DNA from: a virus
Taxonomy: Duplodnaviria > Caudoviricetes
Reading direction: 5' to 3' (one strand)
IMG/VR virus record: IMGVR_UViG_3300046103_001141
Location: 1-57,157 of that record
DNA: 57,157 nucleotides
Part shown: piece by piece, positions 1 through 57,157 of the stretch
Position numbering within the stretch: position 1 is the first letter of the stretch
Layout of the letters: every line of letters starts with the position of its first letter
The notes under the pieces: generated by a model
Databases searched by the model: none
The model's input: the letters and a program-made list of their open reading frames with translations, nothing else
Told to the model about the DNA's origin: nothing
Position numbers and translations under genes: made by a program

Positions 1-77
1 TAAAGATTGTTTTGTATATAATTCTGTATTTCATCGTTTTTTGCTAAATCATACATTTCACTTGGCTTTAGTTTCAT
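1..77 (-). CDS. Hypothetical protein, 5' part only (runs off window start): MKLKPSEMYDLAKNDEIQNYIQNNL...
   Basis: ATG at 77 preceded by AAGGA; open to base 1; directly downstream of gp43. Confidence 0.55.
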   Translation of the reverse strand, partial: MKLKPSEMYDLAKNDEIQNYIQNNL

Positions 78-119
78 AATATAATTATTCCTTGTTGTTT
101 ATAAACTTAAATATAATTC

Positions 120-2621
120 TTAGGAGAGAAAATCTTCTAATGATGATCTTTCTTCCACACTCCACCCAATTGCATCTAAGATTGGTGTAATTGGTTCTAC
201 AAAGGTCTTTTCAAATTGAACGTCATAATTTACATATCTATGTAGATTAAACTCACTTGGAATGTAATCTGGAAATGATATAACATTTTCCTTTAGAGGG
301 TTGGGCATCTTTAAATAGCAAAACTTAATTTTTTCACCATTTTGAATGACCGCATACTTTTTTCCTAATGCCTTATCTTTGATCTGATTATTATAGAGTA
401 AACTACCTCTCACATGAATTGGTGTACCTTTCTTGTAAATAGTTTTTCTGTCGCTCCATTTCACAATATCACTAACACCTCTTGGAAAAGATATATCTTC
501 TGGTGGTAGAGATTTAAACTCTTTCTTAAAATCAGCAATAAACTTTCTTGTTTTTTCTTCAGAACCAGACATGATGATTTTAAACGACTGCATAAACTTA
601 TCTCGCACCACTTGAGGTGTGCTTGATTTAATAGCCTCAATACCCATGATCTTTAATTTTGGTTCTGCGTATTGAACACCTTCGTTATTATGAACATTCA
701 GTAAATATCGTTTTTTGGCTGTCCAGATACCACGATCTGCAATCGCTTCCCTTTCCATAACCATGCGATTTGTATATGCGTTCATTTGATTAAATAGTTT
801 ATCATACGCTTTCTCTAAAACCTTTTCAAAATGTTCAGCGCAAATTTTGTCCAATGCTTTAACAGGGTCTTTAGGTTTCAATTTATCTACAAAAGGCCCA
901 AAGTTGATATACAGTGAGTCAGTATCAATAGCGATTACATAATCAAAATTATCTGTTTTGAGTATTTTATTCATTTCATCATTCATAGCGCGTTCTGCCC
1001 ATTGAATCGCTAACTGTCCAGACAGAGTAATACCTTCTGCGACACGCATATCAAAATACCGAAAGTAAGCATTACCCAAAGCACCATAAAGAGAATTCAA
1101 TAGAATTTTAATCGCCATTTGCCGATTTTCAAGTTGATTGATTTGCTTTTCAAGTTCAGTAGATGGATTATCTTGATTTTTTTGCATTGCTTCAAGCATT
1201 AACTTCTTAGTCGCTTTACGCTCCAACATATAATCTGCAATAATTTGTGGTACAATACCTTGCCTTTGTCTAGTATAAGTTGAGCCATTTGCCGCTACAG
1301 AAAGATCGTTTTTTACATTTGGAGCATTATTCATATAATGTTCAACACCTGATTGATAAGTGTTTTCAATATCTACAACCAAAGTTTCTGGTGACATATT
1401 ATATTGAATAATCAAATTGGGATATAGTGAATTCAAATCAAACGAAACCACCCAATCATGTAGGCCGACTTTAGGTTCTTTAACGTAACCTCCTGGATAT
1501 GGTGATTTGATTGTATTTTCATTTGGTGGTATAGCAACATGTTGTTTATTCAGTTCACGATATATGATTGAGTCCCATATAGCAGTTGTCCCAAGAGTTG
1601 CCTCATAGTTCACACCACCACGATATGCCATAGTAAGTGCAAGAGTAATCAAATCCATTTTTTCATCAATCTTATCCACTAAGTAAACATCCTTGATATT
1701 ATAATCAATGAATAATTGATGGTCATTTTTATATAGAGTATGAAGTGTTCCATGTTCCTCATACGATAATTTTTTCTCACCAAGTACAGTATTGGCAATG
1801 TGATCTAATTTGTATGATGCTTGAGTTCCATACGAATATCCAAACTTTTTAAATAGGTCCATATAATCTAATTGAGAAATACCAGTTATTTCATAATGTT
1901 TATGATTTTGACCAGCGACATTTACGTTGCGTTCACTAATCAAACCCCATGGAGAAAACTTTTTTGCCACATCATTACCAGCGATTTTAGTAACACGATT
2001 AATTAGATAAGGCATATCAAACATTTTAATATACCAACCAGTTATAACATCTGGTGGATTCTTAGTCCAAAATTCCATGTACTTTGCTAGTAATTCTAAT
2101 TCGTTTTTACAATGACGGTACTGGACAATCAAATTTTGATTTTCACGTTTATCAACATCATATTCACCCAAACCCCAAACGTGATAAACATTAGATGTTG
2201 ATGATTTATGGCAAATTGATATAACAGGATAATCAGCAGCATCTGGATGTGGGAATCCATCATCTGATGCAACTTCAATATCTAAGTTAGCGACATTGAC
2301 TGTTTTACGATTAAACTCTATTTCATTTGGAAATGCGCTAGTTATAAACTGTTGGATATAATTAGTCATGCCATAGATTTTGACATTATCCATATCTTTG
2401 TAAGTCTCTAACCATTCTTTTGCTGCTCTCATAGATTCAAATTCTACTGGTGCAACAGAAAATCCTTCAAGGGTTTTCCATACTGTATTTTTTTCTTTGC
2501 TACGAACAAAGAGTTTTGGTTTAAACTTGACTCGCTTATCAATACGAACACCGTGGTCATTATAACCACGGTATAAGAGTGAGTTGCCATATCTTGCTAC
2601 GTTTGTATAAAATGCTTTCAA
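120..2621 (-). CDS. gp43: Family B DNA polymerase (T4 gp43-like)
   Basis: Exo I DIEV; pol motifs SFDLNSLYP, KILLNSLYGALG, DTDS, KKRY; C-terminal clamp-binding SLEDFL; TTG start; no intein. Confidence 0.98.
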   Translation of the reverse strand: MKAFYTNVARYGNSLLYRGYNDHGVRIDKRVKFKPKLFVRSKEKNTVWKTLEGFSVAPVEFESMRAAKEWLETYKDMDNVKIYGMTNYIQQFITSAFPNEIEFNRKTVNVANLDIEVASDDGFPHPDAADYPVISICHKSSTSNVYHVWGLGEYDVDKRENQNLIVQYRHCKNELELLAKYMEFWTKNPPDVITGWYIKMFDMPYLINRVTKIAGNDVAKKFSPWGLISERNVNVAGQNHKHYEITGISQLDYMDLFKKFGYSYGTQASYKLDHIANTVLGEKKLSYEEHGTLHTLYKNDHQLFIDYNIKDVYLVDKIDEKMDLITLALTMAYRGGVNYEATLGTTAIWDSIIYRELNKQHVAIPPNENTIKSPYPGGYVKEPKVGLHDWVVSFDLNSLYPNLIIQYNMSPETLVVDIENTYQSGVEHYMNNAPNVKNDLSVAANGSTYTRQRQGIVPQIIADYMLERKATKKLMLEAMQKNQDNPSTELEKQINQLENRQMAIKILLNSLYGALGNAYFRYFDMRVAEGITLSGQLAIQWAERAMNDEMNKILKTDNFDYVIAIDTDSLYINFGPFVDKLKPKDPVKALDKICAEHFEKVLEKAYDKLFNQMNAYTNRMVMEREAIADRGIWTAKKRYLLNVHNNEGVQYAEPKLKIMGIEAIKSSTPQVVRDKFMQSFKIIMSGSEEKTRKFIADFKKEFKSLPPEDISFPRGVSDIVKWSDRKTIYKKGTPIHVRGSLLYNNQIKDKALGKKYAVIQNGEKIKFCYLKMPNPLKENVISFPDYIPSEFNLHRYVNYDVQFEKTFVEPITPILDAIGWSVEERSSLEDFLS

Positions 2622-2642
2622 TATTCTTCTCCGTTTGGAGTT

Positions 2643-2671
2643 ATTATACCATAATATAAAGGTTTAGTCAA
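2643..2671 (-). promoter_or_regulatory. Sigma70-type early promoter for gp43
   Basis: TTGACT-N17-TATAAT with extended -10 TGn on minus strand. Confidence 0.8.
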
Positions 2672-2675
2672 CAAA

Positions 2676-3263
2676 TTATCTATTATTTTTATCAGTAGAC
2701 ATTGTTATTATTTTCTCTATCATTTCATAAAGTTGTTCTAAAACATTCACACTCTGAATATTTTTAAAGTTATCATGATCAAACTCTTTTGGTTTTACAA
2801 CCCACTCAAGTTCTGAGTAAGGTAATTTAACACTAAGTCCATCTCCACCACTTGTAATGTGTGGCAATAGATTTTCTCGCTTTACTATTGCCACTGCATC
2901 ATTATCAACAATCATCAGATAATCAAACGTGTTAGGTAATGTTCTACCATGACTTGAACCTAGTGTATTGTTCAACTTGATAGAACCAGTTACAGATTTC
3001 TTTTTTTCTTTACCTTTTGCTGTTGTTAATACATTTGTACCACATTTAGTTTCAATACGATATTTTTTAAATTGATGATCTTGTCCAATTAAATCTACAT
3101 ATTGGACTTTACCACCACTCATTTTTTCAATTGCTTTATCTTGTATAATTGATTTTAAAAAACGTAATGTTCTGTCGTTTAATTGTGAACCTACAGAATG
3201 TCTCATTTCAAAGAAATTTTTCCAATCAACATTTTCCGCGAGGTCTCGCGCCAAACTATTCAT
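2676..3263 (-). CDS. Hypothetical protein, possible PD-(D/E)xK endonuclease
   Basis: 195 aa; GQD-x6-IETK resembles a D...ExK nuclease centre; family not recognised. Confidence 0.6.
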   Translation of the reverse strand: MNSLARDLAENVDWKNFFEMRHSVGSQLNDRTLRFLKSIIQDKAIEKMSGGKVQYVDLIGQDHQFKKYRIETKCGTNVLTTAKGKEKKKSVTGSIKLNNTLGSSHGRTLPNTFDYLMIVDNDAVAIVKRENLLPHITSGGDGLSVKLPYSELEWVVKPKEFDHDNFKNIQSVNVLEQLYEMIEKIITMSTDKNNR

Positions 3264-3301
3264 AAATATACCTTTGTAAAAAATTAATAATAATATGATT
3301 T

Positions 3302-3330
3302 ACAGATCATAAACTTAAAATATGATCTGT
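3302..3330. terminator. Intergenic inverted repeat, possible terminator
   Basis: ACAGATCATA-N9-TATGATCTGT perfect 10-bp stem just after the 73-aa ORF stop; weak U tract. Confidence 0.45.
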
Positions 3331-3336
3331 GGATCA

Positions 3337-3558
3337 TTAATCTTTCTTTGATACGAAAGAATACATTTCTTTAGCCTTCGCCATCAAATCATCTGTACTA
3401 TAAATTTTGTACGCTTCCTTAACTTCTTCTGCTGATTTATGGCCTTGATCATACAAATCATTCGCAAGTTGGATATTCATGGTCCATTGCTGATCCATAT
3501 AATCTTTTGCCATTTGTAACATTTCTGCGCGGATTTCAAAAGGATTTTTGTGTGTCAT
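3337..3558 (-). CDS. Small hypothetical phage protein (73 aa)
   Basis: AGGA SD before ATG; NPFEIRAEML...AKEMYSFV type I associate with aquatic T4-like phages. Confidence 0.75.
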   Translation of the reverse strand: MTHKNPFEIRAEMLQMAKDYMDQQWTMNIQLANDLYDQGHKSAEEVKEAYKIYSTDDLMAKAKEMYSFVSKKD

Positions 3559-3577
3559 TGTGTGTTCCTATCTAATT

Positions 3578-3883
3578 TTAATTATGTTCGCCGTTATTTT
3601 GTCGCCCGTTGTATCCATCAATTCTATCAAAAACTTTAGGCTTTCGCTTCACAGTCTCAAATGTGCCAACTGTAATAACAATTGCAGCGAGTAAAAGTGT
3701 ATGTGCGATTGCGTTGATCCCCCAAAAAGTGATACTACCAATGTACATAGAACATACAGATACCCACATCCATGCAAGAATTTGCATGATTAAATGGCGT
3801 ACTTGTAAATTTGGGATATTCTTTAAAGGATTGACGTTTGCATCCATAACACTATTCCAAGTGTCATTAATATATTCTTTCAT
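3578..3883 (-). CDS. Small membrane protein (101 aa, two hydrophobic segments)
   Basis: Start re-called at MKEYIN (GGAG SD); hydrophobic LIMQILAWMWVSVCSMYIG and AIAHTLLLAAIVITVGTF. Confidence 0.75.
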   Translation of the reverse strand: MKEYINDTWNSVMDANVNPLKNIPNLQVRHLIMQILAWMWVSVCSMYIGSITFWGINAIAHTLLLAAIVITVGTFETVKRKPKVFDRIDGYNGRQNNGEHN

Positions 3884-3912
3884 TATATTCTCCATAATTT
3901 GTGTGTGTGAAA

Positions 3913-3932
3913 GAAGGGCATTGATGCCCTTC
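3913..3932 (-). terminator. Rho-independent terminator ending the hsp20 operon
   Basis: GAAGGGCA-TCAA-TGCCCTTC followed by TTT on minus strand. Confidence 0.65.
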
Positions 3933-3938
3933 CTAATT

Positions 3939-4025
3939 TTAAGGTAAAACTCTAATCCAGATATATTCTGCAATCTGTCTATAAAGTTTCCATTTCATCA
4001 TAATATGGTATAAGATCAAATCCAC
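3939..4025 (-). CDS. Putative 28-aa micro-protein MDLILYHIMMKWKLYRQIAEYIWIRVLP
   Basis: Read by hand; GTG start overlaps end of preceding ORF and stop lies just before the terminator; weak SD. Confidence 0.4.
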   Translation of the reverse strand: MDLILYHIMMKWKLYRQIAEYIWIRVLP

Positions 4026-4180
4026 CCACGAAGATTTTCATTCATAGATGTTTTTTCCCACGCTTTCATTCTTCTTTCAAGGTCACATAAATCTTTTGCA
4101 TTTGCAAAATATTCATCTCTTTCTTCTATCATAGTTTTAGGTGTCGCACCCTTAAAGAAATTTTTGATCCAATGAATCAT
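4016..4180 (-). CDS. 54-aa small protein, DUF3563-like
   Basis: Read by hand (absent from ORF track): MIHWIKNFFKGATPKTMIEERDEYFANAKDLCDLERRMKAWE...; ERDEY-A-A-DL-DLERRM pattern; ATGA overlap with upstream stop. Confidence 0.7.
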   Translation of the reverse strand: MIHWIKNFFKGATPKTMIEERDEYFANAKDLCDLERRMKAWEKTSMNENLRGWI

Positions 4181-4389
4181 TTAAATTCCCCCAAAGTTCT
4201 TCTATTTAATTCAGATAATATCTCTGCATCCGACATATTTGGATATTCTATTCTAAAATATCTTACCAAATCTACATTTGCAGAACATTGTCTTGAGAAT
4301 TGAATACTTTTTCCTAAAGATAATAAAAGATCAAACAGTCCTGTTAGACCTTTCGTTAAGAAGTTGTGTGTTGTTAGTATGTGTTGCAT
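4177..4389 (-). CDS. 70-aa hypothetical protein
   Basis: Start re-called at MQHILT with GAGGA SD; overlaps the last 59 nt of hsp20. Confidence 0.7.
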   Translation of the reverse strand: MQHILTTHNFLTKGLTGLFDLLLSLGKSIQFSRQCSANVDLVRYFRIEYPNMSDAEILSELNRRTLGEFK

Positions 4390-4813
4390 TTGAGTTTTCC
4401 TCGTTTTTTCCAATTGAAATTTTACGAGGACGCATTTCTTCTGGGATAATATACTGCAACTCAATTGCCAGAATACCATCTTGAATATCTGCTCCGTTTA
4501 CTTGTACGTGTTCAGACAGCCTAAAAGTTCGTTTAAATTTCTTTGTTGAAATGCCACGATGGATAAATTCTCTACCTTTAGAAACGTGTTCACCAGTTAT
4601 TGTCAAAGTTCTATCTTTTACTTCAACATTGATTTCATCTTGTGAAAATCCAGCAATAGCAAGTTCAATCAAGTAATCTGATTCTCCTGCTTTAATAATA
4701 TTGTGTGGTGGATAGTGATCTTGAGCATGTTTAGCAGTGAACTCTAGTTCATTGAATAGATGGTCAAAACCCACGAAAGATGAACGTGGAAAAAGTGTTT
4801 GTAAGCCTGTCAT
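4331..4813 (-). CDS. hsp20: Small heat-shock protein Hsp20 (IbpA-like)
   Basis: VGFDHLF, YPPHNII, IELAIAGF, HRGIS..F.R.F.L, GILAIEL, PRKISI; start at MTGLQ with AAGGAG SD. Confidence 0.95.
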   Translation of the reverse strand: MTGLQTLFPRSSFVGFDHLFNELEFTAKHAQDHYPPHNIIKAGESDYLIELAIAGFSQDEINVEVKDRTLTITGEHVSKGREFIHRGISTKKFKRTFRLSEHVQVNGADIQDGILAIELQYIIPEEMRPRKISIGKNEENSNATHTNNTQLLNERSNRTV

Positions 4814-4900
4814 TGTTATCTCCTTTTGATCAAGCAAGATTGTAATGGGACCGATTGTTCGCATCCCCTTGGTTTGATTAGCATCAAGATGCTAACTCAT
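4811..4900 (-). promoter_or_regulatory. ROSE-like RNA thermometer in hsp20 5' UTR
   Basis: Three successive hairpins; the last is AUCUUGCUU-GAUCAA-AAGGAGAU, with UUGCU pairing the SD and a bulged G. Confidence 0.7.
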
Positions 4901-4904
4901 TAGT

Positions 4905-4932
4905 ATATATGTCTTTATTTTGTGATTTCAAG
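4905..4932 (-). promoter_or_regulatory. RpoH (sigma32)-like promoter for hsp20
   Basis: CTTG(AA)-N17-CATATAT, one mismatch from alphaproteobacterial CTTG-N17-CYTATNT. Confidence 0.55.
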
Positions 4933-4950
4933 AGGTTAGGTAAAAAAAAG

Positions 4951-5640
4951 TTAAGAAATTATGCTTTTTATTTTCCAAGGTGTAAAACATACTGTTCCTA
5001 GACTTACATAGTCTGCGCCCTTATCAAAATAAAATTCTGCATCATCCTTATTTGTAACCCCACCACCAGCGATTATAGTGACACTGGGATGTTTTCTCTT
5101 TATATATTCTATAATCCTTGTAGTATATGGTTTTAAAATTGTTCCACTTTGACCCCCATTTAAAGAGTACAAAGTGTTGCTTGCATGTATTTGATTATAC
5201 CCCAAATCTACTATCTTGTCTATGAGACATTCTGTCGCAGTAGGCGGTATTTTACATATACACCATTCTCTATTATTTTTAGGAAATAAATCAAAGCCGC
5301 GCAGATCAACCGCTCCTACATCTTTATCAAGGTTTGGACAACTTATATTAATTTCAACAGACAAATTTTTACCTACTATGCGGTCTAAATTTATCCAATC
5401 ATATTCGTCTATTGCGGCAAGGCTCAACACATCTGTAGAGTTTGTTCTTTTTAAACCCTCATATATTCCTGCATTTCGTAATCCAATTTTATTAATCCAT
5501 CCACCATTTTTATATCTAAGAGTTTTAAAAATTTGGGGAATAAGTCCTTCTCTTTTTTCAACGGTCCAACTTCCAGTTACGCTAATTGCGTTAGGAAGTT
5601 TTAAATAGTTTCCAAAAGGTGCTGATATAAAGTATTTCAT
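4951..5640 (-). CDS. pyrD: Dihydroorotate dehydrogenase, compact class 1-like
   Basis: INKIGLRNAG, EINISCPN (catalytic Cys loop), SNTL, GGQSG, IIAGGGV, GADYVSLGT FMN-barrel motifs. Confidence 0.88.
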   Translation of the reverse strand: MKYFISAPFGNYLKLPNAISVTGSWTVEKREGLIPQIFKTLRYKNGGWINKIGLRNAGIYEGLKRTNSTDVLSLAAIDEYDWINLDRIVGKNLSVEINISCPNLDKDVGAVDLRGFDLFPKNNREWCICKIPPTATECLIDKIVDLGYNQIHASNTLYSLNGGQSGTILKPYTTRIIEYIKRKHPSVTIIAGGGVTNKDDAEFYFDKGADYVSLGTVCFTPWKIKSIIS

Positions 5641-5675
5641 AATTTAATCCGAAAATGTTCTACGCCATTCCATAC

Positions 5676-6077
5676 TTACGCATATCTTATTATCTTATCT
5701 GGTGTTTTAAAATCTTTTTTACGCATAATCGTTTTCAGTACAACATCAAATTCATCTTTTCTTTGATCATACTTAACTGCTACTGGAATATTTAAATTAG
5801 TTTGCATATCTTTAATTACCGCTTCTGCGCCAGCCACACCTTTAAGCGACTTGCCTTGCCTTGCGTAAATCTTTTTTATAAATTCTGCCAACTCTTTCAT
5901 GGAAATGCAAGGGTTGTTTCTATCGTCTCCCATCCTATCACCAAAATGACGAGTGAATTTAAAATCAATCCCATACTTTTTGAACAATTTATCTACAATG
6001 GATTCAAATGCTTTGATTTGTTTCATACCCACTAAATCGCATTTATCTTCTGTTATAAAATTTTTAAATGTTTTCAT
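5676..6077 (-). CDS. Hypothetical protein with capsid-targeting-like leader (possible internal head protein)
   Basis: N-terminus MKTFKNFITE; FTRHFGDRM..RN and VVLKTIMRK motifs. Confidence 0.75.
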   Translation of the reverse strand: MKTFKNFITEDKCDLVGMKQIKAFESIVDKLFKKYGIDFKFTRHFGDRMGDDRNNPCISMKELAEFIKKIYARQGKSLKGVAGAEAVIKDMQTNLNIPVAVKYDQRKDEFDVVLKTIMRKKDFKTPDKIIRYA

Positions 6078-6343
6078 TTATCTCTCATCCTTGGCTCTTT
6101 ACGATTATAATGAACAGTTACACTTGATAAATTTTTGGGATTATTATTGAGTGGATCACCATCTTTGTGATGAATATCTCTTCCATCAAAAGGCTCTGCC
6201 TTACCCTCTTTTTCCATCTTTCTTCTAGCGCGTTTTCTAGCAGCGTTTCTTTCCATCTGTTCTGGAGTACCAAGATAGGTTTTTCGTTCTTTTTTGTAAT
6301 CTCTCTGATACTCATCAGTTATAAATGTCATAAACTTAATCAT
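6074..6343 (-). CDS. Small HNH-motif protein
   Basis: DIHHKDGDPLNNNPKNL...HYN; basic N-terminal helix; leader MIKFMTFITDE. Confidence 0.75.
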   Translation of the reverse strand: MIKFMTFITDEYQRDYKKERKTYLGTPEQMERNAARKRARRKMEKEGKAEPFDGRDIHHKDGDPLNNNPKNLSSVTVHYNRKEPRMRDK

Positions 6344-6573
6344 GATGCATTATCCCAAAAGGTTTTACTAATTTCACCCATAGAAACTGTAGACGTACCA
6401 GATGCTGAATTTACTGTTTTACGAACACTTGTATACACAGCATGACCATTTGTAGTTCTAATACCGTTAGTTTGTTTTAACCATAGAGGTCTTAATGGAC
6501 TATTAGCACCGGGATCAACTGGGGCATTGTCATATTGCCAACTAGAATTGTTTGTAATATTTACCCACGCCAT
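6340..6573 (-). CDS. Hypothetical 77-aa late protein
   Basis: AGGAG SD; late promoter 30 nt upstream; ATGA coupling to next ORF. Confidence 0.7.
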   Translation of the reverse strand: MAWVNITNNSSWQYDNAPVDPGANSPLRPLWLKQTNGIRTTNGHAVYTSVRKTVNSASGTSTVSMGEISKTFWDNAS

Positions 6574-6601
6574 GTTTCAGTCTCCTATCATTTGTTCTTA
6601 C

Positions 6602-6609
6602 TATTTATA
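6602..6609 (-). promoter_or_regulatory. T4-type late promoter
   Basis: TATAAATA on minus strand upstream of ORF 6573. Confidence 0.7.
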
Positions 6610-7162
6610 CATAAGGAGCGATTATGGTTTCTATATTCTTAATAATTTTCTTATGTGTAGGACTCAAATGTTTCCTATCTTTTTTTACAGCGTCTAGGGC
6701 CAACTTTGTATCACCAGCATATTTTCTTTGCCATTCTGGTTTCTGCTGCTTAATATCAGATACATTAGCAAGTCTATCAGCGAGTTTAATAACTAATGCC
6801 CAACTTGTCATGTTGACCATCTTATCTTTTATATACTCACCCTTACCACCTGCTGCTTCTAAATCATCTTTCTTAGTGGTTAGTTGATCTACTAAATTTG
6901 CAACCAATCCACCAAATTGCTTTACTAAGTCAGCATGTGATAAATCAGTATCTTCTATAGTATCATGCAGATATGCCGCTTGAACTAATGCAGATAAATT
7001 TTTTGATTTTGGTTTGAACTTAGCAACTATTTTAGCGACTTCTTTTGGATGAGCAATATATTCTCCTCCACTTTTTCTAAACTGTCCACTATGTGCTTTC
7101 GTTGCGGTTCTTAATGCACTAAGCGCACTTTCATTGATAAGATGTGATTTAAAACTCTGCAT
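6605..7162 (-). CDS. HD-domain small alarmone hydrolase (SpoT/Mesh1-like (p)ppGpp hydrolase)
   Basis: AHSGQFRKSGGEYIAHP..VA, AAYLHDTIEDT, FG..VA.LV..LT, IKLADRLAN; no synthetase domain. Confidence 0.9.
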   Translation of the reverse strand: MQSFKSHLINESALSALRTATKAHSGQFRKSGGEYIAHPKEVAKIVAKFKPKSKNLSALVQAAYLHDTIEDTDLSHADLVKQFGGLVANLVDQLTTKKDDLEAAGGKGEYIKDKMVNMTSWALVIKLADRLANVSDIKQQKPEWQRKYAGDTKLALDAVKKDRKHLSPTHKKIIKNIETIIAPYV

Positions 7163-7163
7163 T

Positions 7164-7583
7164 TTATTTTCTTCCTATATTATATTTGGGGCATAATTCC
7201 CAATTACTTTTTTCTTTAAAAGGAATAATCTTAATCTGTCGCAGAGGTGCTAAATTTTTAGCAACTGATTCATTTTGTATGGAGACTAGACCCCAATCAG
7301 ACATAAGTGTAGCGATAGTATTTCTACGGCCTATGTCACTTTCTTCTAAGTTTGATTTTTTGCCATCTAGCAAAAACAACTCTTTAAAATGGACTATAAA
7401 GTATCTACCTTGTTTATGAAGGATATGACAAGATTGAAATAGTTTATTTTCTTTCCTACTTGATACACCAATTCGTGTTAATGTTTCTCTTACTTTTAAG
7501 AAATCATCAGGTTCATTTAAAGTTATCTCCAACATATCAGTTGGTGACCAATTTACTATATTTGTTTCTTCATTCATTGTCAA
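7164..7583 (-). CDS. regA: Translational repressor RegA
   Basis: PDDFLKVRETLTRIG, LFQSCHILHKQGRYFIVHFKELF, WELCPKY. Confidence 0.97.
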   Translation of the reverse strand: MTMNEETNIVNWSPTDMLEITLNEPDDFLKVRETLTRIGVSSRKENKLFQSCHILHKQGRYFIVHFKELFLLDGKKSNLEESDIGRRNTIATLMSDWGLVSIQNESVAKNLAPLRQIKIIPFKEKSNWELCPKYNIGRK

Positions 7584-7618
7584 CTCACTTTTTTTGTTAT
7601 ATTCATTAATGACAATGG

Positions 7619-7626
7619 TATTTATA
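7619..7626 (-). promoter_or_regulatory. T4-type late promoter upstream of regA
   Basis: TATAAATA in the gp62-regA gap. Confidence 0.65.
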
Positions 7627-7631
7627 TAATT

Positions 7632-8009
7632 TTAATTTTTACCGCCCTTACGCAACTTAAATCTAATATGATCTAAATGCTCTTTGGGTATCAATTTTAG
7701 AACTTCTCTTGCTCTTTGATTTGAGTATCCATAATACTCCTTAATTGAATCTAAAGCATCCATTTTATCAGCCTTAGTCCATTTAGAAAACCTTTTTCGT
7801 TTCCTAACAATATTACGCATAAAATCATATTGTAATCTATCGTCAATATGATGATGCCTATTCATCTCATTTGCAGCAAGAATAGTGTCATTAAAATAGG
7901 ATAATGATCTATTAATGTAGTATGATTTATATGCTTTCTCAGTGATATCATCAACCATAATATCGTCTTTATTATGGTTGATTGAGTTTAAATAATCAAA
8001 GTGGTTCAT
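7632..8009 (-). CDS. gp62: Clamp loader small subunit
   Basis: FDYLNSIN, Y..Y.INRSLS, ANEMN, QYDF, RKRKRFSKW, EYYGYS; start re-called at MNHF (ATGA overlap). Confidence 0.92.
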   Translation of the reverse strand: MNHFDYLNSINHNKDDIMVDDITEKAYKSYYINRSLSYFNDTILAANEMNRHHHIDDRLQYDFMRNIVRKRKRFSKWTKADKMDALDSIKEYYGYSNQRAREVLKLIPKEHLDHIRFKLRKGGKN

Positions 8010-8617
8010 AGGTTTTGTATCACTGTTTGCATACGCATTACGTCCATTACACAATCATGCCGCGCATCATGTTTAACAAACTTTTCTGCACATCCTTCTG
8101 GAATATAATCATTCTTAACATCAGAACCCCAAAGCAAACCATCAAGAAATGACCTTGTATCGCGAACCATCCAAAATGGATAAGGAACTTTTTTACCAGT
8201 ATCATTTAAGATACCTTCAAAGAAAGGAATATCAAAGGTATTTCCGCGAGAAAACACAGTTTTTAGGTTATTGATATTTACATTCTTCACAAAAAAATTA
8301 TAGGTTTCACTAATATCTTTATCATCTTCTGATGGAACCATCACTGATGCTGTTGTTTCTTTGGGCTGTTTATTCCACCAATCAAGCGTAGATTTTGAAA
8401 TCTTACGATCATAAACTTCCACTTGTTTTTTAACATCATATTTAATACCAACACTACTATCTAAAAGTTCTTCATAACTGTATGGATTATTTGTAAATCT
8501 CGCCCTAGAGAAAGTAAGCAGACCTAAAGATAATACAACACCTCTGTTTACATCAACAGAAAGTGTTTCAAAGTCATATATCACACAATCATTTAATCCT
8601 TCATAAGCAACACTCAT
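8006..8617 (-). CDS. dexA: DEDD 3'-5' exonuclease, DexA-like
   Basis: IYDFETLS, TLDWW.KQ, SRGNTFDIP, PFWMVRDTRS, KHDARHDC. Confidence 0.8.
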   Translation of the reverse strand: MSVAYEGLNDCVIYDFETLSVDVNRGVVLSLGLLTFSRARFTNNPYSYEELLDSSVGIKYDVKKQVEVYDRKISKSTLDWWNKQPKETTASVMVPSEDDKDISETYNFFVKNVNINNLKTVFSRGNTFDIPFFEGILNDTGKKVPYPFWMVRDTRSFLDGLLWGSDVKNDYIPEGCAEKFVKHDARHDCVMDVMRMQTVIQNL

Positions 8618-9579
8618 TCTATGAACTCCACATTTGCCATTATTTCAGTTAAACATGCAACTGTATTGATTTCTAAATCAGCAACAAAAGCATTTTTATA
8701 TTGATATTCTGCGAGAATTAACACAACTTGAGGGATAGCGTGTGGTTTGATATGACTTGACATTTTATCATAAATTCCCCTAAAAATAGCAGAACTATCT
8801 GTGTCAATATTGTTTACTACCCAAGAACGCATTTTTTTAAAGTCTTTGTCTTTGATGAACTTTAAGAGAGAGTCGATTTCATTAATACCAGTATTATTAG
8901 AACTATTAGCACTAAGAATACCACCCACAGATCGTCTTTGTGTCTCATTTAAAACCCTTCTCCAATCAGGAGCATGTTTCATAATAATATTAACAAGGTC
9001 TTGATCTTCAAATTTTACATTCTCTTGTTCAAGAATATTTCTAGCGTGTTTAAGAAAATCCCCACAAAGACCAGCCATTTCTTTTTTAGTCGTATTAAAC
9101 TCATATACACCACATCTGGAATGTAAAGGTTCAATAATTCTATTCTTAAAATTGCATGTCATTATAAAGCGACAATTGTTGCTAAATTCTTCTATAAATC
9201 CACGCAAAGCAGGTTGAGTTGATTGTGGATTGAGGTAGTCTGCCTCATCTAAGATCACAACCTTATAACCACCTTGCAATGACACAGTAGAAGCAAATTG
9301 TTTGATCTTGCCACGCAAGGTATCAATATTACCATCTTCAGAACCATTAATTATTATGTAATCCAAACCTAGTGTATTACATAATGCTTTGGCAACTGTT
9401 GTTTTGCCGAGACCAGCGGTTCCAGTAAATAGCATGTTAGGAATTTCGGCGGTCTCAACGATTTTTTGTAGATTTTCCTTTAGTTCTTTTGGTAGGATAG
9501 TTCTTTCAATTTTCTGTGGGCGGTACTTCTCCACCCACAGAAATTCATTTGTATTACAGAAGTCACTCTGAGTATTCAT
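8614..9579 (-). CDS. gp44: Clamp loader AAA+ subunit
   Basis: LWVEKYRP, GTAGLGKTT, ILDEAD, PLHSRC. Confidence 0.97.
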   Translation of the reverse strand: MNTQSDFCNTNEFLWVEKYRPQKIERTILPKELKENLQKIVETAEIPNMLFTGTAGLGKTTVAKALCNTLGLDYIIINGSEDGNIDTLRGKIKQFASTVSLQGGYKVVILDEADYLNPQSTQPALRGFIEEFSNNCRFIMTCNFKNRIIEPLHSRCGVYEFNTTKKEMAGLCGDFLKHARNILEQENVKFEDQDLVNIIMKHAPDWRRVLNETQRRSVGGILSANSSNNTGINEIDSLLKFIKDKDFKKMRSWVVNNIDTDSSAIFRGIYDKMSSHIKPHAIPQVVLILAEYQYKNAFVADLEINTVACLTEIMANVEFIE

Positions 9580-9602
9580 TATATAAATCTATCCTTTAAT
9601 AT

Positions 9603-9821
9603 CTATTCTTCTGCTTGCTCTTGCTTATAGTTTTCAACAATCTGCACACCTTGAGTACACTGATCTCTCAACTGCCCAATCGTTGATAGTTCTTCACCAC
9701 GAAAACCACCGCGCTGAGTTACGGTATCAATTACTGCAATCGCGCTGCGAGAAATTTGATTCATAAGATCATATGCTTTTTTATGTGAATCTTCAACTTT
9801 TTTATTTTTATCGTCAGCCAT
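9603..9821 (-). CDS. Hypothetical 72-aa protein
   Basis: Fills the gp45-gp44 gap; helical, IDTVTQRGGFRGEEL motif. Confidence 0.75.
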   Translation of the reverse strand: MADDKNKKVEDSHKKAYDLMNQISRSAIAVIDTVTQRGGFRGEELSTIGQLRDQCTQGVQIVENYKQEQAEE

Positions 9822-9827
9822 TTTTAA

Positions 9828-10514
9828 TTACTCTCCATAAGTAGATGTTTTTTCAAGTGCAATCCAGTATTGCAATTTAGTTTCAGCATTAGTCAATTTT
9901 GAAATCAATTTTGATGAAATCTCCACATCATAATTACCAGTTAAAATTTTCAAGTTGTTAATGTTATACACAAACTTATAACTACTTGAGTTTTCTTCAA
10001 CAGGAATATCAATAGAAAAGGTATTCGCTGTAGAATTATCAGTTGTCGTTACCGTCAATTTCGCAAGACCATCATTTTCACTAGATTCAATGATCAATTC
10101 TGAGTGGCCTAGTGCTGATGCCGCTCGTTTTAGTTTATTTAATGTATCCATATCTAGGCGAAATTTAACATCACCTTCTGGCATCTTTACATCTTTTGTA
10201 GATGTTGTCAGCATGTCTGGATCAGAGAAAAAATACTTGATATTTGATCTACCAGTAGAATCTCCAATAGTCACATAATCTCCAGCGAAATCTAATACTG
10301 GCGTGTCAACCAAACCAAGTACTCCAAGAAATTCGCTTAAATCATAAATTCCAAACCTTTGAGGGAATGTTTGTTCAACTTCTGCTTTCGCCAGAATATT
10401 TTTTGCTTCTGAAATAGTTCTGATACTGCTACCATTTTCAATAACAATATTTGAATTAATAGATGCGAAGTTCTTCAATACTTGAATTGTCGCTTCGCTA
10501 ATCACTTCTCTCAT
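9828..10514 (-). CDS. gp45: Sliding clamp
   Basis: LKNFASINSNI, FGIYDLSEFL, GNYDVEIS, YWIALE. Confidence 0.96.
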   Translation of the reverse strand: MREVISEATIQVLKNFASINSNIVIENGSSIRTISEAKNILAKAEVEQTFPQRFGIYDLSEFLGVLGLVDTPVLDFAGDYVTIGDSTGRSNIKYFFSDPDMLTTSTKDVKMPEGDVKFRLDMDTLNKLKRAASALGHSELIIESSENDGLAKLTVTTTDNSTANTFSIDIPVEENSSSYKFVYNINNLKILTGNYDVEISSKLISKLTNAETKLQYWIALEKTSTYGE

Positions 10515-10543
10515 AATTTAATCTCCATTGTTTCATTTCTGTG

Positions 10544-10572
10544 ATTATAACACATTATAAATAATTAGTCAA
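10544..10572 (-). promoter_or_regulatory. Sigma70-type early promoter for gp45 operon
   Basis: TTGACT-N17-TATAAT with TGn extension. Confidence 0.8.
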
Positions 10573-10576
10573 CCTC

Positions 10577-12292
10577 TTACTTCATTCTACTAAAGTTTTT
10601 TTCTTTATAAAACTCCAATCTGTTTTCAAATTTCCCATCAAGAATTTCTCCCTTATGCGATATAACAAACACGTTAGTATCTTCACCAAGAGTATATAGT
10701 ATTTTCATAAGATTGTCAACACCGTCATGATCCAAAGATGAATCAAAAGTTTCGTCTAAAATTAGAAGATTGGTGGCGACAGAATTTTTCATCTTAGCAA
10801 TCATTCTCCAAGTGAACAAAAGTGCCAAATCAATGCGCTGTTTCTCACCTTCACTAAAAGAGTCGTATGAAAAGGCATCTCTATGCCTTGAGCGAATTGT
10901 CTCTTGAAAAGATTCATCTAGATCAAAGTGTACGAAAAAATCTAAGGTCTGCAAATATTTATTGACCAAATTATTAATTACAGGTAAATATTGTTTAATT
11001 ACTTTGGTTTTAATTCCAGTATCTTTAAGCATTTCACCCATGACGTTATTATAGGTATGTGATTCGTTTATCTCATACCTCGTATTGTTTGATGTTTCTT
11101 TTTTTTCTTCTAAATCTTTTAATTCAATATTCGCCTTTGACAAATCTCCAGTTTGATCAGAAAGTTGCTTTAGTTCATTTTGGTAAGATTGTACTTGTCT
11201 TTGGAACCGTGTGATTGTGTTATTGTTAGAAGATATAGTTGACATTTGTTGTCTGATCTTTTCTGCCAACTCAGTATACCGTTCAATAATCTGTTCCACA
11301 GCAGCCGACTCTTTAAGTCCATGGTCCATTGCTTGCTGAAATTCTTTTGCTTTGGTCTTTGCGGATTTAAGGTTCTCTGATCTAACACTTTCGTCAATAC
11401 TCTGGGTACAAGTTGGGCATGTTTCGTTTTGTTCATAAAACTTGCTCTCCTTGACCAATCTTTTGATTTTTGTTTGGAATTGGGCTTGATACTGGAGCAA
11501 CGCTTGCTTTTTATCATTCGCATGATCTAATTCCTCCTGCATAGTTTTCTGGTTTTCATCTATAAACTTTTGACATATTTCATTGTCGTTTTCCAGTTCT
11601 TCACGCTCAGAAATTAGATTAGATATATCAGTATTTCTTTTTTCTATAAAATCATCATTTAATGTGGTTATGTCATTAATATATTTCTTTTGAGTTTTTA
11701 TCTGGTTTTCAGTCAAATCTATGGTATATTTTACGTCCTTTAAATTTTCGCGTAATAAAGAAGTTTTTTCTTTTAAAATAGTATTCATTTTAGAAAAGAC
11801 GTTAATATCCAATAAGTCTTCAATAACATCCCTACGATGTTGTGCTGGCAGTTGCATAAATGGAATAAAAGAACTGCTACCTAATACTACAATCTGATGG
11901 AAAGATTTGTGATTTAATTTTAAAATATTTTGTTCTAATATTTTTTGATATTCTTTAGCATGAGATGATTGATCAATCATATTACCATTTGTCCAAATCT
12001 CAAAAAGATTTGGTTTTATTCCACGAACAATTTTAAAGTCTTTACTACCTATTGAAAATGCAACTTCAACTACACAATCTTTATTATTAATTGTATTAAC
12101 TAATTGAGGTTTATTTATACCACGATGAGGTTTACCAAATAGCCCAAATGATATGGCGTCCAGCATGGTTGATTTACCTGCGCCGTTTATTCCTACAATG
12201 AGAGTGGACTTAGAATTATTTAATTTTATTTCAGTCCAATTATCTCCAGTTGATAGGAAATTTTTATACTTCAACGATTTAAATATTATCAT
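10577..12292 (-). CDS. gp46: Rad50/SbcC-like recombination endonuclease subunit
   Basis: GINGAGKST, CPTC zinc hook, FSEGEK signature, LILDETFD, ISH. Confidence 0.97.
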   Translation of the reverse strand: MIIFKSLKYKNFLSTGDNWTEIKLNNSKSTLIVGINGAGKSTMLDAISFGLFGKPHRGINKPQLVNTINNKDCVVEVAFSIGSKDFKIVRGIKPNLFEIWTNGNMIDQSSHAKEYQKILEQNILKLNHKSFHQIVVLGSSSFIPFMQLPAQHRRDVIEDLLDINVFSKMNTILKEKTSLLRENLKDVKYTIDLTENQIKTQKKYINDITTLNDDFIEKRNTDISNLISEREELENDNEICQKFIDENQKTMQEELDHANDKKQALLQYQAQFQTKIKRLVKESKFYEQNETCPTCTQSIDESVRSENLKSAKTKAKEFQQAMDHGLKESAAVEQIIERYTELAEKIRQQMSTISSNNNTITRFQRQVQSYQNELKQLSDQTGDLSKANIELKDLEEKKETSNNTRYEINESHTYNNVMGEMLKDTGIKTKVIKQYLPVINNLVNKYLQTLDFFVHFDLDESFQETIRSRHRDAFSYDSFSEGEKQRIDLALLFTWRMIAKMKNSVATNLLILDETFDSSLDHDGVDNLMKILYTLGEDTNVFVISHKGEILDGKFENRLEFYKEKNFSRMK

Positions 12293-13350
12293 GCGATTTC
12301 AAGTGCCTGTGCTTCAGTCAATAAATTTCTCATTTCAATTTTAATTCTAGACTTATCTAATTCAGTGTCAACATTATCAACATAACTATCAAGAAGGGTG
12401 GTAGTATCCTCTACAGATACGCCCTCATCACCAACTCTTTCACCTATAAATTCGTCAAAATTCTCAGCAATTTTTAATTCATGTATTTTTCTATCTGATA
12501 TTTTATCACATAATTTATCAAATGTAAAGGGGTTAGATTTATTAATAACAACTAATTTAACAAATTTATTATCTAAATGGTCTACATTATAATTACTATA
12601 GTCTGTTTTTGTATCATCATAGATTATCTTTTCAAATAATGTGAATGGATTAACGATTGCTTCAATCTCGCGAGTTTCAGTATCTAAAACATGAAAATGT
12701 TTTGGATCATGTGCATCTGACCAGAAAAATTCCATCTGCGTACCCAGATACATAATGTTATCTTTTTGAGATTTGGTATGATAATGACCAGATAAAACTA
12801 ACTCAAACCTAGAGAACGCTTCTTTATCCATTCCATGTTTATTTTGAATTCCTCTCATCATATCAAAACCAGATAATTCTAAATGACCAGCAAGGAATGA
12901 TGCTTTGCAATTTTTAACAAAATTCATAGATTCTGAACAGTTTTCACTGGTGATCCATGGTAGTAACGCAACGTCAAGACCACCATAGTTCATTACTGTG
13001 GGTTTCATAACAATATGAATTTCATTCATATAATGACCCAATAGTTCTTTGAGTGAATTTAAATCATTGGTGTTCTTGAAATATGTGTCGTGATTACCCG
13101 GAATAATATCCATAGTCATGCCACGCTCTCGCATCGGGTTTAAAAAACTCTTGCGATTGTGTGTCAGTGCCTTAAAATTTATAAACTTGCGATGATCATA
13201 ATAATCTCCCAAGTGCAATATCTGCTTGATGTTATGATTGTCGCAATACGGAAATAAAATTTCTTTATAAAATTTTGCAGCATTATCTAAAAAAATATCA
13301 GAGGCATTTCTTATACCTGTGTGTGTATCGTTTAGTATCAATAGTTTCAT
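12289..13350 (-). CDS. gp47: Mre11/SbcD-like nuclease subunit
   Basis: DTH, GDYYD, GNHD, GHLE, SGHYH phosphoesterase motifs. Confidence 0.97.
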   Translation of the reverse strand: MKLLILNDTHTGIRNASDIFLDNAAKFYKEILFPYCDNHNIKQILHLGDYYDHRKFINFKALTHNRKSFLNPMRERGMTMDIIPGNHDTYFKNTNDLNSLKELLGHYMNEIHIVMKPTVMNYGGLDVALLPWITSENCSESMNFVKNCKASFLAGHLELSGFDMMRGIQNKHGMDKEAFSRFELVLSGHYHTKSQKDNIMYLGTQMEFFWSDAHDPKHFHVLDTETREIEAIVNPFTLFEKIIYDDTKTDYSNYNVDHLDNKFVKLVVINKSNPFTFDKLCDKISDRKIHELKIAENFDEFIGERVGDEGVSVEDTTTLLDSYVDNVDTELDKSRIKIEMRNLLTEAQALEIA

Positions 13351-13943
13351 TCTAAAAAGTCTTTCAAATCGGAATCAACATTAACTGTTCTTTTTTTCCT
13401 TTGTTGCCTTTCAGTCTTACCAAATTCTTTTATTTCTGTGTCATATTCTTTTACTTTGTCAATTCGGTCTTTAAGAACATCAATGAAATGTGTCGCGACA
13501 CCAGTTGATGCTTCGCCAGTTTCAGTCACAAGGAATGCTTCTATGCCAGATTGAGACATATATTTTTCTTTAATATCTTGTTGTTTTTTTTCTTTGGCAA
13601 TTCTTCTTAAAAATGCATACCAAATAATTTGAGTGAAATATGCAAAAGCATTTGGTTTACCACTTCTGGTCACGGCATTAATATTATAATTCTCTACTGC
13701 CTTTAAGCAATTCTCAACAGCATCCATAACCATTTCTTCACGATAAGTATACCTAATAAAATTAGATTTATGTGAAAGATTTTCAGCAATTCTTAAAAAG
13801 CATAATGCCAAATAATTTGGAACTACAGGTAATTCTTTGTCGTTATCTCTCGCTTCATTTATAGTCTTAACATATTCTACTATTTTCGCGGAAAATTCTT
13901 TGTTATCTACATAATGCGTACTTTTAGACTTTGCTTTTGGCAT
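13347..13943 (-). CDS. gp55: Late-transcription sigma factor
   Basis: HYVDNKEF, IAENLSHK.NF..YTYREEM..DA.ENC, NAFAYFTQI..AFLRRI.KEKKQ; ATG with AAGGAG SD. Confidence 0.96.
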   Translation of the reverse strand: MPKAKSKSTHYVDNKEFSAKIVEYVKTINEARDNDKELPVVPNYLALCFLRIAENLSHKSNFIRYTYREEMVMDAVENCLKAVENYNINAVTRSGKPNAFAYFTQIIWYAFLRRIAKEKKQQDIKEKYMSQSGIEAFLVTETGEASTGVATHFIDVLKDRIDKVKEYDTEIKEFGKTERQQRKKRTVNVDSDLKDFLE

Positions 13944-13969
13944 CAAATTCACTCCTTAATATTTCTACC

Positions 13970-13998
13970 ATTCTACCACAAATAGACGGTAATGTAAA
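13970..13998 (-). promoter_or_regulatory. Sigma70-type promoter for gp55-47-46
   Basis: TTTACA-N17-TAGAAT with TGG extension. Confidence 0.7.
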
Positions 13999-14021
13999 GC
14001 ATAATTATTTTATTTTAGGGG

Positions 14022-14050
14022 TTGACAGAATCATAAGTTAGGTGTATAAT
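14022..14050 (+). promoter_or_regulatory. Consensus sigma70 promoter oriented antisense to the uvsW operon
   Basis: TTGACA-N17-TATAAT, perfect match, AT-rich upstream. Confidence 0.75.
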
Positions 14051-14075
14051 AAGGAGTATCCTTTATTGGGGGGGA

Positions 14076-14510
14076 TCAATGCTTATATCCAGATGGGAAA
14101 TTAATGATATTTTCATCGCTGTCAAGCATCTCACTAAAATCAACTCCTAAACTTTCCTTTTTATTATATAGCCTATCCATCCAAGTATCAACATCAAAAT
14201 CTTCATCAGTAGTATTACCCTTAATGGCGTTACTAAATTGAACTATTAAATCTTCACTAGGTGTAGCAATAGCAACAATATGCATGTCGTTTAATGATAC
14301 TAATTCTTGTGTTTGCTCTTGAAACGAAATCCAAGGTTTTAACATACCATAACTTCTACTAGCATCAATTTCAATTTTACAGATTTGAAGGGCATGACGA
14401 ATTATAAGTTCTTCATCCGTAATATCCATTATTTCACATAAAATTTCATCACCAGAAGAAATCTTTATCTGTTTTACTTTATCAAAATCTTTAAGTTCTT
14501 TGTAACTCAT
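14076..14510 (-). CDS. Hypothetical protein downstream of uvsW (possible Sm-like fold)
   Basis: IKISSGDEILC, LKPWI, acidic tail ending NIINFP; ATGA-coupled to uvsW. Confidence 0.8.
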   Translation of the reverse strand: MSYKELKDFDKVKQIKISSGDEILCEIMDITDEELIIRHALQICKIEIDASRSYGMLKPWISFQEQTQELVSLNDMHIVAIATPSEDLIVQFSNAIKGNTTDEDFDVDTWMDRLYNKKESLGVDFSEMLDSDENIINFPSGYKH

Positions 14511-16012
14511 AACTTGACCTCGTACTTTTTAAAGTTGAATTGTTCTTTTTTATATATTTTCAATCTTTCTTCCCCATGAAGTAGAGCATAATTCAATTTC
14601 TTTTTGTGTCTCAAATCATCTACGATATCATATAATTTAGTAATTCTCCCATCATCACTTTTTCTCAGTCCTCTTCCAACACTTTGTAATACTCTAATTT
14701 GGGATTTACTTGGAGAAGCAAATACTATATTATGTAAGTTCCTAATATTTATACCAGTACTAAAGGTTCCTAGAGAGGCGACAATGATTGAGTCTTTTTG
14801 ACTTTCTACAATCTTTCTAATTGCCTCTCTGTCTGTTGCTTCTGTAGCACCAGAAACAAAAAATACTTTTCTTTTATCTTCCTTCTTATCACAAATCAGA
14901 TCATAAAGTACCTTACCATGTTTTTCCACAAATTGAAATAATACTAAAGTATTACCATTCATATCTAATGCTAAATTGCGAATAAATTTATTTCTTTTTT
15001 CATTCAGAACAATCCAATTAATTTCTTGGGCATAAGTGTTACCTACGTTTTGAAAACAATCGGCCTCATCATATTCTAATTTCAATAAATATATTTCAAG
15101 AGGTGCTAATGTTGAATCGTCTTGCAATTTTTTCGTAGTGGTTACTTTTATTACCTTCCCAAACAATCCTTCCAAGACTAATTTGTGTGTTTCAGTTCCA
15201 TCTAAAGTTCCAGTAGTTCCAAATCTGTATCCAGTATTTCTACTCTTATTCATAATAGATGTTAAAGATTTTGATTTAAAGCCATGACACTCATCCCCAA
15301 AAATTACACCAAAATTAGAAAACCATGTCGCAGGTAACTTATAAATTGACTGCCATGTTGATATAATTATTCTTTCTTTTATTCCAGTTTTCGCTTGACC
15401 AGAATAAATAAAATGACAATCATTTTCTATATTAACACTATCATCGTATGACGAATAATCACTAAAATCTGCAAACATCTGTTGAACAAGTGAAGTGGTT
15501 GGAACAATAACCAAAACATTATCGTGATGATTTTCCATGTACCAACGCATAAGTACATAGATAATTAAAGATTTACCTGATCCAGTTGGTGATAGTAAAA
15601 GAGACCTTCTTTCTCTTATAGCAGAACACACAGCATCAAATTGATAACTTCTTATAGATATCGGCTCACCACGACTTCTTAAATTCAAACCCTCAATAAA
15701 GTTCATAATTTCTTTAGGATTTATTTTATTAAAAACCTCTGGTGGGCCATACTCACCATCTTCATAGTCTAATTCATATCCTCTTTCCTTAGAGAATATT
15801 TTAAGTTGATGCAACAAACCTGCTGGCAATTCATGAGATAAAGCATTAAATATCTTTATCTTACCGTCCCACATCTTTGATTTATATTTTGGCATGTACT
15901 TATATCCTGGAACAAAAAATGAAAAATATTCATTTAGTTCTTGAATGATACCATTGTCGCAACCTAACAGAAGATAACATTCATTCTTCTTCTGCACTAC
16001 TATCTTATCCAC
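14507..16012 (-). CDS. uvsW: SF2 helicase UvsW
   Basis: SPTGSGKS, DECH, TGT, STGINI, QSVGRGLR. Confidence 0.97.
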   Translation of the reverse strand: MDKIVVQKKNECYLLLGCDNGIIQELNEYFSFFVPGYKYMPKYKSKMWDGKIKIFNALSHELPAGLLHQLKIFSKERGYELDYEDGEYGPPEVFNKINPKEIMNFIEGLNLRSRGEPISIRSYQFDAVCSAIRERRSLLLSPTGSGKSLIIYVLMRWYMENHHDNVLVIVPTTSLVQQMFADFSDYSSYDDSVNIENDCHFIYSGQAKTGIKERIIISTWQSIYKLPATWFSNFGVIFGDECHGFKSKSLTSIMNKSRNTGYRFGTTGTLDGTETHKLVLEGLFGKVIKVTTTKKLQDDSTLAPLEIYLLKLEYDEADCFQNVGNTYAQEINWIVLNEKRNKFIRNLALDMNGNTLVLFQFVEKHGKVLYDLICDKKEDKRKVFFVSGATEATDREAIRKIVESQKDSIIVASLGTFSTGINIRNLHNIVFASPSKSQIRVLQSVGRGLRKSDDGRITKLYDIVDDLRHKKKLNYALLHGEERLKIYKKEQFNFKKYEVKL

Positions 16013-16451
16013 CGCTCTGATACACCTTCCATTTGATTATATTACTAATTGTTTGATGTCGCCAGCGTAAAGTCTCTACAATTTCTTGTAGGGTCTCAAT
16101 CAATGTTTTATAATAGATTATTTTTTCTTCACTTTTCTGAATATCTGGATCAGAATCGTAATAATGGTTCATATCACCCTTCATAATTTTCATACCATCA
16201 AATGGGTCAAACTCCCAATTCTTTTCAATGATTTGCTTTTCAGTCATCTTACCATTATAATATAGCCACTTATCCTTGAGAAGAATTTTTTGATTCATCT
16301 CAGACTTTTTCTTTTGAAGTTTATATACAGAAAGTAATTGTAAATATTTTGCATGTAATTTTGCAATGTCCACACTAGATTTATCTAGATTATGTTCATC
16401 AATATTACAGTCGTTTGACCAATGTTCAAGTATTTCTTCAAGGTTAAGCAA
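16005..16451 (-). CDS. uvsY: Recombination mediator UvsY
   Basis: W..D..ID, LHAKYL, WLYYNGK, DSDPDI, I.NII.W; position between gp3 and uvsW. Confidence 0.9.
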   Translation of the reverse strand: MLNLEEILEHWSNDCNIDEHNLDKSSVDIAKLHAKYLQLLSVYKLQKKKSEMNQKILLKDKWLYYNGKMTEKQIIEKNWEFDPFDGMKIMKGDMNHYYDSDPDIQKSEEKIIYYKTLIETLQEIVETLRWRHQTISNIIKWKVYQSGG

Positions 16452-16486
16452 TCATATTCTCCATAATGTATTAACAATATATAGGT

Positions 16487-16990
16487 CTATTTTATCTCGT
16501 AATATCCGATCTTAAAGTTTACTGGAAAGGTAATTACAGGAGATGTTTCAGAAGTCGCTTCCATCAAAACTGTACCAATGCTAGTGGGAACACAATCAAT
16601 ATATCTAATTGTTCTCACAACATTATTGTGACTACTAGTTATGGTTAAAGTTATGTCTAATTCTTGTGTTATACTGGCAGTTACTGCTTTAGTAATAGGT
16701 GATTTATATTTGGTTTCAACCAAAGAACTCAATAAGTTAAAAACTTCAATATAAGTTTGCATATTTTCATCAACTAAAATATCCATTGCCAAGTCTTCAA
16801 AAGTAAGCGTATCACCGGGAATTGAAATGCTTGAAATTCTTTTGTATGGAACATTTGCTGCCTGAACACTTACTCCTGGATGGATAATCCTTTGAGCAAA
16901 AAACTCAAGATTCCCAAAAGTTTTGTGATTTATAACTACCTTAAAATTAGTAGGCTGAAGATAGTTCATATTTGTGGTAACTGTTGCCAT
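16487..16990 (-). CDS. gp3: Tail tube terminator / tail completion protein
   Basis: NYLQPTNF, PGD.LTFEDL...LVDENM..Y.E, DCVPTSIG. Confidence 0.88.
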   Translation of the reverse strand: MATVTTNMNYLQPTNFKVVINHKTFGNLEFFAQRIIHPGVSVQAANVPYKRISSISIPGDTLTFEDLAMDILVDENMQTYIEVFNLLSSLVETKYKSPITKAVTASITQELDITLTITSSHNNVVRTIRYIDCVPTSIGTVLMEATSETSPVITFPVNFKIGYYEIK

Positions 16991-17023
16991 CCGATTATAT
17001 CCAATTATATCCGTTTATATCTG

Positions 17024-17031
17024 TATTTATA
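17024..17031 (-). promoter_or_regulatory. T4-type late promoter for gp3
   Basis: TATAAATA. Confidence 0.75.
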
Positions 17032-17032
17032 C

Positions 17033-17061
17033 TTGACATATCCATAAACTTATGGTAATTA
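17033..17061 (+). promoter_or_regulatory. Probable early promoter for the plus-strand ORF
   Basis: TTGACA-N17 (ending TGG)-TAATTA; -10 is imperfect. Confidence 0.45.
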
Positions 17062-17092
17062 TACTTGTAATCAAAGAGAAAGAGAGAATCAT

Positions 17093-17431
17093 ATGACTTT
17101 TGTAGTTCACACACAAGTTCTGGAAAATTATGGCTCACATGAAGAGGATGGAAAATTCTCAAGTGGAAATGCCTATTGGAAGTTCAAAGGTGGAAATACC
17201 TACATTGTTTCTGACGTTGAACGTGAGCAAGATGCTGTTGCTTTTGTAATGGCGGCATTTTGTGAAAACACTTTGGGTTGGAAAGAGTATCCTTCTTCAA
17301 ATACAAATGTTGATGAATGGTTAGAGAGTATGGAAGATGATGATAAAGACTATCGTGATTTTCAAAAGGAAATGGCTTTGAATGTTTCTCCTAATACTGG
17401 AAAAACTGTCAAGGTAGGATTTTCTTCCTAA
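17093..17431 (+). CDS. Hypothetical 112-aa protein, only credible plus-strand gene
   Basis: Occupies the gp3-gp23 gap; purine-rich RBS; TQ..ENYG.H...YWKFKGG.TY motif; own promoter and terminator. Confidence 0.85.
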   Translation: MTFVVHTQVLENYGSHEEDGKFSSGNAYWKFKGGNTYIVSDVEREQDAVAFVMAAFCENTLGWKEYPSSNTNVDEWLESMEDDDKDYRDFQKEMALNVSPNTGKTVKVGFSS

Positions 17432-17438
17432 TCATCAT

Positions 17439-17467
17439 AAAAAAAACAGTGCCGAAGCACTGTTTTA
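17439..17467. terminator. Bidirectional intrinsic terminator
   Basis: AAAACAGTGC-(C)GAA/TTCG-GCACTGTTTT; UUCG loop and 8 U on minus strand, T4 on plus strand. Confidence 0.88.
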
Positions 17468-17477
17468 AAAGTTTTAT

Positions 17478-17510
17478 AAAGGGCGAAATCATTAGTTGTT
17501 TCGCCCCTTT
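17478..17510 (-). terminator. Second hairpin directly after gp23
   Basis: AAGGGGCGAAA...TTTCGCCCTTT. Confidence 0.7.
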
Positions 17511-17519
17511 TGTGCAATA

Positions 17520-18869
17520 TTATGCACCCAGAATGTTGTCCACTCTGAAGATTCTGTAGTACTGGTTTGTTTGCTTTGTAGCAAGACCGTTTGCTGGTGT
17601 GCCACCGACAAATGGGTTTGATACCATACCGTAACGGGTTTTGAAACCGATTTTTGGCTGGAAATCATTCTCACCAACGGCGCGAACCATGGTCAGAGGT
17701 ACATATGGGCAATAGAAGATACCAGCATCATATGCATTTGTACCCTTATAACCTACAGTAATGTAGTCAATAGTGGCATATGGGTCAACATATACTTTTG
17801 TGCGTCCGTTAAGAACACCAGCAAATGTATTACCAGTGTCATCAACATTCAAGTTGGTTGACATTGCTGGAGCATAATCCAACATACCAGTTGCTGCCAA
17901 GCACGATGCAACATCACTAGATGTGATGATGAAGTTACCGCGACCTCTACGAGTTTCTTTGGCAATGTTATTGGCTTCACGCTCAATTTGAACCATGAGA
18001 CCTTTAAACTTCTCAACGCTCCAACGACCATCAGCATCTGTTTGAAGATCAAAAATACCATTCAACAAGGTGTTACCAGTGGATGCACCAGTTTTTGCTT
18101 GTGAGTTAATGGTACGAATTACTTCACGGTTGATTTCCGCAAGGATTTCAGTTGAAAGAATGTTGGCGAGTTCGCTTTCAGCGTCCAGACCGTGAATTGC
18201 TTTCAAATCCTGTGCGAGTTCAAGCGAATATTCTGCTTTCAATGCGCGTGTTTTGGCAGATACGGTTGCTTTTTCAATGGTGAAACCCATTTCAGCAAAT
18301 GCACTTGCACCAGATGTACCCAGAAGTTCGCCATTGGCGAGAGTCATTCCACTTGTACCAACAGCAGGATCATTACGCTGATCGTTAATAGTTGAGTCAG
18401 TGTTAGTATCTGTTACGCCAGAAAGACCAGAACCATCGTCTACCATGCTTGCAGCAGAATCGCCAGAGAAAGCGGTAACCGCTTCGCCAAAGAGTGCTTC
18501 ATTGTCAGCAGTTGCGCCACCGCGAGTTGTTTCATAGGTTGATTTCATTGCGAAAATCAGACCAGTTGGACCTGTCATTGGCTGAACACCACATACGTCA
18601 TATGCCATCATGTTTGGCATTGCGCGGCGAACCAGCGAAATAAGTACAGGGTTCCAGTTAGCAACATTACCAGTATTGTTTGCTGGTGCTGCTTCTGTCA
18701 GTTGACCGAAACCACCTTGTTGTGTTGCTTGCTCACGCAAAGCAATTTCTTGGTTTTCAAGCACAACAGCAGTAACTGCTTTGCGGTGCTTATCTTGGAT
18801 GGAACCAGCAGATTCTTCATTGAGAACCGGGGCCCACTTTTCAATTAGTTGATTGTAATTCATTTCCAT
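17520..18869 (-). CDS. gp23: Major capsid protein
   Basis: KWAPVL, LTE|A processing site, PVLISLVRRAMP, GVQPMTGPTGLIFAM, RALKAEYSLELAQDLKAIHGLDAE, FQPKIGFKTRYG. Confidence 0.99.
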   Translation of the reverse strand: MEMNYNQLIEKWAPVLNEESAGSIQDKHRKAVTAVVLENQEIALREQATQQGGFGQLTEAAPANNTGNVANWNPVLISLVRRAMPNMMAYDVCGVQPMTGPTGLIFAMKSTYETTRGGATADNEALFGEAVTAFSGDSAASMVDDGSGLSGVTDTNTDSTINDQRNDPAVGTSGMTLANGELLGTSGASAFAEMGFTIEKATVSAKTRALKAEYSLELAQDLKAIHGLDAESELANILSTEILAEINREVIRTINSQAKTGASTGNTLLNGIFDLQTDADGRWSVEKFKGLMVQIEREANNIAKETRRGRGNFIITSSDVASCLAATGMLDYAPAMSTNLNVDDTGNTFAGVLNGRTKVYVDPYATIDYITVGYKGTNAYDAGIFYCPYVPLTMVRAVGENDFQPKIGFKTRYGMVSNPFVGGTPANGLATKQTNQYYRIFRVDNILGA

Positions 18870-18881
18870 GATGGATACTCC

Positions 18882-19964
18882 TTAATTACTTGCTTTAATA
18901 GCAGCGACATACTTAGCCATGCTATCCGATACGTTTACATCTGTATCCGTATCTTCTTGGGTTTCTTCTGTAAGTGTTTCTTCTACGATAGCGGCAGGTG
19001 AAACTGCTGGTTTACCATTGAAGTAAGACTCTTTGATGGTGTCAACTTTAAATTTGAAATTATCTTCATTTTCAAATTCTACGCCTTCAACCAGTTTTTC
19101 CAATTTTGATGCTTCAGTACTAGCAAGATCATATGATGCTTCTACAATAATAGCAGAACGCTTCAGATTAGAAATTGTTTCGTTCATATCAACATTGGTT
19201 TGGGTTTGCTTATTCAAAAGTTCTTCTAATTCTAGAACTTCTTCAGCGAGTTGGTCTACTAAGTCAACTTTGGTTTCTGGAACTTCAATGTAAGATTCAG
19301 TAAACAAGTCTTTCAACTTACCCATGAAGCCTTCAGCGATTTCCGTGCGAATACCTTGCTCTACAGCAATACGGTTTTCTTCCATCCATTGTTCAACAAC
19401 GTAGTTTAAATAAGAATCAATCTTGTCTACAAGGTCACCCTTTGCTTCATTGATTGCTTCCTCAGTCTCTGTAGCGTATTGCTCTTCCAGAGATGTGACT
19501 TTTTCACCAAATGCCTCATCCAATTCTTGAACTCTAGTTGCAACTCTTGTAGTAAGTGCTGCCTCAAAAATTGTACTTGCTTTTGCTTTAAAGTCTTCTG
19601 ATAGAGATTCATCAGTAGAAATAAGGACTTCCAAATCAGCAGTAGAAGTATCTTCTACCATTGTTTCTTCTTCCATGTCTACTTCAATTTCTTCACCCAT
19701 CATTTTTTCATATGCTGCCTTGATTTCAGTCTTGGTTTTCATACCATTCATTTTATCAGTCATAGCATTAACCATACCCGCCTTAGTTTTAGGTGGGGAT
19801 GCTTTTTTAGTAACTTGAGCCGCTTTCTGAACAGATTGTACAGAATTATCTTCTGCACCTTCTGGATCATCTGAAAGTGATGCTTCAGTTACTTCTTCGT
19901 GAGATTCCACAATTTCGTTGTCATCATGGACCTCAAGTTCCTGTTCTTGTGTTTGATCAGTCAT
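18882..19964 (-). CDS. gp22: Prohead core scaffold
   Basis: Acidic coiled coil; LSEDFK.KA..IFEAA, YL.YVVE.WM.EN, IKESYF, M..Y. Confidence 0.95.
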   Translation of the reverse strand: MTDQTQEQELEVHDDNEIVESHEEVTEASLSDDPEGAEDNSVQSVQKAAQVTKKASPPKTKAGMVNAMTDKMNGMKTKTEIKAAYEKMMGEEIEVDMEEETMVEDTSTADLEVLISTDESLSEDFKAKASTIFEAALTTRVATRVQELDEAFGEKVTSLEEQYATETEEAINEAKGDLVDKIDSYLNYVVEQWMEENRIAVEQGIRTEIAEGFMGKLKDLFTESYIEVPETKVDLVDQLAEEVLELEELLNKQTQTNVDMNETISNLKRSAIIVEASYDLASTEASKLEKLVEGVEFENEDNFKFKVDTIKESYFNGKPAVSPAAIVEETLTEETQEDTDTDVNVSDSMAKYVAAIKASN

Positions 19965-19977
19965 ACTTGACTCCTTT

Positions 19978-20628
19978 TTATTTCAGCAACGAGAGGAAAT
20001 TTTCAAACCCACGAATTTGCGCTTCTTGCAAACCTTTTGATGGAGTTCTTTTTATTTCAGTCTCTATTTTTTCAATTTCTTGAGGTTTAATCATTCCATT
20101 ATCCCATACCCAGTCTACACCTTCCATTATACCATTAACAAAAGCGTTAGGTGCGCTTGGGTCTTGAACAATGTCAACGGTGTTAAGAATAAAATCATCC
20201 TTAACCTCCATTATTCCATTACGTTTCTCAAGACTTCCCATACCACGAGTCGAAACACCTAGTTGACACCCACCATCAAGTAAACCTTTTACAACTTTAC
20301 CCATTGGAGTATCTAATATAAGTGCTTTACCCATCACATCATTTCCCTCAAACTTGAGTTCCGTAATACGATGGGATACCTTATCCAAGTTAACAGTTGG
20401 ACCGTCTGGATGATTTAACTCACCTACAGCGCGTCCAGTTTTAACTTGTTCTTTTACATATTTGTTGATCGCATTTTCCATAATAGGCTTTGGATACATA
20501 CGACCATTTCTATTCTTCGCTTCTGCTTGTGCAAAAACGCCTTCTATTTGATAAGACTTTTCACCATTTTCCTTTGCTTCAGTGATTAAATCTAATGCAC
20601 CGTCACAGTACTCAGCAATTAGTTTCAT
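19978..20628 (-). CDS. gp21: Prohead protease
   Basis: IEGVF.QAE.KNRNGR.YP, GELNHP, GVSTRGMGSL, DIVQDPSAPNAFV. Confidence 0.97.
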   Translation of the reverse strand: MKLIAEYCDGALDLITEAKENGEKSYQIEGVFAQAEAKNRNGRMYPKPIMENAINKYVKEQVKTGRAVGELNHPDGPTVNLDKVSHRITELKFEGNDVMGKALILDTPMGKVVKGLLDGGCQLGVSTRGMGSLEKRNGIMEVKDDFILNTVDIVQDPSAPNAFVNGIMEGVDWVWDNGMIKPQEIEKIETEIKRTPSKGLQEAQIRGFENFLSLLK

Positions 20629-20631
20629 GTC

Positions 20632-20826
20632 TTATCCTTTATATTGCTTAATGAATTCTTTTGCCATGGTGATCGCTTCTTTTTCTGAACCATAATTGTC
20701 CAGATGCTCACCATCAATCTCAACTTTAAATTCTTTTCCTACTTTTTTAATATCAACCTTTGCATCACCTATTTTCATAGATTTTTCAATTAGTAGGTTT
20801 TCTTTTAATTCTTTAAAAGTTTTCAT
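20632..20826 (-). CDS. Small prohead core/internal protein (gp68 position)
   Basis: MKTFKELKENLLIE leader; late promoter; immediately upstream of gp21. Confidence 0.7.
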   Translation of the reverse strand: MKTFKELKENLLIEKSMKIGDAKVDIKKVGKEFKVEIDGEHLDNYGSEKEAITMAKEFIKQYKG

Positions 20827-20861
20827 TAAATTGTAACTCTTTTTTTTATTAATCTATAGTG

Positions 20862-20869
20862 TATTTATA
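20862..20869 (-). promoter_or_regulatory. T4-type late promoter
   Basis: TATAAATA. Confidence 0.75.
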
Positions 20870-20874
20870 TAAAT

Positions 20875-21147
20875 TTATTCTTCAGATGATGCATTTGCGA
20901 ACATTTTTTGTCCCATGGAAATTCTCTCTACATCCAAAGCAGATTTGATTTTATCCCCAAGCATGTCACTAAAAACTTCACCAGCAACTCTGAGGTTACC
21001 ATCATAGATAGCATCAATCATATTACCAGTTTCATTTTCTACTTCAAAATCCTCATCTTCTACCTCTGCTTCAAAATCCCTATTAATATCTTCATCTTCC
21101 ATAGTATCAATAGTTTCATTTTCTACTTCAAAATTGTCATCTTCCAT
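20875..21147 (-). CDS. Acidic prohead core protein (gp67-like)
   Basis: Very acidic; MIDAI..G....A..VF..ML..KI..ALD helix; internal duplicate FEVENET; synteny. Confidence 0.7.
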   Translation of the reverse strand: MEDDNFEVENETIDTMEDEDINRDFEAEVEDEDFEVENETGNMIDAIYDGNLRVAGEVFSDMLGDKIKSALDVERISMGQKMFANASSEE

Positions 21148-21171
21148 TTCAATATCTCCTTATTATACTGT

Positions 21172-21179
21172 TATTTATA
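21172..21179 (-). promoter_or_regulatory. T4-type late promoter
   Basis: TATAAATA. Confidence 0.75.
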
Positions 21180-21206
21180 CAAAATAGTTTTTTCAAATTA
21201 GCATTG

Positions 21207-22922
21207 TTATGACCAAGAATCATTATAAAATCCATCTGCTGAAGGGAATATATGAGGAATTATAAATTCACCACCTTCTGTTGTTAAAAAATCACTATCT
21301 AGTGATGGTGTCGGTCCAAATATAATAACAATTCCAGGACCACCGCTGACCCCATACCCATGGTTCCCATTCAAATTACCATAACTACCGCCTGAAACTG
21401 TTGATGTAAATCTACTAGCAGCACCCCCACCACCACCCCAATTCTTAGGTCTATATATTCTTCCAGTTGTTTCATCATATGAAGTACCAAATGGGTTACT
21501 CACATCGCTGGTGTGTCTAGTCGCAATAGTATTTCCATTTTTTCCACCATAAACACCATAACCACCATTTGATGATGAACTGACATGTCCACCTGACTTA
21601 GAAGTATCACTCCGATTTGTATTTGTAGGTTTGAAATAGAAACTTCTTTCATTTTTTGAGGATGAATTGCCTACAAAAATATTTGTTTGTGGGGCAGTAT
21701 TTCCTGTAGTTGGTGGTGGATAAGAACCACCAACAGTATCTAAAACACTAAGACCTTGTGCATCATGAAAACCTGTTTTTGGAGTTGGAAAAAATTGTAT
21801 CTCATATTTTGAATTTATATCATAAGAAGAGTCAAAAATCCCCCCACCAGAATTTCTTTGAAAATTAGTTCCTTGTGTACTAGTTGCTGCTACTACTGGG
21901 CCTCGCCCACCTCCACCACCTGCCGCAAGAACACTAGATACCCCATAACCGTAGCCTCCATTCCCACCTCTAGGCATAATGTTTGTTGTACTAGAGTCCC
22001 ATGCCCCATAAACAAAATCGAATCCACCAACCCCACCCCCGCCGCCACCATAAGCAAGACCAGTAGTTATACTTACATCACCACCTTCTCCCCCATATGA
22101 TGCTTGTATATTATTTCCAGTTGTATTAGAATCCGCTGGTCCATCAGAACGAGGATAACCTAAAGGATTAAAAATTGGGTTACTATAACTACCAGTATCT
22201 GAGTAAGAGCCTTGGTCAATCTGTTGTCTCGCTGAATACGCAGGAAGATTATTAGTATCTTTGTCAGCATGCCAGAACCAAGGGCGACCACGATCACCAC
22301 CATCCGCATTAGTTGCCCCAAAGCCAACACTGGCTTGACCAGTTTCACCCCCACTGCCACCTCCTGCGGCGATATAGTCATAATATGAACTCCATCCACT
22401 TTTTTTAATTGAGAAAAAGGTTGTGCCACCATCACCCCCGTCACTTGTACTTCCACCACCCCCGCCTCTGCCCATTCTAAATTGCCACTCATCTCCTGCG
22501 TGAAAAGGTATTCCTTTAGGAATATAAACAACACTACCACCGCCACCGCCAGCACCTGGTGATCCACCTGCGCCACCGCCAGCACCTACAATAACGCATC
22601 CAAAATGTTTTCCTGCAAGATGTGCTGGTGGTGCGAAACTATGGGTCTTGCTGGATTGCCCACCTGTAAGAATTGCACCATACCAAGGTTTAGGAACATT
22701 TATTGGACCACCTTCTCCAGACCCTTGAAAATCTAATATTTTTATCACACCTGATGTGGGTATAAGAGTAGATTCATTTGCTGGAACATAACTTCCACCT
22801 CTATAATAATCTGTTAAAGTATGATTTACTGAACTACCAGAAGGAAAAACTTCATCTATAGAGTCTAAACTTAGTCCTGGATCATCTGAATCAAAGTGAT
22901 CCACAAATCTTAACCTAGCCAT
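21207..22922 (-). CDS. Glycine-rich fibre-tip adhesin-like protein
   Basis: N-terminal LTDYYRGGSYV...IPTSG.I...DF.G module; many GGGGG runs separated by variable loops; coupled to upstream fibre by TAATG. Confidence 0.75.
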   Translation of the reverse strand: MARLRFVDHFDSDDPGLSLDSIDEVFPSGSSVNHTLTDYYRGGSYVPANESTLIPTSGVIKILDFQGSGEGGPINVPKPWYGAILTGGQSSKTHSFAPPAHLAGKHFGCVIVGAGGGAGGSPGAGGGGGSVVYIPKGIPFHAGDEWQFRMGRGGGGGSTSDGGDGGTTFFSIKKSGWSSYYDYIAAGGGSGGETGQASVGFGATNADGGDRGRPWFWHADKDTNNLPAYSARQQIDQGSYSDTGSYSNPIFNPLGYPRSDGPADSNTTGNNIQASYGGEGGDVSITTGLAYGGGGGGVGGFDFVYGAWDSSTTNIMPRGGNGGYGYGVSSVLAAGGGGGRGPVVAATSTQGTNFQRNSGGGIFDSSYDINSKYEIQFFPTPKTGFHDAQGLSVLDTVGGSYPPPTTGNTAPQTNIFVGNSSSKNERSFYFKPTNTNRSDTSKSGGHVSSSSNGGYGVYGGKNGNTIATRHTSDVSNPFGTSYDETTGRIYRPKNWGGGGGAASRFTSTVSGGSYGNLNGNHGYGVSGGPGIVIIFGPTPSLDSDFLTTEGGEFIIPHIFPSADGFYNDSWS

Positions 22923-25900
22923 TATCTTTTCTCCAGTTCTTCAATTCTCTCCTTTAACTCTTTGATTGATTCAATCAATAAAGGAACGAGTTTTTCATAA
23001 TAAACGGCCTTATAACCATCTACTCTATCTATAACAATCTCTGGTAGAACCTCTTCAACTTCCTGTGCTACAACACCTACATCATTCTTAGACGAAAATA
23101 TTTTATCTGCCTTTTCATTCCAAGTAAAAGTATAACCATTTAATCTGCTAACTTTTTCAAGAGCATTATCAATTTTTTGTAAATTTTCTTTAAGTCTTAA
23201 ATCTGATGATGCAGCAGCAATAACATTCCCTTCTGCACTAATATTTCCAGTCGCGGTGATTGCACCAGTAATCGCTAATGTTGAACCATCAAAGGTAGCA
23301 TTTTCTTCAGCGTTACCACCAGTACCAGTTGCAGTAACAATTCTATTATTTGAGTTATTATCAACAGAAAATCCACCTACACTTGAAGCATCAATTGTTA
23401 TTGTACTTCCAGACGCATTTATTAATAATCCACTAGTAGTATCGGCAGTTAAAGTTAAAGTTTCACTTAACGCAGATGGCGTTGCTAAACCACCATCCCC
23501 ACCAGCAAATTTAGCAAAAGATTGGGGTGGTTTAAATGAAAAAGTCCCATTTGTATTATCATATACTATATTACCTATAATATCATCAGGTGTCGTTAAT
23601 GCTCCAACACTTAAATCTGTTAATAGTATTGTAGGAGGTAATGATTTAAATTCAAAATTAGAACCGTGTGGTGTAGCATCTGCATACCCTTGATGTGTTT
23701 TTGTTAATACAAAACCAAGAGCAGCATTAGCACTATCTGCCACATTAACTAAATCACCTAAACTTATTCTCCTATTTGAAAACTTGAATGCAGCACTACT
23801 GTCCAACATCATCACAGAAGGTTTCGTAGCAACAACTGCTGCCGCAACTTGGCCCATGGTTTCCGTAGCATGTGGTATAGTTAAAGTAGTGTCCAGACAC
23901 GAATCTATTTTGGTAGCAAAATATCCAGGAGTTAATTTAAAAGTACCAATTCCATAATTTGAATCAGTATCAAAACTAATTGTACCTACTTTTCCAAACT
24001 CAGCAAGATCAGAATCTGTAGTTCCTCTAAAATTTAAAAGATTTACTGTCGCCGCTCTAAGATGTGTTAAAACCCCAGTTGCAGAATCATATGCTAAACT
24101 TCCTTCGCCATGAGATGGTATAGATTGAGTATCTATGATTGATATGGGTGGATAATATTCTGCTGGTCTATATGTAAGCGCACCAGCCGTTAAAGTTAAT
24201 GATGAGTTGTTTCCAGATATTGGTGCGGCGTCTGTAATACTCAGTTGTGAGAAAATATCTGCTGGTGTATATGTGACTGTTTGCACTCCACCACTAATTG
24301 ATGATGCTATAGCACCTGCGCCACTGGGTGTACTATTATTGATAAAGTTAAACTGATAACTTTTAGTATAGGTAAATATCCCACTCGCGGAATTATATGC
24401 AAGTTGCCCACCTTCCACTCTGGCATTAACATTACTGATACCTAGTGAAGCCCTTGAATTTGAATCTACATTTATCGGTGCTATTGGTGTTAATGTGAAT
24501 TCCCCATTTGTAGTATCATACGATAATGAAGTTGTAGTACCAGATGGAGTGGCATTTACCACAGTATGCTCTGAATTTGCACTACTAAGAATATCACTTA
24601 AAAGTGCAGATTTAAACGTAAAAATTCCACTGGCAGTACTATACGCTAATGTGTTTACTGTTCCAGAAGGTGTCTCTGTGATTATGCTATGCGATAGGGC
24701 TGGAACAAAATCAAGCACACCTTGTTCAATCGCATCAGGTGAAGGAGTCCATGCCAAAGAACCCCCACCTGCGGGTGTAGTATCAGTATCTACTCTAATT
24801 GAATTATGTGCAGAAAGTATTACTCTACTGTCAGTGTAATAAAGGTTTACTAACCCTTCAGTGAGTTGATCTGTTGTTACTGTAGTAAATTTACCAGTTA
24901 CATCAACATCACCATTTTCCCTAATGCCAAAAATCCAATTTGTACTATCAATTAAATTGTCACTGTAAGGATTTTTATTGTTCCATAGTCCAAAGTATTG
25001 ACTATTCTCAACAGCATTAATATCAATAAAATTGTGTATAGAACGAATACTTGATAACATTGCACTACTATCTGCATTATCATTTCCAGGAGGATTATAT
25101 GATAATTCTATAGTTGGGTGTATATCAGTATGGTTATCAAGATAATCTCCACTAAATATTTTATAGTCTAAAATATTTAGATTTCCTCCTAAAGTTGGGC
25201 TATCATCATAGACAATATTTAAATACCCTTCAGAGAATATTGGTTTCATATTATGTCTGAGACCCGTCATCCCCATACCAAGACCTCTACCGTCTGATTC
25301 TGGTGTGATTAGATTTATCAGATCAGTTGAATCATCTTGAACTTCTATGGTAAAAATTTGTTGTCCAGTTTCATTTGGAGAATCTATAAGATATAGTCTT
25401 GCTTTATCATTTGCATCGTTTGCAAAAGCCTCATCTGGAAAACGAATCCCATTTGCTTCTCCTATCGCGATATTAACAGTACTGTTGAATGTAGATGGTG
25501 TTGCAGCAACAACCCCACCATAAAGATTTAAATCATTATTTCCAGTAGTTTCCGCAATAATATCCCCACGCCAATTTGTTAATGAACTATTAGCATTTGC
25601 TTCGCCGCCTAAGACAAAAAATTCTTCACTTCCTTGAAGCCCATTCATAAACAATTTAATACTTGGTTGATTTATAGAATTTTGATGTTCAGCAACTTCA
25701 TATATTTTACTTTTTGATCCTAATTGAAAAACACTCGCATATTGATGACTACCCAAACTTGCTTCACCTGCTGCTGCAAGTTTGGACAAACCAATTGCTT
25801 TGGCTGCTGCTGTTAAGAAACCGCCATCATCAAAATGCCAATCTCCCCAAGAGGTAATGACACATATCTGTTTTGTCGCACCATTCGCTAAATTTGTTAT

Positions 25901-28555
25901 GTCAGACGCCATATTTTGAGCAATCATCGCAGATGATGTTGGAACACCACCAATAGTAACTGTTGGAGAATTTCTATCTATATCATAATTTTTGGTAGAA
26001 AATAATTCACCATTTACATCAAATACGCTGAGAGTTAATCCTCTCTGAGTAGTATTAAATTCATTATTAATACGGTGTAATGATGTTAAACCTTTAAATA
26101 TTCCTCTAGGTTTATCATTATCATAACCACCTTGAATTAGATACTGAATTCCATTTAAAATAGAATTGCCTTTACTGTTATCACCTATTTGAAAGGTTCT
26201 ATTTGGGTCTTGATACCATGTGGTTCCAAGTTCTGGATTATGATATAATATTCCTGTAAATAAATCCGCTCCAAGAATTGGATCACCAAAACCATTACTA
26301 TCAATATTATGATAACCCTTTGTTAAATCATATGTCACAGATTTTTCAGAATCAAAGTATAGATAAGTTTTTTTATTTCTTAAATCAAAAATAGTATTAT
26401 CATCGTATGAATATATTCCATCTGCACCTGGCGCTAGTTTTATGTCTTTTACTGTAGCATCAGAAATATTATAGAATGCAAAACCAGTTTGAACTGGACC
26501 ACCAAATATTGTTAAATCTAAATCTTTAATTTCTTCTGGAATACCGTCATTATTAAATAAGTCTATTTTTTTAGATGTAAGTGGGTCAATAGCAGAATCT
26601 CCGAATTGACTTGTTTCAATAGTTAGTTCAAAACCACCTTTTTTAATTTTAATGACAACATCGCCACTGGAATCCCATGACACATTTGGATGTATCGGCC
26701 TCGCTTCTACTAATCTACCTATGTCAATTAATTGCTCATCAACTTGCCCAGCATTGTAAATTAATTCAAAGTTATATGGATCAGGACCACGCGAAAGAGG
26801 TATATCCAAATCTGAATCGTATGCTCCAGTTGATCTTACGCTTCTAAAGACAGTCAAAGTTTTTTCTTTTAAACCATCTTTCACAAATCCAACAACAACA
26901 CCAGCCGCCCCAATTTTTTCTCTAGTATCATTAGCACTAAAAGTTGCTTGTAATATATAATCACTACGAGATGTTGGAGAAATTATACCATTTATAGATT
27001 TTGAAATTTTTTGATATTTAGTAGTCAGATTAGAATAATCAGAATCTAAAACAACGGTTTTAAAGTTAGAATTATTTGAATCAAAATATGTATATATATT
27101 ATCATTAATTGGGGAAGTTGCACCATTAGTAAACCGTCCAGAGACAACATCACCAATTGGTACATGGTTTTCAAAAAAGTTTAAATTTGTTTTTGAAAAT
27201 CCAGACATTATTACATCACCAGATTCAATTTCATATAAAAAATCACCATGACTATACGGTTTATATGACAAATATCCTTCACGCGATTTTAGTTTATCTA
27301 AATCTGATCCAGCGGCAGGAGGCTCTGCTTCTAATGCTGCTACAAGTTGTTCACTATCAAACACAAATTTACCAGAATATCCTATATAGTCCCAATCATA
27401 TTTTTTTTCGTATGCATCATATGCTAAAAACTGTCCAGAGAGACCAGCACCAAAGGGTGTTTTTTCAGTAGTAGTATCATCACTATCACCATCACTATCT
27501 AAATCACTAATGTTTATATTAGGAAAAAAATTCCATTTATTTTCATCTTCTTCAAATTTTATATACGCATATTTTTCTCTGATACCACTTATAGAATCTG
27601 CTTTAGCATAATAAATTCCACCAAAATTCTCTTGTGCAATGGCGTTAATGTCAGTTAAAAGATCATTACTATCCCATTCACCAGCATCTATATAATATCT
27701 TCCAACACGTAAGATATTTTGAATACTAACACTATCAGAACTTATTATTGATGCGGTAAGTATATCCGACCTAGATTGAGAAATATATGCACTATCCGCT
27801 TTAAGATATTTAATATGTGAACTATCTGAGTATAAAGTTCCTAGCCTAGCACTATCTGCCCTCAATCCATCAATATATGCGCTATCTGCATTTATACTTC
27901 CAAATATACTTGAATCTGCCCTCAATCCACCAATATATGCGCTATCTGCTTCTATACGTCCAAATACACCTAAATCTGCTCTAACACTATCAAAAATTCC
28001 AGAGTTTTCTCCAAAAGTGTCTACACCTATTGCAGAATCAGACCCTCCACTAACATCTTGAACTAAATTTGATCCTAATGTAATATCAGCAGAGGCTTGA
28101 GCAAGGCGAAAACATATATTTGAATATACTGGTGATCCTGCCGACATCCAAGCATTAATATCTACGTTATCACGCCTAAAAAATCTGTCATTATTACTGA
28201 GTTGACCAGTTGCTAATTCAAAAGTTTGAATTGTTAAGGTCTTGCACGAAGGTGCAGTTGGGATTCCAGAAATTGATAGGCCAAATTTGTGTGTTGGTAT
28301 AAAAGTATTTGCACTTGGAAGTTTTTCTACTTGACCATCAACATGGGTTACTTGCCACCTACGATCAGAACCTACAATGTATCCAGCATCTAATTGAAGC
28401 GCAATTGTTACAAATTGTGCATTGTATGGAAGTTCGATTACAAGATTATCTCTTAAATCTATTTCTTTAATAATACCTAGAGGTTGAATTTGATATACAA
28501 GAACATCGTTTTTTTGTTTTGGAACTCTACCTTCCCAAGAATTATTATCCACCAT
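22922..28555 (-). CDS. Large fibre protein with C-terminal intramolecular chaperone (peptidase S74-like) and ILEI-like domain
   Basis: C-terminal SDLRLKEN...GVVAQEVEEVLPE...Y.KLVPLLIESIKEL; repeated LAY.S.TG.FTY units; RGLTL.VFD...YD ILEI-like segment. Confidence 0.85.
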   Translation of the reverse strand: MVDNNSWEGRVPKQKNDVLVYQIQPLGIIKEIDLRDNLVIELPYNAQFVTIALQLDAGYIVGSDRRWQVTHVDGQVEKLPSANTFIPTHKFGLSISGIPTAPSCKTLTIQTFELATGQLSNNDRFFRRDNVDINAWMSAGSPVYSNICFRLAQASADITLGSNLVQDVSGGSDSAIGVDTFGENSGIFDSVRADLGVFGRIEADSAYIGGLRADSSIFGSINADSAYIDGLRADSARLGTLYSDSSHIKYLKADSAYISQSRSDILTASIISSDSVSIQNILRVGRYYIDAGEWDSNDLLTDINAIAQENFGGIYYAKADSISGIREKYAYIKFEEDENKWNFFPNINISDLDSDGDSDDTTTEKTPFGAGLSGQFLAYDAYEKKYDWDYIGYSGKFVFDSEQLVAALEAEPPAAGSDLDKLKSREGYLSYKPYSHGDFLYEIESGDVIMSGFSKTNLNFFENHVPIGDVVSGRFTNGATSPINDNIYTYFDSNNSNFKTVVLDSDYSNLTTKYQKISKSINGIISPTSRSDYILQATFSANDTREKIGAAGVVVGFVKDGLKEKTLTVFRSVRSTGAYDSDLDIPLSRGPDPYNFELIYNAGQVDEQLIDIGRLVEARPIHPNVSWDSSGDVVIKIKKGGFELTIETSQFGDSAIDPLTSKKIDLFNNDGIPEEIKDLDLTIFGGPVQTGFAFYNISDATVKDIKLAPGADGIYSYDDNTIFDLRNKKTYLYFDSEKSVTYDLTKGYHNIDSNGFGDPILGADLFTGILYHNPELGTTWYQDPNRTFQIGDNSKGNSILNGIQYLIQGGYDNDKPRGIFKGLTSLHRINNEFNTTQRGLTLSVFDVNGELFSTKNYDIDRNSPTVTIGGVPTSSAMIAQNMASDITNLANGATKQICVITSWGDWHFDDGGFLTAAAKAIGLSKLAAAGEASLGSHQYASVFQLGSKSKIYEVAEHQNSINQPSIKLFMNGLQGSEEFFVLGGEANANSSLTNWRGDIIAETTGNNDLNLYGGVVAATPSTFNSTVNIAIGEANGIRFPDEAFANDANDKARLYLIDSPNETGQQIFTIEVQDDSTDLINLITPESDGRGLGMGMTGLRHNMKPIFSEGYLNIVYDDSPTLGGNLNILDYKIFSGDYLDNHTDIHPTIELSYNPPGNDNADSSAMLSSIRSIHNFIDINAVENSQYFGLWNNKNPYSDNLIDSTNWIFGIRENGDVDVTGKFTTVTTDQLTEGLVNLYYTDSRVILSAHNSIRVDTDTTPAGGGSLAWTPSPDAIEQGVLDFVPALSHSIITETPSGTVNTLAYSTASGIFTFKSALLSDILSSANSEHTVVNATPSGTTTSLSYDTTNGEFTLTPIAPINVDSNSRASLGISNVNARVEGGQLAYNSASGIFTYTKSYQFNFINNSTPSGAGAIASSISGGVQTVTYTPADIFSQLSITDAAPISGNNSSLTLTAGALTYRPAEYYPPISIIDTQSIPSHGEGSLAYDSATGVLTHLRAATVNLLNFRGTTDSDLAEFGKVGTISFDTDSNYGIGTFKLTPGYFATKIDSCLDTTLTIPHATETMGQVAAAVVATKPSVMMLDSSAAFKFSNRRISLGDLVNVADSANAALGFVLTKTHQGYADATPHGSNFEFKSLPPTILLTDLSVGALTTPDDIIGNIVYDNTNGTFSFKPPQSFAKFAGGDGGLATPSALSETLTLTADTTSGLLINASGSTITIDASSVGGFSVDNNSNNRIVTATGTGGNAEENATFDGSTLAITGAITATGNISAEGNVIAAASSDLRLKENLQKIDNALEKVSRLNGYTFTWNEKADKIFSSKNDVGVVAQEVEEVLPEIVIDRVDGYKAVYYEKLVPLLIESIKELKERIEELEKR
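27770..27995 (-). repeat. 30-nt / 10-aa tandem repeat (ADSAYIGGLR type)
   Basis: ADSAYIGGLR ADSSIFGSIN ADSAYIDGLR ADSARLGTLY SDSSHIKYLK ADSAYISQSR; DNA copies of ATCTGCCCTCAATCCA.CAATATATGCGCTATCTGC. Confidence 0.8.
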
Positions 28556-28557
28556 AA

Positions 28558-30093
28558 TTAATCTTCCTCTTCAGCGGTGGCTGGGTCTGCTACTTCTCCG
28601 CTTTTTATTTCATCCTCTACTTGAGATTTCAAGTCTTTAATATCCTCTTCTGAATATTTTAATACATTTTTAAATACCCATTCTTTAGAGAAATAGTCGC
28701 CAACATACTGAGACATGATATCAAGCGTCTGCAATCTTTCTCTTAATATTTCTGCATCTTTCAACTCAGAAAAATAATTATCTCTTGCATAATCAACTCT
28801 AATAGTAGTTTTCCAAACATCCCAATCGGCTTCAGTTATAATTTTTTTAAGAACTAATTGTTTCTTCAAAACTTGTAAAAAAATCATACTAAATTTTTTG
28901 CGAAGACGGTCTATAAATTTACTAAACTTTACTTCTTCTCTTGTAATTTCGTTATTTTTACCAAGAGAAAATTGTGATTCTTGTTCTAGTCTATTCAGTG
29001 GAACATTTAATGAACGATAAAGTCTTTTTTGAAAATATATGATATCATCAATCTGACCTAAGTTATCACCACCTGGAAGTGTTGTTACTTCAGTTCCTCT
29101 ACCACCTTCTCTGCGCGGCAACCAAAAATCTTCTAGCATTGACATATGCTTACGATCATCACGCAATTCGCCAGTACCAGCATCGTAAACCAATTTGTTA
29201 CGATATTTGGTCATAATATTTTTCATGTATTCTTCTGCTTTACCTTTTGGTAAGTTACCAACATCAACATAGAAAATTCTACGTTCTGGTGCGCGACTCA
29301 ATCTGTAAATTACTAGAGAGTCTTCCATCATTCTTAATTGATTGACAGGCTTAATGCACTTATGTAAATGAGAAACAACCTTTTTTCTAGATTCGTCTAA
29401 AAGACCACTTGTTACATAATTAATTGAATCTAGTGTAAATTTTACACCTTTATTCTGTATTTGACCTGATGATGTTTTTCCTGGTTTTTCGGTATATATG
29501 AAATACTCATTAATTGATTCAATAACATCTGCATTTGTATTAGGGTCTTTTTTAGTTTTGACTTCTTTAATTTTTCTTATTTTGGTAGCATCAATAAATC
29601 TTAATTCTTGAATACCCGCTTTTTCATTTTTTTCATCAACTAAAATGTGATGATAAATTCTACCATCAATGTACCATCTTTTAAATAAATCATGAGCATG
29701 TTCAGATGCGTCAAACATTGAAAGAACATTTTTAAATTCCTCTTGAACAATTTTTTTAATATTATCTGGTGCTTCTATATCATCGGTATTTAAGGATAAA
29801 GTACTTTCATCTGAATTATTTACAATCGCTTCATTTACAATATCTTCTATCGCCATATCAACTTCTGGATGAACAGCAATTCCACGATATTTGTTAATCA
29901 TCGCGATATTATCTTTGGTGTTGTCACCATCAATGTCTACATATTGACCAAAGTGGCTTCCAGACGCAGTAACATATCCAGCACCATCATCATTTTGTGG
30001 CGCAACTACACTTTTAATTCGTTCCGAATCTTTATCACCTTGCTTCTTTCGTTTTATTTCAAAACCAAAGAGAGAAACCGTATTTTCTGCCAT
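28558..30093 (-). CDS. gp20: Portal protein
   Basis: LFGF.I, HPEVD.AI.DIVNEAI, WYIDGR, NQLRMMEDSLVIYR..RAPERRIFY.DVGNLP, EDFWLPRREGGRGTE. Confidence 0.98.
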   Translation of the reverse strand: MAENTVSLFGFEIKRKKQGDKDSERIKSVVAPQNDDGAGYVTASGSHFGQYVDIDGDNTKDNIAMINKYRGIAVHPEVDMAIEDIVNEAIVNNSDESTLSLNTDDIEAPDNIKKIVQEEFKNVLSMFDASEHAHDLFKRWYIDGRIYHHILVDEKNEKAGIQELRFIDATKIRKIKEVKTKKDPNTNADVIESINEYFIYTEKPGKTSSGQIQNKGVKFTLDSINYVTSGLLDESRKKVVSHLHKCIKPVNQLRMMEDSLVIYRLSRAPERRIFYVDVGNLPKGKAEEYMKNIMTKYRNKLVYDAGTGELRDDRKHMSMLEDFWLPRREGGRGTEVTTLPGGDNLGQIDDIIYFQKRLYRSLNVPLNRLEQESQFSLGKNNEITREEVKFSKFIDRLRKKFSMIFLQVLKKQLVLKKIITEADWDVWKTTIRVDYARDNYFSELKDAEILRERLQTLDIMSQYVGDYFSKEWVFKNVLKYSEEDIKDLKSQVEDEIKSGEVADPATAEEED

Positions 30094-30118
30094 GAAACAT
30101 TCCTATAATTTATATTGA

Positions 30119-30140
30119 GTGGGGGAACGAATCCCCCCAC
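30119..30140 (-). terminator. GC-rich UUCG hairpin between gp19 and gp20 (attenuator/stabiliser)
   Basis: GTGGGGGGA-TTCG-TTCCCCCAC; no U tract in sense direction. Confidence 0.65.
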
Positions 30141-30150
30141 TTTTCACAAG

Positions 30151-30158
30151 TATTTATA
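30151..30158 (-). promoter_or_regulatory. T4-type late promoter for gp20
   Basis: TATAAATA. Confidence 0.7.
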
Positions 30159-30160
30159 CG

Positions 30161-30688
30161 TTAACTTGTGGTATTACTTTCCCAATATTGTACTTGGAAC
30201 TCGCAAGTAAATTCTTCAATAGCATCTTGAGTATCATAAGATAATTCAATTGAAGAAATATTAGTTGGAAAACAACCTCTGAAAATGTATCTTTTCAGAA
30301 CACTTTCATCCTTATCAAGTTGATCAACCAAAAGGTCTGCTTGATAAGTTTGAGGATTGGTAAATCCAATGTTGGTGGTATGAGAATTAATACCATTCAT
30401 CCAACGCTCTAGGGCATCTCTTGTACCAAAATCTGTATCGTTAATGATTGTTGTGGTCCAAGTTTCAAATGTCCTATCTCCAGCAATTTTTAACTGTCTA
30501 CCTCTGAAGGGAACTTCAATTGCATTCAGTGTTGATGCTGGAAGTTGTGCTGCCCTACACATAAAAGATGTAAGTTCAACATTACCTGCTGCATATCCTG
30601 GAAAGTTAATGGTTGCTTTAAAAAGGTTTGCTCTTGCGCCACCCCCTTTTAATTTTGCTTTAAAATCGTCTACGCCTAAAATCGCCAT
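30161..30688 (-). CDS. gp19: Tail tube protein
   Basis: GGGARANLF, VPFRGRQLKIAGDRTFETWT.TI.ND, FPTNIS.IELSYD, IEEF. Confidence 0.97.
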   Translation of the reverse strand: MAILGVDDFKAKLKGGGARANLFKATINFPGYAAGNVELTSFMCRAAQLPASTLNAIEVPFRGRQLKIAGDRTFETWTTTIINDTDFGTRDALERWMNGINSHTTNIGFTNPQTYQADLLVDQLDKDESVLKRYIFRGCFPTNISSIELSYDTQDAIEEFTCEFQVQYWESNTTS

Positions 30689-30708
30689 TTTTTATCTCCT
30701 ATGCTATC

Positions 30709-32793
30709 TTATACGCCAGAAGTGCCAACAACTTCTTCAAACGAAACTCCAGTGCGTACAGCAACAAAGTTAAGAGTGATGAAGTTAATAGACCTTGCAG
30801 GTTTGATGAATAGGGAAGCGATAAATTGATTTGAATCTATAATTAACGGTGTGTTATTAGTTTCATCACAAACCAATTTGAAATCGGTAATTCCCCTTCT
30901 ACCTTTCACATCTCTGAGTAGAGGTTCAACGATATTTACAAATTCGGCTCTTGTAAATTCATCGTTAAATTCAAACAGAATGTTTTGTGCCGCTGCTGAA
31001 ATTGCTCTCTCAAGAACAAGGAACAACCTGCGAACATTAATCCGATCAAATGCGGATGGTCTTGCTAAGTGAGTTTTATCACCATAAAGCAATACGCCTT
31101 GACCCGGAATATTAGCGATTGGGTTGATACCTGCTTTATACAGTGTATCTCTCTCTGATTTAGTTGGCGAATATGCCAAACTAGTTACGCCAAAATATTG
31201 ACCTCTACGAGTACCTGCTGGTGAGAACCATGGAGCAAAGTTATTATCCGTTGCTGCCATAATACCTGCTGTAGAAGATGCTGCTGGAATAAAAATGTAT
31301 TGATCATTATATTTGTCATAAACTTTTAGATAGTTGTTATCAACCGCTAGATAAGAACTTCTAGTGAATTGATGACTACTTTGTGCTGCCGTAATCGCGG
31401 TAACTGCTAGTGCTGAAGTTTGCTTTCCAACTACAGCCTCACGATTTGGTGAAGCCAATACCATACAATCTTTACGTGTGTTTTGTGCTATAGATACCAT
31501 GTTATTTACAACAGTTTGATGATTTTGAGCAGTCGCTAGGCCAGGAGCAATCATGAAATCAATTGCTAAAGCATTTGGATCATTGAATTTGGCAAAACCA
31601 GTTCCAAAATCTGCTGCCGCAAGTGCCGCCGAATTTACACCTCCACCAAGAGATATTGTAAGTTCTTTTTTACTACCAGTTCCAAATGACGCCGCAAAAT
31701 TTTTGGTTCCTGTTGGTGCTGTACCTACATTTGTACCAAATCTAGAATCATTGACAGAAGGTAACCAAACATATTGTGAATTTCTGTTTAGTACTTCTTG
31801 AATATAATTTGTTGATCCTTGATTAGTTTTTGCTCCTAGTATCAAAGAAACGAATGGGAATGTTTCTAAAACTGTACCAGCAATTCCTGAAACCTCGCCT
31901 TCTTCATCAATAATGGCAACATGAACTTCATCATTAGTGACATTTGTACTCGCACCCGCACTAGCGGTGTTTGCGAAGGATGAAGTTTCTGGCGCAGCAT
32001 CAAAATATGATCTATACGTCCAATTAGTGAAATCCGAATCAGTCGCAGACGCCCCGACCATAGAAACTTTCAAACTATTTCCAAGAACACCTGGATATTT
32101 TGCGACAAATGTGTGTCCATCTGTGCCAAGTTGGGCTTTTTGCCCATCAAAGTTGTCAGTATTTGTTACTAATGGGATTGATCCGCTTCCTGCTACTGGC
32201 GTACCAGAAGTTGTGAATGTACCAATATCAACTATACCAGTTCCACCAGCAGAATCTTCGCCTGTGATTATAATCTTCAGATCGTTTGCTGGCGTTGCGC
32301 CACCTAAACTAGTTCCAAGAATAACTGCTGAATCGCCAACATTATAGTCGCCGCCAGTTCCTTCATTTGTCAGTGCTGCTGAATAAACACCACCACTTTT
32401 TACTACTGTCCATACTGCCCCAGTACCAGTTGCGCTTGCGCCAGCCGCACCAGAGATTGATGCATGAGTCAATCCAGTATAAGTTGCCGCCCCAGCCGTT
32501 GTTTCGTATGAGTTTTTTGCTGTATCTGTATATTCTCTAACGATATATAAATCATCTGAGTATCGCAAAAATTGATTTGCTGCATGGAAATCACCAGTGT
32601 TAACTGTATCTGGACTTCCAAAAGTTCCGACTAATGTTGCTTCGTTGCTAACCAGTGTGGGTATGTCACATGGACCCCAAGAAAAGTTCCCGACCATAGC
32701 ACCTGTAGATGTAGGTATGTTTGGGACTCCACTAGTTAAATCAACTTCTTTTACAACGATTGCAGGAGATTCAGAGGGTGCTGTTAATGCCAT
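30709..32793 (-). CDS. gp18: Tail sheath protein
   Basis: SPAIVVKEVDLT, F.WGP, PWFSPAG..RG, RDTLY..GINPI, GDKT, SAFDRINVRRLF, IKPARSINFITLNF. Confidence 0.98.
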   Translation of the reverse strand: MALTAPSESPAIVVKEVDLTSGVPNIPTSTGAMVGNFSWGPCDIPTLVSNEATLVGTFGSPDTVNTGDFHAANQFLRYSDDLYIVREYTDTAKNSYETTAGAATYTGLTHASISGAAGASATGTGAVWTVVKSGGVYSAALTNEGTGGDYNVGDSAVILGTSLGGATPANDLKIIITGEDSAGGTGIVDIGTFTTSGTPVAGSGSIPLVTNTDNFDGQKAQLGTDGHTFVAKYPGVLGNSLKVSMVGASATDSDFTNWTYRSYFDAAPETSSFANTASAGASTNVTNDEVHVAIIDEEGEVSGIAGTVLETFPFVSLILGAKTNQGSTNYIQEVLNRNSQYVWLPSVNDSRFGTNVGTAPTGTKNFAASFGTGSKKELTISLGGGVNSAALAAADFGTGFAKFNDPNALAIDFMIAPGLATAQNHQTVVNNMVSIAQNTRKDCMVLASPNREAVVGKQTSALAVTAITAAQSSHQFTRSSYLAVDNNYLKVYDKYNDQYIFIPAASSTAGIMAATDNNFAPWFSPAGTRRGQYFGVTSLAYSPTKSERDTLYKAGINPIANIPGQGVLLYGDKTHLARPSAFDRINVRRLFLVLERAISAAAQNILFEFNDEFTRAEFVNIVEPLLRDVKGRRGITDFKLVCDETNNTPLIIDSNQFIASLFIKPARSINFITLNFVAVRTGVSFEEVVGTSGV

Positions 32794-32857
32794 TTCTCTT
32801 TTCCTTTTCCAAGTAAATTAATAAGTTCTTCATAATACGGTTATGTTCAATCACTTG

Positions 32858-32865
32858 TATTTATA
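32858..32865 (-). promoter_or_regulatory. T4-type late promoter for gp18
   Basis: TATAAATA. Confidence 0.8.
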
Positions 32866-32876
32866 TAAACTGTATT

Positions 32877-34478
32877 TTAGAACCTTTCATACTCTGTTTG
32901 CACATGCCATCTACCTGCATCATGATCAACAGTAATTTCGTCTCGCCCATCATCTATAAATCCAAATGGAAGCACATCGTTCTCAATTTCTTCCATTCTT
33001 TGGGAAAATAATAAATCTTTAATTTCTATATCTGTAATTTCATTAAAATGAAGTGTACCTACAAAATAACCAAAAAGAACAAAATTCATTACTAGATCAT
33101 CATGATTACCATCACTCGCTTCCCATGAATTTCCCTTTGCTGAAAATGTGGATATTTCTAAAATAGTATTTTCATCGTGTATAAGTATTTTTTGATTTTC
33201 AAGTAAGTCTTTGAATGATGAACAACCCATTCTTTTTACTTTTTTATTCATTTTAATACCAATAGAATCTGCTTTCACTAATGATTCTACATACATATTT
33301 TCATATTCTAGATCGTGATATAATCCGTTTGCTACAACCATGCCAGCATCATTAGATTCAACCACAACAGTTGCCATATTATATGCTTTGGCATATTTGT
33401 AAATTATGTTTGGAAATAGTAATGGTGATATCAGATTATTTCTATATACTGCGACTTGTTCAAATATGTCACTTGAAACATCTATTATATTAAAGGTTGA
33501 ATAATCTCTACCTCTACCTTGTGCAATATCTACCATACATGTATAGGTATGGCCTTCTATCGGTTCATTATATATTAAAACACTGTCCTTGTCAATTCTT
33601 CTTTTAGGGATTCTTGCTGATAATGAGAGTAAGGTTTCCACTTCAATGAGTGTATTGCCAGTACCAATAAATGTGTTTCCAAATTCTTGGTCAAATTGTA
33701 CTTGTGAAGTGTTTGCTATAGTTTGATTTTTCCATTCCTCATCTCTGCCCGGAACATCAAACCAATCAACGCGAAAGGGCTTATATTCATTTACTTCTTG
33801 AACAGCACCTTCCCAAATTTTATGGAATACATTACCTATGCCGTTTGCAGTAGAAGTGATGATAACCTTAGTATTTTCCCCAGCAGAAACAACAGGATAT
33901 GTTGAAGTATAAAACTCATTCGCCCTCTCAACAAATGCAAATTCGTCAAGATATAGGAGATTTACAGACATACCACGAATAGAAGAACCAGATGTAGCCG
34001 CCGCCACAATTCTAGAATTATTACTAAATTCAATTGAACCTTTATTCAGTGCTTTACAACCGGGCTGTAAAAAGAAAGGTAGGTTCTCTAACATAAGAGT
34101 TACTCTTCCTAACATTTCTCTTGCTGTCGCGCCTTTATTTGCCATCACTGCAATAACTTGTTCTGGGTTAAACAAAGCAAACCAAAGTAAATATGCTACT
34201 GATGATATTGATTTACCTGATTGCCGACACGCCAGAACAATAGAAAATCTATTATCGGTAAATTGGTTAAACATTTTTTCTTGATAGGGGTATAAATCAA
34301 AATTGACAAGACCTTTATCAAGTGATATTATTTTACAATACGTTTTAGCGAAATATGCTGGGTCATTCATACATTTTTGATATTCCAAGACACTTGCTTG
34401 ATCCCAATCTTGGACTACTCCATCACGTTTTACATTCATATTTCCAAGATATGAATTGTTTACTTGACGATCAGTCAT
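32877..34478 (-). CDS. gp17: Terminase large subunit
   Basis: LYPYQ, RQSGKS, YLDEFAFV, TSTANG, VDIAQG.G.DYS, HDDLVM; no intein. Confidence 0.98.
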   Translation of the reverse strand: MTDRQVNNSYLGNMNVKRDGVVQDWDQASVLEYQKCMNDPAYFAKTYCKIISLDKGLVNFDLYPYQEKMFNQFTDNRFSIVLACRQSGKSISSVAYLLWFALFNPEQVIAVMANKGATAREMLGRVTLMLENLPFFLQPGCKALNKGSIEFSNNSRIVAAATSGSSIRGMSVNLLYLDEFAFVERANEFYTSTYPVVSAGENTKVIITSTANGIGNVFHKIWEGAVQEVNEYKPFRVDWFDVPGRDEEWKNQTIANTSQVQFDQEFGNTFIGTGNTLIEVETLLSLSARIPKRRIDKDSVLIYNEPIEGHTYTCMVDIAQGRGRDYSTFNIIDVSSDIFEQVAVYRNNLISPLLFPNIIYKYAKAYNMATVVVESNDAGMVVANGLYHDLEYENMYVESLVKADSIGIKMNKKVKRMGCSSFKDLLENQKILIHDENTILEISTFSAKGNSWEASDGNHDDLVMNFVLFGYFVGTLHFNEITDIEIKDLLFSQRMEEIENDVLPFGFIDDGRDEITVDHDAGRWHVQTEYERF

Positions 34479-34851
34479 CGTCGTTCTTTGGATTAAATTC
34501 TATGATATTTGCATTATCTTTAATATCAACAGTTTTTGGCTCTTTCATATCTTGAAGCATTCTCTGTAGTTCTACAGTAGACCCAACAAATAAATTATTT
34601 GTAGTACCACCTTCCAATATAGGATCAATCCTACTTAATTCATATTTCTTTTTATGAAGATCAATAAGTTTATCACTTACTTCTGATACATTTTTAATTA
34701 AACCCGCAACAACTTCAAAGGCTCTAGGATGCTCTAACGCACTTGCGATTGAAGTCATTTCATCTAAAGCATTTTGGCCTTTATTGATTAGATCGTAATA
34801 TGTTTGTCTTGTAAACTCAATATCATTTTTTTCATTATCTGAATCACTCAT
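34471..34851 (-). CDS. gp16: Terminase small subunit
   Basis: D.EFTR..YY.LI.KG, EHPRAFEV, NNLFVGST.ELQ. Confidence 0.93.
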   Translation of the reverse strand: MSDSDNEKNDIEFTRQTYYDLINKGQNALDEMTSIASALEHPRAFEVVAGLIKNVSEVSDKLIDLHKKKYELSRIDPILEGGTTNNLFVGSTVELQRMLQDMKEPKTVDIKDNANIIEFNPKNDDD

Positions 34852-34859
34852 TTTTTTTC

Positions 34860-35654
34860 CTATGCGCTATCAAAATTTTCTTTTATTGTTTCAGTAAATC
34901 CGAAATCACTATCTCCTTGCGGTGGTGCTAAATTTAAAGGATTTGGTTCAATAGTATATTGAGACAATTGAGGATCATCAGAATCTCCTGCGATTTGATC
35001 ATAAACATTAGCGATTGATTTTCTAATAATGCTATGATCATTAATAGGCCCATAAAAGTTTGCCAGCATTGTAAAATCTAAAGTATAAATTATAGTTCTT
35101 CTTTGCTCTAATGATCCCTCAAAATCATCCGCAAAATTTACGCTTGTTAAAGTGATAGGAACATCTTCTTTTATGTCAGAGGCTAATGTTGCAAAAGGTT
35201 TCATTGTTATGGTATAATGAGGATTAAAATATGGTATTATCTGTTCTACCATTTGCAGAGCATCATCTTGTGTCTTTGCATAGATATTCAATTGAAATGC
35301 AATATCATATGGCGCAGGGCTAAAAAATTTATTTCTTTTAGTATTAGATGTGACAGATAAATTATTATCATACGCATTCATTTTAGGTAGTTTACGTTCA
35401 GCATTGTACGTGAATGATGTTATCTCAAAGGACATTCTAGGAAGTTTAATAGCAACTCTTGTATCATTTTCAAGACTTGGATTCTCTCTAATCCTATCCA
35501 GATATTTTACTTTAGGTGCGTATGAAAGTGGAACTTTCACTTGACTTATAACTTTACCAGAAGAATCTTTTCTTAGAACATAAATGTTATTAAACATAGT
35601 TCCAAATATTGCAACTGATTTTCTAATTCGTTCGTGATAAAAATATTGTAACAT
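34860..35654 (-). CDS. gp15: Tail sheath stabiliser / completion protein
   Basis: FYHE.IRK....FG.MFNNI, VPLSYAPK.K, LPRMSFE, LQMVEQIIPYF.P, RRTIIYTLDF. Confidence 0.95.
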   Translation of the reverse strand: MLQYFYHERIRKSVAIFGTMFNNIYVLRKDSSGKVISQVKVPLSYAPKVKYLDRIRENPSLENDTRVAIKLPRMSFEITSFTYNAERKLPKMNAYDNNLSVTSNTKRNKFFSPAPYDIAFQLNIYAKTQDDALQMVEQIIPYFNPHYTITMKPFATLASDIKEDVPITLTSVNFADDFEGSLEQRRTIIYTLDFTMLANFYGPINDHSIIRKSIANVYDQIAGDSDDPQLSQYTIEPNPLNLAPPQGDSDFGFTETIKENFDSA

Positions 35655-37534
35655 TATTCGTCTCCTGGATCACCAAATGGATTAGTTTCAGAAAAATCCA
35701 AGAAATCTAATGTAGTACCACTAACATTAGCAGCAAATTCTTCATTCTGTTCATTTGAAGAAATTTTATTAACTTCTTTTACTGATAAAATTTCTGTTCT
35801 AAATCCATTATCAGCACCAACAACATCTGAGTCTGATCCAATTGAAAAAGTATGATACTTACCATCATCAGCACCCACATGAACTAAAGACATTACACCA
35901 GTTTCTGAATTAAAATTAGTTATTTCACCTCTAAGTTTAGTGGTTGCTAATTGATGAGATATTTTCTCACCAACAGAATATTTTGCCAAAATCGGTGGGG
36001 CAATCCAAATTGAGGGTGATCCAAGACTTAGATCATAATATTTTCCCCTAGCCGTTATTGTTACTCCTGATATTGTTCTATTTGGAGATACAGTAGAAAA
36101 TCCAGCCGCCCTGAAATGGTTACTGTCTCCAGTTGCACTATCAAAAATTACTGTCGGCAATTCCGTATAAAATCTTCCAGGATTAGTCATTGTAGCAGAT
36201 AAAATACTATTATCACTATCAACTGGATTCATATTTGCAACGGCAGTGGCTGTAAAATCAGTGGCGACTTTGGTTGGGGCTGAGATAATTACTGTTGGGG
36301 CATCTGTATAAAAATTTCCAGAATCTGTTATAGTTAAAGATGATAAAACCGCATTGGTTATCACTGGTAATGCACTAGCAGTGAAGTCACTTGCTATCTT
36401 TTCTGGTGCGGAAATAGTCACACTGGGTGGAGAAGTATAAAAATCTCCAGAATCTGTAATAGTCACAGTAGATACCACATTGTCAACTATCACTAAACTC
36501 GCACTCGCGGTAAAATTGCTTGATGGTAGCGTTGGAGCAGAAATCATAATAGTCGGTGCGCTAGAATAAAAATCTCCAGAGTCAGTAATCAACACAGAAT
36601 TTAATCTGTTGTTGGCTACAGTGCCTGTAGCAGTCGCGGTAAAATCGCTTAATGGTAGCGTTGGTGCCGAAACCGTAACAGTCGGTGGTGAAGTATATCC
36701 ACTTCCAGAATCTGTGATTAAGACACTGGAGAGTCTACTATTAACTATTGTTGCACTTGCACTTGCAGTTGAACCACCAACAGAATCAAATGCCGAAATA
36801 GTTATTGTTGGTGGTGATGAAACATCATAAAGTTTGCCAGCATTAGTTATTGTTAAACCAGAAACTTTATTGGTTGTATCATCATATTGTAACGATAATG
36901 TTGCTTGCTTATTACTATCACCAGTTGGTTGCGAAACGGTTATGGTTGGTGGTGTAGAACTGTCATAAAATTTACCCACATTAGTTATCGTCAAAGTAGA
37001 AACTTTATTAGACAATATTGAAGATGTAACTAACGCTTGTTTATCATTATCCAATGGAGCCGCTATCGTTATATTTGCTGTGCCAGCACTATCACTATCA
37101 TAAAATTTACCAGCATTAGTTATTGTTAAACCAGAAACTTTATTAGACAATATTGACGATGTAACTAACGCTTGTTTATCACTTGAATCTGTGGGTGGTG
37201 ATATTGTTAAAGTAACTGTACTAGAACTGTCATAAAATTTACCAGCAGTAGTGACCGAAAAAGAACTTACTTTATCCCCCTCCAATATTGCCGATACTAA
37301 CGCTTGTTTATTACTTGAATCCGTGGGTGGTGATATTGTAATATTTGGCGCACTCAGATAATGTGATCCAGCGGTAACAACTCCAATTGATATTGTTGTA
37401 GCAGCACTATCTAAGGCTGGGCGCATAACTGCTTTGAGTATTGGAATAGTTGGTGCTGCAACTATTATTAATGGTGCAGAATCATATCCGAAACCACCAT
37501 CAGTGATCGCACCACTTTGAATATAAGTAGCCAT
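35654..37534 (-). CDS. C-terminal part of split neck protein gp14 with repeated beta modules
   Basis: About 11 repeats of ..ATA...V.S..IT..G..Y.S.P.(V/I)TI..P; ends with gp14-type QNEEF...LDFSETNPFGD. Confidence 0.8.
   Translation of the reverse strand: MATYIQSGAITDGGFGYDSAPLIIVAAPTIPILKAVMRPALDSAATTISIGVVTAGSHYLSAPNITISPPTDSSNKQALVSAILEGDKVSSFSVTTAGKFYDSSSTVTLTISPPTDSSDKQALVTSSILSNKVSGLTITNAGKFYDSDSAGTANITIAAPLDNDKQALVTSSILSNKVSTLTITNVGKFYDSSTPPTITVSQPTGDSNKQATLSLQYDDTTNKVSGLTITNAGKLYDVSSPPTITISAFDSVGGSTASASATIVNSRLSSVLITDSGSGYTSPPTVTVSAPTLPLSDFTATATGTVANNRLNSVLITDSGDFYSSAPTIMISAPTLPSSNFTASASLVIVDNVVSTVTITDSGDFYTSPPSVTISAPEKIASDFTASALPVITNAVLSSLTITDSGNFYTDAPTVIISAPTKVATDFTATAVANMNPVDSDNSILSATMTNPGRFYTELPTVIFDSATGDSNHFRAAGFSTVSPNRTISGVTITARGKYYDLSLGSPSIWIAPPILAKYSVGEKISHQLATTKLRGEITNFNSETGVMSLVHVGADDGKYHTFSIGSDSDVVGADNGFRTEILSVKEVNKISSNEQNEEFAANVSGTTLDFLDFSETNPFGDPGDE
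36100..37450 (-). repeat. Two blocks of ~120-nt degenerate tandem repeats
   Basis: Block A: KQALVTSSILSNKVSGLTITNAGKFYDS; block B: FTA.A.....LSSVLITDSGDFY.SAPT..ISAP; near-identical DNA copies. Confidence 0.8.
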
Positions 37535-38139
37535 TATATCACTCCTATATTAGCAGTCGCAGTTGCTTGTTTAGGAATTTTTAAGGTAAGTTCATAAGTA
37601 TAAGCATCTGTTGCCTCAAGTTCATTAAGAACAACCAAACTAGTATCAAATGATTCATCATTATAAACAAATAATTCACATCGCATTTTATATGTCGGTA
37701 AATTGCTTAAAGCATAAAATGGCTGTTCATGCTCAACATGCATTATTTCAAACATAGATTTTGATAAAGGTAAATATATTAAATCACCTTCTGCTGGTCG
37801 GTCTATTTGATCTATATCGTTAGTCGTTTGACCAACTAGGTTTCTCCACCTTCTTCTAGCAACTATAAATGTAGCAGCATCACGTATTTCTACGCCAAAC
37901 TTTGTAAACAGATCACCTTCACCATCAAAACCCTCAGTATTTTCAATATACATTTCTATTTTGTATGAAGAATTAAATGCTGATGGGACATCATCACCAA
38001 AAACTTTATTTTCATTAACGATGGTTCTAGGAAGATAATAAACGTCTTGCCCATAAGTTTTAAGAGACTCTATAACGATATCTTCATAAAGATTTTGTTC
38101 GCTTCTTACTGTTTGAGAAATATAATGATTAGTTGTCAT
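37534..38139 (-). CDS. gp14: Neck protein gp14, N-terminal core
   Basis: EQNLYEDIVIES...YG.DVYYLPR, IEMY.EN.EGF.G, KFG.EIRD, RP.EGDLIY.PL, FEI..VEHE.PFY. Confidence 0.93.
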   Translation of the reverse strand: MTTNHYISQTVRSEQNLYEDIVIESLKTYGQDVYYLPRTIVNENKVFGDDVPSAFNSSYKIEMYIENTEGFDGEGDLFTKFGVEIRDAATFIVARRRWRNLVGQTTNDIDQIDRPAEGDLIYLPLSKSMFEIMHVEHEQPFYALSNLPTYKMRCELFVYNDESFDTSLVVLNELEATDAYTYELTLKIPKQATATANIGVI

Positions 38140-38142
38140 ATT

Positions 38143-38901
38143 TTAACCCACCATAAAATCAGGTGGCATTTCTTGTTCCAGCCTCATTCGTTCTTCAAGT
38201 CTATCTCTATCTTGTATCGCATCATCATATATTTGTCTACCATTTAATGTGACACCACCTGGCATTTGCATATTTTCAAATTTTATAAGGTTTGACCCCC
38301 ATTGAATTTTTATCAAACAAGTTGCATAATCTTTTAGAAACCTATCATTATAAACAGAAACATTTGTATCTGGATCAATAATTTGCAACACTTCTACAAC
38401 CAAATAATCACCTGCTTTTATATCACCGTTTTGCCACTCACCGTGAATATGAAGTCTATTCTCTCTGCGTGAATAGCCTACTTGTGGAATACCATTCAAT
38501 TTAGTATCAATCAATGCCAAGTGTTGTTGCATTTGTTCATAATACATTAAATCCCCAATAAAACTACCCATATCAGCAACATCGTTTAACATCATTTGGT
38601 ATTTAATATCAAAGAAATTTGAAGTATTGCCAGCAGTAATAATAGGAAATAATTTTGTTACATAAATTACGCTTGAAGGTATTGGAATATATTTGTTTGT
38701 AACATCGTCAGAAGTAACGAGATGTTTTAAATATGTCCTATGTGTGGCATCTGAGTGAAATTCTTGATAAAAATCAATTGCGTCATCAATACGATCTTCT
38801 ACTTGGTCTGTCGCAACATTGATCTCAATCACTGGTGAGCCTAATCTTCTCAAACAGTAATCTATCAATTCATCTCTGGTGTCGGGTCTATTTGATGACA
38901 T
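38143..38901 (-). CDS. gp13: Neck protein
   Basis: ELIDYCLRRLG.PVIEINV...Q..DRIDDA, FLKDY.T.LIK.QWG.NL.KF, PGGVTLNG. Confidence 0.96.
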   Translation of the reverse strand: MSSNRPDTRDELIDYCLRRLGSPVIEINVATDQVEDRIDDAIDFYQEFHSDATHRTYLKHLVTSDDVTNKYIPIPSSVIYVTKLFPIITAGNTSNFFDIKYQMMLNDVADMGSFIGDLMYYEQMQQHLALIDTKLNGIPQVGYSRRENRLHIHGEWQNGDIKAGDYLVVEVLQIIDPDTNVSVYNDRFLKDYATCLIKIQWGSNLIKFENMQMPGGVTLNGRQIYDDAIQDRDRLEERMRLEQEMPPDFMVG

Positions 38902-38933
38902 AGTGTTTCCTAATTAAATAGTTTATTCACTTC

Positions 38934-38941
38934 TATTTATA
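38934..38941 (-). promoter_or_regulatory. T4-type late promoter for gp13
   Basis: TATAAATA. Confidence 0.75.
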
Positions 38942-38970
38942 TAGATTTTAATCTCAACATATTATTAAAA

Positions 38971-39360
38971 TTATCCATAAGACCAAGACTGTGCTTCTGG
39001 TCCCGTTGGTGTCCCACCACCACCACCGCCTTCAGAAATATCTGGTGGAGTGAATATGGAACCAACCTTGATTATATTATGTCCTATTACATCAGGAGTA
39101 TATTTTCCAATGATGTCCGAGAAAAAATCAGAATCACGCGAAACAAATGTTGTATTAATACTAGCATTATTTACATTACTACCACCAGCACTATTGACAG
39201 TATGACTATCGCCATTTATTTGTAATATCGCACTAATCTCAGAATATACCCAACTAGAATTTACATCACTAACTTTAATACTAAACCTATCATTAAATAC
39301 TTTAATATCTGGTTTTTGTGATGCGTTTATTCTAGTGAGTTGATTAACAATAGATGACAT
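38971..39360 (-). CDS. Hypothetical virion-associated protein (129 aa)
   Basis: Co-oriented in late cluster; Gly linker and short aromatic C-terminus. Confidence 0.7.
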   Translation of the reverse strand: MSSIVNQLTRINASQKPDIKVFNDRFSIKVSDVNSSWVYSEISAILQINGDSHTVNSAGGSNVNNASINTTFVSRDSDFFSDIIGKYTPDVIGHNIIKVGSIFTPPDISEGGGGGGTPTGPEAQSWSYG

Positions 39361-39369
39361 TATGACTAC

Positions 39370-41232
39370 CTACGACAATTGTACATTTGTTAATATATCA
39401 CTTGTACCTGATCCAGTTATAATAATTGCTTCATTCACATCAGCAGAAGTACTAGTAGTTACAGTTGCGGTTGTTGCCCCACCACTAAAAGTCATCGTAC
39501 TTCCCTGAATAGTTAAATTAACACTTACTGCCATTCTAGCACCATCCATATTATATGCACTAACTCCAACAGTAGAATTTATATTTGAACCAGCGTAGTT
39601 ATAAGTGCTATCAGCAGGTGTTACTGCCACTCTCACTGGAGTTGCATTAGATAGTAAATGAATATCAACTGGTACATCATCTCTGGTTCCACCAACAGCC
39701 CAAATTCTATCTGTTGAGTCTCTTCCTACAGCATTAAATGACTCATTAATTGTAGAAGTTAGTACCCACCCATCAGTATTATTCCAATTATAAATTTTAA
39801 ATGCATTTTCACTAAAAGTTCCTAATTTAGTTCTAGTATCATTTAACCATATAATTTGGTATATTTGAGTGGATGATATTACGTTACTATGATATGTTAA
39901 CGCTGTAGCATCAGAACCACTTACGGCATAAGTTACAAATGTTCTCTTCGTCGGAGTACTAATAGTTACATCTTTTTGACCTTGTAAGGGAAATACTGTT
40001 AAATACCTATTTCCGCTATTAACAAAGGTTTCGTTTATTGCAAGTCCTTTAAGTCTGGCTCTATAAGACGTAGTGCCATCCATATTATTTAACATTCCAC
40101 TACTTAAAGTTCCAGTAATAGTTGAACATTGATCTCTGGTAAAAGTGTCAGCCGAAGTATTCCATTTAAAACACCAAGGGTGATAATTCATACTAGTATC
40201 AAAATATGGTAAATAAAATGCTTTATTTCCAGAACTTGCTGGATCATCAAATACGTGACTTGCCATTTTTGAAATTGTCTCAAATGCACTTGTTGCTCTT
40301 GTTCCACCAGCACTTGTTCCTGTTGCACTAGGTGCAGCAGTAAAATTATGCAAGTCGGTTATAGTGTTTGATGCGACATTGTGTTTTGTAACATACTGTT
40401 GATGATCATTTGTGCTAAAATTATATAAGTATAGTGGATTTCCGTCACTTGTAGTACCTATATATTGTAAAGTATAATAATTCCTCTGTGATGCTGCTAT
40501 CGTTTCTTTAGTTGCACTATGATAATTAGAAAACGAGTTTCTACCAATCTTGACATATTGATATGCATAATTGTAGCGATAATAAGCATATATACTAGAA
40601 ACATAATTTCCAACTTTTACAGTTGATATGTAAGGAAATTCATAATAAGTACTGCTATGACTATATAAGTACTCATCATTTGAAGGTGGTGAATCGTGTA
40701 AATTGTAAGTAGAACCTTTATTATACCAACTAACATTACAATGATAGTTTGAACTCCAGCCCTCATTTCCTAACATTACCACTAATTCATCACTACCATC
40801 AACTATTCTACGCATTCTTGCATTTTCAATAGTTTCATCCATACTCATAAATGGACAAGGGTCCACATTTGACCAATAATAGTCATTATGCCCACCTACA
40901 ACTGCACCATAAGAAGTTCCTGCGGTCATTTTTGGAAGCATTACTGTAAAACCTCCCCCAGCCCTGAAAGTCGATGCACTGATTGAAGTTTCATTATTAT
41001 TTACTATATTAAGCCCACTGTAGCCAGTGCCTGCTGGGTGCATCGCCGTGTTCCCATATGCCATTTGTGGATAATCGTGTTGCTGTTGTGTCAATGCTTC
41101 ATTTGCCATTATAGGAGCAAGTGTGGTTTTGTCATGAGGCTGATGATACAGATAGATCATAGTACTTCCTGCATGTGGACTCTCTATTACAGGAAATTTA
41201 TGTGCCTGATATCCCTTTTTAATTAATGCCAT
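39370..41232 (-). CDS. Hypothetical structural protein (620 aa; beta-rich, probable C-terminal Ig-like domain)
   Basis: S/T/N/Y-rich; AVGRDSTDRIWAV propeller-like blade; follows late promoter. Confidence 0.7.
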   Translation of the reverse strand: MALIKKGYQAHKFPVIESPHAGSTMIYLYHQPHDKTTLAPIMANEALTQQQHDYPQMAYGNTAMHPAGTGYSGLNIVNNNETSISASTFRAGGGFTVMLPKMTAGTSYGAVVGGHNDYYWSNVDPCPFMSMDETIENARMRRIVDGSDELVVMLGNEGWSSNYHCNVSWYNKGSTYNLHDSPPSNDEYLYSHSSTYYEFPYISTVKVGNYVSSIYAYYRYNYAYQYVKIGRNSFSNYHSATKETIAASQRNYYTLQYIGTTSDGNPLYLYNFSTNDHQQYVTKHNVASNTITDLHNFTAAPSATGTSAGGTRATSAFETISKMASHVFDDPASSGNKAFYLPYFDTSMNYHPWCFKWNTSADTFTRDQCSTITGTLSSGMLNNMDGTTSYRARLKGLAINETFVNSGNRYLTVFPLQGQKDVTISTPTKRTFVTYAVSGSDATALTYHSNVISSTQIYQIIWLNDTRTKLGTFSENAFKIYNWNNTDGWVLTSTINESFNAVGRDSTDRIWAVGGTRDDVPVDIHLLSNATPVRVAVTPADSTYNYAGSNINSTVGVSAYNMDGARMAVSVNLTIQGSTMTFSGGATTATVTTSTSADVNEAIIITGSGTSDILTNVQLS

Positions 41233-41246
41233 ATTTTTATCCTATT

Positions 41247-41474
41247 TTATGCTTGAAGTTTATACCATTCAACGGCTTCATTTATATCTACCCAATTACT
41301 TCTACTTCCATCTGGCTTTGGCTTCCATGGCTGAATCATACTAAGAACCGAAGAACCATCTATAATTTCTGAAATTTCCAATATTGATCCATTAAGAACC
41401 GCATCAAATGTGCGAGTTACTGTAATTGAATTGTCGCTATCATCAAAATCTTCATGTGTTTTTGTAAATTGCAT
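41247..41474 (-). CDS. Hypothetical 75-aa protein
   Basis: GGAG SD; late promoter upstream; QPWKP..G.R..W....EA..W. Confidence 0.7.
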   Translation of the reverse strand: MQFTKTHEDFDDSDNSITVTRTFDAVLNGSILEISEIIDGSSVLSMIQPWKPKPDGSRSNWVDINEAVEWYKLQA

Positions 41475-41492
41475 ATTGACTCCACCCCACTC

Positions 41493-41500
41493 TATTTATA
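41493..41500 (-). promoter_or_regulatory. T4-type late promoter
   Basis: TATAAATA. Confidence 0.7.
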
Positions 41501-42182
41501 TATATGTAAACATAACAGTGAGATCAGACCCCGCTGTAGTGCTTCCAATTTGTGTTATATCTACCGTTAAATAATCATCTTCTACTAATGATATGCTAGG
41601 AGAACTATTAACAATTTTTGTTCCACCATCTGCTATTGATAATGTCGCTGCCGAAGAACCATTCTTATTTACTACTATGTTCAGTGTAGCACCAGCAGGT
41701 GCTGTACTAACTCTCGCAACAATTTTGCTTATTGTGTTTGATGCGCCCGGCGAATACCATCTTTTTGTACCAGTAGTAACGATCAACGCACCAGTTTGAA
41801 CCATACTCACTATGCTTGAAGCAGTATCTTGAACTACTCCAGACGTATTAGTTGTTTCTAAAGTTCCTGACGCGGATGCTTTAAGAACTACTGCCGTTGC
41901 ACCAGAACCAATCTTTATAGCAGGAATTACCATTTCACCACTATCACTAGCCGTTAAAGAAACTGTATTCGCACCAGTGCCAATTTCTATTGCAGGCAAT
42001 CCAATCGCACCACCTACGTTTGATGAAATTGATCCACTATCACCTATGTATAATGTACTACCGCTTAAATGTAAATCTTTCCACTTTTTAGTGAATGATC
42101 CTAAATCATAAGCAGAGTCATTGCTAGGAATAAAATCTCCAAACATCTCTCCATTTGCTAATGATCTTCCTTTGGTGGGCAT
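41496..42182 (-). CDS. Short fibre-like protein
   Basis: IP..D.AYDLGS..KKWKDLHLSG fibre motif (also twice in the 1838-aa protein); C-terminal DYLTVDITQIGSTTAGSDL jelly-roll-like domain. Confidence 0.75.
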   Translation of the reverse strand: MPTKGRSLANGEMFGDFIPSNDSAYDLGSFTKKWKDLHLSGSTLYIGDSGSISSNVGGAIGLPAIEIGTGANTVSLTASDSGEMVIPAIKIGSGATAVVLKASASGTLETTNTSGVVQDTASSIVSMVQTGALIVTTGTKRWYSPGASNTISKIVARVSTAPAGATLNIVVNKNGSSAATLSIADGGTKIVNSSPSISLVEDDYLTVDITQIGSTTAGSDLTVMFTYI

Positions 42183-42209
42183 ATTCAGTTATCCTTAATT
42201 ATTCTCTAC

Positions 42210-42217
42210 TATTTATA
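42210..42217 (-). promoter_or_regulatory. T4-type late promoter
   Basis: TATAAATA. Confidence 0.7.
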
Positions 42218-42228
42218 TGATTATCAAT

Positions 42229-45000
42229 TTATATTGGTTTAATAACAAATTTATTTCTTGTGGTATATACATCCATCATTCCATTATTACCTAATGTTAT
42301 AAATTTATCCCCTTCAGGAGTAAAATGAATATCTGCCATATTTTTATTATTTGGTCCAGTTAATAAATATTCATGGGTATTGAATGTGCTATTAGAGAAT
42401 GGATTTGTAATCGTATACTCTCGCAAGAAACCCTTGCTACTTGGACCACCAACAATTATCATCTTATTCTCAGAATCGTTTAATGCCATACCAGTAATCA
42501 GACTATAATCAGGTAATGTTGAAAAAGCAGAATCATATACTGCACTGTAAATTTCATTTGAATCTGATAGATTATACCTATGAACTTTCTGAGCGGTAGT
42601 GCTTCTATTTTCAATAACATACATCTGTTTTCCATCAGAGGTTAATGTTACATCATGCAGCCGATTTGATGAAATATAAGTATCTAAATTTAAGTATTTT
42701 TGTGTTTGTACCGTAACTGCTGAATTTAAATCTGCACTATCATTATTTGCTGCACTGCTATTAGTGAGTTGAAATGATTGTATTTGAGTTTCAGTAGTTT
42801 TCGGAAGATAGATAGTAGTTTCATCCTCATTAAGTTCAAACCCAGCACCACTAGAAACATCTGTTACACCAAGTGTTGATCTTTCTACCTCAAAAGTTGC
42901 AGTTGAAACATCGTAGGGAATTGACATGCTATATTGTCTTGTCACTGAAGAATTTGATAAATAAAATTTTGTTCCAATTCTATTCATTTTAAAATGTTTT
43001 AATCTTGGTGAAGTAACAATTTGAGGTGAACGTCTTGTATATGACCCACTCCAAGGTTGGATTATCCCAGCATCATTTTGCACAGTTGTTATATCATATG
43101 GTGTAGACATTGTAAATTCATAAATGTAATTTGTATCATTATCCCAAATAAATAGAGAACTTCCATCTGGTTTAAGTTCTATTCCCCAACAACTATATAA
43201 TTTTGATTCTGTTACATTATCTGTATTTGGACTTTTTTGACCTATACCATGGCTCACTGTAGCAGTAGGAGTTGCTGATGATATTAACCAAGGAGTTGTT
43301 AATGTGTATTGTTTTAACTGTCCTTTATCATAAGCACATCCCCATAAAATATATAATTTAGTACCATCACCAGAAATTGTAAAGCATTGAGGATATGCGG
43401 AATGTATAAAATCGTATTGAATTTTATACCCAACAATTCTAAGTATTTGGTTTATCAGTATCCGTATTGGGTTTTTGTTAAAATGTGCAGCCCTTCTATA
43501 TGTTGGAAAAGGACTATACCCTTCTGGTAATATTTCTCTGAAGTGTTGAGTAATTGTGGAAAATGTTGAATCAGTTCGTACATATCCTCCACCATATCTA
43601 CTATAAGCATAGGAATTACTTTTGCCGTTAGGCCAATAAAATCTTTTTGTAGATTCAAAAATAGAGAACAACCCTACATAATTTGCAGTGCATATTTGAT
43701 CTTTATGACTTAAATCATGTTGCTTAATTCCATTAGCATCCATAATATAATAATGTTTGCCATCTTTTGATAAATGTGTGGTAAAAGTGTTATCATATAT
43801 ATTTTGTGGAGGAAACCATTGTGTTATAGGATTCCACCAATAGGCATTATAAGTATAGTCTCTAATTTGACTGTTTGCCGATTGAGAAACAGTCACAGGA
43901 TTTTGAATATTTGCGTTTTCATAATAATCAGTTTTATAATATGCAGAATCATCTAATTCATATGGATTTGTAAGATCATATTGGTATATATTATTATGGC
44001 CTTTATCTGCCAAAAATAATCTAGTACCAGAATCGTTAAAATCTAAACCATACAAATTACTTGAATTTATTGCTTCTGTAATACTGTTTGAAATTCCTAA
44101 ATTATTATATATTCCTAATGATTTATCTGGAGTAGACGTTGAGAACAATGAATCAACCCCATAAGGATTGTTAAGATTATATTGATTTACCGTTCTTCCA
44201 CTACTTGAGTTATTCACAGCAAATAATTTTTTACCAGATATATTACCAGTTGACGGTGAAGAATCTACATCATTAAAAACAATCCCTTGGCAATTCGTTA
44301 AAAGTCTTAACGGTGATGATACTTTATATTTTACATCTGGTGCGCCTAATCCAATGTAATCATAAAAATCTGGAATATTCCCAAAGGTAACATGCGCTTG
44401 AGTTGGAGTATATTCAAGTGTAAAATAAAAACTATTTTCAAGATAATTTGAATCTAAATTGCTCTTTTTTGGCAACCCACTTTTTCCACTGCCTGTCGCA
44501 ATTTTTCCAGTAAATTTATAAACATCATTTGTAATTTCTTCTGTATATTCAGAATAATCATAATCTCCTGATGTTCTAGAAAGAATTGGTGTTATTGTAT
44601 ATTCGTTTCCAGAACCAACTAATTTTGAAATTGTTGGATTAAGTCTTTGGTTTGATGGACGATTTGCTACTGACCCCTTAGATACATGTGCAATCCATTC
44701 AGTATCCATGTTAAAAAGATCAACATTATTAAGAATTCCAAGACTTGTACTAGTCAAGTGTTGTACAGTCCAAGTTATAGGATTAGCATCAGAATCGTAT
44801 TTATTGAGACTTACAATAGGTGTGTATGGGTCTGTATTTGGCGAAAAGGTAGAATCAAATGTTGAGAGATATATATCGTCTTTATACTCTACTTTTTTAA
44901 TCTCTTCATGTATAGCACCAACTGTTACATAATTTTGATTAAGATACATTTTAAATTTTCTTGCGTCAGAATCATAATATACTTGATATTCTTCTGGCAT
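42229..45000 (-). CDS. Beta-propeller repeat virion protein
   Basis: Repeated G..F..DG.K.(F/Y)....I.QY.L..P(Y/W).(I/V)S.A blades. Confidence 0.75.
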   Translation of the reverse strand: MPEEYQVYYDSDARKFKMYLNQNYVTVGAIHEEIKKVEYKDDIYLSTFDSTFSPNTDPYTPIVSLNKYDSDANPITWTVQHLTSTSLGILNNVDLFNMDTEWIAHVSKGSVANRPSNQRLNPTISKLVGSGNEYTITPILSRTSGDYDYSEYTEEITNDVYKFTGKIATGSGKSGLPKKSNLDSNYLENSFYFTLEYTPTQAHVTFGNIPDFYDYIGLGAPDVKYKVSSPLRLLTNCQGIVFNDVDSSPSTGNISGKKLFAVNNSSSGRTVNQYNLNNPYGVDSLFSTSTPDKSLGIYNNLGISNSITEAINSSNLYGLDFNDSGTRLFLADKGHNNIYQYDLTNPYELDDSAYYKTDYYENANIQNPVTVSQSANSQIRDYTYNAYWWNPITQWFPPQNIYDNTFTTHLSKDGKHYYIMDANGIKQHDLSHKDQICTANYVGLFSIFESTKRFYWPNGKSNSYAYSRYGGGYVRTDSTFSTITQHFREILPEGYSPFPTYRRAAHFNKNPIRILINQILRIVGYKIQYDFIHSAYPQCFTISGDGTKLYILWGCAYDKGQLKQYTLTTPWLISSATPTATVSHGIGQKSPNTDNVTESKLYSCWGIELKPDGSSLFIWDNDTNYIYEFTMSTPYDITTVQNDAGIIQPWSGSYTRRSPQIVTSPRLKHFKMNRIGTKFYLSNSSVTRQYSMSIPYDVSTATFEVERSTLGVTDVSSGAGFELNEDETTIYLPKTTETQIQSFQLTNSSAANNDSADLNSAVTVQTQKYLNLDTYISSNRLHDVTLTSDGKQMYVIENRSTTAQKVHRYNLSDSNEIYSAVYDSAFSTLPDYSLITGMALNDSENKMIIVGGPSSKGFLREYTITNPFSNSTFNTHEYLLTGPNNKNMADIHFTPEGDKFITLGNNGMMDVYTTRNKFVIKPI

Positions 45001-48000
45001 TATATTATACCCCCTGTTTGAGAAGATACGATAGGATCAAATATCATACTAGTTGAATCAAAATCAGGTGGAATACTATCTAAGGTTATATACCTCATGA
45101 ATTGTACATCACCAAGCCAAGATATATCTAAACCGCTTGTGCCGTTATATTGAAATGAAATTTCCATCGGTGTAGCAGATGAATCTGTTGGTCTTGATAA
45201 ACTATTTACAATTGGCCTCTTATTTTCAGAATCTACAGATTTTCCAATAAAATGTAAATGAGAACTTCTATGCATGTTGGACTCTGATATATCATATGCT
45301 TTAATATAGAAAGTTTTGTTGTCAATATCATGGCCTATCTGTAAGATAGAAGATTTATAATTATCAACAGAATATGTCCAATCAATACTATCTCCTCTAT
45401 CATCAGAATCTTTAAGGTGTATTAGAAAACTTGGCCTCGCGAATGCAAGATTAGAATCTGGTTGATATATGTATGTGTGATCATCTCCTGTTATAGTTCC
45501 AATATATGAACCACTTGATTCTTGAACTAATGGAGAATTAAATCCACCGAAGCCATCAGATTCATATATAGGCATAGTTTTCCTAATAGGTCTATAGTTT
45601 GAATCTTCAACTAATCCCAATGTCATATTTTGTGGTCTTGGTGCAACATCTGCATTAGTGTATTGCCAATCAGCGGTTGGCGCACCATTGGTTTTGAAAG
45701 GCATCTTGAAATCAATATTAGCACCTTCACCAAATACTCCAGTGCCATATTGTTCACTTGGATTATCATCAATTAATATAGTATAAGCACTTTCTAGAGC
45801 ATTTGGTAAAATACCCACTTTGCGCCACGATTTAACATCAGCAGTGTATGGGCTATTTTCATTTGCTAAAATGGATGAGCCATCATGAGCCGTTAGGAAA
45901 ACATCATCTGGTTCTTTTGTAAGTTTGTCTCCAAACCCAAATTCTGTTAAAAATTGTGCAGCATAATCACCACTTCTTTTTTGGTTTCTAGTTAAACGAA
46001 ATTCTTTTAGCAGAAAATCTCCATATATATCTTCATAAATTGCAAGAGTAGGATTCCAAGAGTCTTTTTTATTAAACATGATATTATCTGTACTAATCAG
46101 AGAATTTATGTCTAAATTTATTGAACTACTATCTACCTTTATACCATCTATATAAGTTCTAATTACGTTAGAGTCTCCACTGTAGTTTAAAGATGTGGAG
46201 AACCAATTACCTAAAGTATAAGGTACATTATGTAATTTATCTTTTGTCGTGCCGTGTGTTATAACACCATCAGTGCTATAACTAAGTGCAGTATCTACAA
46301 TTTGAGGATTTAAGATTAAATGTGTACTACTATCATCTTTTATCGTGGGTGCTGAATCAATAGTATATTTGAGCGGATACTTATTACTATCATGGATAAT
46401 AAAATCTCTAATATAACGAAATTTACTACCTGCTGCATAATCATCTATGTACCACTCTGACATAGCATTTCCTGTAGTAAAAGTTGCATCTACCGTACCT
46501 TGATTTATTAAAAGTTTTCCTTCAAATGTTGGAGAATTAGTGGGATTAAGTAAATCATATGTTGGTCCAAAATCTTTTTGAAAAATACAATCTTTAATTA
46601 TAATTTCATTAACATTAACTTTACTGTTTTTATAAGACGAATAATTATTTCTATTTGGAACTAACCATGATTTATAGTTTGTAAATATGCATCCTTCAAA
46701 TTTTATAATATTTGCTGATGATCCTGCATCGCTAGATGATTGATATGTTCTCCACCCAATGTCTTTATTATTAAAATCAAAAATGCATTTGAACGCAATA
46801 CCATGTGCGCTTTTAAAAATAATATCAGGGTTGTAAGAATGATATTCTGCTTTCTTGATATTCATAAATGCAAGTTGAGTATTTGATGTAGTTGCTTCAT
46901 CAAAAATCCTATGTACTTTAATTTTCAATTCTACATCATTAGGATTATCTGTTGTACCACAAATTAAAAATCCTACGTCAAAAAAGATACTAGTCTTGGT
47001 TTTATAATGGTCTTGAGTACCAGTTTGTGAAGCCGAAACTTCATATTTTCCAGTAGGTAGAACTAAAGCATCACCTTCAGATAATCCTCCCAAAGCAGTT
47101 TTTATATCAGTATTTTGACCACCAGAATAATGTACTATAGACCCTCCAGTTTTAGCAACATAGTCTGTCGCATATTGCAATCCTGTTTGTTCACCCCTAT
47201 TACTTCTTACCGCTTCAGCAATTGTAATAGAACAGTCTTTAAAATCACTATACATTTGAGGACTATATAATAGATTAGATTTTAAAGTTCCTTGCCAACT
47301 ATCACCAAGAGAGTCCATACCAAATGCACCATCTCCAGAAGAACTTGAAGCATTTCTATCAGCAGAAGGAATAGTTTCTACTAAATCAACTGGATCAAGT
47401 TGCCATGAATTAGCACCTAGTCTGACCTTTGAATGAGAATGTACACACCATTTTCTATGTTCAAAATTGTCAAAAATTCTTCCCCTTTTAAATTTGTGAC
47501 AAAGTGCTAGAGATGTATATGTCTGCGCTCTGTGGTAATTTGACCCATACCCTTGATCTCTTTGTGCGCTTCTGGTTTCAATATAATATGGATAATCACT
47601 GAAAGGCCAACTTAGGCCAGCAATTGAAAGATACTCTGCTGGTGCTAAACCTTGAGAACCATCAATAGATAACATCATTTGGTTTAATATTCTAAAATTA
47701 AAAGTCCTATCGTCAGGATCAGCCGTTGTTCCTGGATACTGCGATGCCGACCTTGCCCCATAAGCAACGGGCTGATACATATACCCCAACGCCGCTGACA
47801 TATATACATATTTCTTTCCTCTATTATCTGGTTGTACGATCTTTCCTCCATCTGGATGACCACTTATATGATAACTATGTGGGGGTCCAGGCCATTGAGA
47901 TGGTCTAATAGTACCAAACACGCTGGCTTGTCGGTTATATTGATTTTCAGGTATTTGACTATCAGGCATCTCCAAATCATCATTGACCCAATCCATATTA

Positions 48001-51000
48001 GTTATAACACCCCCCACATTTTTATGTGTACCTAAACGACCACCACCTAAACCTCCGAATACACCATCAATTATTAGGGCGTCTTTTTTAAGAGTATTAA
48101 TATATGGTTGAATATTATTAATTACTTTAAATTGATTATAAGTACCTTCACCATAATCATTATTCCACCCAGAGCCACGATTCTGACCCCTCGTATTGCT
48201 AACGGCAGGAATCTTACCAGTTCCATCCGTAGTAGCAATCTTTTCTCCCTTTTTTAACATAATACTATAAGGAGCATCATTCTCAGGAAAATCTACATAA
48301 CCGACATATGCAGCACTCGCGAATATATAAATTCTACTGTCTGGTTCTGATATTATATAAGATACACGCTCACTTCCAAAATCCTTAACTATAGGGTATA
48401 TATCTGTTTGATATGCTGAAGCACCAAATCCATCGTCACCTAATCCCCCTCTAGGAACAAATTTATCAGGAGCAATTGAACCAAAATCCTGTGGATGTGG
48501 GGCTGTTGGAAAACCATCCCCCATATCCCCCTTCCCAGAAGGGCGTTTGTAGTTATAAATCCCGCGCGTAATGTGATGGTCAAGATAATTTCCATCATAC
48601 CTGTGATCACCGTATTGGTGGACTGCCCTGTGTCTTCTAAGTGAAGACCATGAACCAGTAGAACCATCTGCCCCATTGCCAGAGTATCTATCTATCGGTC
48701 TGGAAAGTTGTGCGCCGCCCCCATTGATATCGCCTGAGTTATCATTCAGGGTACGATATGAAAGGCCATCAATCCCAGAGTTTGCCCCCTGCCCATATGT
48801 TTCACTAACAAATTGCCCATCCGTATACATATAAGGGTGAACACCAATTTTAGATGTTTCAAAAAGAGTTAAATATACTGGACAATTTGTTCTATTATAT
48901 TTATGAGTATTAGTTTTGGCAAGTTCTGGACCATAGAATATCGCTTTTTGAGCAAACCACATACCAGTGTAATCAGAAGGATGACCGCTTCTATTATCAG
49001 CAGGGTCTATTTCAATGTAATAACTTTTAGTACCGCCCTTTTGTATTGATACGTTATCAATATAACTATAATTTCCAGCAGAAAAAACCCTCGCGCCACC
49101 TAATAAATCTCCTCTAATACCACGATCCCCCCCTACGTGGGAAGTTTTATCAAGCGGGAGACGGGTGCCCGATCCATTCGCTGCTGGTTCCACTGATGCA
49201 GGTGTAAGACAGTCAACTATTTCTTGGTGTGTCCAAGGATCATAGTCACTTCCTAAACTAGAATTCCATCTATCCCCCCAATATGTTGTTAATCCACCTA
49301 CGGCTTGACCCGGCGTTGATCCAGATTGCAAATACTGCCCTTTATTATTATCATGCCACGTTTTTATAAAATCAACTGCCCACTTTTCTTGTTTTAGCCC
49401 AATATTTTCTGACATTCCATCAGTCTGTTTAACCTTATATGTAGCCTCTACACCAAATTTAAGTCCAGATCCAAGACTATTAAAATAACTAGCATCACCC
49501 TTCGCAACACCATCGCGATTCCAATTAGCAGGCACGACACTCCAAGAGTTTTGGTTGATTGAGTTGTTTTTACCAAGGGAAGTATCTTCGCTCAGAAAAA
49601 TTGATCCTAAAGGTGCTGGCTTGCATTCATTTCGTAATGCTGGTGCCGCAAGAAAATCTACTGATTTATATGCACCAGAAACATCTGTCTGGTTAGCACC
49701 GGTGTAGGCGGCGAGTGGTAAATAATCATCAGTATACCAACGATCTGGTCTTCTATATCCAAGATCAAACGCTTCTGGATATTTATTAATATGCGTATAA
49801 TATGCAGCAAAGTACCACAGTTGCACTCGCCCTTCTGGATTATATGTAAACCCATTGGTTACCTTGGTCCCATCATCAAGTCGGTTCTTTGTCCCACCGC
49901 TAAAATAACGATTGTTCCCCACATTCTGATAGCCTTGGAATTGCGGCATCCACCGCCAATAAAGACTAGTACTCCACCATTGCTGCCTGTGTTTAATATC
50001 ATAAGCAGGAGTGTAACCATCTGCATGAGTATATCCAGGAATATTTTGCTTTGTCGCGCTGGGAATATTTGCGTTTAAATTATCGTAAAAATGTTGTGGT
50101 CTATAACCACCAACGGCATTCGCCATAGTATATTTTGCTACCAATCGCCCATCTGCATTATCTCCACCCATCCCACCACCTGAACTAAAACACCAAAGAG
50201 GGAATCCAGCATACCCATGTTTCAGCCGCGAAGTGGAATATTTATACCGGGTGTTCAGAAGATTGGCCGAGCGTCTTGTTACTTTACTTATATCTTGTTC
50301 ACCGTCAACAGTGCAATCTTCATTTGTATATGCTAGTTTGCTTAACTTTTGAACAGTAGGATAATCATAATAATAGTTCCAAGACCCATCTTGCTCATCA
50401 TTCAATGTACTGTAAGGAAATATGTCGGTATTATAATTCTCAGCACCATCCGATCTATTTCTAGTGGATGAATCCAACATTGAAGGTGAATTTGTAAATG
50501 TTGCATTACTTAAATCTTCAAAAGAAGTTAAAGCCCATTGTCGTGCAGGTAAAGATTTATTAATAGAATTAGAACCTTGATAATTACTATCAATCCATAA
50601 TCTAACTCTTCCTGGATCAGTGTTTACGTCCCAAGAAATTGTATGAATATCAGTATCCGCTGGTGCTGGAACTATTAATGATGGTCCATCAGCACCACCC
50701 GCTGATAATTTTAAATCGGCCCCAGAGTTTATAGTTTGTAATTGTACTCTATTTACCGCCCCACCCATATAAAATAAAGTTTTATCTGTTGGTGACATTG
50801 TTGTTTGCACAGCCCATGAAGAAGGAACTTTTCTGTCCATAGTAAAAATATTCATAAAACCACTATCAATAATATATTTAACACTTCCACCATCATCAGG
50901 AGTTCTAGTTAATTCAACAGAATCTCCGTTCTTCCATAATTCATAATTAAACCCATCAAATGTAAGTGCATTATGCGTCCAAGTTTTTGCATCAAGACTA

Positions 51001-51602
51001 CTAGCAGTAGAGGTATATTGAACTCCATTTACAATAATTCCTTCTTCATCTAATACCAAAATATCTTTAAATTTATCCATTACAGCAAAAACGGTGTCAT
51101 TTGTCGCAGAGTTTTCTTTACGATACCAAAATTCAATAGTAAATGGTGAAAATAGTACCATACTATCAAGGCTACTATCAACAGTAATAAAGTCAAGACT
51201 ACTATCAAAAAATAATGAACTACTTCCGTTCTTGTATGGCCCATGTTTAACTGCTTGAGTACGACCATATTGAGTAATTGTATGGGAATCTGAAGAAAAA
51301 TCTAAAATAGAAGAAACTCTTGGATTTGCTATATCAAATATTGAAAAATCATCAGCAGTATTTTTATTCATCCAAAATTCTATACTAAAAGAATCTCTTA
51401 CCCCAAGAGATAAAAAATCAAAAAATGTACTATCTAATTTTAAATGTGTACCATCATCAAAATCATAAGAAAATGATGATGTGGTACTTAAATCAAAAAA
51501 TCTGTAGATAGCATTATTTTCTTTTACTACTGCCTCATCACCTTCAACAACATCAACCGAAGATATGTCGGCCTCTGTATCACATATTTGAATATTACTC
51601 AT
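45000..51602 (-). CDS. 2200-aa virion protein with LamG/ConA-like lectin domains and a large insert
   Basis: FSIEFW, SLFFD, FTIEFWY, WTH.ALT....LW.NG, RTYIDG, EFRLT motifs. Confidence 0.75.
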   Translation of the reverse strand: MSNIQICDTEADISSVDVVEGDEAVVKENNAIYRFFDLSTTSSFSYDFDDGTHLKLDSTFFDFLSLGVRDSFSIEFWMNKNTADDFSIFDIANPRVSSILDFSSDSHTITQYGRTQAVKHGPYKNGSSSLFFDSSLDFITVDSSLDSMVLFSPFTIEFWYRKENSATNDTVFAVMDKFKDILVLDEEGIIVNGVQYTSTASSLDAKTWTHNALTFDGFNYELWKNGDSVELTRTPDDGGSVKYIIDSGFMNIFTMDRKVPSSWAVQTTMSPTDKTLFYMGGAVNRVQLQTINSGADLKLSAGGADGPSLIVPAPADTDIHTISWDVNTDPGRVRLWIDSNYQGSNSINKSLPARQWALTSFEDLSNATFTNSPSMLDSSTRNRSDGAENYNTDIFPYSTLNDEQDGSWNYYYDYPTVQKLSKLAYTNEDCTVDGEQDISKVTRRSANLLNTRYKYSTSRLKHGYAGFPLWCFSSGGGMGGDNADGRLVAKYTMANAVGGYRPQHFYDNLNANIPSATKQNIPGYTHADGYTPAYDIKHRQQWWSTSLYWRWMPQFQGYQNVGNNRYFSGGTKNRLDDGTKVTNGFTYNPEGRVQLWYFAAYYTHINKYPEAFDLGYRRPDRWYTDDYLPLAAYTGANQTDVSGAYKSVDFLAAPALRNECKPAPLGSIFLSEDTSLGKNNSINQNSWSVVPANWNRDGVAKGDASYFNSLGSGLKFGVEATYKVKQTDGMSENIGLKQEKWAVDFIKTWHDNNKGQYLQSGSTPGQAVGGLTTYWGDRWNSSLGSDYDPWTHQEIVDCLTPASVEPAANGSGTRLPLDKTSHVGGDRGIRGDLLGGARVFSAGNYSYIDNVSIQKGGTKSYYIEIDPADNRSGHPSDYTGMWFAQKAIFYGPELAKTNTHKYNRTNCPVYLTLFETSKIGVHPYMYTDGQFVSETYGQGANSGIDGLSYRTLNDNSGDINGGGAQLSRPIDRYSGNGADGSTGSWSSLRRHRAVHQYGDHRYDGNYLDHHITRGIYNYKRPSGKGDMGDGFPTAPHPQDFGSIAPDKFVPRGGLGDDGFGASAYQTDIYPIVKDFGSERVSYIISEPDSRIYIFASAAYVGYVDFPENDAPYSIMLKKGEKIATTDGTGKIPAVSNTRGQNRGSGWNNDYGEGTYNQFKVINNIQPYINTLKKDALIIDGVFGGLGGGRLGTHKNVGGVITNMDWVNDDLEMPDSQIPENQYNRQASVFGTIRPSQWPGPPHSYHISGHPDGGKIVQPDNRGKKYVYMSAALGYMYQPVAYGARSASQYPGTTADPDDRTFNFRILNQMMLSIDGSQGLAPAEYLSIAGLSWPFSDYPYYIETRSAQRDQGYGSNYHRAQTYTSLALCHKFKRGRIFDNFEHRKWCVHSHSKVRLGANSWQLDPVDLVETIPSADRNASSSSGDGAFGMDSLGDSWQGTLKSNLLYSPQMYSDFKDCSITIAEAVRSNRGEQTGLQYATDYVAKTGGSIVHYSGGQNTDIKTALGGLSEGDALVLPTGKYEVSASQTGTQDHYKTKTSIFFDVGFLICGTTDNPNDVELKIKVHRIFDEATTSNTQLAFMNIKKAEYHSYNPDIIFKSAHGIAFKCIFDFNNKDIGWRTYQSSSDAGSSANIIKFEGCIFTNYKSWLVPNRNNYSSYKNSKVNVNEIIIKDCIFQKDFGPTYDLLNPTNSPTFEGKLLINQGTVDATFTTGNAMSEWYIDDYAAGSKFRYIRDFIIHDSNKYPLKYTIDSAPTIKDDSSTHLILNPQIVDTALSYSTDGVITHGTTKDKLHNVPYTLGNWFSTSLNYSGDSNVIRTYIDGIKVDSSSINLDINSLISTDNIMFNKKDSWNPTLAIYEDIYGDFLLKEFRLTRNQKRSGDYAAQFLTEFGFGDKLTKEPDDVFLTAHDGSSILANENSPYTADVKSWRKVGILPNALESAYTILIDDNPSEQYGTGVFGEGANIDFKMPFKTNGAPTADWQYTNADVAPRPQNMTLGLVEDSNYRPIRKTMPIYESDGFGGFNSPLVQESSGSYIGTITGDDHTYIYQPDSNLAFARPSFLIHLKDSDDRGDSIDWTYSVDNYKSSILQIGHDIDNKTFYIKAYDISESNMHRSSHLHFIGKSVDSENKRPIVNSLSRPTDSSATPMEISFQYNGTSGLDISWLGDVQFMRYITLDSIPPDFDSTSMIFDPIVSSQTGGII

Positions 51603-54600
51603 TTATTTCTCCGTAAATAACCAACCATTTGTGGCATTATAGTATACTAACCCAAACGCCGCCCGATCAACATCAACAGTCAAGTCAGAATCGCTTGCTT
51701 CTATTTTGTGACCGTTTCTATTTATAGTAATATTATTAGTGTTTGCATTTCCAGTTCCATCAATAAATCTAATTTCATCACCCAAATTAGCCGAAACTGG
51801 GAGATTAATAGTCTTGGTAGTAGACGTATCAATAATTAATCTTTGATTAGCAGTTGCCGTTACTGGCGTACTAGTGATTTCTGTCCAATTTGCCGCGCCA
51901 GCAGTTGTTCTTGCCGCTACATAATCACTATCAACAATGCTAGTAACAGCAGACAGTCCTATTCCAGTTGGGTTAGATTTTACCCACTGAGAAGTATTAT
52001 CGCTATCAGTATAGTAAACATAAGTTTCAAGGGCTTCTGGATCAAACCACATGGAACCTACGCTTGGTGATGCGGGAGGATTATCTGAAATTGTTAATCC
52101 ACCACCACTACTACTTGACCTTGCTGCAACATAATCACTATCAATCATATTAATAATAGATGCACTGTCTGTTCCAGCAGTTGTTCTTGCCGCTACATAT
52201 GCACTATCAACTACAGAAATTACAGAAGCATTTATAGTACCAGAACTAGCACTAATTTGACTTAATGCGTTAATAACAAGTTCATCACCAACTTTTGCAC
52301 CAGTGACAAGTGTAATTGTAGATGTGTCAGTAGTATTGTAATCTGTGCCTTTTAATAGATTTATACCATTTAAGAATACTGTAACTGAATTAACAGCATA
52401 ACTAAGAGTTGCACTATTGTTATCCGAACCAGTAAATACCGTTTGATTTGCTGTGGCTGTATAATAATAAGATGTAATAGATGATGTAAATGCAGTACTT
52501 CCACTTGATCTCGCTGAGACATAAGCACTGTCAATTAGAGAAATGGTAAGTGAACTATCAAGCCCACCGCCGCCACCACCAGAAGTTTGTCTTGCTTGCA
52601 CATATGCACTATCAATCATATTTACGATTGAAGCACTGTCTGTTCCAGCATTTGTTCTTGCTGCAACATAAGCACTATCTACAGTAGATGAAATGTCATC
52701 AAAGTTTGCTAATTTTACCCAATTTCCAGCGTGAGCGAAGTAACCTTTTCCAGTACCATGAACGTGAGCAAACATTCCATGATATGTTGATGCACTTGGC
52801 AAATCGCCTTCTGCCGAATATACATTTGAGTAAAGCATTTTTCCAGTGGTAGTAATATTATTACTACCCATATCAATCGCACCTGTCATAGTGCCACCAG
52901 AAAGAGGTAATTTAGCAGCAATACTATTTGTTAAAGTAGTGGAGAAATTTGCATCATCTCCCATCGCCGCCGCCAATTCATTGAGCGTATCCAATGCAGC
53001 AGGTGCTGAAGCCACTAATGTTGCCACCGCACTATCAGCGATTGCTCTTATATCTGAAGTTCTCGCTAATTCATGCCAATCAGCACCAACAGCAATTTTC
53101 GGAAGTTGTGCTTGGTTATCATATACAACCATACCTTTATATGTTGTCGCACTTGGTAATTGATTAGTGAATGCAAAAGTATTATTATAGTAAATCGTAT
53201 TGCCACCAAAGTCAACATCTCTAGTTCCAATACCAGTAATTGGATTAATATGTGCTGAGTCTATTATACCTCTAATGTAAGGAGTAGAAATAAATCCTTG
53301 TATATATCCACTATCTGCTATACCTTTAACATATTCATTATCAATGAAAGTTTTCACATAATTTGAGTCTGCATGAGTTTTTATGTGATTTGAGTCTGCA
53401 ATACCTAAGACGTAAGCCGAAGATGCCACAGTCTTTACATAATCTGAATCTGCAATACCTAGAATATGCGGGATTGTTACTTTATTAAACGGTACTCTGA
53501 GATCAACATAAGCACTATCAACAAATCCCAAAATAGCATCTGAATCTATTCCCAGAACTTTAGCGTCATTACCAACATTATCTGTAATTTTTAGTCCAGC
53601 AGGAGCAGCCGTTATTCTAGTGTTACCTATGTTTATTGTACTACCACTTAAATATAAATCTTTAAATTTCTTGGTAGGTGAACCAATATCAAAGGCACTA
53701 TCCAATTCTGGAAGAATATGTCCAGTTGCTGCTAGTTTAGCATCAATAACAGTTGTTACATATGCAGAATCCGCTGCCGATAAAATGAACGCACTGTCAT
53801 ATTTTGTATCTGTAATATTCAATACATATGTATTATCAATAAAACTTTTCACATAATTTGAATCTGCGAACTCTTTGACATAAGATGAATCTATATAAGT
53901 TTTAATATAACTAGAATCTACTGCCGATTGAATGTGACTTGAATCTGCAATTCCTTTAATAAATGCGGAATCAACATCATTAGCATTTTTCACATATGCA
54001 GGAGTTATGAAGCCTTTAATATAGGAAGAATCTATACTAACTTTAAGATAATTAGAGTCTGCAAGTCCTAAGACATACGAACTATTAATGAAAGTTTTTA
54101 CATTATTTGAATCTGCAATTCCTAAGACGTAAGCAGACGATGCCACACTTTTCACATAATTTGAGTCTGCAATTCCTAAGACATAATCAGACGATGCCAC
54201 AGTTTTTACATAATCTGAATCCGCTGCTGAGAGGAAGAGCGCACTATCATATTTTGTATCTGTAATATTAAATACATACGAACTGTTAATGAAACTTTTT
54301 ATATAATTTGAATCTGCATTTGATCTTACATATTCTTGAGTAACTGCCGAGAATATCCAATTAGAGTCAGCGCGAAGTTGGACATAAGAACTGTCAATGA
54401 AATGCGCGATGGCGTCTGAATCTATTCCACCAAACTTTAAAAGATTTCCAGCACTATCAGAAAGTTCCAAACCACTTGCATTAGAAGATATTATAACTTC
54501 CCCAAGTGAAATTGAGTTTCCACTTAGATATATATCTCTAAATCTTTCAGTAGGTGATCCTAAATCATATACTGTATCTAAGGCTGGAATTATATCTCCC

Positions 54601-57157
54601 ACTGCTTTGTGAGTTGACATAATATAAGCACTATCAACATTCAAGTCAGTTTTTATATAATCTTCAGTTACTGTGGTTTTTACCCAATCCGAGTCATAAA
54701 TGTCTTTTATATTAGTACCATCAACAAAGAGACCACTATCAGCATTTATTTTTCCATTAACATCAAAGTGAAAACTTGGAGAAATTTTACCTATACCAAT
54801 AAATTTATTTGGAGACTTGTATGTGGTGTATGATGCACCTTCATCCCAAGGAGTTTCCAGAACTAATTTTTCACCATTTACTTCAATATGACCATTGAAA
54901 ATTTCTAACGCTGGCAGTTCCGTTGCGCCTGTAATGGGTTCTTGTGTACCATGTATAACAACTTTACCACCAACAGCAAGACCCATACCAGTAGTTAAAT
55001 TTCCTATAGTTGGACCTAATGTTTCAATTGCTTCTTGTCCAGCAGTTACCCCAGTTACACCACTAGTTCTAAGTTGTGTTTGAACACCGACTCTTGATGG
55101 ATTAGAATCCCAATGACTATAAGTTATTTTACCAATGCCAACTTTAGTACCATATGTGGCCTCAAACCCAGTTGGGTTTGTAAATTGGGCTTCACCGCGA
55201 CCAAGAGCCTTTTCAAGAGTGGTTAAATCGCCATACTTAGCAGAAAGAATGTGCTTAACTCTAAATGCTATAATATCTCCACCAACAACACTATCAAGTT
55301 TACCATCAATATAGGCAGAATCAGGCCAAACAGGGCGAACAAGTTCATTAATAAAGTCTTCATCAACCATATTAATGATCGCAATAGAGTCCGCACCAGA
55401 TGGATTAGAACCAAAAGAGTATCTGTCTGCTACATACGCACTATCAAAGAATGCAGTTGCTGAATCTGGTGTAATTTGATAATAAATTTGATTAGTATAA
55501 TGATTTAGATAGATGTTACTATCAAGTCCACCAGTTGGTAGAATAACATCACCTTGATATGTTAATCCTTCAAGGTTAACATTACCATTAACATCTAGTG
55601 TATAATTTACGTTACTCTTATACACACCTTCAGCGTCTGGACCATATCTCAAATAACCAGGAGTTTTAGTTGCTGTAGTATTATCTAAATTAATACCAAC
55701 AAACTCAAAGTCATTCGCGCCTTTATATACAAGATGTGATGCTCCACCACTTGGACTTTTTTGGAAGAATGTATCATTAGTGCATGTTGTTCTGAGATAT
55801 TCTTTATTAATTATACCTTCAACATACTCTTGATCAGCCGCCGACAAAATCCAAGCACTATCCGCTGCAACATATCTGATATAATTGTAAAGTCTCATAC
55901 CTTGCATATAGAAGTCATGCTCATTACCAGCAGCATCAGTTCCATTAACATTTATTGGACCATTTACTTCAAGAGCATATTTAATTCCAGCCCTTCCATT
56001 TTCATTAACTTTTTCACATGAAATATCAGTTCCACCATCACCATAGGAACCATATGCAGCCTCACTTTTATATTGTATAGCAGTTGCTGGAACAATATTA
56101 ATTTCATCTTGCTCAATTACAACTTGACCACCTTGAATGGATAGAGTATTATCAGTAGATACTGTTGTTGCTGTTGTTCCAAGTCCAATACCAACACTGT
56201 TCGCTGCGCTATTTATTGCACTACCGACTGTAATATTGGTTCCTAATCCCAAAGCATTTTGACCATATACAGTAATATTTCTACCTAAACCAATACCACC
56301 TTGGTTTCCTGTGGCCCCAGTAGCGGTAACTGTATTACCGATTGCAATAGCACCATGAGTGGCAACATTATTTCTACCAAGCGCAATCGCTTCAGTATCC
56401 GAAGCATTACCTCTACCAAATGCTATAGAATGTGTTGTATTACCATTACCAATACCAAGATTTACTTCATTGTCATAACCAAATGCTAAACCTTCTTTTT
56501 GAACATCATTTGAAGAACCAAATGCTAAACCATTTAACTCAACAATGTTCTGTTTACCAAACGCTAAACCACCATTTGCAGTAATAGTGTTTCCTATACC
56601 ATAGACCATCGCAGTTGAAGGAGTATTTGTGCTGCTAGTTGAGGCTCCAGACTGACCACTACCATATACAGAAACATAACTATTACCTGAGTTATTAGAA
56701 CCGTAAATATTTGCTTTAGAGTTATTTGTGTTGTCGGTTCCAACAGTAATGCCTGGAATAGAACTTGTTCCAGCAAGCATTGTATTATTTTTACCAATAA
56801 CTACCGTTTTGCTTCCAGCAATGTTTGAGTAACCAATAGATACTGCATCTTGCGCTGCGACATTGGGTAATGCTGAAGTACCACCACCTATTGAAACTGA
56901 TCTTGCACCTGTAGTTTTTACATATATACCCATAGCAGCAGTTCCCGCCGCCGCTTGTACTGAACGGCCCATGGCAACAGCATAAGTACCTGTATTTTGA
57001 ACGTAACTACCAATCGCAACACCACCAGTCTTAGATGTGCTATTAAGACCGAAAATAGTACTATAGTTGGCTCCACTATTACCTTGACCAACCATAACTG
57101 CGCCTGTCTTACCAACCACATTATTACCAATGGCAAATCCACCGCTGCCAGAATAAG
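51603..57157 (-). CDS. Giant tail fibre, 5'-truncated (frame open to window end)
   Basis: YadA-head-like (A/S)(V/I)A(I/F)G repeats; DS-rich 9-aa repeat stalk; APAALDTLNELAAA.GDD.NF fibre motif; C-terminal T4 gp9/gp10/gp34-N-like domain (IDT...INLP.....GDEI...D). Confidence 0.85.
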   Translation of the reverse strand, partial: YSGSGGFAIGNNVVGKTGAVMVGQGNSGANYSTIFGLNSTSKTGGVAIGSYVQNTGTYAVAMGRSVQAAAGTAAMGIYVKTTGARSVSIGGGTSALPNVAAQDAVSIGYSNIAGSKTVVIGKNNTMLAGTSSIPGITVGTDNTNNSKANIYGSNNSGNSYVSVYGSGQSGASTSSTNTPSTAMVYGIGNTITANGGLAFGKQNIVELNGLAFGSSNDVQKEGLAFGYDNEVNLGIGNGNTTHSIAFGRGNASDTEAIALGRNNVATHGAIAIGNTVTATGATGNQGGIGLGRNITVYGQNALGLGTNITVGSAINSAANSVGIGLGTTATTVSTDNTLSIQGGQVVIEQDEINIVPATAIQYKSEAAYGSYGDGGTDISCEKVNENGRAGIKYALEVNGPINVNGTDAAGNEHDFYMQGMRLYNYIRYVAADSAWILSAADQEYVEGIINKEYLRTTCTNDTFFQKSPSGGASHLVYKGANDFEFVGINLDNTTATKTPGYLRYGPDAEGVYKSNVNYTLDVNGNVNLEGLTYQGDVILPTGGLDSNIYLNHYTNQIYYQITPDSATAFFDSAYVADRYSFGSNPSGADSIAIINMVDEDFINELVRPVWPDSAYIDGKLDSVVGGDIIAFRVKHILSAKYGDLTTLEKALGRGEAQFTNPTGFEATYGTKVGIGKITYSHWDSNPSRVGVQTQLRTSGVTGVTAGQEAIETLGPTIGNLTTGMGLAVGGKVVIHGTQEPITGATELPALEIFNGHIEVNGEKLVLETPWDEGASYTTYKSPNKFIGIGKISPSFHFDVNGKINADSGLFVDGTNIKDIYDSDWVKTTVTEDYIKTDLNVDSAYIMSTHKAVGDIIPALDTVYDLGSPTERFRDIYLSGNSISLGEVIISSNASGLELSDSAGNLLKFGGIDSDAIAHFIDSSYVQLRADSNWIFSAVTQEYVRSNADSNYIKSFINSSYVFNITDTKYDSALFLSAADSDYVKTVASSDYVLGIADSNYVKSVASSAYVLGIADSNNVKTFINSSYVLGLADSNYLKVSIDSSYIKGFITPAYVKNANDVDSAFIKGIADSSHIQSAVDSSYIKTYIDSSYVKEFADSNYVKSFIDNTYVLNITDTKYDSAFILSAADSAYVTTVIDAKLAATGHILPELDSAFDIGSPTKKFKDLYLSGSTINIGNTRITAAPAGLKITDNVGNDAKVLGIDSDAILGFVDSAYVDLRVPFNKVTIPHILGIADSDYVKTVASSAYVLGIADSNHIKTHADSNYVKTFIDNEYVKGIADSGYIQGFISTPYIRGIIDSAHINPITGIGTRDVDFGGNTIYYNNTFAFTNQLPSATTYKGMVVYDNQAQLPKIAVGADWHELARTSDIRAIADSAVATLVASAPAALDTLNELAAAMGDDANFSTTLTNSIAAKLPLSGGTMTGAIDMGSNNITTTGKMLYSNVYSAEGDLPSASTYHGMFAHVHGTGKGYFAHAGNWVKLANFDDISSTVDSAYVAARTNAGTDSASIVNMIDSAYVQARQTSGGGGGGLDSSLTISLIDSAYVSARSSGSTAFTSSITSYYYTATANQTVFTGSDNNSATLSYAVNSVTVFLNGINLLKGTDYNTTDTSTITLVTGAKVGDELVINALSQISASSGTINASVISVVDSAYVAARTTAGTDSASIINMIDSDYVAARSSSSGGGLTISDNPPASPSVGSMWFDPEALETYVYYTDSDNTSQWVKSNPTGIGLSAVTSIVDSDYVAARTTAGAANWTEITSTPVTATANQRLIIDTSTTKTINLPVSANLGDEIRFIDGTGNANTNNITINRNGHKIEASDSDLTVDVDRAAFGLVYYNATNGWLFTEK
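53250..54450 (-). repeat. 27-nt / 9-aa degenerate tandem repeats (ADSNYVKTF / IDSSYVLGI)
   Basis: Dozens of x-DS-x-Y-(V/I) units; DNA copies such as GCACTATCATATTTTGTATCTGTAATATT and GATGCCACA. Confidence 0.85.

Follow-up and report, generated by a model that had tools for sequence, protein, structure and literature searches.

This locus raises the question of why three neighboring and otherwise unrelated proteins of a marine phage begin with the same short leader. The window, by which we mean the whole stretch of 57,157 nucleotides that was analyzed, is part of a marine T4-like myovirus, with Phage C48C1 and Pelagibacter phage HTVC008M as its closest named relatives. T4-like phages rank among the most abundant viruses of the sea. 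A variable cassette in the window, located between regA and a DHO_dh-like gene, holds the three leader-bearing proteins, and the genes, leaders and sites given below with coordinates lie on the minus strand. The translational repressor gene regA (7164..7583; Pfam Translat_reg, 1.8e-42) is, judged by gene order in relatives, the conserved upstream border of the cassette. It is followed by a 185-aa HD_4 protein (6605..7162, candidate cargo 1), a leaderless 77-aa ORF without Pfam or PHROG match (6340..6573), an 89-aa HNH_3 protein (6074..6343, candidate cargo 2) and a 133-aa protein that consists of a leader and a compact conserved domain (5676..6077, candidate cargo 3). The 77-aa ORF is present in a 190-aa form in contigs L008-L010, and contigs 97–99% identical to the window have two additional tagged genes at the cassette position. 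Near-identical contigs differ here by whole genes gained or lost, a variability that we counted as expected behavior for packaged cargo.

The leaders originally read from the letters, MQSFKSHLINE in the HD protein (11 codons, 7130..7162), MIKFMTFITDE in the HNH protein (6311..6343) and MKTFKNFITE in the 133-aa protein (6048..6077), were all recovered exactly in the minus-strand ORF translations. They share a module of roughly 10 residues, M-x-x-F-x-x-(F/H)-(I/L)-x(1-2)-E. In the T4 record, the internal proteins IPII and IPIII start with MKTYQEFIAE↓A (arrows mark cuts) and IPI with MKTFKEF, and the tag agrees with IPII and IPIII at residues 4, 7, 8 and 10. The targeting determinants of the T4 capsid targeting sequence (CTS) are residues 4 and 7, positions 8 and 10 act in processing, and an Asp at position 10 stops processing while targeting is unaffected (PMC9026906, section 2.6). 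Taking a T4-type CTS to be an N-terminal propeptide of 10–19 residues with determinants at positions 4 and 7, we found F4 together with F7 or H7 in all three cassette proteins. The cleavage motif I/L-x-E is canonical in the 133-aa protein (I8-T9-E10, predicted cut after E10) and offset by one residue in the HD protein (I9-N10-E11, predicted gp21 site after E11), the leader of which exceeds the T4 type by one residue. The sequence-only reading had assigned all leaders to the T4 type, and this stands for positions 4, 7 and 8; the HNH leader, however, retains F4, F7 and I8 but ends I8-T9-D10-E11 instead of the canonical I/L-x-E, with Thr at P3 of the E11 site. With Asp at position 10, this tag may remain uncut. 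We read the cassette leader as the counterpart of the T4 CTS.

To what extent the tag is specific to gene starts was assessed with the pattern ^M..[FY]..[FYHW][ILMV].{1,2}E, built on the mapped T4 positions. Across the window, it matched 3 of 47 gene starts, exactly those of the three cassette genes. The same pattern occurred at none of 339 internal Met residues in the window and at 3 of 4234 in related loci. At the latter rate, the probability of at least three matches among 47 starts is 5.6e-6, a value that is only indicative because this pattern was fixed, and the tag patterns in general were refined, after the data had been seen. In 80 related loci from IMG/VR (768,740 nt), a strict form of the tag was found 121 times on the gene strand versus once on the opposite strand, and at 110 of 1194 ORF N-termini versus 3 of 4134 internal Met residues (odds ratio 140, p = 7e-69). 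A scan of the T4 genome yields ipII, ipIII and gene 61.1, and Paraglaciecola Antarctic GD virus 1 (PANV1) carries 11 strict tags. Genome scans gave no strict match in S-PM2 or phiM12 and none credible in HTVC008M, so the tag is not universal in T4-like phages.

If the leaders have a function of this kind, homologs should carry them too, and the initial proposal had been staked on such conservation. They do: for the 133-aa protein, a family of 645 homologs, the strict pattern is present in 109 of 120; among the best 120 homologs of the HD protein, 73 carry the general and 41 the relaxed pattern while 47 lack even the general one; and the tag is found in 13 of 31 HNH homologs. Where the tag is kept, it is kept in homologs down to about 50% identity. 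HD homologs in the non-T4 phage BcepSauron and two non-T4 Vibrio phages have no tag and start directly at the domain, and homologs of the 133-aa domain in Kp4865-1 and immuto, which are also non-T4, are tagless and begin where the tag ends. HNH relatives (P0246-P0253) carry a canonical ...E↓RDYKKER, and a leaderless HNH subfamily starts with MRNYKKER, exactly past the predicted cut. In the 80 related contigs, the tag heads about two dozen unrelated families; the tag-stripped proteins form 27 BLAST clusters, among them the query family itself and two or more that look spurious. Pfam matches among the tagged proteins include DUF6267, DUF5824, PolyA_pol, CTP_transf_like and HNH_3, and the tagged cargo consists mostly of enzymes, some longer than 400 aa. 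The 133-aa domain is fused behind tagged cytidylyltransferases in seven loci, and in phiM12 it forms the C-terminus of an untagged 602-aa protein. The codons used at tag positions 7 (TTT/TAT/TTC/CAT) and 8 (TTA/ATA/ATT/CTT/ATG) vary, which places the constraint on the protein and not on the RNA. These observations indicate that the tag is a portable protein module.

The proteins behind the leaders belong to the families HD_4, HNH_3 and PHROG 23027/14518. The HD protein matches Pfam HD_4 at 1.6e-15 (57.6 bits versus a cut-off of 27.2). In comparison with PDB sequences, its best matches are Rel/SpoT hydrolase domains (2.6e-17), with MESH1 at 1e-10 to 1e-11, aligned from residue 14–18 onward; small alarmone hydrolases score 1e-6 to 1e-5, weaker than the hydrolase domains of long Rel/SpoT proteins at 1e-17 to 1e-13. 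The motif HP...LHDTIEDT is conserved in the alignment to the Rel hydrolase domain, and the protein is likely a single-domain RelA/SpoT-type hydrolase and a candidate (p)ppGpp (alarmone) hydrolase. By profile, the 89-aa protein is a candidate nuclease of the HNH_3 family (1.1e-7, 31.8 bits versus a cut-off of 24.8, residues 47–80), with further matches to PHROG 4590 and HNH families. The 133-aa protein aligns to positions 481–601 of the 602-position profile of PHROG 23027 at 7e-37. Its AF2 model (pLDDT 87.9) gave RelE, ParE, HigB, YafQ and T4 RegB as top VIA-align hits, with Z-scores of 4.4–5.7 that lie below the noise level of the tool (about 8). The best Foldseek E-value was 0.19, the profile search of PDB sequences returned nothing at E < 0.1, Pfam gave no match, and ESM Atlas returned unnamed viral clusters only. 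The model carries a weak hint of a RelE/RegB-like fold. Pfam and PHROG scans found no internal-virion-protein family among the mature parts, which are not homologous to T4 IPI, IPII or IPIII; the cassette proteins would therefore resemble internal proteins in their proposed working without being homologs of them.

The window encodes the head-assembly components on which such a leader would depend. The gp21-type prohead protease (19978..20628; Pfam Peptidase_S77, 3.9e-42) is 40% identical to T4 gp21, its H73 and S126 line up with T4 H85 and S140, the catalytic residues, and it is the enzyme predicted to remove the leaders. T4 gp21 cleaves after the Glu of I/LxE and, as described in the same part of that source, is also able to cut non-virion targets (PMC12991175). 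The scaffolding core comprises gp22 (18882..19964; Pfam T4_CASP, 7.9e-62), which contains 14 I/L-x-E sites, and a gp67-like protein. An LTE↓A maturation site had been noted in gp23, and its L57, T58 and E59 (18693..18701) proved invariant in an alignment with the T4 and C48C1 gp23 proteins. Within this head-assembly module, between the gp67-like gene and gp21, a small 64-aa protein in the gp68 position (20632..20826) bears a variant of the tag. It starts with MKTFKELKENLLIE, as had been reported, and the variant is shorter, MKTFKELKE↓N...LIE↓K (L7-K8-E9, then L12-I13-E14); 11 of the 26 matches found for this protein begin with M..[FY]..[LIVM].E.

For two related cyanophages, published virion proteomes allow the tag to be compared with the content of purified particles. 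A whole-genome scan of S-CREM2 for the strict tag, allowing ATG, GTG or TTG starts, gave seven matches, four of them at annotated gene starts: gp6 (SAM hydrolase), gp14 (kinase), ORF136 and gp154 (cytidylyltransferase). According to Table 3 of the report on this phage, 52 of its 221 ORFs were detected in virions (PMC10665884), and all four tagged annotated genes are in that published list (hypergeometric p = 0.0028), while the untagged neighbors gp5, gp7–gp11 and gp16 are absent from it. The only real strict match in S-SM1 is the T4-GC190 cytidylyltransferase (MKKFSAFLNE), which the main text of its description reports from purified virions (1 of 1; PMC3037559). The S-CREM2 authors state in the same portion of their report that abundant proteins may co-purify with virions (PMC10665884). 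The tag is linked to virion presence in these two cyanophages, a correlation across five genes. Several cyanophage virion proteomes include enzymes for which the authors had no explanation, and the available parts of both papers offer no targeting signal (PMC10665884, PMC3037559).

Late expression had been put forward as a further argument, on the grounds that the leaders lie behind late promoters. The T4 late-promoter-like TATAAATA is indeed present at 7619..7626, 6602..6609 and 20862..20869; the two copies at the cassette, however, stand 42 nt upstream of the regA ATG and 29 nt upstream of the 77-aa ORF, the first gene behind its copy, and not directly before the three tagged genes. Transcription of regA and the HD gene could start from the copy at 7619..7626, and that of the 77-aa ORF together with the HNH and 133-aa genes from the copy at 6602..6609. 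The motif occurs 15 times in the window versus 10.9 ± 3.5 expected from shuffles, which is not above chance, and it is not enriched upstream of tagged genes in related loci (13 of 129 versus 72 of 1065, p = 0.20). A bias in strand and position remains: 14 of the 15 copies share the strand of the genes, and 10 of these precede a start codon by 19–65 nt. Because all genes share one direction, early read-through is possible. Between 4800 and 8200, a sigma-70 scan gave 17 promoter-like sites versus 16.7 expected, which is chance level, and all four terminator-like sites found in a terminator scan are on the non-coding strand. The late-promoter argument for packaged proteins is weak.

Our main reading, to which we give a probability of roughly 75%, is that the three tagged proteins are internal proteins directed to the capsid in the T4 manner, with enzyme cargo that is new. 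As the head assembles, the tag would tie each protein to the scaffolding core, around which the shell would then close. The gp21-type protease would cut past the Glu of I/L-x-E, freeing the mature protein inside the head, and this protein would exit with the DNA at the next infection. All three tagged proteins are probably packed into the virion of the window phage, and we infer their cleavage, their injection, the role of the cargo in the host and the timing of expression. Calling this an undescribed system, as was done at the outset, overstated the case, since the T4 CTS/gp21 route is already known as a mechanism; the novelty lies in the cargo and in how the tag has spread through marine T4-like phages.

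Three other explanations of the shared leader were weighed. The tag could be real and serve another purpose, either as a docking element for another phage or host complex or by keeping enzymes inactive until a cytoplasmic cut by gp21, with neither packaging nor injection. Conservation and modularity would suit any protein-level function, the tagged proteins are mostly enzymes and can exceed 400 aa, and the ability of T4 gp21 to cut non-virion targets, described in the part of PMC12991175 cited above, would fit as well. Set against this are the agreement of the tag with the T4 CTS at the residues mapped by function, the variant on a protein inside the head-assembly module, and the presence of the tagged annotated genes in purified virions (all four of S-CREM2 and the one of S-SM1), which together make this explanation unlikely.

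The similarity could also reside in the nucleotides, as a translation-initiation or RegA-operator region or as a homology patch for cassette exchange, the peptide having no role. We regard this as very improbable: the region is A/U-rich (ATG AAA ... TTT AAA), the cassette adjoins regA and whole genes come and go among near-identical contigs, yet the information content is codon-periodic, with the x positions and most third bases free, the amino-acid classes at positions 7 and 8 are held by differing codons, and the tag spans families and phages without shared nucleotide similarity. Exchange through homology of the tag is nevertheless compatible with capsid targeting, and the two can coexist. 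That AT-rich codon usage at gene starts (MK.F...) produced the resemblance by chance is scarcely credible, even though AT-rich phages often have Lys at position 2 and the patterns are short and partly fitted post hoc; the counts at internal Met residues set against those at gene starts, the strand ratio of 121 to 1 and conservation down to about 50% identity all speak against it.

Beyond the main reading of capsid-targeted internal proteins, we tentatively consider, at a little less than even odds, that the T4 CTS is an ancient and portable address label by which marine T4-like phages load a large and fast-changing set of enzymes into the head and deliver them together with the DNA. Its users would be Kyanoviridae and relatives that infect heterotrophs, and its cargo would comprise the alarmone hydrolase, nucleotidyltransferases, SAM hydrolase, kinases, the HNH protein and the RelE/RegB-like domain. 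In a starved host, the injected kit of the window phage would clear (p)ppGpp and would act on the nucleic acids of that host ahead of any phage gene expression. If the tag is a loading signal, the unexplained virion enzymes of cyanophages would be accounted for, packaged proteins would become predictable from sequence, including those of uncultured phages, and the first minutes of infection may use pre-made enzymes. The likely alarmone hydrolase could then reset the stringent response in a host short of nutrients, and the T4 targeting signal would have been conserved over a very large evolutionary distance. Should the portable label hold as well, the cargo of such phages could be read from the genome.

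In the literature covered, with subscription journals outside the scope, the term ‘capsid targeting sequence’ is used only for T4, P1, P22 and SPN3US-type systems, and no link between such a tag and marine phage enzymes was found. Combining capsid targeting with cyanophage returned only a T4 review, and the 2010 review of T4-related genomes by Petrov mentions neither internal proteins nor the CTS. Among known systems, T4 IPI, IPII and IPIII share with the cassette proteins an N-terminal tag some 10 residues long that is aromatic at 4 and 7, aliphatic at 8 and has Glu at 10, with the mature protein behind it; they also share the gp21-type protease, tagged neighboring genes in a variable locus, and mature parts unrelated to one another. 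They differ in that the T4 proteins are small and basic whereas the window phage has an HD hydrolase, an HNH protein and a conserved domain, in that the window HD tag has one residue more and Asp stands at position 10 of the HNH tag, and in that packaging is experimentally established for T4 and deduced for the window phage. T4 Alt, an ADP-ribosyltransferase that is packaged, injected and processed by gp21, is an enzyme carried in the head without being structural, from which a short propeptide is removed at an I-x-E site, ITE-6, in the passages available of PMC5694885; we set it apart by description, as its propeptide has six residues of another sequence, it is also cut at the C-terminus, and by sequence it is unrelated to the window proteins. 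As outlined in the same passages, ejection proteins of phiKZ and SPN3US also have N-terminal propeptides that target the head and are cut after Glu by a gp21-related protease, although these propeptides are mostly longer than 100 residues and dissimilar to the window tag (PMC5694885). The cyanophage virion enzymes (S-CREM2 gp6, gp14 and gp154, and S-SM1 T4-GC190) come from the T4-like lineage (Kyanoviridae), were found by mass spectrometry in purified virions according to the available parts of their reports, and carry the tags MKDFDSFLEE, (V)KRFDAFLTE, MKNFSSFLTE and MKKFSAFLNE; their cargo families differ from those of the window phage. Small alarmone hydrolases and MESH1 resemble the window HD protein in having a single HD_4 domain of about 180 aa with an HD...ED motif and no synthetase domain, and differ from it in that the window protein bears an N-terminal tag of the capsid type.

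Three neighbouring minus-strand genes in the variable block between regA and the DHO_dh-like gene encode proteins that begin with a leader resembling the T4 capsid targeting sequence (CTS). These are a 133-aa protein at 5676-6077 (MKTFKNFITE), an 89-aa HNH protein at 6074-6343 (MIKFMTFITDE) and a 185-aa HD protein at 6605-7162 (MQSFKSHLINE), and all three N-termini proposed in the sequence-only reading match the open reading frames exactly. The proteins are mutually unrelated, as had been proposed, with an HNH_3 domain (1.1e-7) in the second, an HD_4 domain (1.6e-15) in the third and no Pfam family in the first. Two leaders deviate: that of the HNH protein has Asp as residue 10, and that of the HD protein is longer by one residue. 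The 77-aa ORF of the same block (6340-6573, minus strand) has no leader. In a scan covering the 57-kb contig, the pattern ^M..[FY]..[FYHW][ILMV].{1,2}E was found at three of 47 gene starts and at none of 339 internal Met residues, and among 145 six-frame ORFs it recovered the same three genes. A 64-aa ORF at 20632-20826 (minus strand), flanked by a gp67-like gene and gp21, starts with MKTFKELKENLLIE. The late promoters previously proposed for the cassette were not upheld statistically, and the two TATAAATA motifs sit 5' of regA and of the 77-aa ORF, so late expression of the cassette is putative.

Every called gene in the window lies on the minus strand. Pfam and PHROG scans identified gp23, gp22 and the gp21 prohead protease (Peptidase_S77), together with a clamp-loader subunit (Phage_clamp_A), regA, an Hsp20 protein and the DHO_dh-like protein. 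Among named records, Phage C48C1 and Pelagibacter phage HTVC008M are closest; their head genes are about 71% identical to those of the window at the nucleotide level. The DHO_dh-like gene itself (4951-5640), the constant downstream boundary of the cassette, encodes a 229-aa TIM-barrel protein (Pfam 8.9e-13). An Rv2179c-like 3'-5' exoribonuclease gene (8006-8617) lies between the clamp-loader genes gp44 and gp62 and overlaps the longest gp62 ORF call. The structural region holds three giant ORFs at 22922-28555 (1877 aa), 45000-51602 (2200 aa) and 51603-57119 (>1838 aa), the last extending past the contig end.

The expectation that the leader would be kept in homologs was borne out to differing degrees. 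Among the best 120 homologs of the 133-aa protein, 109 carry the strict leader, 95 at residue 1 and 14 at a Met no further in than residue 25; in these 14 the position suggests that the start was mis-called. The best 120 homologs of the HD protein include 41 with the relaxed pattern, 73 with the general one (aromatic residues at positions 4 and 7, then [ILMV]-x-E inside eight residues) and 47 with neither; the leaderless ones are mostly more distant or longer fused forms, and the linker between leader and HD domain varies in length. For the HNH protein the leader is present in 13 of 31 homologs, and the other 18 begin with MRNYKKER, a start that falls on the residue directly after the predicted cut of the tagged forms (...E|RDYKKER). 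No tag was found on the HD domain in the non-T4-like BcepSauron and two Vibrio phages, or on the 133-aa domain in the non-T4-like Klebsiella phage Kp4865-1 and Flavobacterium phage immuto. The tag thus behaves like a removable module that ends where the protease is predicted to cut. The leaderless HNH subfamily (P0254-P0270) has a C-terminal extension, ...MGSVTGPHIAGTGDD...KKKK, that resembles the mature part of a small tagged 58-aa C48C1 protein (L112:13660-13836); the identity is 47% across 34 residues, from a BLAST whose database of only six sequences makes the E-value meaningless.

In 80 IMG/VR loci that surround relatives of the 133-aa protein (768,740 nt), 121 copies of the strict tag with 40 or more residues behind them lie on the gene strand, versus one on the opposite strand. 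The tag stands at 110 of 1194 ORF N-termini versus three of 4134 internal Met residues (odds ratio 140, p = 7e-69). Trimmed of the tag, the proteins that carry it group into 27 BLAST clusters, one of them the 133-aa family and at least two seemingly spurious (one on the opposite strand, one a hydrophobic 76-aa ORF). Six of 24 scanned cluster representatives have a significant Pfam match (DUF6267, DUF5824, PolyA_pol with PolyA_pol_RNAbd, CTP_transf_like, HNH_3 and, weakly, AAA_16), and the other 18 have none. Codons at tag positions 7 and 8 are diverse, pointing to constraint on the peptide rather than on RNA; as the regular expression fixes the amino-acid classes at these positions, codon diversity alone is the informative part. 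A degenerate DNA pattern for the tag, run over whole phage records, had 11 matches in PANV1, all on the forward strand and seven of them clustered beside its 133-aa homolog, six in C48C1, two in Melnitz and none in phiM12. T4 yielded four (ipII, ipIII, the uncharacterised gene 61.1 and one non-coding). The strict pattern was absent from S-PM2 and phiM12, and the sole match in HTVC008M was a 30-codon ORF that is not gene-like.

The cassette is bounded throughout by regA and the DHO_dh-like gene, and the content between them changes among close relatives. In L008-L010, three loci with 97-99% identity to the window, two further tagged genes separate the HD gene from the 77-aa ORF; they encode a 115-aa protein and a 402-407-aa PolyA_pol-type nucleotidyltransferase. 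L013, L015 and L016 carry this pair as well, and the genes flanking it there are 93-98% identical to those of the window. The presence or absence of the pair is a recent gain or loss; the window lacks both genes at 6574-6604 (compare L008:3570-5151). Further relatives have additional insertions at the cassette, tagged or untagged.

Judging by sequence similarity, the HD protein is a plausible candidate (p)ppGpp hydrolase because it matches Rel/SpoT hydrolase domains (2.6e-17 to 6e-13) and MESH1 (1e-10 to 1e-11) and keeps the LHDTIEDT motif intact. Small alarmone hydrolases were matched too, and all alignments begin at residue 14-18. The HNH protein is a minimal HNH_3 protein. The 133-aa domain has 19 invariant residues, including H44, R48, R53, N54, K115, R119 and K120, and its confident predicted model (pLDDT 87.9) gives weak fold matches to RelE/ParE/HigB toxins and T4 RegB (Z 4.4-5.7; Foldseek E 0.19 or worse), so that a putative RNase is only a lead. 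This domain is fused behind tagged cytidylyltransferases in seven of 38 loci examined (L043, L054, L055, L061, L062, L081 and L086). It is also C-terminal in 600-1050-aa Lys/Glu-rich proteins (L002:1058-2866; L026, L029, L041), including phiM12 gp159.

The strongest support for reading the leader as a capsid tag is its agreement with published virion proteomes, a test of five genes using a pattern shaped on T4 and the window beforehand and unchanged afterwards. A degenerate scan of the whole S-CREM2 genome, allowing ATG or GTG/TTG starts, gave seven matches, four of them annotated gene starts: gp6 SAM hydrolase (MKDFDSFLEE), gp14 APH-like kinase (GTG start, then KRFDAFLTE), ORF136 (MQTFSMFFSE) and gp154 cytidylyltransferase (MKNFSSFLTE). 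Of the remaining three, one is an internal Met in the nrdA frame, one is interrupted by an in-frame stop and one is an antisense ORF of 16 codons. All four tagged genes are in the reported virion proteome, in which 52 of 221 ORFs were detected (PMC10665884, Table 3; hypergeometric p 0.0028). Within the gp5-gp17 stretch, the untagged gp5, gp7-gp11 and gp16 are undetected in that proteome. The detected proteins of the stretch include gp13 (MKDLHSFLTE) and gp12 (...RFASFMAE...), with tag-like N-termini, gp15 (MNFSEFNES...), with a shortened resemblance only, and gp17, which has no tag. In gp12 ('Cas9-like'; L142, S-CREM2 3500-14000) RFASFMAE lies ~19-26 residues into the annotated N-terminus, and the true start may be further downstream. 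In S-SM1 the single real match is the T4-GC190 cytidylyltransferase (MKKFSAFLNE), reported from purified virions by Sullivan et al. 2010 (PMC3037559); the family is tagged also in Syn9 gp184 and P-SSM2_194. Co-purification is an alternative that the S-CREM2 authors themselves raise as possible; they call such proteins 'virion-associated' and state that kinases and cytidyltransferases are often detected in cyanophage virions (PMC10665884).

We conclude that the capsid-tag interpretation is largely right on mechanism, with packaging, cleavage, injection and a role in this phage putative. It is weakened by the deviating HNH and HD leaders, by the missing strict tag in S-PM2 and phiM12 and by the five-gene basis of the proteome test. 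The sequence-only reading had offered it as the best candidate for an undescribed system; the mechanism is instead the known T4 CTS/gp21 route, and a 2022 review already names the CTS as a possible means of packaging various proteins in T4-like phages (PMC9026906). What is new is the cargo types, the presence of the tag in marine T4-like phages at the start of about two dozen protein families, and its fit with unexplained virion-associated enzymes of cyanophage proteomes. We found no literature linking a CTS-type tag with these enzymes in a search that left most subscription journals outside.

In the T4 record, IPII and IPIII begin MKTYQEFIAE|A and IPI begins MKTFKEF..., with a propeptide ending ITE|A. 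The uncharacterised 54-aa gp61.1 (L111:1167-1331; NC_000866 18966-19130) starts with a perfect CTS-type tag, MKTFKEFIKE; besides ipII and ipIII, its gene is the sole annotated one matched in the whole-genome scan, and small tagged relatives occur in C48C1 and IMG/VR locus L065. C48C1 CDS0012 (L001:5989-6243), annotated as 46 aa and flanked by the gp67-like gene and gp21, is preceded by a GTG in the same frame; read from there it begins MRTFKELRE... and matches the 64-aa protein of the window, so the annotation probably truncates its N-terminus. According to the review's account of Black's work, residues 1-10 of IPIII are enough for packaging, residues 4 and 7 are the main determinants of targeting and residues 8 and 10 those of processing, and an Asp at position 10 blocks processing and leaves targeting unaffected (PMC9026906). 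T4 gp21 is reported to cleave after the Glu of I/LxE motifs with catalytic H85 and S140 (PMC12991175). The gp21 of the window is 40% identical to it, H73 and S126 share alignment columns with these two residues, and the proposed LTE|A site of gp23 is indeed invariant in an alignment of T4, C48C1 and the window. The leaders of the window conserve positions 4, 7, 8 and 10, the same ones mapped in T4, with the deviations given above for the HNH and HD leaders.
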